A stretch of DNA of 64,000 nucleotides from Eledone cirrhosa (taxonomy: Eukaryota): NCBI GenBank assembly GCA_964016885.1, contig OZ024741.1, forward strand, positions 311,302,001 to 311,366,000, given 5' to 3'. Shown here piece by piece: positions 1 to 64,000 of this stretch. Position numbers and translations under genes: made by a program. Numbering within the stretch: position 1 is the stretch's first letter; the number at the start of each line of letters is the position of its first letter. The notes below the pieces were generated by a model that was not told the origin of the DNA, did no database searches, and was given only the letters and a program-made list of their open reading frames with translations.

Positions 1-154
1 ATAATATATACATGGATGTTTAATTCAATTAAATGCAATGTTAAACACATTATGCAAGACACAAACCATACCATAATAAAAATAATCATATCCTACAAAA
101 TCTTACCATATTCTAACAGTTCCTACGATATGTATTTGCGACATTCTTCCATTT

Positions 155-156
<2 letters not shown>

Positions 157-250
<94 letters not shown>

Positions 251-259
251 CACACACAT

Positions 260-303
<44 letters not shown>

Positions 304-380
304 TATATATAATATAGTGTATATATATAATATACGATATAGTGTATATATATAAATGCATACACACATACATACATACA
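157..380. repeat. (CA)n / (TA)n compound microsatellite
   Basis: Direct reading: long acacac run followed by atatat runs. The ORFs called over it are low-complexity artefacts. Confidence 0.95.
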
Positions 381-950
381 TGGTGGTGGCTGCCAACTCG
401 GTTTCGAGTACGGCCACTACTTTATATCCATGTAGGAGAACCCCCACCGATGCGCTGAACGAGTGTGAGTTTTTAGTCCAGCCAGCGACTTGAAAATTCT
501 GGTACAAACACTACACTTGTGACAATTATTGACACATAGTGCTGGTCCCATGTTACCATGCGACGACAAGTGCAGAGAGATCTCCAGATATAAAGCAATA
601 TCTGTGTCGTAAAGCTTTTATAGTGAGCAAAGGCATTACACAAAGCCAGTCCCACTCTCTTAACCAAGATGATATTTACCAAAAAGAAGAACAAGTCAAC
701 ATCATTGGATACCATCAGGGTTGCAGGTGTTATATCAGAGTTTTCCTTCTCCTAGAATTCTGCCTTGACAAAGGCTAAGGGGTCATCTCTCCCGATGATT
801 TTGGATGGCCATTGACTCTTAAGAGCGACTTTGCCCTTTGACAGGTTTTGTTTCTAGTCCTGCAGGATGTCCAAAGTCACCCTCCTCACCAAGAAACCTT
901 GGTGGGGTTGCCAGTTTAGTCGCCAACGACCCGACCATGAGATAGGTTGT
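380..950 (-). mobile_element. Short non-autonomous RTE-related element (RTE-like 5' UTR joined to an RTE-like 3' end, no ORF)
   Basis: 698-795 (aacatcattgg...ccttctcctagaattctgccttgacaaaggctaagggg) resembles 24978-25095, which lies upstream of the RTE ORF in this window. 380-417 (tggtggtggctgccaactcggtttcgagtacggcca) resembles 15123-15158. It is bounded by (ACAT)n on both sides. Confidence 0.4.
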
Positions 951-1008
951 ACATACATACATACATACATACATACATACATACATACATACATACATAC
1001 ATACATAC
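951..1008. repeat. (ACAT)n microsatellite immediately 5' of the R4/Dong LINE
   Basis: Direct reading. Confidence 0.95.
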
Positions 1009-4000
1009 TTCAACATTTGCAAAAACTTCTTGCGATTCAAGGGATGAATATTTCTTTTCTTTTACAACCTTGCCACCAGGAAGGATGGCCGGGTAAAAAA
1101 AATCTACTCGAAATTAAGAGAAAGAGATAACTCATACATCAGTCAACGCGATCACTCGCATATTTTGGCGTGGGAGACTATTTATTAAATTTAAGATGAA
1201 TACTATCTCCGACAGTAATGCCACAACAACGGCCAGGTTGAATAACTGGTTATTCTTCTAACTATCCCTTCTGAAAACACATTTTATTCAAATTCATAGA
1301 GATATCCAACTAAATACATAATTCATTTTACAAGGATTTGCTACAAACAGCATGGCTGAACACAATATTAACAACAAAATTAAGCAATTATCGAAGATAA
1401 ATAACAAAGAAGGTAATCAAACTTTATTCAGTTGTAGCTACAGAAGAAACCGAAATTATAAATCATATTTCTCTTGGAGTTGTGAACTTAATAATGATTT
1501 ATTTAATTGTTATAAAATGGCAAAAAACAATCCCTCCATTGGCTATATGAATAGAATGAGACTACACTGGGACGAAATGCACCCAGAGCTAAATTATTTC
1601 ACAGCGAAACAATTAAGCCAACAAGCGACGTTTGTCGAACGTAAAAATAAGATAAATATTAATAATTGTATGTCCCCCACAACAAACATGGAAACAACAA
1701 CACGTGCTACAGATCGACATGCTACTAGCCCACCTAGCAGCCAGGTCGAACAGCGCCTTGAAACAACTATGCCTGTGAGAAACTTGACACCACCTGTACC
1801 ATCTAAGTCTACCTCGAATGCTGGGGAAAACACTATCGATAATAATAATAATTGAAGAAATAATAATAATAATCGGATAAATGTGACACAACGTATACCA
1901 CCCGAGTCTACCTCGACTGTTATGGAAAATACTATCGATAATGATAATCAAAAGTATAAACAATTGAAAATGTCCTTCAACGAAATCTTTCAGAGAGAAA
2001 TTAACTCATGTATAAATATCTCTCTGGCTGAACGTGTTAAAATGACAATGGTGAATAAAAAACAAATAATGAAATAATACGTGTTATTGACGAAATAGGA
2101 GATGAATATTTATGACGGATGAAAACCCCAACATATTGGCAAATCAACGCCTGTTCATATGCCTTAGCAACGACAGTGAAGCATTATCTTGGTGATAGCA
2201 GGGAGATTAACAAGAACAGAACACCACCAAAATACCATCATATATAACTAAAATAGAAAAAGAGATTGCTGTCCTACAAAACACAGGATATGTAACAATA
2301 CTCCTTACATGCAAACAAACACAAAAGAACCTCACTCCTCACCAACAAAGAGTGAAAAATAAAATAGAGACGATGTTTGGTAACAGTAGAACCAGAACTC
2401 TCCAATATAAGCTGATCACCCTCAAACAAGAATTGAGAGCTGTTAGCGAAAAACGCCGATACCTGAAGAAGATAGATGAGAGAAAAATGCTTAATAAAAG
2501 ATTCAGATGAAACCAAACATCAGTCTATAGAGATATGAAGGGCAAAATAATAAGTGTCACTGAGGCCCCATCCCAGAAAGACATAGATTCCTTTTGGAGA
2601 AAAATATGGGGTGAAAAGAAGAATTTCAACCAAGATGCAGTGTGGCTGAAAGAAATCTGAAAGAACTATTGCTCCTACACTACAACAAAAACATACGAAA
2701 TAAGTCAGGGTACCCTTGAGACTGTGATAGGAAAACTCCAAGATAAGAAAACACCAGGAAGAGAAATGATTGTCGGCTACTGGTACAAAAATCTGATATT
2801 CTATCGGAGGTATCTTACTGACCTCTACCAACAAGTTCTTAAGAGAGATAAACTTATACCAGAATGGTTGACATTAGCACAAACGTTACTGGTCTCCAAG
2901 AACAAAGACACCCACTTGGCAAAATACTACCGACCCATTGCATGCCAGAACATGATGTATAAGTTGTATACAGCCTGCTTGAACCTATTCCTCCAAGATC
3001 ACTGTGAAAATAATAACATCATCACAGATGAACAAGTAGCTGGAAAGAAAGGGGATTGGTTATGGGCTGAATAACTCCTAATCAACAAAACTGCGATGTC
3101 GGAGGTGCTACAACTTAGGAGGAATATAGCTACAGTCTGGCTGGACTACAGGAAATATTTCTATTCTGTTCCCCACTCTTGTAAGATAGAGGCTCTTCAA
3201 CTTGCTAAAGTCCCAGCCATTATTGTCAGAGCCATAGAGAGGATGTCTTCTTCTTGGGCTACTATCCTAATGTTAAAGACAGAGAGGGGGGACTCTATTT
3301 TCACTGATAAAATCAAATATTGCAGGGGTATATTACAGGGGGACAGTCTCTGTGTGATATTATTCATATTGTCATTAGACCCCTTGTCCTTTCTGCTCAA
3401 GAATAGTGAGGAATAGATCATTGGCCTAACTGTTTCACCGTATCTGATGAAGACTGCTACAGATACCTGGGGATAGATGACAACATATCCTATAATGGTA
3501 TCTGTAATAAAGAACGCGAAATCACGGAATACTACACCCGATTAAGAAGATCTGGTATCGGAACTCCCTGAACAAAACAAAACAGTGTCTCACAATGTGT
3601 TTGCTGTGTCTGTCCTAACACCAACGTTTGGAATATTCAATTGGACGATAGACGAAATCCGAGCAGTTGATATTGGAACTCGAAAAATTCTAAAATCATC
3701 GGAAACTTCTACATCAACAGTGACACAGACCGCCTTTACTTGAAACGTAAGCAGGGAGTCAGAGGCCTAACATCAGTCCAGACAACATTTGAATGTCGCA
3801 TCATATCTCTCCGACAACATCTACGAACCTCGAAGCGTAGGAACCCGTTTCTCAAGCAATTCTCTCTGCATGAAACAGATAAGAGCATGAGAGTTGGGAG
3901 GAAACTCCTCGAGATATATTCCCTGTGTGATAAACAAAAACTCACACCCAGGGAAGTCGCTAAGCAGTATCGCAATGAATCCATGGATGTGAAGCTGCAT

Positions 4001-5035
4001 ACTTTTCAGCAAAAAAAAAATGTTTGGATATGTTGCCAGGAAGCTCCAGAGTGAGAGTTATATAGATAAGGAATTAGTCTATCTTGGATCAACAACCGCT
4101 ATATTGACTTCCACTTTGAAGAATACGCTTTTGCAATCCAAGAACAGGAGATTCACACGAAATACCTGATTCACAAAAGAGATAGGGATGCAGGCAAAAC
4201 ACCTAGATGTGATAACAAGTGCAGACTATGCAGAACTAACATCGAGGATATCACCCATGTCATCAGCAGCTCTCCACAGATGTCATCGCGGTACTATCTA
4301 CCTATGAGGCATGATACAGTGGCCAAAACTCTGTACAATGCAGTTCGTAAAAAAGATAGCCCTGATAATAAACACATTAAAAGCTACAGCAATGTGGAAG
4401 ATATCCATGTACATAATATGAAAGAGTACTGGTGGAATGTTCCAGTAAAAACCCCAATAACATGAAGGGATAACAGACCAGATATTATGATATGGGACAG
4501 GGAGAAGAAAACATACACAGTAGTAGAAATTAGCTGCCCAGCAGGTGCCAATATAATATCAAACATTAGTGAAATGGAGAATATTTATGCAGAACTGATG
4601 AGAAATCTGCAGATACTCTACCCTGATTACACCTTCAGATTTTTGCCTGTGATTATTGAGGTACTGGGGTATGTTAGTAACTGCCTCAATACAAATCATC
4701 AGAAGCTAGACTTCACAGGAATATAAAGAACACAACTAGTTAGGAAATTACAAGTACAATCCATTAATGGAACAGTAAAAGTATGTAAAACATTCCAAAA
4801 ATTTTGCATCTAATAACTGCATATACACATGTACAGATGCAAATCATATACACATGCACACATTCAACTCAAAACATCCACATCCACACATACGATAACA
4901 CCCATATCTACACATGCATGCATACATATCTACCTAGTTGATGTTGTGTAAATTCCAATGAGAGAGTCATGTGTCTATGTTAGAAAACGACTCTCTTTAT
5001 TGGTAAAACTTTGTGAAATTATAAAACCAGAAGAA
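1009..5035 (+). mobile_element. R4/Dong-clade non-LTR retrotransposon (RT plus restriction-like endonuclease), near full length, degenerate
   Basis: N-terminal WSCELN..LF.CY..A......GYMNRMRLHW motif (1352-1855). RT motifs KTPGRE, YRPIAC, WLDYRK, GILQGDSL. CCHC-type C..C...E...H.....RHD segment around 4220-4320. RLE segment YWWN...RPDIMIWD...VVEISCP (4420-4540). Many stops and frameshifts; the catalytic xxDD region is deleted near 3420. Ends aaaaccagaagaa followed by catacatac. Confidence 0.85.
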
Positions 5036-5044
5036 CATACATAC

Positions 5045-7320
5045 AAGTGTTCAAGGGAGATACACTTATACCAGAATGGTTGACATTACCACAAACAATA
5101 CTGGTCGCCAAGAACAAATACACCCACCTGGCAAAAATCAACCGACCCATTGCATGCCAGACCCTGATGGATAAGGTGTATACAGCCTGCCTGAACCTAT
5201 TCTTCCAAGATGAAAATAATCACATCATCACAGATGAACAAGCAGCCGGAAAGAAATGGGTTTTGGGGTGTGTTGAACAATTCCTAAGCAACAAAACAGT
5301 GATGTAGGAGGTGCGACAACTTAGGAGGAATATGGCTACATTCTGGATGGACTACAGGAAAGCTTTCGATTCTGCTCCTTTTTCTTGGGCTACTATCCTA
5401 AAGTTAAAGACAGAGAAGGAGGACTCTATTTTCACTGATAAAATAGAATATCACAGAGGTATATTTCAAGAAGACAGTCTGTCTGTGATATTATTTATTC
5501 TGTCATTAAACCATTTGTCTTTTCTGCTCAAGATATGTGAAGGATACATCATTGGCTCACAGGACGACAGAAATGCGATCCTAACCAATAATTTCTTTGT
5601 GGATGGTCTGAAACTCTATGCCAAGAACATAGATGGAATGAAGAAAAATCTTGACCTGGTTACAACATTCTCAAAGGATATACGAATGGAGTTTGGTCAA
5701 GATAAATGTTCATATATGACGGTAAAGTAGGGAAAAACAACAACCCAATATAGCAACATTGACATCAATGGCCTAACTGTTTCACCTATATCTGATGAGG
5801 ACTGTTACAGATACCTGGTGATAGATAAGAACATGTCATATAATGGCATCTGTAATAAGGTACTTGTAACCAGGGAATATTACACCCGATTAAGTAACAT
5901 ATGGTCATCGGAACTCTCTGCGCACAATAAAATAGTGGCTCACAATGTGTTTACTGTGCCTGTCCCAACACCAGCGTTTCGAATACTCAACTGGACAATA
6001 GACGAAATCCAAGCAATTGATGTTAGCACTCGAAAAATACTAAACAACACCGGAAACGTCCACATCAACAGTCACATAGACTGCCTTTACCTGAAACGTA
6101 AGCAGGGAGGCAGAGGCCTAACATCAGTCCAGACAGCATTTGAATGTCGCATCATATATCCCTCCGACAACACCTACTAACCTCAAAGCGTAGGAGCCCG
6201 TCTCTCGAGCAAGTCTATCTGCATGAAACAGATAAGATCATGAGAGTTGGGAAGGATCTCCTCGAAAGATATTTCCTGTCTGATAAGGAGAAACTTACAC
6301 CCAGGGAAGTCGCTAAGCAGTATGGCAGTGAATCCATGGATGAAAAAGTGCATACTTATCAGCAGAAAATCATGCAAGGAAGCTGCAGAAGGAGAGTAAT
6401 ATAGATAAACAAAGTAGTCTATCTTGGACCAACAACCGCTATATTGGCTACCATTTTGAAGGATACGCTTTTGTAATCCAAGAACTGGAAATCAACACGA
6501 AAAGAGATAGGGATGCAGGCAAAAGACCTAGATGTGATAACAAGTACAGACTCTGCAGAATTAACATCGAAGATGTCACCCATCTCATAAGCAGCTGTCC
6601 AAAGAGGTCATCGCGTTACTATCTACCTATGAGGCAGATGTAGTGGCCAAAGCACTGTACAATGCAATCAGTAGAAAAGATAACCTCGATAATAAACACA
6701 ACAAAAGCTACACACAATGTGGACGACATACATATACATAATATGAAAGAGTACTTGTGGAATGTTCCTGTAAAAACCCCAGTAAAATGCAGGCACAACA
6801 GACCAGATATAATGATATGGGACAGGGAAAAGTAGGCAGGCGCAGTAGGGAAAGTTAGTTGCTCAGCAGATGCCAATATAATATGAAAGATTAGAAAAAA
6901 GGAGAAATCTGCTAATACTCCACCCTGATTATACCTTCAGATATATGCCTGTGATTATTGGGACACTGGGATATGTTAGTAACTGCCTCAATACAAATCT
7001 TGAGAAGCTGGTCTTCACAGGAACAGAAAGAAAACAACTAGTTAGGAAATTACAAGTACAATCCATTAAAGGAACAATAAAAATATGTAAAACTTTCCAA
7101 CAACATTGAATCTAATAACTGCATACACGCCTGTATAGGTACAAAGCCTATAGACATGCACACACATACAATAACATCCATACTTACACATGCATGCAGA
7201 CATGTATACATATTTACCTAGTTGATGTTGTGTAAATTGTCTAAAAGAGTCTTGTAACTATGTTAGAAACTGCCTCTCTCTCTATTGGCAAACATTTGTG
7301 AAATTATAAAACCAGAAGAA
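5045..7320 (+). mobile_element. Second, 5'-truncated R4/Dong-clade copy in tandem with the first
   Basis: Collinear with 2830-5035 (IPEWLTL, RPIACQ, MDYRKAFDS, TNNFFVDG, GGRGL, RPDIMIWD). Same 3' end gtgaaattataaaaccagaagaa followed by cata. Confidence 0.85.
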
Positions 7321-7974
7321 CATACATATATATATATATATCTAAACTATAATAAAATATGGCTGCGGGACTGCGTACGGTTTATTTCTTTTCATCCTGT
7401 TAGTAAAATAAGTTGGATTACTTTGAATAAATAATGAATGAATATTACATAATTTATGTCCTAAAAACATAAATAATTTAAAATTGACTTCTTTTCAAAT
7501 TTTCATTCACATTTCTACACTTTCTCTATAGCGTCGCCACCAACACTACTTCAACTACCATATATATAGAAAGAGAGAGTGTGTGATGAGAGAGATAGAG
7601 AGATTATGATATTCTACACGCTGACGCATATGAGTGTGCACATACATACATCTATATGCATGAGTATATAACTATTGAGAGTATATAATTATAATCGCGC
7701 AAACACAAACTTATGAAAAATACACGCTCACATGCATTCACACAAATACACATGCATTCACACATACTTTCACACAAACATACATACATTTACACATATA
7801 CATTTACACAAACACACACATACAATCATTATAGCAACGTTCGGTGAAATGGAAATGGGAGGGTAAAACCAGCATAACGTTTATTTATTCATTAAAACTT
7901 TACTTATTTATTAACTCTTTTTTTTTTAAAACTCATTTAATATAATGGTTACAGAACGAAAACACTAACAAATA

Positions 7975-8135
7975 CAATTTTTTCTACTTTTGGCAGTGTA
8001 TTACTTTATCGACCCCGTAAGAATGAAAGGCAAAGTTAACCTCGGTGGGAATTAAACTCATATCGTAAAGGGCCGTAACTCTATGCTGCAAAGCGTGGCA
8101 TCCGACCATCTACCGATACTACCAATCCACAACCC
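7975..8135 (-). mobile_element. Nin/Deu-domain tRNA-type SINE (partially deleted copy)
   Basis: Reverse complement of the family sequence at 20894-21085 (ttatcgaccccgtaagaatgaaaggcaaagttaacctcgg). Confidence 0.75.
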
Positions 8136-8139
8136 TTTT

Positions 8140-8325
8140 AATAATTGTTTCTACTTTTGGCACAAGGCCAGCAATTATCCCAGTGAATTACTGGTACTTT
8201 ATTTTATCGACCCCGTAAGGATGAAAGGCAAAGTTAACCTCGACGGAATTTGAACTGAGGCCGTAAAGGGATTAAACTATGCTGGAAAGCATGGCGTCCG
8301 ACCCACTACCGATACTGCCAATTCA
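8140..8325 (-). mobile_element. Nin/Deu-domain tRNA-type SINE
   Basis: Near-complete reverse-complement copy of 20894-21085, including the B-box region and the tgtgccaaaagtagaaacaatt tail. Confidence 0.8.
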
Positions 8326-8671
8326 ATATAATATATACAAAGTAAAGGGAAAGGAAAAAAAGAAAGAGAAAAATTACGCATGCACGTAATACACACATCT
8401 TAGACCACATAGAACAAAATGCAGGCGAAAGAGTGGGAAAAAATTAGCCGCTACCAGAGCAAAATATAGCATTATAGTGAGGAGCACTGGGAAACCACTC
8501 TAATAATTTTTGAGGCAGGCCACCACGCTCGCACCGTTACCTGTGGTGATGGCGACTGAGGTGCTGGAACATACAAGTGCCCTCACGAGTATCACCAGTT
8601 AATTCTGTTTGACGAGCCGCCAGTGTGAGATACGAATCTCGCTGTCAGTAGCCAGACTTCCCCAAAGGTCT

Positions 8672-8727
8672 CTTAATTCAGCCTCCTGCATTCCATCGAG
8701 TGATGGAATGCAGGAGGCTGAATTAAG
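8672..8727. repeat. Perfect 26-bp hairpin (4-nt loop) at the 5' junction of an RTE fragment
   Basis: cttaattcagcctcctgcattccatc / gagt / gatggaatgcaggaggctgaattaag. Confidence 0.95.
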
Positions 8728-9280
8728 TCCAAGAATTGCAAAAGCTGATGCAGTAATGCGCCAGCCTCAACTTTCAGCAATCAGATGAAGGGGGTAGGTG
8801 TAAAAGCCAAACTCGGTGCCTTCCTGGTATTCCTGCCCACTCTTACTGAGGATCATGAATCTTGAGTAATGACCAAAAGAATAGAATTGCAAATAAAGGT
8901 GGCAGAAATGGGATTCCTCCGAAGGGTCTTTGGAGTAACGTTAGTCAATAAAGTGTATAGCTCAGAGACCAGAGAGTCACTCCTGGTAGAGCCGCTACCT
9001 CTCCGAATTGGGAGAGCACAACTCCGATAATATGAGATTGTGATTAGAATGTCTCAGTAAAGAATCGCTGGGCACATTTTACAGGCAAAACCAACCGGCA
9101 AGAGACCCAGAGGTAGAACCTGAGCAAGATACATGGATAAGATCCCTGAGCTTGGCTGGTCACGCTTTGGGATCCAGCTGGATCGGTTAGAGTTGTTTGC
9201 TACTGACAGCTTCGCTGGAAGGAGTGTTTGAGAAGGACTCTGCCCCCACGACCCTCTCAGAAATAAGTGGGTGAAGAAGA
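8702..9280 (+). mobile_element. Degenerate 3' fragment of an RTE-clade LINE
   Basis: Translates in pieces as DGMQEAELSPRIAKADAVMRQ, AEMGFLRRV, VEPLPLRI...QLR, PTGKRPRGR, typical of the RTE C-terminus. Ends in gaagaagaaga. Confidence 0.65.
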
Positions 9281-9926
9281 AGATATTTTCAATTTACCTT
9301 TCAATTTACGTATATCTATATGCATATATATTTGCGTATAATACCAATATGCACACTACACATGCTAGCAGAAAACCGCACGTGGGGCGGTTTTTCTGCT
9401 GGTTTATATAATGTTAATATTAATATTATAAATATAATATTAATGGTATACTGATTCACTGAATTATCTAAACTATCGGAAAAACTACGGTAATTTCCCC
9501 ATAAAACAAAACAGGCCGAAAGTAAAAATATATCGCCATGTAATGCTGATACACAGAGGATTCGGAATATTTAGGTTTTTAAAATTACCGAGTATCAAAT
9601 CACGGTGTGGTAGCATGTTGTTTACTAATAAAACAGTTCACTTATATCGTTTTGTTAACTGAACATAAAATTTTACAACTTGTACTTTCCTCACATGCAT
9701 TTTTATTTTACAACTATTTAGTACTTATTTTCATGTTTTATATTTTATGCAAATAAACAACGGCAAGCATATCTACGGCTGGAGAGATGGTAATGCCTTA
9801 TTTTTGGTGTGTCGTCTCAATCGGCGTATATAGGCCTAAACCTGAATTACGAATCCGAATTTGATGGGTCGACCTATGCAGCGGGTCAACTTTTACACCA
9901 GCATATACGATATATATATATAAGTG

Positions 9927-9997
<71 letters not shown>

Positions 9998-10099
9998 TAT
10001 ATATGTACATATGTGTGTGTGTGGGGGGGGGGGGGTATGTATGTGTGTGTGTGTGTGTGTCTGTGTGTGTGTGTGTATAGTAAGTACGAAACAATTTTA

Positions 10100-10395
10100 T
10101 GATGATGTTCAACATATCATTAATTACATACAGATATCAATGATACGATCTCATACCAAATTTTAAGATTAAGCTGGTCTTGTGATAAACAAATACACTT
10201 GCATATTTATTGAATATTATATCGATCCTCTATAAAATATACATGGATTTTTATTTCAGTTAAAAGCAATGTTAAAAAATATTATGAAAGAAACAAACTA
10301 TATTATACGTAAAATAACATTTATAATCTTTCCAAATCTTATCATATTCTAACAGTTACAACGATATGTAATAACGACATTCTAACATTTAAATA
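10100..10395. repeat. Duplicated intron unit (copy B); related copies at 1-157 (A) and 11229-11520 (C)
   Basis: Collinear similarity among the three segments, e.g. atatcattaattacatacagatatcaatgatac, tcgatcctctataaaatatacatgga, and cttaccatattctaacagt...catttaaa. Confidence 0.85.
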
Positions 10396-10534
10396 AACAC
10401 ACACATAAACACACACACATATATATATATATATATAATATATAATATATAATGTATATATATAAATGCTTACATACACATACAAACATACATACATACA
10501 CACACACACACAAACACGTATGTATATATGTATG

Positions 10535-10616
<82 letters not shown>

Positions 10617-10817
10617 GAGGGAGAGAGAGAGAGAGAGAGTGAGAGAGAGAGAGAGAGAGAGTCAGAGACATAGAGAGAGAGATAATTAAAATGGTGGTTC
10701 TAACATAGCTTTATACATATGAGTATGTGTAGTTTGTATATCTAGCAATATGTGATATGTTTAGGTATAATAATAATAAATAAATATAGGGTTTAATCAC
10801 GTTTAATGTAGACATAA

Positions 10818-10914
10818 CTTCTACAGTACTAGAACTATTTCATTCAAAAGTAATCATCATAAAAGCCGATTACTGATGATTTCTTTGAAAGAAACTATTC
10901 TAGTACAGTAGAAG
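10818..10914. repeat. Imperfect ~42-bp inverted repeat with a hammerhead-core-like motif; a third arm copy at 38450-38492
   Basis: cttctacagtactagaactatttcattcaaaagtaatcatca ... tgatgatttctttgaaagaaactattctagtacagtagaag. Confidence 0.7.
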
Positions 10915-11074
10915 CAATTTATATATTAAACATCATATGTGCACACACACACACACATACACTCAGACACCACCCCTCCACCGTCACACACACAGACGCA
11001 CACGCAGACACAATTATATATGTATTTCTGTGCGTGTGTGTGTGTATGTGTATAATAAAAAGTATATGATATAC

Positions 11075-11209
11075 CTTTTTGGCAACTCTCACCAATATAA
11101 CCTGCAGCACATCCATCTGAACATCTTCCATCAATCATGTCACAGTTAGTATTGTCGAGACAATGGCATATCGAAATACAACCAAAACCAAACCTTCCGA
11201 CTGGGCAAT
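11075..11209 (-). CDS. Internal exon encoding one EGF-like/laminin-EGF-type repeat (MEGF10/MEGF6/SREC-like or receptor-PTP ectodomain protein)
   Basis: ttttag|AT TGC CCA ... CAA AAA G|gtat. 135 nt, symmetric phase 1-1. Encodes (D)CPVGRFGFGCISICHCLDNTNCDMIDGRCSDGCAAGYIGESCQK with the 8-Cys spacing of MEGF-type repeats. Confidence 0.85.
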
Positions 11210-11537
11210 CTAAAAATATCAATATATATGATAATGTTGAAGATATCATTAATTACATACAGATATCAATGATACAATTTGACATCAAATTTTAAGATTG
11301 AAGTGGTCTTGTGTTAAACAAATGAACTTGTATATTTATTGAATATTATTTCGATCCTCTATAAAATATACATGGAATTTTAGTTCAGTTAAATGCAATG
11401 TTTAAAACATTCTGAAACAAACAATATCATAAGTAAAATAACATATATAATCCTTCCAAATCTTACCATATTCTACCAGTGACTACGATATGTAATTGCG
11501 AGATTCTTACATTTAAATAAACACACACAAACACACA

Positions 11538-11674
<137 letters not shown>

Positions 11675-11728
11675 ATAAAATATTAAACAAATAATGATTA
11701 AACAATTCCTTATATTAAACAAAAAAAG

Positions 11729-11883
11729 TTCATTATTTAACGATCGTTTCTAGGATATATATGTGTTAGAATTGGTATGCATATTCAACAGATCTATGTA
11801 CAAAATTATACAAAATTATACAAATTATCAAGATTAAATATACATACCAAACACATATATACGCCGTCTTCAGAAATAATGAA
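11729..11883 (-). ncRNA. Type I hammerhead-ribozyme-like motif (mirror of 14611-14765)
   Basis: Reverse complement of the 14611-14765 motif. Confidence 0.55.
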
Positions 11884-12349
11884 GTATATTTATTGATAAT
11901 AACAACAATTCAAAATTTCAGTTCAAAATTGACTTTATTTTATTATTATTATGGTTTTTTTCCCTATTACTAAATTCAATTCCTAATATTGATACCATAA
12001 CGTTATTAACTTTAATTTAGTTATACTGTAATTAATAATCTACTACTGTTTAACTTCAAAATTCTGCTTCAAATATTATAAACCTAACTAATTTACACCT
12101 TAGAAATCAATATGTTGACTATCTTTGGTTTAGTTAACATATGATTAATGGTATACTTATTTATTTTGAGATGCATAGATTTTGCCTTAGTTCTTGTTTG
12201 CTGTATTTCCTAACACTGAAAATATGTAAGAACATACATTGGATAAAGATACGGAAAATATTTTATGTTTCTTGAAACATATATTTACTTTGATCCCCTT
12301 CTCCAAACCCCCCCTTTCCCCCATACTATTATCATCTGTATTTGTAAGC

Positions 12350-12844
12350 GTCTATGTATGAATATATATGTAGGTAGGTGTCTATATAGGTTTGGGTATT
12401 TATATCTAAATATAAAAATACATATATGCGCATGCAAATATGAATGTAAGATTGCGTGTGTATATATGAGTGTGTATATGTATGTATATATGTGTATATA
12501 TGCATTATATATGTATGTGTATGTGAATGTGTGTACGTATATGTGTATGTATGTGTATATATGTGTATATATGTGTATGCATGTATATATAGGAATATAT
12601 ATATGTATATATATATGTATATGTATATGCGTGTGTATGTATGTGTGTGTATGTGTGTTGTATATATATGTATGTCTCTCTATTTATATGTTTATCTTCG
12701 TATCTATGTGATATATGTGCGTGTGTGTGCATGTATGCATATGTATGTGTTTATGTGTATATGTGTGTGTGTGTGTATATATGTGTGTGTGCACGCACAC
12801 ACACATATATATATATGTGAGTGTGTATATGTGTCTGTGTATAT

Positions 12845-12905
<61 letters not shown>

Positions 12906-12995
12906 TGTCTATGTGTGAATATATGTCTATATTCGTATGTGTGTATTTATGTATGTATATGTTTATATGTATGTATCTATATGTATGTATGTATG

Positions 12996-13031
<36 letters not shown>

Positions 13032-13159
13032 TATATTATTCTTTATTATTATAATATAACTTATGTGTATGTGTGTATAAGTGAGATTGTGTATGTGTAT
13101 ATAATATGTGTATATATAAGTGTAAAAAAATATATATATATGTGCATGTCTGTTTTTTA

Positions 13160-13191
<32 letters not shown>

Positions 13192-13321
13192 CGTGTGTAT
13201 ATATATGTATATGTGGGTGTTTGTATGTGTATTTATGGTGGTATGAGTGTGTGGATATCTATGTGTATATATATATATATATATATATGTATGAGTGTAT
13301 GTGTGTGTATATATATATATA

Positions 13322-13354
<33 letters not shown>

Positions 13355-13744
13355 GTGTATGTATGTGTGTATATATATATCTCTATTAATGCGTGTGTGT
13401 ATGTATATACATATGCCTTTTTATTATTATTTTTATTTGTATGTCTGAGTTAGGTGAGGTTGTAGTGGTTTTTTATGTATATACGCATATATGGATGCGT
13501 ATGTATTTGTATATATGAGTATAAGTAAGTGCATATGTATGTATGATTATATATCTAATTCTATGTATGAATATACATGTATATATATATGTGTGTATGT
13601 AAGTTGTGTGTGTATGTATCTATATGTCTATGTGTGTGTATATATATATATGTATATATGTATATCGATGTACGTATATGTATGTACATGTATGTACATG
13701 TATGTGTGTATGTATGTGTATGTATATTTAGATGTATGTGTATG

Positions 13745-13783
<39 letters not shown>

Positions 13784-14060
13784 ATATATATATATGTATA
13801 TATCTTTATTATTTATTTTTTTTTTTTTTATATATATGTGTATGTGTGTATGTGTTGCGTGTGTGTGTGTGTATATATATATATATCTTTATATATGTGT
13901 ATGTGTATGTTCGTGTAGGTGTATGTGTGTGTATGACTGTATATGTATGTGCGTATGTGTGTATGCGTAAATATTTCTATGTGTGTGTACATGTATGTAT
14001 GTGTATATATCTGTATGTGTATGTATATTATATTATATTTATTATATTTTATTGTTTTAT
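12350..14060. repeat. Long degenerate (TA)/(TG)/(TATG) low-complexity tract
   Basis: Direct reading. All ORFs here are Y/I/C/V/M artefacts. Confidence 0.95.
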
Positions 14061-14610
14061 TTTTTTATTTTTCTTAATTTATAGATACATTTATATTAGG
14101 CAGTCTGCTCAGACAGTTGAATACTGACCCCTCCCCCCCCCTCCCACCTAATTTCTGTATCTTGATCTAAAAATGTGTGTGCCAGTGTTTTATGTGAGTG
14201 AATTAATATCCATGTGCTTATGATTTTATATCCACATATATAAATGTGAGTGGGGGTGTGTGTGTGTTTGTATGTTCGTGGTTATGTGTATATTTATGCA
14301 TATACGCGCGTGTATGTGTGATTGTACTGATATGTGTGAGTATGTAAAAATATATTTATATACTTGACTTCATAAGTATCAATGCGCATCTTATCTGCGC
14401 ATTGTAAGCTTACAGAGACATTAACCTTGAAATTTTGTATTTGCATCCATCCTTTTAGTATGCGTATACAAATTATACATACATTTTTGTAAAATATGTG
14501 TAAGGGTTTTACATGTATATACACACACCGAACTGCATTTAACCCTTTGTGTTTTCATTGGTCAATTTTGAACTGAAATTTTGAATTGTTGTTATTATCA
14601 ATAAATATAC

Positions 14611-14765
14611 TTCATTATTTCTGAAGACGGCGTATATATGTGTTTGGTATGTATATTTAATCTTGATAATTTGTATAATTTTGTATAATTTTGTACATAG
14701 ATCTGTTGAATATGCATACCAATTCTAACACATATATATCCTAGAAACGATCGTTAAATAATGAA
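14611..14765 (+). ncRNA. Type I hammerhead-ribozyme-like motif with an extended stem II
   Basis: Stem I TTCATTATTT (14611-20) / AAATAATGAA (14756-65). CTGAAGA at 14621-27. Long stem II (tatatatgtgtt...ggtatg / catacc...aacacatatata). GAAA at 14744-47. Palindromic stem III ACGATCGT. Predicted cut after GUU at 14755. The base of stem II is imperfect. Confidence 0.6.
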
Positions 14766-14950
14766 CTTTTTTTGTTTAATATAAGGAATTGTTTATTCAT
14801 TATTTGTTTAATATTTTATCTTGACTCTGTATACCGTTTATCTTTCACCGAAAGTGGTTTTTCATTACATCTCTTCTTTCCATGATATCCGGAATACATT
14901 GAGTTCTTCATACGGATTGGACACTACCGTAAACTCTTGGTAGATTTATC

Positions 14951-14981
<31 letters not shown>

Positions 14982-15527
14982 TACTGTATATGTATAAATG
15001 CATACATATACACATACACACACACACACATACATACATACCTACACACACACATACATACATACATACATACATACATACATACATGCATACATACATA
15101 CATACATACATACATACATACATGATGATGGATGCCCACTCGTTATCGAGTATGGCCATTGCACGAGATGAAAAAAAAAATAATAATAATAAATAAATAA
15201 AAATAAAATAAAAATAAAAAAAAATAAAAAAATAATAATAATAAATAAATAAAATAATAATAATAAATAAAAAAAATAAAAATGTTTTCTTTATTAACCA
15301 CAAGGGTTTACATAAAGTAGACATTAAGGACAGTACAGGACAATACAGGACGGTACAAATGGGCATTTCTGCGTGTAAAAAAAACAGAGGATGAAATAAA
15401 ATAACAAAGAAAAATTCCCCAATAGTGGGGAGACTTCCGAGGGACATTTGTGGAGAAAGCCCATTAAAAGACCACAGTGGCCCTGACCACCAGGGCAAGT
15501 GCCCTCTCCCAGTTTTCCACCTTTAAT

Positions 15528-18500
15528 TTACAGACACATACTCAGAGAAGGCCCATTCATTCGGGCCATACTTGCTTCTCTCACACATCTTTCAACAAAA
15601 TGCTGGGAAGAGAGCACTTCCCTCTCTACCCTGATTTTCCTTTTCAGATGAAATTTGAAAAAGTTAATCAGGGCATCACCGAAGAGGTAAGTGCTCGTCT
15701 TCAGCCCTTTCAAACGTGTCCACCATACTATCTCTTTCGCCATGGCCACCAGACAGATAAAAACTGCCTGCCCTTCCCGGCTAAAGGAAGAGGGCGGGGC
15801 AATCCTCACGATGGACTCAGCTGATAGCTGGATCCGTCCTACACGTGACAGCAGGTGTTCGACATAAACCCACAAGTCAGCAATGCTCGGACACTGGACG
15901 AGTGCGTGCAGGACGGTTTCGTCGCCCTGTGCGCATCTCGGATATGCCCGGCTGACGGCACCTCCATGCCTGTAAAGTTTATACCGAACTGGCAAAGCAC
16001 CCCGGTAGCACTGCCAGGCCAGGGATTTCTGGAAGTTGTCCATAGGCCCCGGCCCGAAAGTCCTTCCGAAGAGATTGGCTAATTGATTTTCGTCGACGCC
16101 TAGAGTTTCTCCAAGTACGTCGTCGCTCTTCCCTTCCACTAATCCTCTATAGAACGCCAAGGTGGAGTTTCCACCGATCACATTGCCCGATTGGTCGAGG
16201 GCGGTGAGCGCCTGAAGACATTCCAGTCTCCAAGCGCTCCCTCTCGGTCTTCGCTTGACCCAGGACTGCAGCTCCGCCAAGGAGACGAGCTGGGGAAAAA
16301 CGTGTCTAGCAAACGTCGACCACACCTGATCACCGTCGAGGAAGAGGTGGAGATGTCGTAGCCTGAGCGCGTGTCTGCGCATCATCAGCCACGGCATGCC
16401 CAGCCCTCCACGTAGCGGGTGTTGACAACAGATGGACCGCCTGACCATCGGAGCGCGTCCCTTCCACAAGAAGCGAAAGAGCAAACGCTCCAGCGCAGTC
16501 AGGCGGGGCTTAGGACAAGGTACGACGGTCAGGCGGTAGTAGATGACGGAGGCGATGTACGCGTTAGCCACCTCCGCTCGACCTTTCAGGGTTGGCTTCC
16601 TCTCGGCCCATTTCTGGGTGAGAGAAGCCACCCTGCTCGTCACCTCGTCCCAGTTTTTGTCCGTCTGGAGGTCTAGACCGAACCAGACCCCTAGCAATTT
16701 AACTGGTCCGTCTGTCCAGCGCCCGACGACGCTGTTGGACGGCATGGATCTGCCTCTCCAGGTGCCGAGCTGCAGGCCCACTGACTTTTCCTGTTTGATC
16801 ATTGCTCCTGTCACCGCTTCGTATTCTCTTAGTGTAGTGCCGATCGCCTCGATGTGTTTGGCGTTCGACACCACTACGGTCACATCGTCCGCATATGCTG
16901 ACACGGATCTTCCGCATCCTAGTTCGCGCGGGATCCCCCTCAACGTCTCCAGTTTTTGCAGTAATGGCTCGAGAGTCAATACGTACAATAGGGACGAGAG
17001 GGGACATCCTTGACGGACCGAGCGCATGATGTTGAACGGTTCCGAAAGGTGACCGTTCACTCTCACTACAGATCAGATGTTGCTGTGCATGGCAGCGATC
17101 CAGCCTCTGAAGACGGGCCCAAAGCCAGCCGCTCTCAGGACTGCCGCTAGGTAACGATGGTCGACCCTATCGAAGGCTTTCGACTGATCTAAATTGATCA
17201 AAGACCCACCCGTGCCAGGTTCCCTAGCTACCCTCTCTACGATGTATCGCATGAGATGGAGGTTGTCGTGAATAGATCTGTCGGGAATGGCGCATGTCTG
17301 TGCCTCTCCCACCAGACCACCAACGACAAGCGCCAACCTCTTTGCTAGCACCTTGGCCAAAATCTTGAACTCTGTCTTTAGCAGAGTTATGGGCCTACCT
17401 AAAATTATCTATGTTATCCCCCTTGTTCGGATCCTTTCTCAGCAGCGCCACCGCTCCTCGGCTCACAGAGCTGGGAATTCTCCCGTTCTGTTGCCAGTTG
17501 CAGTAGACGTCCGCCAAGAGGCCTCCGAACAAGTTTGGCATTTGTACGTAAAGTTCATAGGGCAGACCATCTAAACCAGGCGATTTTCCCCTTGTGCAAC
17601 TAGTCATTGCATCCCGTACTTCAGCGGTTGTTACCGGCTTTTCGCAACACTCCGCCTCAGTGGCCGAAAGCCGCGGCAGTCCGTCGAGGTAGACACTAAA
17701 GTCCATCCCTCGAACCGGCCCGCCACTGCCCCCGAACAGTTGAGCGAAGTGTCGCTGAAAAGATTCACACATTTGCCCGGGATCGAGTAGCATGCGCCCG
17801 TCGTGGTCCACCAAAGACCGGATCGTGGCTTTGTTGCCACGACGCGCCTCCGCCATTCGGGCCCATTGAACGGCTTTCGTCCCCTCGTGTCTGAGAGCAC
17901 GCACCCTACCTCTGACAACGCAGCCTTCGTGCTTTGCATTAAAGAATTGGTCAAGGGCCAATTTCGCCGCAAGTACGTCGGTCGCGATGCCTTTGCTAAG
18001 CGCCTCATCTAATTTTCTAACTAATTCTCCCTCTGCTCTATTTTTCTCTATTGCTAAAGTCTTACTAAACCTAATGGACTCTATTTTTAATTGCTCTTTT
18101 CAGAGCAAACCACCACTTGTTTTTGACGATGGCCCCCGTCAACGCCCGCTTAACTAGTTCGCTAATCCGGTCTCTGTAGGCCTTGCGCGCTGGTAAGGAC
18201 GCGTTTAGCTTCCAGTAGCCAGGTCCTCGTCTATGAAGCCTATCTAAATCAAGCACACAGATCACGAATTTGTGGTCCGTGTAGCTGACTATCTTGAATT
18301 GTGGACAGCCTATGCTAGACCTATCTATTTCCCTACAAAATCATCTATCTAGATATGATCTGGATGACCCTATGCGATTTGTCCAAGTCCACATTGGTAC
18401 ATTCGGGAAATCCATTCGGTACCTGTCAGACAGTTCAAAACGTCTGAGCAGGTTGGTGAGACTCTTGCACCCTCATTCCCTATCCACTAATCCCACACAA

Positions 18501-18952
18501 TCCCAGCGTGCATCTAAGATCCCGTTCCAGTCGCCCACTAACACTAAAGAGCGGGACGTTCCAAGAAAGGTCTCCAGACGCCGGAAGAAATCAGGCCGCC
18601 CTGCTCCTGTCGGGGCATAGACGGCCACTAACCTGAAAGCTTGCCCGTCTCCGCTGGTCACGTCCAGCACCACCAACTTACCTTCTGGGTCCAGGAAGAT
18701 GGCCCGTATGGCAAGATCCAAACCTCACCGAAAAAGCACAGCAACTCCTCCCCCCGATCCCGGACGGCTGGGAGACGCGTACACATCGTAGCCGCCGAAG
18801 ATCGGTGCGAAAGCCTGCGCTTCGGAGATTCTGGTCTCGCTGATGGCCACTACATCTATGTTTAGTGACCTGAGGTCGTTGAGCAGGTGGCCCTGCTTCC
18901 ATGACGACCCCAAGCCACGCGCATTTATGCTGCCTATTCTGAGTGAGGTCAT
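15528..18952 (-). pseudogene. Tx1/L1 ORF2 (AP endonuclease, RT, zf-RVT), several frameshifts
   Basis: APE: SINARGL, ISETR, VYAP, GDWN, (S)YLDR, DHK, GYWKLN. RT: KSPGLDGLPYELY, LDQSKAFDRVDH, SVRQGCPLS, AYADD. C-terminal C....ETVLHALVQC. Confidence 0.9.
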
Positions 18953-18986
18953 GTTGAAAAGGAGTGGAAAAGATGGGAAAGACCAC

Positions 18987-20696
18987 TTACCTTACTTCTC
19001 GTAGGGGAAGGACGGTTTTTCCATCCTTTTCACTGCTTGTGGCCTCCTCAGGAAGGATGTCCTTATAAATCCTCCTGGGGAGTGCTTGTCGGAAGTCTCC
19101 GATGTCTTTGGGGAATTTTTGTTTTATTGTCATGTACGTTTTCTGTGTGATGCGAGTGATTTGTATGTGTGGAGGTGGTGTGAATTTTGGGGTTGTTGTG
19201 TAGTCTTTTTCTGTGATGCTGTTGTGTTGGATGTAGTGTAATAATTGCTTGTTGTTCAAATTTAATGCTGTGTAGTGTGTATTGTTTTGGTTGTTTTGTT
19301 TGCGTTTGTTGTGGGTTTGTTTCTGTTTCGCATTTTGGTGACTTTTGTGGTGTAGGTGATGGTGGTGTTGGAGTTAATGATGGTGTTGGTGTTGGTGTTT
19401 GGGTTGATGGGGTTGGTGATGCTGGTGTGGATGGTGGCATATCTGTCCTAACTTTTTCGTTTCTTAGTTTATTTGTTTCCCTCTGTATTTTGTTTTTGGA
19501 GGGGGAAGGAAGAGAATTTTTTCTTTTTTGGTTTCTTTTTTTGTTCCGGATATCGTTTCCCACTCCTCGTCGTCACAATCTGTCTCCAGTTGTGATAGGC
19601 CGGGGAGTGGAAAATCCTCCACAGGCGTTAGTTTTGGTTGTGGCGTGGTGGATGGTGTAGGCGCTGGTGCTAGTTCTGAAGCGTTGGGTGGTTGTGGTAT
19701 TGGTTTTGCTGGTGGTGGTGGTGGTGGTGTTGGTTTTGCTACTGTTGCTGGGGTTGTTGCTGTTATAGTTGCTTCTGTTGTTGCTGCTACAGTTGTTGCT
19801 GCCATCTCTGCTACTGGTGGTGTTGATGGTTGTGTCACTGGGGTGGGTAGGAGAGGTGGCCTCAACCTTTTAGCCTGAGGGCAGAAAGCCCTTAGGTGGG
19901 TTCCTTCACCACAAACGACACACCTAGGTCTTCTGCCCTCGACAATTACCGTGAGGTGGCTGCCGTCAGTGAGGTCTATTACCTCTGGCATCTCCTCAAT
20001 GCTTTTTTGGTCCGCTTGGATCAGGAGCTCCATCCCAGATCCGGACCAGTTTTCCTGCTTTGCTTTTGCTATTGCTATTATTTTTGTGTTGGCTTCGATG
20101 CCGGCGAGGACGGCCGTTATTAGCCATGGAATTTTGATGGCCGGTGGAACGTGGGTCACCCTGATCTTTACGAGTCTCTGGCCACAATAGCTTGGGACGA
20201 GTGTGAAGTCGTCACTTCTTAATAGGGCCATGGGGTGTTCTCTAGCCTCCTCTGGTGTTTCAAAGAACACGTCCACGGTTCCATACTTCTGCCCACGTCT
20301 GATGTGGGTTTTTCTTGCCCACACATGTCCCAAAGCTTTTTGGATTTGGGACTCGGATGCCCGTTCCACTCGGCGCGATTTTACATTTATCGTTCGATAC
20401 GACACGGTGCATAGGCGCCGATGCTCCATTTTATTAGGTGGTGGTGGTGGGGGGGTGAGGCTGACCCTGTACCCATCTTTCTTTACCATTTGTTTGGCAT
20501 TTTCTAAATCCTCCTGAGTTACCGTAAATGCTTCGAACTGTTTTGCTACTCTGGCGAAACTGAGGGGGGTTTTTATAATGTCATTGTTGTTGTTGTTGTT
20601 ATCGTTATTTGTGTTAATATTAATTTTAGTTTCAGTTGTGGTGGTGGTGACGTCAGTCGTCTTTGGTGGGGAAGAGTCTATTTTGCTTGATTTCAT
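18987..20696 (-). pseudogene. Tx1/L1 ORF1 (gag-like, CCHC knuckle, Pro/Thr-rich tail), frameshifted in its 3' part
   Basis: 410-aa ORF with CVVCGEGTHLRAFC (CX2CX4HX4C). It continues through overlapping frames 19063-19563 and 18987-19259 to a TAA just before ORF2. Confidence 0.8.
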
Positions 20697-20893
20697 TTCG
20701 ATATCACGAGTTAATTTATTTTTTTCTTCTAAAAAAAAAAAATAATAATAAATAAATTAAAATATAATAAAAATTAAAAAAAATAAAAAAAAATAAATAT
20801 ATATATATATATATATACATATACATACACATATACACACACACACACTCACACACACATATACACACACATACATTATTAACAATAAACAAG

Positions 20894-21085
20894 GGCGATG
20901 GATTGGCAGTATCGGTAGAGGGTCGGACGCCATGCTTTGACGCGTAGAGTTACGGCCCTTGCCATTCTGAGTTCAAATCCCGCCGAGGTTAACTTTGCCT
21001 TTCATCCTTACGAGGTCGATAAAATAAAGTACCAGTAATACACTGGGTAATTGCTGGCCTTGTGCCAAAAGTAGAAACAATTATT
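20894..21085 (+). mobile_element. Nin/Deu-domain tRNA-type SINE, best copy in the window
   Basis: A-box-like tggcagtatcgg, B-box gagttcaaatcc, central gcctttcatccttacgaggtcgataaaataaagtaccag resembling the Nin/Deu SINE core, (TAA)n tail. Confidence 0.8.
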
Positions 21086-21219
21086 AACAATAATAATAAT
21101 AATAATAATAACAACAATAATAATAACGACAACAACAATAATAATATACATATACATATATATATACACTCACACGCACACACATAAGCACATCTACACA
21201 CACACACACACGATAGCAA

Positions 21220-24200
21220 CTAACAGCGCTGCGATCGAATGTGGCTTTTTAGCCCAGCCAATGATCTAAAATGTCTTGCACAGAGTCGGCAACCAAAACA
21301 TTCACTGGGAATAGTCGGCTATGGTTGGAGTTCGTGTACTTATGCATGTCGCTTAAGCCCTCCTGCTGCTTTACATTCTCTACCACATGTTTGGCAAGCA
21401 TGATGAGTAGCATCTCCAACTGCAGCCTGGTAGTCAACCACTGGTCTTACTTTATGACTGCGAAGATGACTTTCGAGTCCAGCTTTGCTTAGGCAGAGTC
21501 TCGCACATACGCTGCATGACAGCACCATAGGAGGATCCTCGCCGTCTGGAATTGCAACAGCAATGCCCTTCCTCACATCCCGCTTTACTTTCTCGTATGC
21601 GATTCGAGATGCCTCAAAGGCAACTTTTCCCTCATATACAGTCTTTCTCCATTTATTACGATCAGCAGCAATATTTTCCCATGTATCAGCAGAGATGTTA
21701 GCGTCTTTCAGAGAGGCTTTCAAGGAATGCTTACACCTCTTTTTTGGTTTATGTGGCGGTCGTTTTCCTTTAACCAACTCTCCGTAAAAAGAGTTGTTTT
21801 GGTATTCTAGAATCCTTCATCCTGGCAAGATGACCACTCCAACGGAGTCGTTGCTTAAGCACAAGAGCTTCTATACTGTCACACATAGAGCTTTCCAAAA
21901 TCTCGACATCACTGATGTGGTCCCTCCAGTGAACGCCATGGATCCGTCTGAGACACATCTGATGGAAACGCTCCAATTTCTTAAGGTGGTGTCGATATGT
22001 GACCCAGGTCTCGCAGGCATAAAGAAGACAAGAGAGCACACATGCCCTGTACACCTTTACCTTTGTCCTCCTGCATATGTCTCGCCGACCCCAGAGTCGC
22101 CTTTCTAGCTTTCCGAAAGCATCACTTGCTTTCCTAATCCTAAGTGTGATTTCACTGTCAAGGTTGCTGTATCGATTGACATTGCTTCCCAGGTAGACAA
22201 ACTGATCAACCACTCCAAGTCGTTTGCCATACACATAGATGTTTGGTTCAGTGTACTGCTTACCAGGGGCAGGTTGGTACATGACGACGGTTTTCTTGAG
22301 ACTGACAGTCAGACCTAGGGCACTGTAAGCGTCAGAAAATGCATTCAAAATGTGCTGCATATCACTCTCTGTGTGCGCTACAAGATCGCAATCATCTGCA
22401 TACAAGAGGTCTCTTATGATTGATGTAAATACTTTTGTCTTCGCAGCAAAGCGCCTGATGTTAAATATGCTGCCTGAGGTTCGATATCGGATGTAAACAC
22501 CATGCTCGCAATTCCAGAATGCAATACAGAAAACCATTGCAAAGTATATGGCAAACAGGGTCGGTGCTGGAATATCCCCCTGTTTCACTCCATTTTTTAC
22601 TGAGATAGGCTCCGACATGTTACCTGCGACATTAACTCAAGCCTTCATGTCGTCATGGAAAGACCTAACTAAAGCAAGGAACTTATCAGGGCAACCAAGT
22701 TTCTGGAGAACCTTCCATAATGAATCTCTGTTAACAGTATCGAAAGCTTTTGTCAGAACGACAAAAACCTGATATAGATCCAAGCCTTGTTCCATGCACT
22801 TCTCCTGGAGCTGTCTAGCTGAGAAGATCATATCAGTAGTGCCGCATCCAGCACGAAAACCAGATTGACTTTCAGGAATAACACAATCTGCAATGTGTGT
22901 CAGCAGACGGTCCAGAAGCACCCTACATAAAACTTTCCCTACGACAGAAAGCAATGATATACATCTGTAGTTCCCACAATCGTTCCTGTTACCCTTTCCC
23001 TTGTACAAGACCACCATTACTGCATCTCTCCAGTCCTCAGGTACGGATTCATTAGCCCATATCCTGCCAAACAAAGAGTGAAGATGTTGCAGGAGTCTCT
23101 CACCACCATATTGTAGGAGCTCAGCATGTATGCCATCCATACCTGGAGATCTTCTACTGTTCAGCTTCGAAATAGCCACTGCAAACCTCACAAGCGTCGG
23201 AGGTTCTGCGAGAGCTACTTTCACAGGACTTTCTGGAATGAGATTGAGGAAATCTTCACTGACGACAGACGGCTGATTCAAAAGATCATCAAAGTGCTCT
23301 CGCCACCTTCGTAGAATTCCTTGTGAGTCACGAAGAAATTCTTTGCCATCCCTGCTGCGAAGCGGTGTCACCAGAGAAGAAGACGCCCCATAAATCTCAC
23401 GCAAGAGACTGTACAACAGCTTTGTGTTATTGGAATCAGACGCAGTTTGTATCTCACCAGCCTTCTCACTCCACCACTGATCCTTCATCTGAGAAAGACT
23501 CCGCCTAACACGTGATTTTACATCCATGAGTTTCTCATGCAACGTATTCCTCTCCTGTGGTTTTGCCGTCAAGTAACGTGACAGAGCACGCCTCTTATCA
23601 GCCAACAAGTCTTCTATATGTACATCATTCTCATCAAACCAGTCCTGATGTTTCCTCTGCGCCAATCCCAGAACACGCCTGCCTACATCATAAACCGACT
23701 TTTTAAGGGTTGGCCAATCCTCACCAAGATCTTCAGTCTGCATCTCTTCTTCCAATGTCCTCTTCACATTTTTATCCTTAAGACGAGCAGCATTCAATCT
23801 TTTGGGCAGGGCAACACCAGGAGCCCGGATTTTACGTTTAGTGATTAGTTTCACTTTTGCGCGTACCAGGCGGTGGTCCGTCCAGCAGTCAGCTCCACGA
23901 AGAACACGAACACACTGCACATCCTGTCTGTCACGCATCCTGACTAGGACGTAGTCCAAAAGATGCCATTCCTTAGATGCAGGATGCATCCATGTGCTCT
24001 TGAATTTATTCTTTTGTTGGAACATGGTGTTGGTAACACACAGATCCAGCTCCTCACACATCTGCAGCAGGAGCATACCATTGCTGTTACACTTTCCCAC
24101 CCCATGCCTTCCGATTACATTCCATGTGTTAAAATCCCTACCCACTCTTGCATTAAAGTCACCAAGCACGATGACTTTTTCTACCTGAGAGATATTTCTT

Positions 24201-25120
24201 AAAACACCTTTCAAGGCATGGTAAAAGGACACCTTTTCCTCATCGACAGAACTCATAGTTTTAGCATACACACTCACCAGGGTAGCATATCTTCCCTTGT
24301 CCAGCGGAACTCTCATGGACATAAGACGCTCACTAATCCCTACTGGGAATTCTTCTAATTTGTTCAAAAGCACAGTCTTAACAGCAAATCCTACCCAGCC
24401 TCTCTTCTGATTCCTTCATCTCTTCCTTTCCAGAAGAATGTATATTCTCCACAAAATTCCGTAAGATGACCATCTCCAGCTAGCCTCGTCTCAGATAAAG
24501 CCACGATGTCAAGATCGTAACGTCGAAGCTCCTTTGCAACAAGAGCGGTCCTTCGTTCAGGACGCCCCAAGGAATCCCTGTCAAGCAGCGCCCGTAGGTT
24601 CCAGCAGCCAAGACTAAATGCCTTGTTTGGCTCTATTACAATGGCACGATGACCAGCGGGCCCAAGCTGTGATAACCTGGGGCCCCTGCCCTTATTGCCA
24701 ATGATCTTTTTTGTTCCAGAACCTAAATTGCCAATTATCTCTTTTATATTGTTCTGGAACATCATTGAATTGGAAAAAAAAAAAAAAAGTAATAATAATC
24801 GTAATAATAATAATAATAATAATAATAACAATAATAATAGTACACTATTAACAATTATTAATGCACTCGTGCAATGCCTGTGCGTGACGAATATTTTTAA
24901 AGTGAGGAAAGACTGTGCACTGAGCCAATCCCACTCTCTGAGCGACAGTAGCTATAACCCGAAAAGAAGAAAAGATCAACATCATCGGTAACTACTTAGC
25001 CGCAGGTTTTATGTCGGAGTTAACCCAGTTTCTTGAGATGCCTTCTCCTAGAAGAATGCCCTGACAAGGGCTAGGGATTCTTCACTCCCAGTGGTTTAAC
25101 TGCGCGATCGGGCATCCAGC
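21220..25120 (-). mobile_element. RTE (BovB-like) LINE, near full length; ORF 24720-21220 with about 4 frameshifts/stops
   Basis: APE: CWNLRALLD...RPERRTALVAKELRRYDLDIVALSETR, GDFNARVG, LDYVLV, TDH. RT: SPGMDGI, NYRCISLLS, QSGFR, KAFDTV, GVKQG, LYADD, YLGS. C-terminal C2H2 fingers. A putative 5' UTR extends to about 25120 with an (AAT)n tract. Confidence 0.9.
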
Positions 25121-25254
25121 CCGATTATTTGTCTCCGCGCGCAAAAAAAAATCACTTATTGACACTTATACGTACGACATACACACACGTGCATACATAT
25201 GCGCGCACACAGCAACACTCATACATACAAACAAACACGCTACTCTACTCACTT

Positions 25255-25286
<32 letters not shown>

Positions 25287-25394
25287 TACCGTCATTACTG
25301 ATACAAGATTACAAGATTATGTCAACTGTTGACTTTCAAGAGTTTGTATAGTTGAAGCCGTTCGTATTACAGTCCAGTATTATTATAATTGCTT

Positions 25395-25545
25395 TACAGC
25401 ATAGAGTCACGGCTCTCCACGCTCTGAGCTCAAATCCCGCCGAGGTCAATCTTGCCTTTCATCCCCACGGAGTCAACAAAAGAGAGTACCAGTGATGCAC
25501 TGGGCCAGTCGCTGGATCCGTGCCAAAAGCAGAAAAATTATTATT
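25395..25545 (+). mobile_element. Nin/Deu-domain SINE, 5'-truncated and diverged
   Basis: ctgagctcaaatcccgccgaggtcaatcttgcctttcatcc...gtaccagt...gtgccaaaagcagaaa. Confidence 0.7.
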
Positions 25546-26410
25546 AAAGTTGTTTTCTTAAGGCCCGGTCGCTGGTGATGGTGATGGCGGCGGCGGTAGT
25601 GGTGGTGGTGGCAGTTGATGTTGTTGCTGTGTTGTGTGCGCGTGTGTCTGTGTTTTGTTATTTTGATTTTTTTTTTGTTTTGTTTTTGTTTTTTCCCTTC
25701 TTTTTTCTTTTTTTTTATCTTTTGATGCCGCTGTTGTTGTTGTTGTAAATGTTAATTTCAGTTCATTCTGAAGCTGTTGTTGCTGTAAACATTAGTGCTG
25801 GTGTTGTTGTTGTAGATGTTGGGGTTGAAATCTGGTCGTTTGACTGAGTGATGTATATACACACATATACATACATATATATATGTATATATATATGAAA
25901 TATAAGAATCAAAGAGCTGTTCAAAACATTATATATATATATATACATTCAACAGAGAGTAGAGAGTTTGACAACAGGTCGATGACTTTAGTCTAGATAG
26001 GGTAATGACATATGATGGTGGGGAGAGAGTGTAGAAGTTATTGTGGTGGCGGGGAACAGTGCGATGTATCTAGTTCATTTAACCGTTTTCTTCTCTTTGC
26101 AAAATTTGAGTTTTAGCCATGTTATATTGAGATGTAAGTAAATGTAAAATGTAAAATATAAATAAGGATTGCTCTGCTAAAATATACTAAAATATTTGTG
26201 TAACTTCCACAAAAAATCTGTCGTGACATTCCCGAGTCCAGTGACCAACAAATTGTTGTATTTTGATGTTTCAGAATACAAAAATTAATTAAAAACTTAC
26301 CCCACGAAAAGACCGTGTGTTGTCCTATCTATAAGCTACCTCATACATACATACATACATACATACATACATACATACATACATACATACATACATACAT
26401 ACATACATAC

Positions 26411-26800
26411 ACGGAAAACAAAATTAACAACAAACGAGGAAGAATATATTGAGACAGATGGCACTAAGGAATACTGGTGGAACCTGAAAACAAAAACTGC
26501 CACCAAATTAAAGCACAACCGGTCTGATATTGTTGTTTGGGACCACACATTGAAAGCGTGTTCTGTTGTGGAGATCAGCTGCCCACTTGATGTAAACGTT
26601 GTTAGAAAATTACAGGAGAAGGAGGACATCTACGGACCATTCATGAGGAGTTTACAAATCCAGTATCCAAGATACATATTTAGCTTCATACCCATCATTA
26701 TTGGAGCTACGGGTTATATACCAACCCGCTTGGACCAAAGTATGACTTGACTTGGATTTGCGGACAAAAAGCGCAGCTCCCTAATTCATAGTCTATAGAC
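26411..26800 (+). mobile_element. 5'-truncated R4/Dong-type RLE-domain fragment (different subfamily) directly after (ACAT)n at 26342-26410
   Basis: EYWWNLK...KHNRSDIVVWD...VVEISCPLDVN...FIPIIIGATG, homologous to 4420-4700. Confidence 0.75.
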
Positions 26801-26899
26801 GTTCTGGTGAAAATGAGCCCAGAACGAATAGCTAATATCCCACAACGCGTGGCCTCTGGACGGTCTAACCTATATAAACATTTCAGTGGAGGGCTGTCT

Positions 26900-29800
26900 G
26901 TCCTCAATTAACGAGTCAAATAAAAGGCTCTTCTGCCAACCCCGAACACAACAACACAACCACCACCACCACAACAACAACAACAACCACAACAACACGG
27001 AAAAATAACAACACAAGACACTGTCACACCCAACCCCTCCCCACCTAAAACAAATACAAAGGCAACCACAACAAAACCCCAAAATATACCCATCCCAACA
27101 ACACGGAAGAGGACTCCGTATCAACGTCACCCAGTGACGACGAGGGAAAACCCTCCCAACAGGTGAAAAGGAAAAAAAGAAGGCACCACATTAACAAAAA
27201 TGCAGCAAACACACAACCACCAGCACAAACAGAACAAACATCACAAACAAAAAAGCCCACCCCTCTCAAAAACATAACACATACTACACAACGCAAACAC
27301 GCACAAGAACAACAAACAAAAACAAACACAACACAACAAAAACACTCTACATACATTAACAAGAACAATAACACTTTGATGAAAGCAATAGATAATAAAC
27401 CTCCGGTGGAAACCGAAGGGATCACTTTCACCTACGCAGCGGGCAAACCGCATCTAAAGATGATTAGGGTCCCAATGGATACCTATATAACACTGAAAAA
27501 GAACCACCCAATGTATGTGGGCGCCCCCTGCACCAAACCACTTGACCGCGTCCTATTGAAATGCCCCCTACCCCCGTAGTCACCCACATCCCACCAAACA
27601 CCCCAACCCCAACACACACTGATGTCCTCACCCCACCACAAACCATCACCACACCAAAGAACCCTTCCAACACCCCCATGGAAATTGTGCGGCCTGGTCC
27701 CCAGGAGACGAAGAGGTAAGTAGTTTCCTTTCCTCTTCCTTTTAACTCTTCAGCACCAACATGGCCAATATAAGAGTTGGATGTGTGAATGAACGCGGCC
27801 TGGGGATGTCCTGGAAACAAGGCAAACTCTTAAATGACCTCAGGGCGCACAGAGTGGATGTAATGGCTATTTGCGAGTCCAGGATCAACAGCGAACGCCA
27901 ACTGGCCCCCATCTTCGACGACTTTGAGATCTACGCATCTCTCTGTCATCTGGAGGTGGGGGTGGAGTTGTCGTTCTGCTGCAAAAACACCTGGGTCTTG
28001 CCACACAGAAGGTACACCTGGACCCGGAGGGTCGACTGGTGGTTTTAGACGTCGGCAGTAGTGAAGGTGGAGCCTTCGGACTGGTTGCAGCGTATGTCCC
28101 ATCTGGGACACCGCGACCGGACTTCTTCCGACGCCTAGAGACTTTAATGGGAGTGTCTCGCTCCTTGCTTTTTTGGGGGGACTGGAATGGTATCCTGGAT
28201 GCACGTTGGTACTATGTAGGGGCATGTCCCGATAGAGCGGGGTGTAACAGCCTCAAACGGTTAATCGGCCGATTTGATCTGGCTGATAGATATCGGCTAG
28301 ATTTTCCGACTATGCCACTGTGGACGTGGACTAATCGTAGCGGAACATCTAGGTCGTACCTAGATAGGTTCCTAGTTAGAAATAAGGATAGGTACATATT
28401 AAGCTCTCCACGAATGTTCATGGTTGACTATTCGGATCACAAGTTGAGGACCAGAGTGGTCAACCTTGATAGAAACCATAGACAAGGACCCGGTTACTGG
28501 AAACTAAACTTGTCCTTACAGACAAAGAAAACTTGCAGTAAGCAGATTAGCACTCTAGTTAAGCAGCGGTTGACGGGGGCAATTGTCAACAGCTGGTGGT
28601 GGGGCTCTCTCAAGAGAGAAATTAGGATAGAATCGATAGGTTTTAGTCAGGAATTAGCATCAGATAGGAATAGAACTGGAAGGGAATTGATAAATAGAGT
28701 AGAAGAGGCGATTAGGAGTGGAAACGTGGCCGGCGTGCTGGCGTTAAGAACGTCCCTAGACCAGTTCTTTGACGCGAAGCACGAGGGATGCGTTGTCAGG
28801 AGTAAATACGTGCTCTGGATAACGAGGGAGCCAAAGCTGTTAGCTGGGCCCGAGTGACAGAGGCAAAAAGTGGAAACAACTCTACGATTCGGTCTTTGAA
28901 GGACCAGGATGGACGCGTGATCCTTGAACCTGAGCGGATGTGCGCGGCCTTTCAACGGCGCTTTGCACGGCTGTTCGAGAGGGGCGGCGGGCCCGGTGAG
29001 GACATGGTTTTCGATCCATACCTCGACGGTCTGTCGTGGCTCTCGGACGGTGAGGCGGAGTCCCGCGAAAGGCCGATTTCAGCCGCTGAAATAGGGGAAG
29101 CGCTGAGCCAATGCAGCAAACGCAAATCTCCGGGTCTCGATGGTCTAACATACGAACTTTATGTAGCGATGCTGGACTTGTTCTACGGTCTCCATGAGGC
29201 GGTCTACTGCAACTGCCAACAGAACGGGAGAATTCCCAGTTCTGTGACCAAGGGCGTAGTCACGCTGGTGAGGAAGGACGAGAACAAGGGGGATGACATA
29301 GATAACTTCAAGCCCATAACTCTGTTAAACACAGAGTTAAAGATTTTGGCCAAGGTGTTAGCGAAGAGGTTGGCGCTTGTCGTCGGGAGCCTGGTGGGAG
29401 AAGCGCAGACATGCGCAATCCCGTCCAGGTCCATCCACGACAACCTCCACCTCATGCGATACATCGTAGAGAGGGTCGGGAACTAACCCGGCTTTGGTGG
29501 GGCCCTGATCAACTTGGAACAATCTAAGGCGTCCGATAGTGTTGACCATCGGTACCTTGATGCGGTGCTCGCGGAGACAGGCTTCGGACCCGTTTTCAGG
29601 GGCTGGATTGCTGCAATGCACAGCAGCAACACCTGCTCGAGGATCAAGGTGAACGGCTACCTCTAAGAGCCGTTCCAAATCACGCGATCCATCCAACAGG
29701 GATGCCCTCTCTCCTCCATTCTGTATGTGCTGGCTCTCGAGCCACTACTGCGGAAGTTGGAGCTGTTGCAGGGCATCCACTTCCGACCGGGATTGCGGAA

Positions 29801-30172
29801 AGCGGTTTCGGCCTACGCCGATGACGTGACAGTATTGGTGTCGTGCGCCTCGGAAATCGGGCAGATCGGCACCTTACTCGAGGAATACAAAATGTTTATA
29901 GGAGCCAAGCTGTTTGCAACTCTGAACGTGGAAGGGCAAACTGATGCCCTCCGACGGCGTCGTCGGACGCTGGACGGAAGGACCGGTGAAGCTGCTGGGG
30001 GTCTGGTTCGCACCGGACCTCCAGGTGGAGAAAAACTGGGACGAGGTAACGGGCAGGGTGTTTGCACTCGCCCAGAAGTGGGCCGAGTGCAAACTATCCC
30101 TGAAAGATCGAGCGGAGGTGGCGAACACTTATATAGCGTCCGTCATCTACTACCGCTTGACCGTGGTGCCTT
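26900..30172 (+). mobile_element. Second Tx1/L1-clade LINE (related subfamily): partial ORF1 plus ORF2 from ATG 27761, 3'-truncated
   Basis: MANIRVGCVNERGLGMSWKQGKLLNDLR, GDWNGILD, SYLDR, SDHK, KSPGLDGL, QTCAIP, QGCPLS, AYADD. Stops abruptly at YYRLTVVP. Confidence 0.88.
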
Positions 30173-30578
30173 AGGTCAACGATTATTTATTTCATTCAAA
30201 TTCACCCACAATTATGGAAATAATCGATAAAACTAAATACATGACACTTTACCCCTCTAATAGAATCTGCTTACCTCCCTTTACTCCCCTTCAAATTCGA
30301 TAAAACTACATACATGCTTACAAACTTCCTTTAGGAACACCGGAGAGAGAAGAGAGTGAGAGAGAGGGAGAGAGAGAACGTTTGTTTTTGAGTGTGGAAC
30401 GGTCAAACATTTATTTACTTCAATGACAAAGAGATATTATTACATTTCATACGAAACGACAATTATTCAAAAGCAACAAATACATTTATTCAACAACAAA
30501 AATAGCGATAAATCTTTTTTTAAACCTCTCAACGAACGTGGAAGAAAGAAGTATCAGTTTATTTACTATACACAATAA

Positions 30579-30855
30579 TATCCTCTATAAGGTCACTAAA
30601 CCTGCTAGAAACAGCAGTTAATTCTCCCCCATATCACACTCTCTCTACTGTCTTAAATTTAGGAAACATATCCTCTATGAGGTCACTAAACCTGCTAGAA
30701 ACAGCAGCTAAGTCTCCCCCATATCACACCACACACTACTGTCTTAAATTTAGAAAACATATCCTCTATGAGGTCACTAAACCTGCTAGAAACAGTAGCT
30801 AACACTCCCCCATCTCACACCCCTCCCTTCTGTCTTAAATTTAGAAAACACATAT
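30579..30855 (+). repeat. Tandem array of three ~90-bp units
   Basis: tatcctctat(a/g)aggtcactaaacctgctagaaacag...cccc(c)at(a/c)tcacac...ctgtcttaaatttag(g/a)aaaca, three times. Confidence 0.9.
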
Positions 30856-31108
30856 TAGACAACCATGAAGAACAACTCCATCGCAGCTCTGTTGTTCGGC
30901 TGGTATCGTCTACGCGCGTGTTCCGCAAGTACTGTGAAATAATAAATTTCAACACTTCTTTGCACAGCGATAATATCCATAGGTGAAACTACAATTGTCA
31001 CTTGATTGCTTCGGCAGTCCAGGTCCGCAATTCATTCACCCAGTGCCTGGCAGCCAAAAAAGTGCTGCCATAAAATGGGTGGTGCAACCTAACTTTGGTA
31101 ACTTACTG

Positions 31109-31138
31109 CCCACGAGCAACGCCGGGCTCTAATGCTAG
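31109..31138 (+). mobile_element. Helitron-type 3' terminus (GC-rich hairpin then CTAG|T); start of element not defined
   Basis: gcccacgagcaacgccgggc tctaatg CTAG t; similar to 36577-36605. Confidence 0.65.
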
Positions 31139-31139
31139 T

Positions 31140-34100
31140 TTATTATATTTACACACTTTTAAACTCTCCCGCTTCCTTAACGTTATTTATCTTTTCTTTA
31201 TTTTTTGTTCTCTATTCCGTAGAGAGAGGGGAGATGTGAGAGAGAAAAAGAGAGAGAGGGAGAGTAATATGATGGGAGAGATAGAGGGGGATGTGAGAGA
31301 GAAAAAGAGAGAGAGGCAGAGTAATGGGATGGGAGAGAGGGGAGGGGGAGAGTAGCAAGCGTTCATTAACTTTTATTTATTTATTATTTTTACACATTTC
31401 TTAACTCTCCCAATGTTATGTATCTTTTATTTATTTTTTGTTTGCTATCGTGTAGATAGAAAGAGAGGAGATGAGAAAGAAAAAGGGAGTGAGGCGGATG
31501 AGGAGGGAAAGACAATAAGAAAAGAGAAAAGATGGGAGAGAAAAAAAAGTAAAGAGGCAGGAGAGAGGGAGGGTGATTGAAGGGATTATTTAACTAACGT
31601 GTGTCCGCGTTTATATATATATTTGCACACACACATGTGTGTATTACGGTGGGGTGGGGGCGTTCTTTAGCAGACGATATATGTTACCCTCAAAGCTTAT
31701 TTTTTACATATGTCTAAAATAAATTACACCTAATATACATTCATATAAAGAGATCATTTAAAACATCTTTCTTGAGTTGTTTCTATTTCGGAAACAGTGT
31801 GTAATAATTGTTTCTACTTTTGGCATAAGGCCAGCTATTATTCCAGTACATTACTGGTACTTTATTTTATCGTGTGGTGTGTAATAATATCACTTCAAAT
31901 GCCTAGAAAACGTCCCAGATCATTATATGGAAGGTCATGTTCAGAGGCTAAGAGAAAGTAAACACCACGATCTGAAGAAAGTGAAGAAGTTCGGCATGCC
32001 CGTCTAGCTGCTAACAGAGCCCAAACAGCTTTAGCACGAGCACACCATTTGGATGAAAGGGAACAAAAGACTGCTGCTACACGAGAACAACAAATTAAGG
32101 AACAGCAGCAAATCAGACGAAATGATAATCAAGCTCATATTTCTACTGCCCGAGCAGGAGAACAAGCCACAAGTAAAATAAACTGGCTAATGGGTGCTTT
32201 TTCTTATAACCATTATGAAAATGAACAAATGCTGCCAGTATTGTGATGCCAAGAAGTGGGCAGCAGAACCCCCACCAAGTCTATGCTGCTCAAAAGGCAA
32301 AGTGAGCCTTAAAACAATACAAGAACCTCCTGAATTTATGAAGAATCTGCTCCTTCAGGATACACCAGAAGTACGACACTTCAATAAATACATCGTAAAA
32401 TATAATTCTGCCTTTCAAATGAGATCTTTTGGGGCTGACAGGAATGTCACTGACTTTAGATTCTGTACAACTTTAAAATTCAGGGACAGTGTTACCACTT
32501 AATGTGTGGCCTGCCACTTTCACAGGAACCTCACAAATTTGTGTAGGTTTAGTTCATGGGTGGAAATGAAACACAGGCACAACAAAGATGTACCAATGTC
32601 CATGGTGGATTGCAGTTGTACATAGTCATAAACGGCAGTGGCATGTCTACCTTTATTACTGACAAATGACTCAATGATGGTGGGCTAGATGAGGTCAAAC
32701 GGTATCAAATAGGTTGATACATCTCCAGCAAGGAAGCTATCGGGTGAATCTTTGGATTTGATATCCACGAACACCACCCAAGAGTGGTCAACATCGCAGT
32801 CCATCTTGAACATGGACAGAGAGTGTACTTCACTGAGATCACTGCTCATCAGTTGGCACAAGCATCACATGACACTACACTAACTGCATTCTTTAAACTC
32901 TGCCTGAATGATGAATTTGCTCGATCCCTCCTATATGTTTAAGACCCAACATACTACATCAGGCAATGAATATCAGATTAGCTAACTGTGGAATGCCAGA
33001 GCCAGATGAATAAATGGAGGTAGCACAAGACATTTTTCAGGAGACAAACTATGATATTCAAGCATTACGTAAGTTAGCGCATGAAAATGTACCTCGATTG
33101 ATGGATGACCAGAAATACGCCTACTACAACATCAACGAAAACATTCAAAATTACAGGTGAGGATTTACTTCATCGATGCTCCTGTTGGCACAGGCAAGAC
33201 ATTCCTCATAAACCTCCTGCTTGCAAATGTTTGCCAAAAGCAGCATATTGCCCTTGCTGTGGATTCAAGTGGCATCGCAGAAACACTTCTGGATGGAGGA
33301 AGAACTGCACACTCCATGTTTAAGCTGCCCATAGATCTCACACGGCATGAACAATCTTTTTGCAACATCAAGAACAACTCACCCAAGGGCAAGCTTCTGC
33401 AAACATGCAAGATGATAATTTGGGATGAAGATACTCTGAGCCATAAAGGAGCAATTGAAGCTTTGGACCGGACGATAAGGGATCTGAGAGAAAATAGTTG
33501 CATAATGGGAGGAGTGACAATGGTTCTTGCTGGTGATTTCAGACAAACTCTGCCTGTAATTCTTCGAGGGACTCGTGCTGATCAGGTCAATGCCTGTCTG
33601 AAAACATTCAATCTCTGGCCCCACTTTCAGCTGCTGAGCCTTACAGCCAACATGCAAGTGCACTTAACTAGTGACGAAGGCGTCAGTGAGTTTGCCATCC
33701 AACTACTTAAATTGGGAAATGGACCTCTTGAGAAGGACTCCAATGACCATATTCAGTTGTCATTTGGCCATATCATTGACACAGAACAAGAACTGATTGC
33801 CAGAGTGTTTCCAAACATTCAGACCAGGCAATGTGATCCGAAATGGCTCTGTGAATGAACAATCTTAACACGTAAAAATGTTGCTGTGAAAGAAATCAAC
33901 AGAAGGCTGCTGGAGATGTTACCGGAAGAGAAAGAAAATATGCTACAAATCAGTTGACACAATCACTTCTCAAGACCAGGTTGTAAACTATCCAACTGAA
34001 TTTTTGAACAGTCTTGAACAAGCGAGACTTTCCTCACACAACCTGATACTGAAGCTTGGAGCATCGGTTACGCTACTTCGCAATCTGGATCCTCCAAAAC

Positions 34101-35438
34101 TTTGTAATGGCACAAGACTCATCATCAAAAGTATGATGTCCAATGTTCTAGAAGTTGCAATCATGTTAGGGAAATTTGCTGGTGACAATGGTTTCATTCC
34201 CAGAATACCTCCGAAGCCAACTGATTTGCCATTTGAATTTCAAAGAATTCAGTTTCCAATCAGTTTCAGTTTTACCATGACCATTAATAAATCTCAAGGT
34301 CAATTATTGAAAGTCGTTGGGTTGAATCTGGCAGATCCTGGCTATTCACATGGTCAACACTATGTTGGCACAACAAGGGTTGGGAACCCTGATTGTCTCT
34401 TCATTGTGGCACCACAGGGCAAAACCAAGAATGTTGTTTATCCAGAGGCTTTGGAATGAACAATGTCGTAATACCTCATTCAATGACAATACACACAGAT
34501 CCTAATTCCTTAGTCATGTAGTTTGCAAGGAATTCTGAAGCCGCAAATTTACTGCATGGTGTTACTTTGGAAGAATATGCAGGCATTCCCGGGTACCTCT
34601 GCTATATAAGTGAGGACTTTGTTGGGTAGAAATAGCAGCCAAATTTCCTTCATATCCCACCTTTGTTTGTCAGGTATGTATATATATGTATGAAGCAAAA
34701 AGGAATGGTTCTATGCGATAACTCGGTCTACTAGAAATATTAGCAAAATCCATTTTAAATCACAAAAAACTGTCTTACACACACACATGTGTGTGTATGT
34801 ATCTATGTATGTCATGTGAGCCACTATAACTGTTGGTATAGCAAATATAAATAGAAAACAAATCTCCCTCAAATAAGATACTACTGCCATAGAGTCAAAG
34901 CTACAGTGTACAAATTTAAATACACTTTCCCCGAATTACAGAAATGTGTAAGTAAATGCTTCGTTCAATTATAAACCAATGCTAAATATATTTTCTTATT
35001 TTATTTATGGTTTTTAAAATAGCCTTTACATGTTGTTTGGATTTCTATATGTTGTTTGAATTTCAGAGGTTCAGATTGTCAAAAAAATAAAATAAAATAA
35101 AAAATAAGAAAGAAAAGGATAAATAAAAAAAACAATCTAAACGTATATTTTGGGCCATGCCCTTTTCACTGACAACATGCCTAATGATTCATCAATGTGT
35201 AGAGTATTATATATGCTGAATGTAATAGGTAGCAGTATTCAAAAAGTCACCACTGGAAAAAAACTAATATTTTTATCTAGATGATTTACTTTGACCAAAC
35301 GGCAATAAATATTCTGCTATAATTCCTACTTTGGCTAAATTCAGCAATCATGTTTGAATGGTCAAATATCTTGTAATGTGCGTCAAATATATTGTAACTT
35401 TCATAAGATAACCGGGTATCACCGGGTAACTCAGCTAG
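31140..35438 (+). mobile_element. Helitron copy 1 (canonical RepHel, internally deleted; pseudogene 31899-34459)
   Basis: Zn motif CQYCDAKKW...CCSKG. PIF1 motifs DAPVGTGKT, IIWDE, AGDFRQTLPV, RNLDPPKLCNGTRL, TINKSQGQ. 3' end ccgggtatcaccggg...CTAG at 35435-35438. Confidence 0.9.
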
Positions 35439-36605
35439 TCTATCTAATATATATTTGTGAAATGGGCGGTGGTTGAAATTCAAATGTGCACGGTTAAATG
35501 GTAGTAGACGTGGTCGGACTGACATGAAAATTTACACACCTATGTAAAAAGTGCCAAGGAAGCAAATAGAAGAGGTTTCAAATCTTTATCTTGAAAAATG
35601 TGGTCCCTGGGGCCACAAAACTATCGCGTTCGGTGAGTTATTTCCCCCTGTTCTAATACTTTTGTCTTATTTACAATTTCATAATCATCGACATTGCTAT
35701 TTCGCTGTTATTAAACTATCATCCTTCTACATTTAACGATCATAAAGTACCGTTTTATGAAATCGATTCTGCAGTACGGTCACTGTTTTCCATCAAAATA
35801 AATAAAACCCTTGGCGATACTTGGTTTTAGTGTCCTAAATTATCATCATCGACATTCAATTTTTAGCTCCACCCACTACACGATACGTCACGAAGGTAAA
35901 TGTTTCGAAAAAATTTTAAACTGTATATCGCAACAATATATTGTTTAAAGAAATTTTTTTCTGTTGTTAAAAACTGTAAATCTGTTTTAAAAAAATGTAT
36001 TTCGCAGCAATTTTTTTTCTGTTAAAAAAATGTAAATAAATATTCATGTAAAAATGAAGCATAGTTTTTCTGTGAAAAACTGTAAATAAATATTTATTTT
36101 GTTCAAAAAATAAATAAAAATCTAATTTTCTCTGTTAATATTTTAATAAATATTTATTCTAAAAATTCAATGTTTTTTCGTGTAAAAATGAAGCATGATA
36201 AAATGAACATGTAAAAATCAAGCCGCAGCAGCAGCTGATGACGTGTCGTGACGTTCGTGTAGTAGGTGGAGCTAATAATTGAATGTCGATGATGATAATT
36301 TAGGACACTAAAACCAAGTATCGCCAAACCATTAAATTGTTTTTATTTTCATTCTAATACATGTTAACCACCACTAACAGTAAGTAGTATTTTTCAAATT
36401 GCATATCATCGTCATTGCTATTTCGCTGTTAATAAACAACGCTTTTCACGTCGCTCCACTTCTCATTGTAGGTCGTCCAACCCCAAGTGCATATTTCTAT
36501 TTTTTTTTCCTGAAACTGCTTCTTTATAATAAACTTTCAATAATATTTTTCAAATTATTAACTCAATAAAACGTGGCCCCACGTGCAACCGGGCTCAGCT
36601 GCTAG
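35439..36605 (+). mobile_element. Non-autonomous Helitron, head-to-tail with its neighbours
   Basis: Starts TCtatctaatatata immediately after the previous CTAG. Ends gccccacgtgcaaccgggc...CTAG at 36602-36605. Confidence 0.7.
35811..36327. mobile_element. MITE/foldback-like element with ~82-bp terminal inverted repeats, nested in the non-autonomous Helitron
   Basis: 35811-35893 (ttggcgatacttggttttagtgtcctaaattatcatcatcgacattcaat...) and its reverse complement at 36246-36327. AT-rich interior with aaaactgtaaat sub-repeats. No clear TSD. Confidence 0.75.
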
Positions 36606-37675
36606 TGTATATATAAATGCAAGTTTACGATTGTGTGTGTCCGCCTAAAACTAGCAAACTGCCGGCCCAAACTCCTCAAAATTACATGTACATATTCGCT
36701 ATACACTCGGACATGTAACCATCGAAAAAGATTTACTTTGCAAAGCAAGGAATTCATTTAAATTCAATTTATCTTATTTTCTAATGAATATCAAAAGAGA
36801 TCATCCATTTTGTTTTTTTATGTTCTCCAGTCTATAGATAAGAGAGTGAGGGATGGGAAGAGAGAGAGTAAGGGATTAGAGAGAAAGAGAGAGAATGGCA
36901 GATGGGAGAGAGAGTAAGGCAATCAGAGAGAAAGAGAGTGAGTGAGTGGGAGAGAGAGAGTAAGGGGATGTGAGAGAGAAAGAAAGAGAGTAAGGGATGA
37001 GAGAGAGAGAGAGTAGGAGATGGGCGAGAGCCAGTAAGAGGATGTGAGAGAGAAAGAAAAAGAGCAAGGGGATGAGAGAGAAAGACGATGAAAGAGAGAG
37101 AGGCAAAGTAATCAGCGTTCTTAACTTTTATTTATTTATTATTTTCACACACTTTTTAACTCTCCCGCTTCCTTAACGTTATTTATCTTTTCTTTATTTT
37201 GTGTTCTCTATTCCGTAGACAGAGGAGGGATGTGGAAGAGAAAGAGAGAGAGAGAGAGAGAGTAATGGGATGGGAGAGAGAGAGTGAGGGAGAGTAGCAA
37301 GCGTTCATTAACTTTCATTTATTTTTTATTTTTACACACTTCTTAACTCTCCCAATGTTATTTATCTTTTATATATTTTTGGTTTGCTATTGTGTAGAGG
37401 TTCAGAGAGAGAAAGAAAGAGATGAGAAGAGAAAGGGAAAGGGAGTGAGGCGGATGGGAAAAAAAGACAATAAGAAAAGAGAAAATAGGGGAGAGAAAAA
37501 AAAGTAAAGAGGCAGGAGAGAGGGAGAGGGTATTGGAGGGATCCTTTAACGAACACGTGTCCGCGTTTATATATATATATATACACACACATGTGTGTAT
37601 TATGGATGGGGGGGGGGGCGTTCTTTAGCAGACGATATATGTTACCATCAAATTTATTTTCTACATATGTCTAAA
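36606..37675 (+). mobile_element. Helitron copy 2, 5' part
   Basis: Begins tgtatatataaatg (TC-like start) right after CTAG. 37150-37675 is collinear with 31150-31718 of copy 1. Confidence 0.75.
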
Positions 37676-39123
37676 GAAATCAGATGCTTTTATAGAAGTT
37701 GTATCTGTTAGAACACGAAAAGTGTGAAACAACAGAATGTTCACTTTTCGTGTTCTAACATATATGCCTAGCTTATCTAAAAATTTTTCGGGGATAGCCG
37801 TGGTGGTGGTGATCGTATGTCATTGGCTAATTTTCAACCAATCAGAGTACCTCTCTCTATATCTCTTCCACTGTTACTTACGCCTGTTTCTCTCTATCTG
37901 TTCCGTCTCTATTTATATCTCTTACGCTTTCGCTTTGCACTCCTCCCCTTCAATACCATCTCTCCCCCTCTCTATATATTTGTTACTCTATCGCTGCACG
38001 CTCCTCTCCTTCAATATATCAATTTCACACGCTTTACACTCCTTTATCCCCAGCGCCCCTATATATACACCCCCCCTCTCCCGCATCTATATTTTAATGT
38101 ACCGTTGCACCGTGAATATATGTGTCTATATATATATACATATATATTGTATATACACATTCATGTATGTGTATACACATTCATGTATGTATATACACTG
38201 GTTTTATGTGTGTATTGTAAATTTGTACTGTTAAAACACGAAACTAACATTCGATTGACACTTTGATTACCTGTACAGGCAATAGTTATTAGAATGCTGT
38301 TGAAGTGTGTATATATTTTTGGGGGACATCCTGTATATACACACATTATATATAATACAATAAACAGATAAATACACACATATATATATGAGCTTATTTA
38401 ATTATAAATATTGTGAATTTTTAACTCAGTTCAATTATATATATAAATGGCTTCTACAGGACTAGAACTGTTTCATTCGAAAGAAATCATCATAATATTG
38501 AGAGGGGGGACTAGATAAAATATTTCAAATCAAATGTGTATAAGTTATAAGTTAAAATGTATAAATAGAGACGATAGTGGAGGTATATCTGTTTAGTGGA
38601 ACAGTAGACGATAGAATTAAATACAGACGATAATCTCCCTTTAATGAAACAGCAGACGATAGAATTAAGGCAATTTAAATTTTAAGCATTTGCATTTTTG
38701 CCTTTCATCGTTACGGGGTCGATAAAATAAAGTACCAGTAATACACTGTCACTAGACGACTTTCAAATTGAATTGTTGGTTCCATTTCTTTAGTATTTTC
38801 AATTGTAGTTATCTACTTAAAAAGCGTTACACGGTTAGAGACATAATTCGTAAGTTATATCTTCCCTATTAAACCATTGCATTATTTCGCCTACAATAGA
38901 ACAAAAATGAAATGTTCTTTAAAGAAACAGGAATATAACTTTATAAAAAAAAAAGTTGCATCCGCTTCTTTTATCATTGATAATTTTTTCGTTTTAATAT
39001 TAATTGTTTTTTGTAGTTGTTTATATTAAAAATCTTACTGTAATATTTACTTAAACGAAGGCAAACATCTAAACTTATAGATTAATCTTGAGCGAAGGAC
39101 TAGATAAATCTCTCTCTCTCTCC

Positions 39124-39175
<52 letters not shown>

Positions 39176-39428
39176 GAAGAATGATAAAATTTCAAGCAAA
39201 GAGTTTAATTAGGTATATTTTGTAATATTATTAACTAATTATTATAATTAACGCTTCAGGCTTTGTCTATATACTGAAACAAATTTGTAAGTCATTACCT
39301 AATTAAACTCTTTGCTTGAAAATTTTATCACTCTTCGTTTTGAATTTCTCCTAAGTATTCAATGCTCTGTTGAGAAATACATTTTACATAAACAGTCTTT
39401 GTACCATTTATACGGTATTAATTACTTA

Positions 39429-39501
<73 letters not shown>

Positions 39502-39561
39502 CGTATGAACCGCCAAGTAGCGAGGTATCACTGTATATATGTTTAAATATATAGTGTAGCT

Positions 39562-41877
39562 GTGATGTATCTCGCGAGTGAATCGAGACCTGTCACTGAT
39601 TTTGGTGTCCCCACTGCCGATGTGAATGAGCAACGCTGCACTTGTGAATTGGGTCTTGATGTTGCAGGCAGTTCATATACTTACAATGATGCGGTCCCAC
39701 AAGCTTGTTCACATTCCTGTGCTAATAATCTAGATGGGCATATTAAATTGGATGTGAAAGCAGCTTACCGGATGCGGAATCGGGAGAAGTTGAGACAAAA
39801 ACAGGCCGATTATAGAGCTGTGAATTTTGCTAAATTAACACAAAAACAGGCCAAGTATAGATGTTCAAAACGGTATGAGTTGGCAAACAAGCAGGCCAAG
39901 TATAGATCTGCAAATTCAGCTATTATATCTCAAAAGCAAGCCGAGCGTAGAGCTTCTAAACGTACCGAGTTGGCTAAAGAGCAGACCAAGTACAGATCTG
40001 CAAATCAAGACAAAGTATTACAAACAAAGGCTATGTATAAAATTCACCATAAAGATAATATACAGTCTTATGAGAAAACATATTATAAAAAAAAGTTTCT
40101 TCATAAGCGGTCTTTGTATCAAATGAAGAAACTAAATAAAATGGTTGACTTCCGGATGCAGCATCAGATCTTGATGTCCCAATTTGTTAAGTCATATAAA
40201 AAGACAATAACAGATACCAATCTTCGCAACGACGCATATAGTCACGTGCTGAGTGTGTTCTCCAGATCTGTTGGGATGCGAAATTTTGTGTGTGCTCAAT
40301 TAAAAATAAATGTTAAAGCTGTGCATACATTGATGGAAAAGGTCAATGCTAACGGTTTGTTGCATTATTGGGGAAATCAACATTATCACAGTTCCACCAA
40401 TGAGCTTCCTAATTTTGACAAGAGCACTGCGAAGTACATGAAAATGGATGAGTTTAAAAATCAGTCCGTTGAGAAAGTCCGAATAGTCGTTATCAATAAT
40501 GAGGAGACAGAGAACATTGTGAATGACATGGCTAATGCTGACGAGCAGAATGATGATAATGATGTGTCTAAATGTTTGGTTAGACCTTGCGGGTCTTCCA
40601 TATTAGATACATGTCCAAATGACTCAGCTACTCGTCTAACTTTGTGCCAAAGAATTGATGATAAACTTCCAAAACTCAATCCCGATATGACAGTTGCTGA
40701 AATAAGGCAGTTGATCGAGAAATATGAGTTTTGCAATGTTACTCATGATAATGATCAGCAATGCATCGGTCAAACTGGCTGCACCAGTGAATTTGGCTTT
40801 TTAAAATCCATAGCAGTTCACTCGCCAAAGTTGCGCACATTGCTGAGGAAAATTTATAAAGTTCGGTCCTTATGTATTTGGCTCAACAAGTACAATGAAG
40901 CTGTTTTCAATGGCGATTGGACCAACTTTGAGAATTTGACAGACGTTGCCAACATTGAGCGTGCTATTGCAGTTAAATTCAATAATATGTGCACTGGTTT
41001 CAATGATGTCGAACACACTGATGCAGATGTCATTCATAAATATGGTAATCAAGTTCAAAGATTTCAATCTGAAATTACCAACTATAAAATCCAACATTGT
41101 CATATCTGCAAACTGCGCAAATATAGCAAGGAACTAAAAGTTTGGGATAATTGGAACTCTAGATATTTTAAAACGGCCGTTGCAAAGGATGCAATAACTG
41201 CCAACTACTCTTTGCCTTGCACAGTCTGCACAACATGCACTACACATTTGCGAAACAGTGGGGTGCCTTCAATGGCCTCAATAAATGGCTTGGGCGTTGC
41301 TGCCGTTCCCAAAGAACTTGCTGATCTTAATACATATGAGCGAATACTTGTACAACGGGCCAAATGTTTCGTCAATGTAATAAAACTGGTGCCATACTCA
41401 TTCAAAGGCAATATTTCAGCATGCATTTCCGCTATTAAAGGAATTGCAATTCACTTGCCTTTGCCTATGGACGGAACTATTAACCGCACCATGGATACGT
41501 TACCTGCGCTTCAAGACGACATGCTTAAAATAGTCGTTGATAGCTTGCCTTCGCGGAAACAAATTATCTGGCGTTCAATGGTAGACATGAGTAAAGTATT
41601 GAAGGCACTTGATTGGCTTGCAGCAAACAATGTAATGTATGCCGATGTTAAGATCAATCGCTACGCCGATACGGAAAATGAAAACATTGTCGAGTGCTCG
41701 GGAGTTAATAATGCCAAATTCGATAATCTTTTACTTAAATCGAATGCTGGCATTACCTATGAGCATCACACTGTTAAAGACATGAATCCGTGTCTCCCTG
41801 CAGACACTGACTTGGCTTTGTACAAAATGAAAAGAGTGGAAGGCGATTTCATTGCAGACAATGATAAAAAAACTTGA
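39562..41877 (+). CDS. N-terminal part of a Helitron2/Helentron-like Rep-helicase: basic 15-aa repeats plus Cys-rich DUF6570-like region
   Basis: 771-aa open frame. Seven 15-aa K/R/Q/Y repeats (39781-40095). CHIC...CTVCTTC...P..A..NGL...P.EL..L...E..L, KG...HLP and KV..AL.WL..NN..Y motifs, typical of the region preceding Helitron-like Rep. Start codon uncertain. Confidence 0.8.
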   Translation: MMYLASESRPVTDFGVPTADVNEQRCTCELGLDVAGSSYTYNDAVPQACSHSCANNLDGHIKLDVKAAYRMRNREKLRQKQADYRAVNFAKLTQKQAKYRCSKRYELANKQAKYRSANSAIISQKQAERRASKRTELAKEQTKYRSANQDKVLQTKAMYKIHHKDNIQSYEKTYYKKKFLHKRSLYQMKKLNKMVDFRMQHQILMSQFVKSYKKTITDTNLRNDAYSHVLSVFSRSVGMRNFVCAQLKINVKAVHTLMEKVNANGLLHYWGNQHYHSSTNELPNFDKSTAKYMKMDEFKNQSVEKVRIVVINNEETENIVNDMANADEQNDDNDVSKCLVRPCGSSILDTCPNDSATRLTLCQRIDDKLPKLNPDMTVAEIRQLIEKYEFCNVTHDNDQQCIGQTGCTSEFGFLKSIAVHSPKLRTLLRKIYKVRSLCIWLNKYNEAVFNGDWTNFENLTDVANIERAIAVKFNNMCTGFNDVEHTDADVIHKYGNQVQRFQSEITNYKIQHCHICKLRKYSKELKVWDNWNSRYFKTAVAKDAITANYSLPCTVCTTCTTHLRNSGVPSMASINGLGVAAVPKELADLNTYERILVQRAKCFVNVIKLVPYSFKGNISACISAIKGIAIHLPLPMDGTINRTMDTLPALQDDMLKIVVDSLPSRKQIIWRSMVDMSKVLKALDWLAANNVMYADVKINRYADTENENIVECSGVNNAKFDNLLLKSNAGITYEHHTVKDMNPCLPADTDLALYKMKRVEGDFIADNDKKT

Positions 41878-44800
41878 GTTGTTGTGCTTTCCTTGTCTTT
41901 ATCCAACTGGTCAGTTTGGCATTTTCGTGGACAATAGACCGTTTGGCGCTGTAAAGCCATACATGTTCATAAGAAACAGACTGAATCATAGCGACTCTAG
42001 ATTTCGGCGAGATATACAATATCTCATGTTTTGTCTTGATAAAGCCGACAAGAGAGGCATTGATTCTGGTATATATGCCATCATGAAGACCACCAAAAAC
42101 AGCCGCATGACTATAAGCGAGTTTAGAAGGCGGCTTCATGAAAATGACAGGCACCTAGAGGGCAATTTAAATATGATGATGGCCAATGTCCGTGGTTCCA
42201 AGCAGTTTTGGTCTAGAAAATGTTCAGACTTGATGGCTATGGACGAGAAATTTGGCCCGGCCCACTTGTTCTTAACTTTGTCTTGTGCAGAGTACTTTTG
42301 GCCTGATCTGAGAGAGTTCCTGGAAAAGTTGAATGCTGACATACCAGACATTTCTAGAAAACGCACCAATGAGTTGTGCGCGGATGACGTGGTGGCTGTT
42401 AGCGAACATTTTCACCATCGGTTCACCACCTTTATGAAAGAAGTTGTTAAACATACCAATTCTCCGTTTGGTATTGTCGAGCACTTTTTTTGGAGGTTGG
42501 AATACCAAATGAGAGGTGCTCCGCATGTTCATATGAAATTATGGATTAAAGATGGCCCTATTATGGACAGAGACGACAAGTATGCTATTCAGACGTTTAT
42601 ACAGTCCATGATCACATGTCGCATGCCGTCCAATGTAGAAAGCCCCGTTTTGTCAGACTTGGTGTTGCGTTTTCAACGACATGTGTGTAGTGGATCCTGC
42701 AAAAGGCAAATATTTTCGAGTGGTCGTTTTTACACTCGATGCAGGTTTGGATTTCCTCGTCCTATCGGGAATTTCAATTTGCTTAGCGTCAACGAGTGCA
42801 TAAAATCTCGACACAAAGGTAGAGCTGTCAAAAAGTTGTACAAGCTTGACAGACGACAAGGGGAAGAGTGCATCAATGACTACAATCCTGTTGTTCTGTA
42901 TGTCTGGAAAGCTAATGTCGATATCCAATACATCGGTGAAGATAGCATGATTCTAAACCGATATGTTACTAGTTATCAGACAAAGTCCGAAAAGACTGAA
43001 ACTGAAGGTATTTGGGCTGAGATTGACAAGTCCAAGTCCATTTACTCCAGATACAAGAGTGTCGGACTTAAGCTGATGGGCAAGCGTGATACAGGTGCCT
43101 ATGAGGCTGCAGACAAATTGCTTGGCCACCATTTTTATGGATGCTCTGAAAGCCTCATTTGGATTGGGGCCGATTTGCCTAGTTACCGATCCCACAGGTT
43201 CAGGCCTCAGTATGAACTGGATAAATTGAAACCGTATTCTACCGATCTTTATTACGAGAATATGGTCGAAAATTGGTATCCAAACAGGCCTGATTCGATG
43301 GAGCACATGTGTTTGTATGAACTTGCGAGTAAATACGAACATGTGAATCCAATTGGTAACAGCAATTTTGATGACGACTTCAGGTTGAGAAATAATCTTG
43401 GCTATTTCAAATCTGTGAAAGAGCGGATTGTGAAGTCGCCAAACATTAGATTGACTGCAGATACCTGTGAGCGCTATCACCACAACCTGCTTATGCTCTT
43501 TAAACCTTGGCGAGACGAGGAAAAAGACTTGCTGGGAGGTTGTGAGACTTATAAAGAGTCTTTTGAACAGTGTGCAAACCATTTATCTGAAATGGTCAGG
43601 TTCCAGAATGTGCGCAAACGTTTGGAGAATGCGCTGGAACAAGCCAAACATATTCAAAACGAACCTCAGTCTCATGATAATGATGACCATTCTTGCGGTG
43701 ATCACATGGAGGCGTTGGCAGTTGATGATGCTAATGTCGATTTGCCTTGCATGAGAGATGTCAATGAGGATGCACTGAGGCATAAAGAAAATAAACTGAA
43801 TGAAGTGCAAAGAAAAATTTATGACGATATCGTTGCCGGTATTGACAAACAAGACAAACATTGGGACAACAGCAAACCTTATCCGAGATGTAGTTGCGAT
43901 GATTGTCCACAAGTCTTGAAATTTGTTTCAGGTGTTGGTGGCACGGGCAAGAGTTTTTTGATAAATGTACTGGCTGATAAAATTCAGTACATGTATCCAA
44001 ATGACAATGGCCCGAGCGTAGTGATATCGGCACCCACAGGAATGGCTGCTTTCCAACTCAACGGCATGACTGTTCATCGAATGCTAAAGCTCAAAGTGCA
44101 GCACGGTAAAACTCCCGTGTACGATGATCTACCAAAGGACTTTTTGAAAATGCTGAGGATGGGGCTTCAATATGTCCGACTGATCATAATCGATGAGATT
44201 AGCATGGTCAGTCATTTGCAGTTGGCATTCATTCACTTGAGATTGTGCCAATTGTTTTGTGACTTTGCCCAAGGCATTTCTCCTTTCGGGCGAATGAACA
44301 TTGTTGTTTTTGGAGATTTGCTTCAATTACCGCCTGTTAGAGAAAAGCCGGTGTTTAACAAAGTTACTCACCAAGATGCACAAAGATCATGCATAGGCGT
44401 CAGCAGCCACCATTTGTGGAGGTACTTCAAGTACGACGAGTTGACAGTCAACATGCGTCAGAAAGAAGACTTGGATAATTATGTTGACATGCTCGGCCGA
44501 ATAAGGCTGGGTTCACCACTTGATTCAGATATTGAAATTCTAAATAAGCATAGAATTGATCTCAACGGCAAAGCTTCCATTGATCAGGTTGCTTACAAAA
44601 TGTGTGAGCTGATACAGACTTCTAATTTGAGTATCGTCTGTATCATGCCTCTAAACGAGTCAGTAGAAAAGTTTAACGCTGCAATGCTCAATAAACTTGG
44701 CATTAATACCGTTGAACTTATGGCTATTGATTCGAATATGAGGCAAACCAAATGTCAAAAGAAAACAATAAGAAAAAAGCTGACCACTAAAAAGACTTCT

Positions 44801-46285
44801 GATACTGCTGGCCTTGAAACTGTTCTTAAAGTTGGCGTTAATGCTCGAGTTATGCTTAAACGCAACATCGATCTTGAGAAAGGCTTGTGCAATGGTGCAA
44901 TGGGAACTGTAAAGCAACTCAATTATGAGTTTGGAAAAATTACTTCCATTGACGTTCTCTTTGAGAGTACAAACCAAATTGTTGCCATCAAACGTGTCAA
45001 AGCCGATTACGAATTGTCTCCTAGTGTTTTTATCACTAGAGAACAATATCCCTTGTGCATTGCATATGCAATTTCCATCCACAAATCACAGGGAATAAGT
45101 GTCGATGGAGTCGTTGTTTATTTGGGCACTGGCGTTTTTGCAGACGGTATGGCCTATGTAGCCTTGTCTAGAGCCCGCAAACTGTGCAATGTTTACTTGA
45201 TTGATCTTGATCCAACGAGTTTGATCATGTGCGACTCTAGTGCTTGGAGAGAATACAATTATTTGAGAGAGACCATTAATATGGGACCGCTTCCATTGTG
45301 TAACGTGAGGCCCAACAGTATTGGACAGGCCAAAAAAGCAACTAAAAAAAGTAAATTTGCTATTAATATTGACAGTGGAATGGTCAACTTGGCGAATCCA
45401 AAAAAGGCCAGAACTGAGAAAACGGTTGCAAAGCCGTACATTTCGCTGATCAATGAGAGAAATGCTTGCTTTGTAAACAGCACCATGCAAGTTATACGCC
45501 AGCTGGTGTTGTTGGTTGAACACATTCAGTCCACTGATGATGTTGCTATTCGTGAAATTAGCGATATTATATCGTCATCTGGAACTAAATCGGTCGCAAA
45601 TTTGAGAAATATTCTCGGTGGCAGGTTTAATAATGGTACCCAACAGTGTGCGCACGATTTTTGGAAGCACATTTATCAGTTGTTCTCTAAAAAAATTAAA
45701 CAACTATTCACCTTTGAGGAAAATACTTGGCTCAGCTGCACTAGAAAACACGAGCACAATTGCCCCAGATTGCACAATGATGAATGTTATTGTGCATCGA
45801 TCAACGGCTGTGGCACTTGCACACATATAACTGATGTCAAGTCTGATCTGACGTTGCAGCCTGTTAATGGTCGGCAACAATTCAAAAGCTTGCTCAAAAC
45901 TGATGTTTCGCTCATTAAGAGATGCGATCTGTGTGGCATTGACACCGAGCACTTTGGTACAGTTAACCATGTATTTCCAAACACAATGCGTTACTTGGTT
46001 GTTTATTTGAATAGATTCGAATATACAAACAATCAGATGATCAGAATTGATTCTGAGTTGATGAATTTCTCTCCGAACAAGCAGAGCATTTACGGCCAAA
46101 AATTCCGACTAATCGGCTCCGCCTTGCATTCACTGGCTAGTGCAGACTCCGGGCACTACACCAGCATCGTCCGCAATCAGGACAGATGGTACATTATTAA
46201 CGATGCCGTTTTTTCCAAGCAGCATATAGGTTTCCCGTCGAAACTGCTTAACAACTACTTGTTGTTTTTAGAAAAGTTGAATTGA
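41861..46285 (+). CDS. HUH-Y2 Rep + PIF1 (SF1B) helicase + C-terminal USP/peptidase C19-like domain
   Basis: Rep I FLTLSCAE; Rep II RLEYQMRGAPHVH (His at 42524 and 42530); Rep III YVTSYQTK. Walker A GVGGTGKS, Walker B IIIDEISM, FGDLLQLPPV, NMRQ, SIHKSQG, AYVALSRAR. USP Cys box LINERNACFVNSTMQ, QQCAHDF, His box H...SGHYTS...W..INDA. Confidence 0.9.
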   Translation: MIKKLELLCFPCLYPTGQFGIFVDNRPFGAVKPYMFIRNRLNHSDSRFRRDIQYLMFCLDKADKRGIDSGIYAIMKTTKNSRMTISEFRRRLHENDRHLEGNLNMMMANVRGSKQFWSRKCSDLMAMDEKFGPAHLFLTLSCAEYFWPDLREFLEKLNADIPDISRKRTNELCADDVVAVSEHFHHRFTTFMKEVVKHTNSPFGIVEHFFWRLEYQMRGAPHVHMKLWIKDGPIMDRDDKYAIQTFIQSMITCRMPSNVESPVLSDLVLRFQRHVCSGSCKRQIFSSGRFYTRCRFGFPRPIGNFNLLSVNECIKSRHKGRAVKKLYKLDRRQGEECINDYNPVVLYVWKANVDIQYIGEDSMILNRYVTSYQTKSEKTETEGIWAEIDKSKSIYSRYKSVGLKLMGKRDTGAYEAADKLLGHHFYGCSESLIWIGADLPSYRSHRFRPQYELDKLKPYSTDLYYENMVENWYPNRPDSMEHMCLYELASKYEHVNPIGNSNFDDDFRLRNNLGYFKSVKERIVKSPNIRLTADTCERYHHNLLMLFKPWRDEEKDLLGGCETYKESFEQCANHLSEMVRFQNVRKRLENALEQAKHIQNEPQSHDNDDHSCGDHMEALAVDDANVDLPCMRDVNEDALRHKENKLNEVQRKIYDDIVAGIDKQDKHWDNSKPYPRCSCDDCPQVLKFVSGVGGTGKSFLINVLADKIQYMYPNDNGPSVVISAPTGMAAFQLNGMTVHRMLKLKVQHGKTPVYDDLPKDFLKMLRMGLQYVRLIIIDEISMVSHLQLAFIHLRLCQLFCDFAQGISPFGRMNIVVFGDLLQLPPVREKPVFNKVTHQDAQRSCIGVSSHHLWRYFKYDELTVNMRQKEDLDNYVDMLGRIRLGSPLDSDIEILNKHRIDLNGKASIDQVAYKMCELIQTSNLSIVCIMPLNESVEKFNAAMLNKLGINTVELMAIDSNMRQTKCQKKTIRKKLTTKKTSDTAGLETVLKVGVNARVMLKRNIDLEKGLCNGAMGTVKQLNYEFGKITSIDVLFESTNQIVAIKRVKADYELSPSVFITREQYPLCIAYAISIHKSQGISVDGVVVYLGTGVFADGMAYVALSRARKLCNVYLIDLDPTSLIMCDSSAWREYNYLRETINMGPLPLCNVRPNSIGQAKKATKKSKFAINIDSGMVNLANPKKARTEKTVAKPYISLINERNACFVNSTMQVIRQLVLLVEHIQSTDDVAIREISDIISSSGTKSVANLRNILGGRFNNGTQQCAHDFWKHIYQLFSKKIKQLFTFEENTWLSCTRKHEHNCPRLHNDECYCASINGCGTCTHITDVKSDLTLQPVNGRQQFKSLLKTDVSLIKRCDLCGIDTEHFGTVNHVFPNTMRYLVVYLNRFEYTNNQMIRIDSELMNFSPNKQSIYGQKFRLIGSALHSLASADSGHYTSIVRNQDRWYIINDAVFSKQHIGFPSKLLNNYLLFLEKLN

Positions 46286-47779
46286 ACTTTCACCGCCAAT
46301 GTACAGCAGCAAGCATTTTTTGAAAAATTTGCTTGATCCTAAGAAAAAGTAACAGAGGTTGAGAGATGTCTTGTTATCTCTAACTATTGCTTTGTTTCTA
46401 TTTCTTTAGGGCATTTCTGAATTTATTAGAATATGAATCCAGTCCCACCATTGAGATATATTATCTTCATGGTGAATGTCTGCTGTTTTTTTTACCCTCG
46501 GGAAATTGTGAAATTGGTTTGCAGCTACTATGGCCTTTTGAGATATAATATTGAAAACACATGTCACTCAACCATATTCGTGTGACCATTTTGTCACTGA
46601 ACTATACTCTCCGTATGATATCAATTTTTATGTATTATAATTTTATCAATATTTTATCTTAAATTAAGCATATTTTTATCTATTATTATCTAATTTTATA
46701 AATCTTTTATTTTTTATCCATTATATCAACTACTTTCAATGTTGTATTATATTTTAAATTCCAATGTATTAATTTTTGTACCAGAAACTCTCTAGCGCTT
46801 TAGCATTTAAAGAGACCATATCCGACCATAATTCTCTCGCCTCTTTCTATTCAAACTGGCCATAATTAGCCACTCATACTGATAGTAAGGTATTTTTCTC
46901 AAAACAAATAACATAAAACTCTCGTAGATTCAATATTATATGAGATAATTATATAAGGTAAAGCCTTTTATGTGAAAATACATACACTATTTTTGTGCCT
47001 TTTTTAGCAACACAAAAATCCTCTGATACTTTGGATTAATATGGCTGACTAAAATTATATATCTGCACATTGTGTGGTGTCAACTATATTTTGTTTTGTA
47101 TTTTATGCTTTCTTTAAACATTTTTTTTTTAGTCTTATATTTTAAAAATATATTAAAATAAATTATAAACGTTTTTTATTTACATATCTTTATAATGCAC
47201 CTTCCAATATTGATTGTAACGTTTATTTACTTTTATATGAATGATCTAGTTAATAGTTACTTGTCCATTTGCCAATATAATATGCTTTTGTAAAAGTAAT
47301 TATTAACTATTATATATTAAATTACAAGATTTATTTATATAACATGCTTATAATATTGGTTGTATCATATTTACTTGTATATTTGTCTATATTGTTTGTT
47401 TTGTGTTAAATTATTTTATTATTATTATGTTGGATTATTTTTTTAATTATTATGTTAAACTATTTGTATGTAATATTTAATTTTTTTATTAATTCAACTA
47501 TAATAATCGACATATGAAATTTAAATCAACAATAGGAGAAAAAAAAATATCTTATTGCACAAACAATAATTCTGCACAAATGTTGCTCCATTATTAGATC
47601 TAATGTTGCAACGATGCAGTTAAATGTTGTCTGTGTATTTTAAAAAAGATTTGCTTATAATCTTTTCAAATTTCATTACGCCAATGATTCAAGCTCAAAT
47701 TGACATTATCTAAAACATTGTACAAACAGCGGTGGATTAGCAGTAGTGAACAGATAAATCAGTCAATTTATTAAGATTG

Positions 47780-48435
47780 ACTTGGCATCAATCAGCAAGA
47801 CCTTCATTAGCTGCTCTCCAGCCATCTATTTAAAGCTGTATAAATCTATGGTACGAATACACTTGGAGTTCGCGTCATCAGTCTGGAACCCCTATCTTGC
47901 TCAGAACATTGACCTCCTGGAAACTGTTCAGAGACATGCAACCAAGCGCATACCCTCCATCAGACACCTACCATACCCTGAATATTTTGCTTCCCTCTGG
48001 CAATGGACTTGGTAAACACCCACAAAGTTATTAACCATCCGACCAACAACAACCCCGAACACCTTTTTGATCTCCATGTGTCTAACACGTGGACATGCCT
48101 ACAAAGTCAGAAAACAACACAGCTCCCATGACTTTAGGAAATATTTCTTCATGCTCAGAGTTGCTGAAGGATGGAACAAACTTCCTGCATCAGTTGTTAG
48201 CTGATGACACACTGCATCCTTTAAAACCATCATACATTCCGAAATACACCAAAACTACACCTGATGTCCCCCTTCCATACACATGCACATATGTGTATAT
48301 CATGACTCATGCACTGTTCTTTTTTCCTGACGTTTTTATATTACCCTATGTATTATATATGCACTTTTGATGAGTTGTAGTGCACCTCAGCATTGTACAC
48401 AATATTTTCATTATTATTATCATTATTATTATTAC
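47780..48435 (+). mobile_element. 3' fragment of a CR1-clade LINE with (ATT)n tail
   Basis: LYKSMVRIHLEFASSVWNPY...LETVQRHATKRIPSIRHLPY, then TRGH...FF..RV...WNKLP-like remnants. Confidence 0.8.
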
Positions 48436-48904
48436 ACTCATTGATCCATTTTGCACTAACTCTGCATCAAGCACCCTCACCTAAATATTAACCAATCAAG
48501 GATCCAATACAGCTATCTGTTGGATGAGTATTGTATAGTGCCAAAAACGAAACCAATCAGTTTAGCAGAAAGTTTCCAGACAAGAAACACGCATATTTTG
48601 CTATCCTCAAACACGTTTACACATGGCATGAAATATAACTAATCCGAGATGGCTAGGTTTCATCTTCTAACTGGATATACGAAATCTATTATGTCTTGAC
48701 AACAACATGAGGTAACATTATGTTATTCACAGACACACTTTGTACACTGTTCCATATCAGAATGTATTTCCTTCGTCACATTCACAAACAGTATTGAAAA
48801 TATGTTCTTCGGCAAATAAAAATGTTTTGTTCATAATATTTCAACTAGCGATTGCTCTACTCCACGCACGACCACCATAAATTAATGACCAGCTCAACAC
48901 AAGT

Positions 48905-49075
48905 TTTGGTAGAGCGTCATACACCATGCTTTGCAGTATTGTTATGGTCCTTTGCATTCTAAGTTCAAATCCTGCCGAGGTTAACTTCGACTTTCATACT
49001 TACTAATTCGATAAAATAAAGTACCAGTAATGGACTGCCGTAATGGATTTGTGCCGAAAAATAGAAACACTATTA
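48905..49075 (+). mobile_element. Nin/Deu-domain SINE, diverged (a smaller fragment is at 38698-38748)
   Basis: aagttcaaatcctgccgaggttaacttcgactttcat...gataaaataaagtaccagtaa...gtgccgaaaaatagaaac. Confidence 0.7.
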
Positions 49076-49624
49076 ATGTGCAATAAGAGCAAAATATAAC
49101 GACATTGCTCAATTATTTTATCTAATGTTGTAATAACACAAGGAAATGTTGTTTGTGTATTTTTTTTTATATTTGCTCATAGGCTTTTACAATTTCGCTC
49201 AGCCAACAACTATTAAAAAGTGAGTTGCTTAAGATAACAATTTAATCACAAATTGTTGCTATCTTTTAATACACTCCAACAAGTCATCAAATTATGTACA
49301 ATAAAAACAAATCTTATTAATTTGCTCAGGGAATATAAAGAAAATGTATATACACTGATAATTGCAATTGTATGTAAATATTTTGTTTTTGTATTGTTTA
49401 TTTTATGCTTTCTATTATGTATAATATATTGATTTAATATTGATTGTTTTTTGTAGTTGTTTATATTAAAAGTCTGAAAATATTTTTATACATCTTACAC
49501 TAATATTTATAAGATAATTTAGAATAACAATTACATAATCTAATTACATTACAACGATAATTTATTATTAATATATATCCTGTTTAACTAGAGTTATTAC
49601 AAGCGTTGCCTTAAAAAAATATTA

Positions 49625-50583
49625 AACTAGACATGAAAAATGCGCAAGCTCAAAAGTGCCACAGAATGTTATAATAAACCTTCAAAAGTGTGGGACTAGA
49701 GTTGTTGCTAAAAAATATTGTAATCATTATATATCGTACATTCTGTGGCATCCTTTATAAAAATAGCTTAAACCAACGAAGCCTTTATTTTTACGCTATT
49801 TCACTTAGTTAATTCTTAGAGTGTAACATATAAAAATAAATACATCTATGTTTAATGTAATAACAGCTATAAATAATTACGTAATATTATTATCATATAC
49901 TCATAGTAACAAAATAATTGTGTTGAAACTTAATATGATGCTTATATGAACGATCAAATCTATAATGATAATTTCTTAAATATACTAATAGTAAAATAAT
50001 TTAGTTATCTATTGTTACATTTTCATAGAACTATAATATTAACAATCGTATTGCATTATCAAATTTTTATCACTACAAACTTTCATATTGGAATTACCTT
50101 AAGCCACTTATTATTACTTCGCTTTCGTACTTTTACAGCTGTAGATATTGCGCTGTATCTTATATCTAATATCAATATCTCATGGTAATTTGCATGAAGT
50201 GTAAAATAGGTTTATTAATAACTTTAATATGAAATGTATTATACAGGGCTGCGGAGTCGGCCAAAAATTGACTGGCTCCAACTCAGGATCCGATACTCCA
50301 TTATTTCCTAAATTTCAGCTCCGCAGCTCTGTTATTATATTAATTAATTTATTTTATAGTTGTAAATCATATTTTTATATGTTACACTCTAAGAATTAAC
50401 TAAGTGAAATAGCGTAAAAATAAAGGCTTCGTTGGTTTAAGCTATTTTTATAAAGGATGCCACAGAATGTACGATATATAATGATTACAATATTTTTTAG
50501 CAACAACTCTAGTCCCACACTTTTGAAGGTTTATTATAACATTCTGTGGCACTTTTGAGCTTGCGCATTTTTCATGTCTAGTT
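49625..50583. repeat. Foldback element: 214-bp inverted repeats (49625-49838 / 50370-50583), 531-bp AT-rich spacer
   Basis: The arms read as exact reverse complements by eye. Outer ends aactag...ctagtt. Confidence 0.9.
50244..50331. mobile_element. 88-bp hAT-like MITE
   Basis: TIRs CAGGGCTGCGGAG / CTCCGCAGCTCTG. 8-bp flanks gtattata / ttattata. Confidence 0.7.
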
Positions 50584-50725
50584 ATATATGTATGTATTTA
50601 AAGACGAAAAAAAAACGGTATTTTTAACAGATATTACTTGAATATATTATTTTCCGCTGTTATTTGAATTAACACAGAAAATATTTTTTTTGTAGTGTTT
50701 TTTTGGATACAATCTGAAATCCCAA

Positions 50726-53700
50726 TATTTTCTAAATATGTCTAAATTTAATTACACCTAATATACATTCATATAAAGAGATCATTAAAAACAACTTTAC
50801 TGATTTGTTTCTATTTCGGAAACAGTGTGTAATAATTGTTTCTAATTTTGGCATAAGGCCAGCAATTATTCCAGTGCATTACTGGTACTTTATTTTATCG
50901 TGTGGTGTGTAATAATATCACTTCAAATGCCTAGAAAACGTTCCAGATCATTATATGGAAGGTCGTCTTCAGAGACTAAGAGAAAGATAACTCAGCGATC
51001 TGAAGAAAGTGAAGAAGTTCGGCATGCCCGTCTAACTGCTAACAGAGCCCAAACAGCTTTAGCACGAGCACACCGTTTGGATGAAAGGGAACAAAGGACT
51101 GCTGCTACACGAGAACAACAAATTAAGGAACAACAGCAAATCAGACGAAATGATAATCAAGCACATCGTTCTACTGCTCAAGCAGGAGAACAAGCCACAA
51201 GTAAAATGAACTGGCTAATGGGTGCTTTTCCTTATGACCTCCAAAAGGACTACTGCAGTAATCCACAAATCAACATTGGGAAAATGAACAAATGCTGCCA
51301 GTATTGTGGTGCCAAGAAGTGGGCAGCAGAAACACTAAGTCTATGCTGCTCAAAGGCAAAGTGAGCCTTAAAACAATACAAGAAACTCCTGAATTTCTGA
51401 AGAATCTGCTCTTTCGGCATACATCAGAAGCACAACACATCAATAAATACAACATAAAATATAATTCTGCTTTTCAAATGACATCTTTTAGGGCTGTAGG
51501 AATGTCACTGACTTTAGATTCTGTACAACTTATAAAATTCAGGGACAGTGTTACCACTTAATGGGCGGCCTTCTGCCACTTTCACAGGAACCTCACAAAT
51601 TTGTGCAGGTTTACTTCATGGGTGGAAATGAAACACAGACACAACAAAGATGTACCAATGTCCATTGTGGATTGCAATTCTACATAGTCATAAAGTTACA
51701 AGAAATGATTCACCAACATCACATGTACGTCAGTGTATTTAAATATGCACTGGAGCATTTTATCAACACCAGAGATCGTAAAATCATCATTAGGGAAGAC
51801 AAACCCCCAGCTTCAGAACATGAACGCAGATTCAATGCACCTGTCACTGATGAAGTTGCAATCATAATGGTTGATGAACAGCATGAACGACGTGACATTG
51901 TTTTGCAAAAACGAAGTGGACATTTGAAGCGAATTTGTGAAAATCATAGAGCCTATGATTCACTCCAATATCCGCTCATCTTTTGGAATGGTCAAGATGG
52001 ATATCATTTTCAGCTACGGCAGATCAGCCCAGGAAAGGGACAAGAGACTGGCCGATCAATCAGCTGCAGAGAATTCTATGCTTATCATTTCATGGTACGT
52101 GACCACTTCACCCAAGTTCTGCAATTCAAAGAAGTAACCAGCCAGTTCATGGTGGACATGTATGCCAAAATTGAAACAGAAAGATTAGGTTTTCTGCGAA
52201 GGAATCAAACTAATTTGAGGGCAGATAACTACATCCACCTTAGAGATGCCATCAATTCTGATGTTGACTCAAAAAATATTTGCCAGCCAATCATACCACC
52301 ACGAAGCTTCACGTGAGGACCACGTTACATGCATGAACGTACGCAAGATGCAAATGCCTATGTCAGAAAATTTGGTCGGCCAGATCTCTTCATTACATTT
52401 ACATGCAATTCAAACTGGTCAGAAATATCAAATGAATTATTTCAAAATCAAAAACCAAAGGATCGAGATGGTCTCATTGATCGGGCTTTCCATGAAAAGC
52501 AAAAAAAGACTCATCTGGCTCCTAAAAGAAGGAAGACACTTTGGTGAGCTTAGTGCTTGGATGACCACTATTGAGTGGCAGAAGAGAGGTCTTCCTCACT
52601 CTTACACACTAATCTGGTGCAAGGAGAAGATAAGACCAGATGATGTTGATAAGATCATTTCAGCAGAGTTGCCTGATAAAGGTGTTGATTCAGAGCTCTT
52701 TGAAACCATCAAGTCCAAACTCATTCATGGTCCATGTGGAGTCATCAATCCAGCCCCTCCCTGTATGAAAGATAAAAAATGCAGCAAACATTATCCTAGA
52801 GTTTTTATTCGGGAAACTCTGACAATAATGGATACCCCGTTTATCGTAGGCGTAGATCAGAACATGGAGGCAATACGGCAAACCTAACAGTTCGAGGAGA
52901 TGAGCTGACCATAAACAATCAGTGAGTCGTCCCACACAACACATTGTTGTGTAAACTTTTAAAAGCTCATATCAATGTTGAGTATTGCAGCTCCTTCAAG
53001 TCAATCCGATATGTCACAAAATATATCAACAAGGGCAGTGACATCGCTACCTTTATTACTGACAAAGAACTCAATGATGGTGATCTGGATGAGGTCAAAC
53101 GGTATCAAACCGGTCGAAACATTTTCAGCAATGAAACTATCTGGTGAATCTTTGGAGTGATATCCGCCAACGCCACCCAATAGTGGTCAATCTCGCAGTC
53201 CATCTGGAAAATGGACAGAGAGTGTTCTTCACTGAGATCACTGCTCATCAGTTGGCACAAGCATCACATAACACTACACTAACTGCTTTCTTTAAACTCT
53301 GCCAGAATGATGAATTTGCTCGATCACACCTATATGCTGAAGTCCCAACATACTACACCTGGACCGATTGCAAGACCAGGAATCGAAGAAAGCAGGGTCA
53401 TTTAGTGGAAGGTCATGAAGTCAAGTCAAGTCATGCTATTGGGCGTGTTTACAATGTCCATCCCAACAACAGAGAATGTTTTTATTTACGGCTACTTCTG
53501 CATACTGTTCGATTACCAACGTCATTTGAGGATGTTAGATGCTTGAGAGGAAGGGAGTGCGCAACATACCAAGAAACATATAAACAGCATGGACTCCAGC
53601 ATGACAATGGACACTTGAATAAGTGCCTAGAAGAAGCAGCAATCACTCAAGTAGCCAGTCAAGTAAGACAATTATTTGCTATTATGCTCACAGCATGTGG

Positions 53701-56366
53701 AATTGATGAACTCATCTACTCTGGCAGGAGTACAAAAACAACATGTCGGACGACTATCTACACCTAGCCCGAAGATAACATGGCAATATGTATATGGAAT
53801 ATACCCCCAATCAAGCTCTCTGTGACCTGTCCCATCGAGATCAGGCAATGAAGAGCACATTAGCTAACTGCGGGATGCCAGAGCCAGATGAATAAATGGA
53901 GGTGGCACACGACATTTTTCAGGAGACAAACTACAATATTCAATAATTGCGTAAGTTTATGGATGAAAATGAAACTCGATTGATGGATGACCAGAAATAC
54001 GCCTACCACAACATCATCGAAAACGTTCAAAATTACAGGGGAGGACTTTTTTTCATCGATGCTCCTGCTGGCACAGGCAAGACATTTCTCATAAACCTTC
54101 TGCTTGCAAAAGATCGCCAAAAGCAACGTATTGCCCTTGCTGTAGCTTCAAGTGGCATTGCAGCAACACTTCTGGATGGAGGAAAAACTGCACACTCCAT
54201 GTTTAAGCTTCCCACAGATCTCACACGGCATGAACAATCTTTTTGCAACATGAAGAAGAACTCACCCAAGGGTAAGCTTCTGCAAACATGCAAGATGATA
54301 ATTTGGAATGAAACTACTATGAGCCATAAAGGAGCAATTGAAGCTTTGGACCGGACGATAAGGCATCTGAGAGAAAATAGTTGCATAATGGGAGGAGTGA
54401 CAATGGTTCTTGCTGGTGATTTCAGACAAACTCTACCCGTAATTCTCCGAGGGACTCGTGCTGATGAGGTTAATGCCTGACTGAAAACATCCTATCTCTG
54501 GCCCCACTTTCAACTTCTGAACCTTACAAGCAACATGCAAGTGCAGTTAACTGGTGCCCATATTCAGTTGCCATTTCGCCATATCCTTGACACAGAACAG
54601 GGACTGATTGCCAGAGTATTTCCAAACATTCAGACCAGGCAATGTGATCCGAAATGGCTCTGTGAACGAGCAATCTTAACACCTAAAAATGTTGCTGTGA
54701 AAGAAATCAACAGAAGGCTGCTGGAGATGTTACCGGAAGAGAAAGAAATATGCTACAAATCAGTTGACACAATCACTTCTCAAGACCAGGTTGTAAACTA
54801 TCCAACTGAATTTTTGAACAGTCTTGAACAAGCGGGAAATCCTCCACACAACCTGGTACGGAAGCTTGGAGCATCGGTTATGCTACTTCGCAATCTGAAT
54901 CCTCCAAAGCTTTGTAATGGCAGAAGACTCATCATCAAAAATATGAGGTCCAATGTTCTAGAAGTTGCAATCATGGCAAGACAATTTGCTGGTGACAATT
55001 GTTTCATTCGCAGAATACCTCTGAAGCCAACTGATTTGCCATTTGAATTTCAAACACTTCAATTTCCGATCAGGCTCAGTTTTGCCATGACCATTAATAA
55101 ATCTCAAGGGCAATCATTGAAAGTCGTTGGGTTGAATCTGGCAGATCCTGTCTTTTCACATGGGCAACTCTATGTTGGCACAACAAGGGATGGGAACCCT
55201 GAATGTCTCTTGATTGTGGCATCACAGGGCAAACGCAAGTACCAGATGCTTTGGAATGAGCAATATGGTAATTCCTACTTCAATGACAATACACACACAG
55301 ATCCCAATTCCTTAGTTATCTAATTTGCAACGAATTCCGAAGCCGCAAATTTACTGCTTGGTGTTGCTTTGGAAGAATATGCAGGCATACCCCGGTACCT
55401 CTGTAATATTAATGAGGACTTTGTTGCGTCGAAATAGCAGCCAATATTCCTTCAAATCCCACCTTACTTTCTTAGGTATGTATATATGTATTAGCAAAAT
55501 CCATTTCAAATCACAAAAAACTGTCTTACACACATACATGTGTGTGTATGTATCTATGTATGTCATGTGAGCCATTATACCTGTTGGTATAGCTAATAGA
55601 AATAGAAAGCAAATCTCCCTCAAACAAGATCCTACTGCCATAGAGGCAAAGATTGGTGAAAGCTACAGTGTACAAATTTAAATACACTTTCTCCGAATTA
55701 CAGAAATGAGTAAGTAAATGCTTCATTCAATCATAAACCAATGCTAAATTTATTTTCTTATTTTATAGTGAATTGGCAGTATCGGTAGAGGGTTGGACGC
55801 CATGCTTTCTAGCATAGTTACGTGCCTTTACAGTCTGAGTTCAAATCCCGCCGAGGTTAATTTTGCCTTTCATCTTTACGGGGTCGATAAAATAAAGTAC
55901 CAGTAATGTACTGGTTAATTGCTGGCCTTGTGCCTAAAGTAGAAACAATTATTTTATTTATGGTTTTTAAAATAGTCTTTACATGTTGTTTGAATTTCAG
56001 AGGTTCAGATTGAGCACAAAAAAGAAAAAAAAATGTAAGAAGTAAGAAAGAAAAGGTTAAATAAAAAAAATCTAAATGTATTTTTTTGGTCATGCCCTGA
56101 CAACATACCCAATGATTCATCTATGAGTAAAGCATTATATATGCTGACTGTAATAAGGAGCAGTATTCAAAAAATCAACACTGGAAAAAACTAATATCTT
56201 TATCTAGATGACTTACTTTGACCAAACGTCAATAAATATTCTACTATAATTCCTACTTTGGTTAAAATTCAGCAATCATATTTGAATGGTCAAATATTTT
56301 GTAATATGTGCCAAAAATATTGTAACTTTCATAAAATACCCGGGTATCACCGGCTAGTTCAGCTAG
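50726..56366 (+). mobile_element. Helitron copy 2, 3' part; near-complete canonical RepHel pseudogene about 50927-55258
   Basis: YDSLQYPL, QFMVDMYAKIETERL, Rep I PDLFITFTCN, Rep II IEWQKRGLPHSY, Rep III YVTKYINKG, DAPAGTGKT, GDFRQTLPV, TINKSQGQS, FSHGQLYV. Multiple frameshifts. 3' end ccgggtatcaccgg...CTAG at 56363-56366. Confidence 0.92.
55767..55959 (+). mobile_element. Nin/Deu-domain SINE inserted in the 3' region of Helitron copy 2, with ttattttat TSD
   Basis: Absent from the homologous site in copy 1 (about 34995-35005). Confidence 0.8.
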
Positions 56367-56686
56367 TACAGGTATAAATGAGATATCAATAAATTTAAGA
56401 TTATGACAAATGAATGAATCTGAATTCGACTATTGAATAATATATTGATACACTACATTACACAGAGAGATTATATTTGAATATAATCTCCCGGAACCAT
56501 ATGCAAGTGACACTCACTGATATTCTTACATTTAGCGACAACAAATAAATTATGTATATATATATATAGGAAAAGAATCAGGACCCCGACGACTGAGCTC
56601 CGACCGCTTCGTCAGCTAGCTCGGGACTCCATCTGGTATCTTACCACACCTTTATTCTTATATATATATACATGTATATATATATA

Positions 56687-59636
56687 CAAGGTAACGGACC
56701 TTGTGGGCCTATTTATAATTAATTCGCTGCATAGAAAAATACCAGGTGTAACCGGAGGATTATATCGTGATGACATGCTTTTACTTATTGAAAATAATAA
56801 CTATGAACTAAATAGAAAAAGAAAACAAATTATATAATTTTTTAATTACCCCAATCTAAAAATAGAAATAGAGAATAACCATAGAATAGTCAATTTCCTA
56901 GATGTAACACTAACTCTCAACACATGTCTTCACTATCCATTTCACAAATTAAATGAGAACTTGAATTATGTCAATTTTAACTCTAATCACCCCAGATCTG
57001 TTAAAAATACTATAGTGAACTCTGTTCAAGAACGAATTTAAAGAATTTCATCTAATAAAAATATTTTTGACGAAAAAGCGCAGTATTACAATGAAGCGTT
57101 AGCTAGAGCAGGATATAGTGATAAAATTAAGTACATCGATAATAATAAGCAAACTAACCAAAATAATAACAATTTTAATTACGGTAACAACATTAACAAC
57201 TATAATAGAAAACATTACAATAATTCCAAAAGCCGAAAAAGAAATAGAACTAGAAATATAATATGGTTTGCCCCCACCCTCCTTTTTTTTCACTAAATAT
57301 TAAAACCCATATTGCTAAACTATTCTTTAATGCGTTTGACAAACGCTTCCCTAGAACACATAAATATCACTCAATTTTTAATAGACATACTATAAAATTA
57401 ACTTACTCGTCCACCAAAAATTTAGCACAAAATATTAACAGAATTAACAATAGGAATTTAAAACCTAACCAAAATACCAATAATAACCCAAACAATATTC
57501 AATTAAATAACTGTAACTGTAGAAATAAATCTAACTGTCCGTTAAATAACAATTGCTTAGTTAAAAATATAGTATACAATTGTAATGTGAAAACTAACTT
57601 AAATTCTTTCAACTATGTTGTTTCCACCTCGACAGAATTTAAACTTCGCTTCAATAATCATAAGAATTCTTTCACAGATCCAAACAAAATATCCTCAACT
57701 TCGCTATCAAGCCTACTCTGGCAACTTAAACGAGATAATGTTGAGTATTCGATGGTTTGGAATATTGTCTCAAGAGGGATTCCTTTTAATTCCTCATCTG
57801 AGACATGTGATCTCTGTGTGGAGGAGATATTCTTTATTTTAAAATCCAAAAATTCCCTTAATTTAAGGAGCAATTTATTCAGTTGCTGCAGACATAGATT
57901 GAACTCAACGTTTAAATATAAATATAAATTTAAAATGTAGTATAATTAATTAAGAAATTTAATTAATATATGAAACCTGACGATGAATCTTTTGATTCCT
58001 TCACCTTTTTCTTTTTAAACCTTCTTCATAAATATAAACAAAGATGTAATTAAACTACACTAAAATGTATATGCTCCCAATGTATTAAATAATTTTTTAC
58101 GCAAGATAAATTTCTATACTAAATATAAGAGCATCCGTAGAATCACTGGGTCTTCTAAATCTTTTAAATAATTTTTGTTAAATAATTTTTGTTTTTTATT
58201 TGCTTTTTTGACTCTGATTGCTTCTAAAAGACTTTGCAATATATTGTCTGAAAAAATTGGAAGGATAGATTTCTGTGGTAAATATATGAAGCATATTGTC
58301 TTTTGGCCTGAGATACTCTATAGTGTGTTGAAAATATTTTAGCGTTTTGATGTTTCTGTGCTGATATATTGATATTTGATTATCTCTATACAAAGGCCGT
58401 ATGTGGATTAACATGCATATAGAAGGCTTATAGAGTTTATGTTATGTGTTCATGTGTCTGTATGTGTGCATAGAGATGCTGGAATACTCACGCAGATATT
58501 TTGTATATACATATATGTATATATATAGCTATAGTTCTGTATATGTTACAGATATGCATAATATTAAATACATGAACGGTAATCACATATATGTGAGGGC
58601 ATGAATATTAATCGTTTATTTTTTTATGTATATATATGTATAGTGAAATTATAGAGTTGTTCACGTAAAGACATGTGTATGTCTATATTATTGACTAGAG
58701 CTAGACAACTTTCTCTTTTTCTTTTTTCAGAAAGTACATATACGTGTATATATATACATATATATTTCCGTATTTTTATAAATAGGGTTTTTTGAAGGTT
58801 TATCTCAGATTTTGGTACATTGACCTCAGAGTTTTAAACTAAACATATGGTCATTATTGAACAAAGTTATTTTCTCATATTATATGTCTCATTCATGAAT
58901 ATTGATATTTACATTCTATTATCCATTTAATATGAATTGATAATTCAAATTGATATGACATGACGTAAAGATATAACTGTATCCTTCTCTCTATATATAT
59001 AGCTATTTCTCCTCTCTCTTTATATATGATGAAGTATTATGTATCTGTCGCTTTGGTTTTGCCTCTCATATTTCTCTCTTATTTCTCTCTTGTTTTTTCA
59101 CTTCCCCCTATCTAGTTATATTTTCCCTCTCTCTCTTTCTTTTCCTCCCCCTCTCTCTCTCCGTTTTCTCTTTATCTCCATTTTTTCATTCTCTCTGTCT
59201 TTTCTCTAAATGTGCTTAACACTATAACTAAATAATTACTGTACTCTCTCTCTATATAGAGTACTCCTTCTCTCTTGAATCTCTCTATTTGTATGGTGAA
59301 TTATTATTATTTATCTGTTGCTTTTTTCACCTCCTCCTTCTTTCTCTCTCCCCTCTCTCTGTTTTTCTTTACCTCAGCTTCTTCTTTTTTTCTCCGTCTT
59401 TTTTCTAACTGTGCTTAAAACTATAACTAAATAATTATAAACACTTCACTACCAGGGCAGCCTCCTAATTTAATGGTCGCTTATATTATGGTACGTCAAA
59501 ATTATTTATAAAACTGTTTATATATTGTATTTTATCTGACGAAGGCATGCCATATTTTTAATATGGTATCCCTGAAATATGTATAATGAAATAAATATGG
59601 TTTTATAAATATAGTTTCCATTTGTTTAATATCGTA
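56687..59636 (+). mobile_element. 5'-truncated Penelope-like element (RT C-terminus + GIY-YIG, Naiad-like Cys pattern); degenerate ORF to 57940, long 3' UTR, (TA)n at both ends
   Basis: GLYRDD, VNFLDVTL, SNHP, IIWF.PP, IFNRHTIKLTYS, CNC.....CPL...C, IVY...YV..T...FK.R...H, CDLCVEE, CCRH. Confidence 0.85.
59528..59593 (+). ncRNA. Minimal type I hammerhead ribozyme at the PLE 3' end
   Basis: Stem I TATTTTAT / ATGAAATA. CTGACGA at 59536-42. Stem II AGGCATGCCATATT-ttt-AATATGGTATCCCT. GAAA at 59574-77. Short stem III ATA-tg-TAT. Predicted cut after AUA at 59585. Confidence 0.7.
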
Positions 59637-60223
59637 CATATATATATATATATATTCATAACATATTCATTCATAAATTAAATTATATCACCGAAGGGAA
59701 AAACTTACTTTAAATGTGGAATGTTGATATTAAAATGTTGGAATTGAAAGGAAACGCGACAGCGGCCACACAAGTTAAATATATACATGTACACACAAAG
59801 CAGCCATTAAATATATACATTATACTTAAATCTTTGTTATTTTCTCCACCATTTTAAAAACGATTTTTTGCTGTACGTATTACACGGTTGTTAAGCTATC
59901 ATTCCTTATATATAATCGCTTGGGTCGCTAGTCTAACACCCTATATGCATTGAGCAAATTAACCATCTCTATACTGGCTCGTAATCTGCATAAGTAAACA
60001 CCTTTCTTTCCTCCGGATTATCGTACTTGCCCTTTTTTTATATGTATATATAGGAAAATGTATGACCCTGACGGCAGAGCTCAAGCCGTTTAGACAGCTA
60101 TTTCTGGAGATGTAATAGTTATTGGGACGGTCTGTATATTTTCTGTATTTTGCGTTAAATTTGTCAAACCAACATGGTATTTCAACCCTCGTAATTTTAG
60201 ACACACGATTTACTGTGTTTATT

Positions 60224-60258
<35 letters not shown>

Positions 60259-60261
<3 letters not shown>

Positions 60262-62596
60262 AACCAGTAAGACCCCGACGGCTGAGCTCAAGCCGTTTCG
60301 ACGGCTAATTCTGGACTAAATGAAAATTTATCCTGCTATTTAAATAGCCGATCTTCTCAAGGGGTAATTCCATATATGGGCAAAGTGATTGTCAAAAGTC
60401 AGTAGTAATTCTGTGATTGCAAATTAGTAGGGGAGATGGTGGCTAAACTTGCCAGTAGGAGAAAGAGGGGAGGGGGTGGAGTAGACCCAATCAAGCGTTG
60501 GTAGTGCCAACTACAGCTGGGCATGAGGTCAAAGAAGATACTGGGGAGGGGGAGGGGGAGGAAGTCGGAACGGTAGGTAGAACAATGAGGGGTAAATATA
60601 TATATGAAAGAAAAAATACTGAGAGTGAAGAAAAGCGAATAAGTGTAAAGAAAAAAGTAAAGCAAGTTCTACGACCTAAGTCTCTAGCTATTGTTAGGCT
60701 AGATAAATGAATAAATAAAGAAAGAAACAAGTAAAGAAAGAAATAAAGAAATAACGAAATAAGTAAATGAACTAGGTGGGACGGTATAGGCAAGGACCCT
60801 TTTAAGAGGTATAAGTACGTAAATCATACGGTGACAGGTCAACAAAAGGGGCCAAAATACTAAAGAGACTACCACGAAATAAATAACAAAGGTTTCTATC
60901 CCGGGCACAATGCCAGCAACCACCCAGTGCAGCAAAGTAAACTAGTACGAGATAATAATTCTGAGTCCCGGAAAAAAAAAAAATATATATATATACTAAT
61001 GCTAACTCTAAAAGATCTTAAACAAGCTACATGAAAGTTCGTACGAAGTAAAGGTAGAATACGGAAAAATAAATTCAGAATCCACCCCGCCCAAAAGAAA
61101 AGCGAAGAAAGAAATACTGAAACGAGAAAATAAGGCCACTAAGAAATATAGAAGGCACGGAAAATAGTGGGAGCGGTCGGAAAAAGGGGGCAAGTATCCG
61201 GGTCTAAACCAACTGCTATAAAAAGCGGAGTCCGCCAAATCTATCATAGACTAGGGGAGGGGGTGGGGGTACTAAGGCTACAAGGGGCCAAAGGGCAGCC
61301 TCGGGTGGGCGAGAAAAGACGCCGACAAAGAAGAAGAGCTGGGGTAGAAGGACTAAGGAGGGATTGGGGGTAGGAAATAAAGGAAGCGATAAAAGAATAA
61401 AAAGATCTTACGTCTCCCTTGGCAAGCAGGGGTTACCCATTGCAAAATCGGCAAGTGGGGTGTTATAGCCCTAGTCTACCCCCCGGGTCATTATGGAGTT
61501 TGAGGGCGAGGTAAGTCCTACGCAATCTATGTTTACATACAGTAACCAGTTCATCTTTCTTGTTTAGGAGTGGTCTGTCGAAAACAGCATTTGTAAAGTT
61601 TCCTCCGAGGATAAATTGCACGGACGGCGTCCTCCCGTGTAAGAATTGGCTCTGGACAGTAATCTCCAAGTGACATCATAGGTGATGTTGTTGTCCTTGA
61701 GGTCCCATATGTGGCCCGAAAGTGTAGTGGCGTGACGCCGGGCCGGGTTTCGGAAGGTTTGTCTATGTTGGTGTAGCCGTGTCTTGAAGTCACATGCGGT
61801 AAGTCCTATATAGGCTTCGTTGGAGGTATCCGTCCTCACGTTGCACTGGTAGATCACATTACGGTCTCTGCATCTATTGCCGAGTGGGCAAATGGATCTA
61901 TCCGGACAGTTACACCTCCTGGTCGGTTCTCCACTGCTATTTAGGTTATTTCTGCCATCGGGTTGAGTTTTTTGTTGTTAGAGGAGACGATGTTTTGTGC
62001 GAAGTTTGGTGTAGTGCTGTAAGAGAGTTTGATGGTATTTTTGTTAATTATGTTGTGGTAGCGGTGTTGTAGTGGGAAGTGTTTTTCAATGAGCCTAAAG
62101 AATAGTTTCCCGATGAGAGTTGTCACCTCTGCGTTGTGGGGAGGATTGAACCATGTTACATTGCGTGAGCGGCGGTGTCTCCTGCTGGTTCCGCTAATGG
62201 GAGCTGGACAGTAGGATATTTCCTCCCGGAAACCACTCCGCTTGAGGGCCTGGTTGTAATAAGGCGCATGTTCATCGAATATCCGCTCATTAGCTGACAA
62301 ACGGGATATGCGGAGGGAGATGTTTTTGACCAGGTTGTTGGTGATGTTCCTAGTATGGTTTGATCGGCGGTCGATGTAGTGCAGGTTGTCATTAGGTTTC
62401 CTGTATGGATAGTACAGGTCGTTTTCGAGGTCGAGGGTCACGTCCAGGAAGTTTACTCGGGTCAGGGACGTTTGTAGGGTTATTTTAAATCCCCAGTCGC
62501 GGACGAAGCTGATTAATTGTTTCCGGACCCGATCTGTACTACTGGGGTTGTACCCTTTAAGGGTAAGGAGCCCATCATCACGGTACAATCCACCAC
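60259..62596 (-). mobile_element. Penelope-like element (second, GC-richer family), 5'-truncated at GGLYRDD; coding remnant about 61463-62596
   Basis: LYRDDGLL, VNFLDVTL, WFNPP, CNC...CPL...C, VIY...AYIG, CKHR. Degenerate hammerhead at 60271-60365 next to (TA)n. Confidence 0.85.
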
Positions 62597-64000
62597 TAAA
62601 TTCATACAGTTCGACATAGAGAGCTACTATGATTCAATCACCTTACCGCTACTTACTGCCGCCTTGGAATTCGCGGAAACACTTGTGCCCATCACCGACC
62701 AGGAAAGAAAAATCATCCTCCACGCCAGGAAGACAGTCTTACTCTTTGACGACCTAAATGGATAAAAAGAGCTCCTGACTCACCCTTCGACGTCAGCATG
62801 GGCGCCACGGATTCGGCGGAGGTCACAGATCTTATAGGATTATTCCTAATAGCCAAACTCACTGATATGTTTCCTGCATTCGGTGGTGGATTGTACCGTG
62901 ATGATGGGCTCCTTACCGTTAAAGGGTACAACTCCAGTAGTACAGATCTGGTCCGGAAACAATTAATCAGCTTCTTCCGCGACTGGGGATTTAAAATAAC
63001 CCTACAAACGTCCCTGACCCGAGTAAACTTCCTGGACGTAACCCTCGACCTCGAAAACGACCTGTACTACCCATACAGGAAACCTAATGACAACCTGCAC
63101 TACATCCACCGCCGATCAAACCATCCTAGGAATATCACAAACAACCTGGTCAAAAACATCTCCCTCCGCATATCCCGTTTGTCAGCTAATGAGCGGATAT
63201 TCGATGAACATGCGCCTTATTACAACCAGGCCCTCAAGCGGAGTGGTTTCCAGGAGGAAATATCCTACTGTCCAGCTCCCATTAGCGGAACCAGCAGGAG
63301 ACACCGCCGCTCACGCAATGTAACATGGTTCAATCCTCCCCACAACGCAGAGGTGACAACTCCCATCGGGAAACTATTCTTTAGGCTCATTGCAAAACAC
63401 TTCCCACTACAACACCGCTACCACAACATAATTAACAAAAATACCATCAAACTCTCTTACAGCATTACACCAAACTTCGCACAAAACATCGTCTCCTCTA
63501 ACAACAAAAAACTCAACCCCGATGGCAGAAATAACCTAAATAGCAGTGGAGAACCGACCAGGAGGTGTAACTGTCCGGATAGATCCATTTGCCCACTCGG
63601 CAATAGATGCAGAGACCGTAATGTGATCTACCAGTGCAACGTGAGGACGGATACCTCCAACAAAGCCTGTATAGGACTTACCGCATGTGACTTCAAGACC
63701 CGGCTATACCAACATAGACATACCTTCCGAAACCCGGCCCGGCGTCACGCCACTACACTTTCGGGCCACAAATGGGACCTCAAGGACAACAACATCACCT
63801 ATGATCTCACTTGGAGATTACTGTCCAGAGCCAATTCTTACGCGGGAGGACGCCGTCCGTGTAATTTATGCTCGGAGGAAACTTTACAAATGCTGTTTTC
63901 GACGGACCAACTCCTAAACAAGAAAGATGAACTGGTTACTGCATGTAAACATAGATTGCGTAGGACTTACCTCGCCCTCAAACCCCATAATGACCCGGCG
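62597..64000 (+). mobile_element. Penelope-like element, inverted partner of 60259-62596; frame open from about 62757 to the window end
   Basis: FDIESYYDSI (RT motif A), one frameshift near 62755, then FDVSMGATDSAEV, GGLYRDDGLL, ... CNCPDRSICPLGNRC, VIYQC...CIG, CNLCSEE, CKHR with no stop before 64000, so it is missing from the ORF track. Confidence 0.88.

Follow-up and report, generated by a model that had tools for sequence, protein, structure and literature searches.

Two copies of a Helitron1 element lie in the 64,000-nucleotide stretch of Eledone cirrhosa DNA analysed here (the window), and the second is interrupted by a 13-kb block carrying a transposase gene (Table 1). Self-BLAST of the window placed the break of full-length copy 2 at 37675/50726: positions 31139-31718 of copy 1 matched 37135-37675 and positions 31698-32632 matched 50726-51694, the remainder of copy 1 being collinear with copy 2 as far as 56367. 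The two host copies were 6.5-11% divergent from each other, identity next to the junctions was 91% on the left and 93% on the right, and homology ended at both block junctions. Without the block, copy 2 measures about 6.7 kb: it starts at 36606/7, directly abutting the CTAG|T end of another Helitron, and closes with a CTAG|T end of its own at 56367; it is therefore one interrupted element. The 3' rule of Helitron1 (hairpin plus CTRR) was found in this host copy. The complete Helitron1 (HLE1) signature, comprising 5' TC, 3' hairpin plus CTRR, an A|T target and no target-site duplication (TSD), was absent from the block, which ends without CTRR.

The block is flanked by 21-mers (37655-37675 and 50726-50746) with a single mismatch between them. 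The site occurs once in copy 1, with one mismatch to the left repeat and two to the right one, and one base common to both flanking repeats is absent from copy 1. Within two mismatches the 21-mer was found at only three places in the window, and it gave 0 matches in 60 local Markov simulations. The insertion, its imperfect 21-bp repeat and the empty site in the sister copy, as given in a preliminary description of this DNA, were thus confirmed by self-BLAST.

Table 1. Features of the interrupted Helitron1 and of the inserted block (window positions).
Feature	Position	Strand	Remarks
Helitron1 copy 1, 5'-truncated	31140..35439	+	empty site 31698-31718
Host Helitron1 copy 2, left part	36607..37675	+	5' end to insertion
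Target motif TTATTTT, then C	37654..37660	+	fits published Helitron2 targets TTTT|T/C and TNAT|T (PMC5148889, PMC3627910)
Putative 15-bp TSD, left copy	37661..37675	+	6 + 15 split probable
Four extra bases between duplication and putative 5' terminus	37676..37679	+	donor flank, filler or part of terminus
Putative autonomous Helitron2 (HLE2), 13,052 bp	37680..50731	+	candidate ends, placed from one copy
Candidate 5' terminus	37680..37707	+	TCAG and bulged hairpin from base 2, -3.1 kcal/mol
Second 5'-type module	37702..37764	+	TATC, then perfect 19-bp-stem hairpin (37706-37760)
Relic of 5' hairpin motif	38222..38250	+	interior deleted; third 5'-type end
43-bp repeat	38993..39035	+	41/43 to 49433-49475; no other match in window
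Long imperfect hairpin upstream of gene	39172..39340		stem of about 45 bp
Transposase, N-terminal ORF	39547..41877	+	45-bp repeats, DUF6570; first ATG 39565
Transposase, C-terminal ORF	41831..46285	+	Rep, Pif1 helicase (Walker A/B), USP domain
Decayed LINE-like 3' fragment, passenger	47720..48432	+	ATT tail; no Pfam match
Old SINE-like copy, passenger	48902..49080	+	label from A/B-box-like motifs by eye
Long subterminal inverted repeat, left arm	49599..49838	+	perfect 49625-49838; ACAAG at 49599
Long subterminal inverted repeat, right arm	50370..50583	-	214/214 complementary to left arm
Candidate inner asymmetric terminal inverted repeat	50622..50633	-	11/12 to 37702-37713; weak hairpin 50648-50683 and T run follow
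Candidate outer asymmetric inverted repeat	50706..50717	-	complementary to 37680-37685 plus 37700-37705
Candidate 3' terminus ATATTTT	50725..50731	+	identical to 3' terminus of FoHeli1/2
Putative 15-bp TSD, right copy	50732..50746	+	1 mismatch
Host Helitron1 copy 2, right part	50747..56367	+	decayed RepHel; hairpin-CTAG end

DUF6570, Helitron_like_N, PIF1 and UCH domains were found over two overlapping open reading frames (ORFs) of the block, separated by one frameshift within a run of seven A, in agreement with the Rep-PIF1-USP gene previously noticed there. The catalytic motifs are intact: HUH H232/H234 and Y378/Y382 in Rep, Walker A/B in the helicase, and C1213, H1442 and D1458 in the USP domain. 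An HUH Y2 Rep is fused to a Pif1 helicase in one RepHel transposase, with DUF6570 upstream of Rep, as in Helitron2 (HLE2); according to Li et al. (2024, PMC11417382), DUF6570 is a marker of HLE2 and UCH is enriched in its subgroups c and d. No stop codon was present in the 6.8 kb of the gene, whereas 14 would be expected at 4.5% decay. The C-terminal domain was UCH and not the AP endonuclease that strictly defines Helentrons (Thomas et al. 2014, PMC4067079), of which none was found in the block.

The full DUF6570-Rep-Pif1-UCH layout was present in 9 of 68 homologue matches. In a quick tree of 38 rows, selected for their domain labels and a cover above 700 aa and including no HLE1, curated reference or FoHeli rows, the window protein grouped with DUF6570-bearing UCH/OTU proteins; it fell in a group of seven with a support of 99, outside the endonuclease-bearing clade, and five of the seven (the window protein included) have UCH. 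The architecture is already known and the USP fusion itself is ordinary. An OTU-to-USP swap peculiar to the block element had been suggested by UCH in 4 of 108 matches, and was rejected on the basis of the 9/68 count and the composition of the tree group. We regard the USP domain as a putative accessory deubiquitinase. Of the large cargo-carrying rolling-circle element proposed in the preliminary description, the rolling-circle nature and the unusual integration footprint held, but the gene cargo did not, the USP domain being fused to the transposase as an ordinary Helitron2 domain and the other passengers being repeat relics. Fanzor1 was absent from the block, where no stop-free frame on the right side of the gene exceeded 94 aa and any longer frames on the left were of low complexity; curated Pfam gave 0 matches in the 16 of 20 non-gene frames scanned, and no recombinase or reverse transcriptase (RT) ORF was found in the block.

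Among the passengers, the LINE-like fragment is taken by us to resemble CR1/L2, and the SINE-like copy was 17-22% substituted with respect to three copies that are 10-11% apart. ARAGORN reported 0 genes and no tRNA at the SINE-like copy, and Rfam gave 4 matches on a microsatellite, all far under the gathering score. The 43-bp repeat, unique to the block, links both flanks of the gene. The gene (0 stops), the hairpin stem (19/19) and the arms of the long inverted repeat (214/214) are all young, while the host copies are 6.5-11% apart; the inverted part beyond the perfect arms was not significant (p 0.6). The flanks are also tied together by short motifs common to the 5' hairpin and the arms, which formed 4 diagonals, a count that is inflated by the hairpin's own symmetry and was reached by 0 of 257 other windows.

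Both ends of the block presented Helitron2-type signals. A TCAG with hairpin, like the one that lies 4 nt inward of the left repeat, occurs at 0.06% of 44,221 AT-rich positions, and a TCAG-type 5' start was also found in three related loci (L002, L008 and L005) and in FoHeli1/2. The segment 37676-37790 folded better than 200 of 200 shuffles (z -6.4). A 5' T start with hairpin, as in HLE2, is available at two overlapping candidates (37680 and 37702), and the relic at 38222 matched the 5' hairpin motif at 15 of 16 positions (0 matches in 60 simulations). At the right end, the last six bases of the candidate 3' terminus are the first six of the 21-mer. The score of the inner inverted repeat (11/12) was reached by 5 of 489 other windows; since an 11/12 inverted match turned up somewhere in the right flank for 6 of the 7 upstream hairpin candidates used as probes, only its position is informative. 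A 6-bp part of the outer inverted repeat lies no more than 45 nt from 0.9% of the AT-rich positions. These two candidates of the 8-15-bp class (11/12; 6+6) are each found about 1% of the time by position, the terminal motif sets having been selected post hoc from trials of about five sets, either published or observed. Local alignment gave neither an inverted repeat (p 0.19-0.47) nor a direct repeat (four window sizes, p 0.04-0.69) between the block ends above shuffles. The 3' subterminal hairpins were weak, at -4.0 and -1.4 kcal/mol, a stability equalled in 15% of windows, and the remaining upstream hairpins found partners at scattered places only. Ends near the gene (an 11-bp inverted pair at 38647/46478 and an 8-bp direct pair at 39509/46293) were within chance on a rough estimate, and were rejected.

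The target also corresponded to Helitron2. TNATTTT[T/C] was found at 0.4% of the 44,221 AT-rich positions, and the T-rich target of HLE2 (TT, TTTT|T/C) is present at the block. The 21-mer would be better read as 6 bp common to the element end and the target followed by a 15-bp TSD; the duplication would appear as 21 bp because the last six bases of the element match the target. On this 6+15 reading the 15-bp TSD follows the TTTT at 37657-37660 and the 3' end is intact, as in the CRe elements of Chlamydomonas. Against this reading, one mismatch in 15 bp has a probability of 3-8% at the decay of 0.1-0.3% that the gene allows, a poor fit to a young gene. For the four extra bases, the search for a template in nearby flanks returned matches of 7-8 bp only, and templating was rejected.

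We consider it probable that the block is one autonomous Helitron2 (approximately 37680-50731) inserted in a single event at TTTT|C, with HUH chemistry at one end and host repair 15 bases off. One element end would be joined at TTTT|C by its own HUH transposase, Rep nicking and transferring one strand and Pif1 peeling the strand off. The far end would escape the second transesterification; the opposite target strand would break 15 nt away, gap filling would produce the 15-bp duplication, and the far end would be sealed by host repair. The end joined first may be the 3' one, according to the Chlamydomonas data; the relatives compared here show a more constant 5' end. The whole block is then most likely the mobile unit, as had been considered, with Helitron2-type ends near both repeats, and the staggered-break repair suggested earlier is probably part of the mechanism.

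Three related loci of one family (L001, L003 and L004), with transposases 37% identical to that of the block, gave a similar layout. Their length was 11.9-13.5 kb vs. 13.05 kb in the block, the upstream stretch 2.0-3.1 kb vs. 1.9 kb, the distance from the stop codon to the long inverted repeat 2.3-2.8 kb vs. 3.3 kb, and that from this repeat to the end 1.1-1.2 kb vs. 1.1 kb. They start with TA-TCA(G/T) plus hairpin, and relatives carry ACAAG at the outer arm end, like the block at 49599. In the relatives the long inverted repeat reaches the very end (CTTG|TA), whereas the perfect arm of the block stops 148 bp before ATATTTT; by the relatives' rule the block element would therefore end at 50583 or 50692. 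Duplications were found in 0 of 5 relatives with both ends in view (longest near-end repeat 5-7 bp), and direct repeats of 13-60 bp in seven loci were in no case tied to defined ends among the matches listed.

The UCH-bearing HLE2 subgroups c and d of Li et al. (2024, PMC11417382) share with the block DUF6570, Helitron_like_N, PIF1 and UCH without endonuclease, as well as a T-rich target; their short asymmetric inverted repeats and hairpins have candidate counterparts in the block. No TSD is described for them in that paper nor, in the sections consulted, a long subterminal inverted repeat, and it counts UCH among the domains usually outside the RepHel ORF, whereas UCH is fused in the block and in 9 of 68 matches. 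CRe-1, 2 and 3 of Chlamydomonas reinhardtii (Bao and Jurka 2013, PMC3627910) share with the block a variable TSD of 7-19 bp that follows TTTT directly, and their 3' end is likewise intact; some copies also show additional bases between the 5' TSD and the normal 5' end. They are non-autonomous (CRe-1 about 4 kb), carry Fanzor1 and end in CTTGT, in contrast to the presumably autonomous, 13-kb, Fanzor-free animal element ending in ATATTTT. FoHeli1 and FoHeli2 of Fusarium oxysporum (Chellapan et al. 2016, PMC5148889) share TCAG plus hairpin, ATATTTT, TNAT and multiple 5' termini with the block; they differ in their size (5-6 kb), in having no reported TSD and in their inverted repeat, which is 12 bp long and lies 38-51 bp from the end, whereas the outer repeat of the block is 6+6 bp and lies at 14-25 bp. 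For the base that follows the element, the legend of that paper gives T and its text A. Replitron-1 (Craig 2023, PMC10288648) is an HUH transposon with one precise and one fuzzy end and a variable TSD, like the block, but has an unrelated Y1 Rep without helicase and short terminal direct repeats, which were absent from the block with its Y2 RepHel. Helentrons, HINEs and DINE-1 (Thomas et al. 2014, PMC4067079) show subterminal inverted repeats, a 3' stem-loop and T-rich ends, with candidate counterparts here, and no target modification was found in animal Helentrons/HINEs in that work. The earlier premise that Helitrons make no TSD is not universal (PMC3627910, PMC10288648). In the literature searched, neither a TSD-bearing Helitron2 outside Chlamydomonas nor long terminal inverted repeats in Helitron2 were found, and Repbase or supplements could already hold such termini; in the papers found, the footprint is otherwise reported from one green alga only.

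Two steps instead of one would be doubtful, yet form the main rival reading. A small insertion of 59-169 bp, probably a non-autonomous Helitron2-type one, would own the direct repeat, and the autonomous element (37702 to 50583/50692) would have entered it later without duplication. The mismatch between the repeats beside an intact gene is then about 6-fold better explained, the inner boundaries obey the rule of the relatives (TATC plus hairpin on the left, a right flank starting with TA), none of five relatives has a TSD, and self-insertion of FoHeli giving multiple 5' termini is described. On the other hand, bases of the inner element (37702-37707) take part in the outer hairpin and in one half of the outer inverted repeat, and therefore these outer signals would have arisen by chance; bases upstream of TATC recur in the relic at 38222 as well, and such composites reportedly move as units. 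The nested Rep insertion considered in the preliminary description survives in this milder form, with the outer piece around the element no longer than 170 bp; boundaries deep within the block are unlikely because Helitron2-type signals lie no more than 26 bp from the left repeat and 150 bp from the right.

Without any transposase nick at the target, a spontaneous staggered double-strand break at the AT-rich site might have captured a Helitron2 intermediate (a single strand or an opened circle) through end joining. The end product would be identical, and we regard this route as improbable. Four extra bases and 6 bp of microhomology at the block junctions agree with such a capture. Both traits are typical of end joining. 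Joined-end FoHeli molecules also exist. Against it, the site fits the target motif published for Helitron2, which the 3' terminus abuts exactly; the near-palindrome of copy 1 is ordinary, and as 50 of 200 shuffles fold as well, a cruciform at the target was dropped as the cause of a break.

Crossover of a circle at the 21-bp core and TPRT-like insertion, both raised earlier, are very improbable: a LINE-like relic sits inside the block and 21 bp is within the range of LINE duplications, but TPRT lacks support because the block has no RT gene and neither junction bears a poly(A) or repeat tail, and the crossover because a recombinase is missing and the repeat divides into 15 bp and a 6-bp motif common to end and target, the 21-mer being host Helitron1 sequence that a circle would need to carry beforehand. 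It is equally hard to credit that no insertion occurred, with two independent Helitron1 fragments around native DNA or an assembly mis-join: truncated Helitron1 copies are common here (e.g., copy 1), old repeat relics occupy the right part of the block and the homopolymer frameshift hints at sequencing error, but the two parts, overlapping by 21 bp, make up one full-length element, the chance that independent breakpoints coincide in this way is about 0.4% (estimate, 25/~7000 positions), and both junctions bear Helitron2-type signals.

Craig (2023, PMC10288648) asked why target duplications and fuzzy ends of HUH transposons are seen only in C. reinhardtii, the cause being unknown and Fanzor tentatively blamed; a young, Fanzor-free, autonomous animal Helitron2 with the same footprint would make the Fanzor idea testable by footprint counts across the copies of one genome. 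Tentatively, there could be a widespread clade of deubiquitinase-bearing animal Helitron2 with a 140-230-bp inverted-repeat end, whose arms would be re-copied from each other at each transposition through a single-strand panhandle, and with one-ended, Fanzor-free integration and variable duplications. On that reading, long TSDs would be an intrinsic by-product of HUH transposition and not a peculiarity of Chlamydomonas. In the arms of the relatives, seven copy-specific variants were present in both arms vs. one arm-specific variant. The long subterminal inverted repeat in elements with 37%-identical transposases hints at a replication step of Helitron2 that was not found described in the searches. 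A reading of the 49625-50583 foldback as a nested MITE was weakened, the same structure being located at the 3' end of relatives, but a long inverted repeat (at least 130 bp and at least 95%) was missing from two of seven long loci (L002 and L005), and in L006, whose element ends are undefined, it was a spacerless palindrome. Such a repeat is prone to mis-annotation as a nested MITE.

By self-BLAST, the sister Helitron1 (copy 1) was collinear with 37135-37675 and then again from 50726 to 56367, with identities of 91 and 93% beside the two junctions and no homology across them. The 21-mers at 37655 and 50726 differed by a single base, whereas copy 1 carried one such 21-mer (1 and 2 mismatches to the block-flanking ones); matches with up to two mismatches were found at only three places in the window and in none of 60 simulated windows. 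Both parts of the interrupted copy 2 summed to a full-length Helitron1 of about 6.7 kb. These observations taken together indicated that the 13-kb block is an insertion with a flanking direct repeat, in agreement with the preliminary description of a block inserted into a Helitron with a 21-bp repeat and an empty site in the sister copy.

The host is one of at least four Helitron1 copies arranged head to tail (window 31110-36606 and 56340-56367), which end at 31139, 35439, 36606, and 56367, each beginning directly behind the preceding end (CTAG, next base T). A reversed SINE-like piece of 70 bp lies upstream of the gene in both Helitron1 copies, and was thus captured before they spread. Another SINE-like copy, whose ends bear a short T-rich repeat, is inserted in copy 2 and missing from copy 1.

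DUF6570, Helitron_like_N, PIF1, and UCH domains were encoded by two overlapping ORFs of the block, separated by a single frameshift within a stretch of seven A. HUH, Y2, Walker, and USP Cys/His/Asp residues could all be identified, and an alignment of 12 proteins showed them to be conserved. Among named proteins, the nearest belong to Octopus bimaculoides (70-72% identity) and O. vulgaris (65%), so that the source animal is probably an octopod. The full DUF6570-Rep-Pif1-UCH layout appeared in 9 of 68 hits (31-37% identity), and in a quick tree built from 38 selected sequences the block protein fell among UCH-bearing, endonuclease-free relatives. DUF6570 serves in HELIANO as marker of the Helitron2 group (HLE2), and UCH is enriched in its subgroups c and d (PMC11417382). 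With these known domains, the shared layout and the tree placement, the gene is a typical representative of a kind already known. It contained no internal stop over 6.8 kb, where 14 would be expected at 4.5% decay, and the host Helitron1 copies differ by 6.5-11%; the gene is thus far younger than its host. Within the endonuclease-free clade (proteins P0002, P0005, P0008, and relatives) the deubiquitinase at the C-terminus is in some proteins USP and in others OTU, requiring at least two changes on the tree. Deubiquitinases of another class borne on Helitrons are active enzymes (PMC9741609).

Three 5'-type signals were found at the left end of the block (see table). The Fusarium oxysporum Helitron2 elements FoHeli1/2 start with TCAG plus a hairpin, end in ATATTTT, insert after TNAT and may have several 5' termini, Helitron2 targets being TTTT followed by T or C (PMC5148889); the target at the block is TTATTTT followed by C. 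Each of these end signals is short, and the motif sets were chosen after looking. The 3' hairpins of the block were weak, and plain alignment of its ends gave nothing significant. The first six block bases are found again in direct orientation 10 bases short of the right end, possibly by chance. Three copies of one 11-mer are present in the 64 kb (0.17 expected), all in the block and on the same strand; two of them lie within a 43-bp repeat.

Coordinates of features in the window and in related contig loci
Feature	Position	Detail
5' signal 1, TCAG + bulged hairpin	37680	4 nt inside repeat; 0.06% of 44,221 AT-rich positions
5' signal 2, TATC + perfect 19-bp hairpin	37702	
5' signal 3, collapsed relic of the 37702 19-bp hairpin	38222	
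Inverted partner of 37702-37713	50622	11/12 match; 5 of 489 other windows
6+6 inverted partner of outer start	50706-50717	
ATATTTT, right end	50725-50731	
First six block bases / direct repeat	37676-37681 / 50716-50721	
11-mer	39007, 49447, 50686	
Long hairpin	39172-39340	just upstream of transposase start
(TA)37 tract	39427-39500	just upstream of transposase start
Inverted repeat arms, block	49625-49838 / 50370-50583	
Inverted repeat, L001	16959-18029	right arm stops about 0 bases from mirrored end
Inverted repeat, L003	16535-17622	about 2 bases
Inverted repeat, L004	16115-17314	about 12 bases
Inverted repeat, L008	14537-15017	about 55 bases
L005 non-autonomous copy	2272-3460 (minus)	1.2 kb
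L006 hairpin and palindromes	1248-1298, 17273-17633, 17892-18220	
SINE-like piece, both Helitron1 copies	31802-31872, 50830-50900	70 bp, reversed
SINE-like copy in copy 2	55765-55955	
LINE-like copies (presumed)	16517-18925 / 27788-30172	opposite orientation
GIY-YIG frame (presumed Penelope-like)	57254-57940	
Inverted duplication	61483-63998	1.1-kb arms

A scan of one contig collection for relatives yielded nine loci, whose richness in repeats suggests that eukaryotic DNA had been placed in prokaryotic bins. Seven of these eukaryote-like, Helitron2-bearing contigs (L001-L006 and L008) are filed as bacterial or archaeal MAG records and protein P0109 is labelled a gammaproteobacterial ATPase, probably through contamination in both cases. 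L001, L003, and L004 formed one family, 93-95% identical, with common boundaries and 11.9-13.5 kb long; these three, L008 and the L005 copy shared a TA(T/A)TC-type start, a hairpin, a 13-15-bp repeat and a long inverted repeat at the end. The L005 copy has the 5' hairpin and terminal palindrome of its autonomous relatives, and the USP-bearing L006 has a long hairpin upstream as well as two palindromes without spacers downstream. The block matched these elements in its proportions and in the long inverted repeat described below, and the comparison is the best evidence that a Helitron2 would occupy 98.7-100% of it, SINE- and LINE-like relics included.

Of the seven long loci, five had a long inverted repeat downstream of the gene (one family accounts for three of the five). 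The block carried such a repeat (214/214) at the equivalent position, its left arm flanked on the outer side by ACAAG as in the relatives. Seven variants in the three-copy family were present in both arms of one copy vs. one that was arm-specific; the arms thus appear to evolve in concert, a pattern that assembly polishing could mimic. In the relatives the repeat reaches the terminus (CTTG, next bases TA), whereas the block extends 148 bp beyond the arm, which counts against our reading. The terminal structure of the block is apparently undescribed: neither a long subterminal inverted repeat nor a TSD-bearing animal Helitron2 was found in the literature searched, which did not extend to the HELIANO supplements, Repbase or the majority of subscription papers.

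With ATATTTT as the terminus of the element, the right 21-mer would begin with six element bases and the left one with six target bases, which would leave 15 duplicated bases directly after TTTT. The same pattern is described for the Chlamydomonas elements CRe-1,2,3, in which the TTTT is followed by a TSD roughly 7-19 bp long, the 3' end is intact and additional bases precede the 5' end, at 70, 57, and 10% of loci (Bao and Jurka, PMC3627910). According to Craig (PMC10288648), such footprints were seen only in C. reinhardtii, their cause is unknown, and Fanzor is tentatively invoked; a Fanzor gene would not fit in the block. For animal HINEs, Thomas et al. (PMC4067079) found no target modification. 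PMC6431247, PMC13085455, PMC9977147, PMC12001565, and bioRxiv 2025.11.13.688278 gave context only. None of the five related elements had a duplication at its ends, which also counts against our reading.

Block anatomy and motifs were observed directly. As to their origin, the main reading and its chief rival (the older insertion below) together make it likely that a Helitron2-type insertion gave rise to the duplication, and we consider it rather probable that one end was joined by the enzyme and the other repaired by the host 15 nt away. The transposase would join one end of the peeled-off strand at a nick in the T-rich target, leaving the other strand end unresolved; the opposite target strand would break 15 nt away and host repair would fill in. 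This scheme draws on HUH biochemistry, which is general knowledge, and on the CRe pattern. In the chief rival, an older Helitron2-like insertion of 59-169 bp, hit later by the autonomous element, would instead own the direct repeat; this better accounts for the 21-mer mismatch (3-8% under one young event) but turns part of the outer end signals into chance, and we hold it unlikely. Capture of the block at a spontaneous break fits worse and is quite improbable. The crossover-type or TPRT-like integration entertained earlier fits worse than Helitron2 insertion and scarcely merits credence, and the same holds for two separate Helitron1 fragments or a mis-join, also a worse fit. The whole case is built on a single copy of the block, which is a real insertion of a known element class with a rare footprint.

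Elsewhere in the window, a GIY-YIG frame without a Pfam hit is presumably Penelope-like, judging from its translation, and two decayed copies in opposite orientation we take, also from translations, to be LINE-like. The right edge of the window is occupied by an inverted duplication whose arms are 97% identical.

Follow-up and report, generated by a model that had tools for sequence, protein, structure and literature searches.

Results

The element and its ends

The window, i.e. the whole 64,000-nucleotide stretch of Eledone cirrhosa DNA analyzed here (GCA_964016885.1 OZ024741.1:311302001-311366000), contains a full-length Helitron of the HLE2 type at 37704-50581 (12,878 bp, 5'-TC...CTAG-3'; all features are on the + strand except where noted), the boundaries of which are common to other copies and agree with the flank tally and the empty sites in tandem arrays. 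The feature marked at 39562-46285 in the first-pass annotation is confirmed, with corrections given below; the element is much larger than that feature.

At the 5' end lies a terminal hairpin (37706-37760) with a perfect 19-bp stem, the DNA fold of which (-21.3 kcal/mol, z -8.7) was equalled in stability by none of 200 shuffled sequences. Genome-wide, the hairpin is matched exactly at 646 sites in forward and 648 in reverse orientation, versus 0 for the control. Its loop holds the left member of a short subterminal inverted repeat of 10 bp (37732-37741, read from the sequence); the right member (50538-50547) lies in the 3' terminal arm (50370-50581), which ends in CTAG, and in family 2 a 13-bp equivalent is present. 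The 3' arm has no strong short hairpin of the canonical HLE1 kind, the fold of the last 82 nt having a z of -0.7. Matches to the 3' end pattern number 1037 forward and 1009 reverse, a tally that includes both arms (see below) and the older subfamilies.

An A precedes the element in all of the 51 5' ends tallied, and a T follows it in 56 of the 58 3' ends. Two of the 30 sites in the tandem-array empty-site test were informative for target-site duplication, the rest being TA repeats or unique DNA, and both fit a join without duplication (19 vs 0 and 4 vs ≤1 local matches). The insertion point therefore lies between an A and a T, and no target sequence is duplicated. The boundary, flank and empty-site data led to the rejection of a TA duplication and of insertion at T/T.

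The 3' terminus is repeated further inside the element in inverted orientation (49626-49838, - strand, 213 bp), and this inner arm is identical to the outer one. An inverted copy of about 200 bp sits 0.4-1 kb internal to the 3' end, and in all four subfamilies it matches the end of its own subfamily. All 19 of the young non-autonomous copies that are complete retain the inner arm, while 2 of 20 older loci have a 3' end but no detectable inner arm; flipped 3' modules amount to 2 of 36. The comparison of inner arms yielded 46 changes, mostly contributed by one deletion-bearing copy (L061). A parvovirus-like flip-flop in each round is ruled out, because there are 2 flipped 5' loops versus about 647 ends. 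The ends of relatives were also sought in 45 metagenome loci, on short, single contigs: one (L198) has a 149-bp inverted repeat 3' of the USP, and another (L196) has a CTGG end at the contig edge. Through the 213-bp inverted repeat, the 3' end of the displaced strand would fold back and become double-stranded, and this structure would take the place of the short hairpin that canonical Helitrons have near their 3' end. An inverted 3'-end copy of this length matching its own subfamily appears to be undescribed in the literature searched.

Reading frame of the window copy

The coding sequence of about 6.7 kb is present, with its first ATG at 39565, but it is split between two frames (39547-41877 and 41831-46285), so that the window copy is not the essentially undamaged large ORF it had been taken for. 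Comparison with other copies and with contigs of sequencing runs traces the break to a run of A (41866-41872) that exceeds the length usual among the copies by one base and causes a +1 frameshift. Among the 15 other copies that are readable at this point, the run is one A shorter in 14 and of the longer kind in one; the shorter run is also found at full depth in contigs of four independent sequencing runs, which come from at most two samples of one study and drop rare variants. The extra A may be real slippage or an assembly error. A single open frame exists in 7 of the 20 other copies fetched. Selection on this particular copy, as had been suggested, is not supported: the copy is frameshifted and has 3 synonymous and 9 non-synonymous changes relative to an intact one.

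Rep and helicase

The protein combines an HUH-Y2 Rep and, downstream of it, a PIF1 helicase, as in Helitron-like elements. Its N-terminal part (39565-41877) contains five 45-bp basic repeats (39794-40004), Cys-rich segments and DUF6570 (about 41260-41658; E 4e-18); an atlas search with the N-terminal 572 residues gave leads to DUF6570 only, all below 0.9. The HUH-Y2 Rep domain FWRLEYQMRGAPHVH spans 41966-42990 (Helitron_like_N, PF14214, E 4e-29) and the PIF1-family helicase 43922-45250 (PF05970, E 3e-24, with PF21530 and UvrD_C_2). The Rep and helicase motifs are intact, as had been claimed, with HUH at 42524-42532, the two Tyr at 42962 and 42974, and Walker A as GGTGKS; both His and both Tyr of Rep are retained in 21 of 21 copies. 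The F/Y-x-R signature before motif 2 is FWR; at the bracketed residue of RG[S]PH the protein has an A instead of S or L, which holds for most of the clade. The absence of an AP endonuclease motif after the helicase is borne out by the lack of an Exo_endo_phos match (Pfam, E up to 1). Searches of prokaryote and virus collections gave matches to the helicase alone and no element, and the four Rfam matches are all far under the gathering scores.

The USP domain

The helicase is followed, in the same frame as Rep, by a USP/C19 domain (45431-46285) with an oxyanion Asn. The catalytic boxes are where the first-pass annotation had put them: the Cys codon at 45467 in LINERNACFVNS, QQCAHDF, His 46154 in SGHYTS, and Asp 46202 in INDA. 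In the alignment, the third catalytic position of other USPs corresponds to Asn 46199. Pfam matches the domain to UCH (PF00443, E 4e-13, 50 bits vs a cut-off of 23.9), and its sequence matches in the PDB are USPs; when the USP region was used by itself in a word-index search, none of the 673 candidates was a match. The predicted structure is a USP fold with a model pLDDT of 90.5 for the alignment-based model (32 for a single-sequence prediction), and Foldseek aligns it with USP21 (E 8e-20, TM 0.78). Four finger cysteines are conserved, and a Cys/His-rich insert is modelled at a pLDDT of about 60. By sequence and model, the C-terminal domain is a USP with intact catalytic residues.

Cys, His and Asp are retained in 20 of 21 copies. 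Among 47 C-terminal USP domains of relatives, C-H-D is found in 33, four others end before the His or Asp, and several of the remainder are the dead first member of a tandem pair; the catalytic residues are retained at 20-30% identity in insects and other hosts. The usual QQDAxEF box reads QQCAHDF here, and the position is Asp in 29 and Cys in 7 of the 47 domains. The Cys variant may alter ubiquitin binding.

Copy number, age and selection

The element has recently multiplied, and about 650 5' ends exist genome-wide. A recent arrival, as had been suggested, is not supported. The element appears instead to belong to a lineage long resident in the host that has lately undergone a burst, judging by a second USP family (47% identity), subfamilies of greater age (dS 0.13-0.22) and a fragment in Octopus bimaculoides that is 70% identical.

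Between subfamilies, the dN/dS of the USP is 0.26 in family 1 (p 4e-5) and 0.44 in family 2 (p 1e-3), which shows purifying selection, though of a weaker kind than that on Rep and helicase (0.13-0.19). A family-2 derivative lacks the His/Asp half of the USP in 7 of 13 aligned family-2b copies, and one of these 7 retains the N-terminus. This derivative may have moved in trans; given the one truncated copy that retains the N-terminus, the USP may alternatively be dispensable.

Relatives and exchange of the protease

In the helicase tree the clade joins the Helentrons (SH-aLRT 94) and groups apart from HLE1, which is represented by two fragments only. This grouping and the DUF6570 marker support the earlier assignment to the Helitron2/Helentron side (HLE2). 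The sister clade in the trees consists of Helentrons with an AP endonuclease and a VTD or OTU.

A C-terminal ubiquitin-type protease is found in 80 of 99 ingroup RepHel relatives (42 USP, 37 OTU and 1 Ulp1), and PF00443 is in the same protein as RepHel in 32 of 120 among the homologues listed. An AP endonuclease is found in 0 of 99 ingroup versus 8 of 21 outgroup proteins. The single Ulp1/C48 belongs to a ctenophore element, where it takes the same C-terminal slot; two USP-bearing relatives have C48 domains in an N-terminal position. The protease type changed at least 4 times on the tree, versus a shuffled mean of 16.7, and the tree rejects a single OTU-bearing clade. The presence of unrelated folds at one position suggests a shared activity, deconjugation. 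Such three-way swapping of proteases in RepHel relatives appears to be undescribed in the literature searched.

Discussion

Proposed function of the USP

By the established biology of HUH transposases, Rep cuts at the 5'-TC end and remains linked to the DNA by a tyrosine, one strand is displaced by the helicase, and CTRR-3' marks the end of transfer. In the present element, Rep would nick at 5'-TC and become tyrosine-linked to the DNA, the helicase would displace one strand, transfer would finish at CTRR-3', and the USP would remove ubiquitin from the covalently bound transposase, which would then escape degradation. The in-frame fusion implies that the enzyme is tethered to the transposase. 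The protease quite probably cuts ubiquitin, and the chances are about even that it acts mainly on the transposase or on the adduct of the transposase with DNA. The full reading, that the USP-fold protease of RepHel strips ubiquitin from the transposase, especially the DNA-bound adduct, so that the transposase evades degradation, is the one we favour, and we would give it an even chance of being right. Helitron-encoded VTDs are proven deubiquitinases with a K48 and K63 preference, and their authors, in the text available, propose shielding from proteasomal degradation (PMC9741609).

Several observations were counted against a protective role, namely the weaker selection on the USP, the QQC box, the spread of the truncated family-2 derivative and the SUMO-type Ulp1 replacement. 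Many Helitrons also transpose without such a domain; 13 of the 21 outgroup proteins end at the helicase.

The same fold, residue and selection data would also fit an active deubiquitinase that acts on proteins of the host where the element leaves or inserts (ubiquitinated histones, PCNA, factors of repair or silencing) and thereby makes the site more accessible or skews its repair, a possibility to which we assign a rather low probability. A tether to a DNA-bound helicase would bring the enzyme to chromatin, and the nearest folds in Foldseek include USP21, USP12/46 and USP1, which are chromatin or repair enzymes. A likeness of folds at 15-19% identity is, however, uninformative on the substrate, and replacement by OTU or Ulp1 would suit a job of low specificity better than a specific host target.

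It is unlikely that the substrate is not ubiquitin but a modifier resembling it, SUMO or NEDD8. There is a SUMO protease with a USP fold, and the altered QQD box as well as the C48 domains, both in the C-terminal slot and N-terminal in USP-bearing relatives, would be in keeping with such an activity; Helitron VTDs, too, are described as cleaving NEDD8 (PMC9741609). On the other hand, Pfam matches UCH and not Peptidase_C98 in the window protein (E up to 1), the best structural matches are ubiquitin-bound USPs, and the usual substitute is OTU (37 vs 1).

The idea, also raised in the first-pass annotation, that a polyprotein protease cuts the 2,200-residue transposase into parts is very improbable. 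The protein is long and multidomain, coronavirus papain-like proteases have the same fold (viral structural matches are weak, TM <0.5), and the OTU domains of Helentrons have been suggested to cleave RepHel subunits (PMC4067079), but the helicase-USP junction has no conserved di-glycine site: GG is absent from the linker here and present in only 6 of 43 linkers, and 33 aligned proteins have no conserved di-glycine column outside the helicase motifs. That the USP is a captured passenger without a role in spread is hardly credible, for although Helitrons capture gene fragments and a USP-truncated derivative multiplied, it is largely refuted by the selection data, with dN/dS well below 1 in two families and catalytic residues kept at low identity across hosts.

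Returning to removal of ubiquitin from the transposase, a broader picture may be drawn tentatively, and we regard it as doubtful in its entirety: a widespread, unnamed animal branch would require a C-terminal ubiquitin-type protease (USP, OTU and Ulp1 being swapped repeatedly); its octopus members would combine an HLE2 enzyme, Helitron1 ends and a self-homogenising 200-bp fold-back that terminates replication; and ubiquitin-mediated clearance of the covalent complex by the host would be countered in cis. That three protease folds of separate origin have replaced one another repeatedly suggests that hosts generally restrain rolling-circle transposases by clearing them in a ubiquitin-dependent manner. 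For the assayed VTDs, the available text of the papers shows no role in transposition. The present family suits an assay, being young, with 7 of the 20 fetched copies open, both ends defined and one cysteine providing a natural control.

Comparison with known systems

The element has 5'-TC and CTRR-3' ends and A/T insertion like canonical Helitrons (HLE1), without the short 3' hairpin and the HLE1-type RepHel. It has the short subterminal inverted repeats of HLE2, but its A/T flanks and its hairpin at the 5' end differ from canonical HLE2 ends, and it lacks the C-terminal AP endonuclease of Helentrons.

The USP cargo is not new, since HELIANO (Li et al. 2024, PMC11417382) already lists an enrichment of UCH (PF00443) in two subgroups of HLE2, c and d, which are mostly from lungfish and axolotl. 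Compared by description only, these elements are alike in having an HLE2 RepHel, DUF6570 and PF00443 and no AP endonuclease; they differ in that UCH is counted there among separate-ORF domains, whereas it is C-terminal and in frame here. In its available text, that paper does not analyze the catalysis, structure or selection of the UCH domain (PMC11417382). Its Table S1 includes a Repbase HLE2 from Rhodnius (PMC11417382), which may belong to the same clade.

The VTD/OTU Helentrons (Erven et al. 2022, PMC9741609) likewise have a deubiquitinase domain within the RepHel ORF but carry an AP endonuclease, and the deubiquitinase is a VTD or OTU; according to the text available, different deubiquitinase classes can serve, VTDs alone having been assayed. 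Fusarium FoHeli1-5 (HLE2-reverse, PMC5148889) share the 5' hairpin and the short asymmetric inverted repeats, of which the 3' copy lies 20-50 bp away from the terminus, and FoHeli1 and 2 share the TC start; their ends are ATTTT or CTCCTGT and not CTRR, and the available description mentions no protease domain.

The domain shares the thumb-palm-fingers fold, the Cys/His boxes and the finger cysteines with cellular USPs (MEROPS C19; USP21, USP2, USP12/46) and with compact giant-virus USPs. It differs from them in its 15-21% identity, its lack of accessory domains, QQC for QQD, and the extra Cys/His-rich insert.

The Phytophthora proto-Helentron (Thomas et al. 2014, PMC4067079), compared by description, resembles the present element in its Helentron-side (HLE2) RepHel without endonuclease, 3'-CTAG, A/T insertion without duplication, 5' stem-loop and short inverted repeats. 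It differs in its 5' dinucleotide (TT vs TC here), its SET and TIR cargo (USP here), RGSPH (RGAPH here) and its oomycete host, and the available text describes no long inverted 3'-end copy (PMC4067079). HELIANO reported no proto-Helentron in 404 other genomes (PMC11417382). In the literature searched, an HLE2-type transposase with Helitron1-type ends (5'-TC...CTRR-3', A/T) appears to have been known previously only from these oomycete elements. Its occurrence in an animal weakens the rule tying the ends to the protein class, and annotation tools may split or mislabel such mixed elements.

Coding region and USP domain

The coding region of the element (37704-50581, plus strand; 12,878 bp) is read in the window as two frames, 39547-41877 and 41831-46285, separated by one extra A in 41866-41872. 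The first-pass annotation had described about 6.7 kb of nearly intact coding sequence; the motifs and domains are there, but they lie in two frames. Pfam places DUF6570 in the first frame and Helitron_like_N, PIF1 and UCH, in this order, in the second. The catalytic Cys, His and Asp had been placed correctly, as re-reading of the sequence confirmed, and no endonuclease domain is found (Pfam, E up to 1), as the annotated absence of an APE motif after the helicase had implied.

The longer A run occurs in the window and in one of 15 other readable copies, which has none of the nine private variants of the window. The shorter run is seen in contigs of four public runs (at most two samples from one study). 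Because such contigs drop rare variants, slippage and assembly error are both possible origins of the extra A. Five 45-bp repeats at 39794-40004 encode a basic 15-residue repeat, the number of which varies between copies (locus L032 has one fewer).

The PDB sequence matches of the C-terminal domain are USPs in all but one of 26. A structure model built with an 86-sequence alignment has the USP fold (pLDDT 90.5, pTM 0.88), with USP21 as the first Foldseek match (E 8e-20, TM 0.78), followed by USP12, USP2 and USP46; compact giant-virus USPs match with similar strength. The alignment is nearly invariant at the oxyanion Asn, the catalytic Cys, four cysteines of the fingers, the GHY motif and the Asp. 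At the QQD box the sequence is QQCAHDF; this variant is found in 7 of 47 related domains. The Cys, His and Asp are retained in 20 of 21 copies, the window counted in.

Copies, age and selection

The element is multicopy: a genome search with its USP end gave at least 28 matches, drawn from 25 scored candidates. The twenty copies fetched have all or part of 37704-50581 in common, and in seven a single frame is open over 2,230 or 2,245 codons (stop to stop). Genome-wide, the pattern of the 5' hairpin has 646 forward and 648 reverse matches, and 19 of 20 sampled short copies are complete internal-deletion derivatives of 3.5-5.9 kb.

The window differs from one intact copy by 12 coding substitutions over 6.7 kb. 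Since the octopus substitution rate is 0.0036 per million years in the available text of PMC13282606, this would correspond to well under a million years. The host is here taken to be an octopus, on the basis of the nearest named protein, an O. bimaculoides fragment (70% identity). An older subfamily of this family (family 1) has dS of 0.13-0.22, and a second USP-bearing family in the same genome (family 2) has 47% protein identity to that of the window element; judged by these divergences, the two show long residence. Comparison of subfamilies gives dN/dS values of 0.26 (USP), 0.19 (Rep) and 0.16 (helicase) for family 1 (six young versus three old copies), and of 0.44, 0.13 and 0.13, respectively, for family 2 (two versus six copies). 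Where recent arrival or selection had been suggested, the youth of the copies and selection between subfamilies are supported; recent arrival and selection on the copy in the window are not supported.

Family 2 (loci L109-L148, e.g. C13 ~18.885-18.896 Mb and C10 ~33.072-33.083 Mb of G000, the searched genome) comprises a young subfamily, with two 11.2-kb copies that are 99.4% alike and both carry stops, and one older subfamily. At one family-2 locus (L144, C28), a family-2b copy is followed downstream by one 3' end of family 1 and two 5' ends of family 2, which suggests clustered or nested insertions.

A decayed LINE 3' fragment, which from its motifs we take to be CR1/L2-like, lies inside the element at 47758-48204 and is common to full-length copies. 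Decayed canonical (HLE1) Helitrons flank the element at 33109-33858 and 51492-55323 (EWQKRGLPH motif; helicase pieces). Broken retroelement frames, presumably L1/Tx1-like, RTE-like and Penelope-like by their motifs, occupy 15528-20756, 21770-24415, 27928-29486, 57254-57940 and 61941-62633.

Element ends and the inverted 3' arm

The element begins with 5'-TC and ends with CTAG-3'. The preceding base is A in all 51 ends (TA in 49), and the following base is T in 56 of 58, a tally in which a small number of mutated inner arms may be included. Of 30 tandem-array sites, two were informative, and both agree with an A/T boundary without duplication. Family 2 has the same layout (TC, a 13-bp subterminal repeat, CTAG or CTGG), and its hairpin carries a compensatory change between subfamilies.

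In both families the 3' end is repeated in inverted orientation 0.4-1 kb further inside. The window arms (inner, 49626-49838, minus strand; outer, 50370-50581, plus strand) are identical over 213/213 bp. Over their first 120 nt, arms match 100% within each subfamily, and 96%, 88% and 59-62% against other subfamilies. Arm mutations after insertion are mostly independent, with a handful of copy-specific changes in both arms of older copies. Two of 36 young copies (L063, L107) carry the inter-arm segment in inverted orientation; an inverted loop of the 5' hairpin is present at 2 of ~647 family-1 ends (G000:C4:62841277 and C24:24714451) and in one family-2 copy (L117/L118). The arms can have been kept alike within subfamilies by occasional recombination or conversion between them. 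Because deletion derivatives keep the inner arm, a role in cis is suggested; the arm was not seen at 2 of 20 older loci. At L168 (G000:C1:52.92-52.93 Mb), 3' ends recur every ~5.5 kb in one orientation, possibly as a tandem array of the older subfamily without inner arms.

The C-terminal protease among relatives

Searching with the Rep-helicase yielded 312 proteins, and the analysis is based on the best 120. Of these, 32 carry precomputed PF00443, including proteins from Rhodnius, Linepithema, Bemisia, Diaphorina and Cyamophila. With profiles from Pfam-located seeds, the domain after the helicase in the 99 closest is USP in 42, OTU in 37, Ulp1/C48 in one, and AP endonuclease in none; in the other 19 no domain was recognised. 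Among these 19, 11 have tails of less than 150 residues, and seven fall into a group with the C48 protein from a ctenophore and appear to be truncated. The 21 more distant listed proteins have an endonuclease (8) or nothing (13) after the helicase. The C-H-D triad is intact in 33 of 47 USP domains of relatives.

Some homologues (P0223, P0225, P0228, P0255, P0212, P0217, P0252, P0253) have tandem USPs, the first often without Cys, N-terminal Ulp1/C48 repeats, or USPs at both ends. P0158, the closest full RepHel-USP homologue among the matches listed, is annotated as a protein of a gammaproteobacterial MAG (7-kb contig) and is probably eukaryotic contamination.

For the tree, both domains were present in 109 of 121 rows, and removal of truncated and >70%-identical rows left 53 ingroup and 6 outgroup rows. 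In the resulting tree the ingroup has support 100, USP-bearing groups lie at the base, and the three protease labels require at least four changes versus a shuffled mean of 16.7. An ancestral USP with several replacements would be the simplest reading, which depends on the root. A single OTU-bearing clade is rejected (p-AU 5e-85; quick tree, LG+G4, the group chosen after seeing the first tree). The helicase tree places the clade with Helentrons (94), apart from the two HLE1 fragments of the window, a result that is weak for HLE1.

Role of the USP domain

Cells clear DNA-protein crosslinks through ubiquitin and SUMO. A covalently DNA-bound HUH transposase would resemble such a crosslink, and a deubiquitinase tethered to it would counter ubiquitin-based clearance. 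That the USP acts in this way is, in our estimate, an evenly balanced proposition. The spread of one derivative counts against such a protective deubiquitinase: 7 of 13 aligned family-2b copies (L113/L114, L119/L120, L123-L126, L137-L140, L145/L146) share a deletion that cuts the USP after ~45 residues and removes the His/Asp half. Because six of the seven also share an N-terminal deletion, this derivative was probably mobilised in trans.

The targets may instead be host chromatin proteins, which seems rather unlikely, and a ubiquitin-like modifier as the substrate is more doubtful still. Self-cleavage of the transposase by the USP is very improbable, and a mere passenger domain is scarcely to be expected.

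Comparison with known systems

Proto-Helentrons, as described in the accessible text of Thomas et al., have 5'-TT and 3'-CTAG ends and A/T insertion; that of PMC8788227 treats them as a Helentron subtype, and HELIANO found them in none of 404 other genomes. The ends of the element and of Fusarium Helitron2, as far as the latter are described in the available source, are alike at the 5' side. According to the accessible part of Erven et al., Helitron VTD domains are active and different DUB classes can serve. Ubiquitin is unmentioned in the main text, as available, of PMC12001565 and of the Paramecium preprint 10.1101/2025.11.06.686955. In the openly accessible papers named here and in literature listings, no account was found of a swappable C-terminal protease, of animal HLE2 with TC...CTRR ends or of a long terminal fold-back.

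The fusion of Rep-helicase and USP proposed at first pass is real, but its headline is already catalogued: HELIANO has UCH among its 20 captured domains, with nearly all occurrences in HLE2 and an enrichment in subgroups c and d. Beyond this headline lie the clade-wide protease slot, the element ends and the fact that intact young copies are available. In the accessible text of HELIANO, the figures of which may show more, UCH is put with domains in separate ORFs, whereas in the window element it is in frame with the Rep-helicase.
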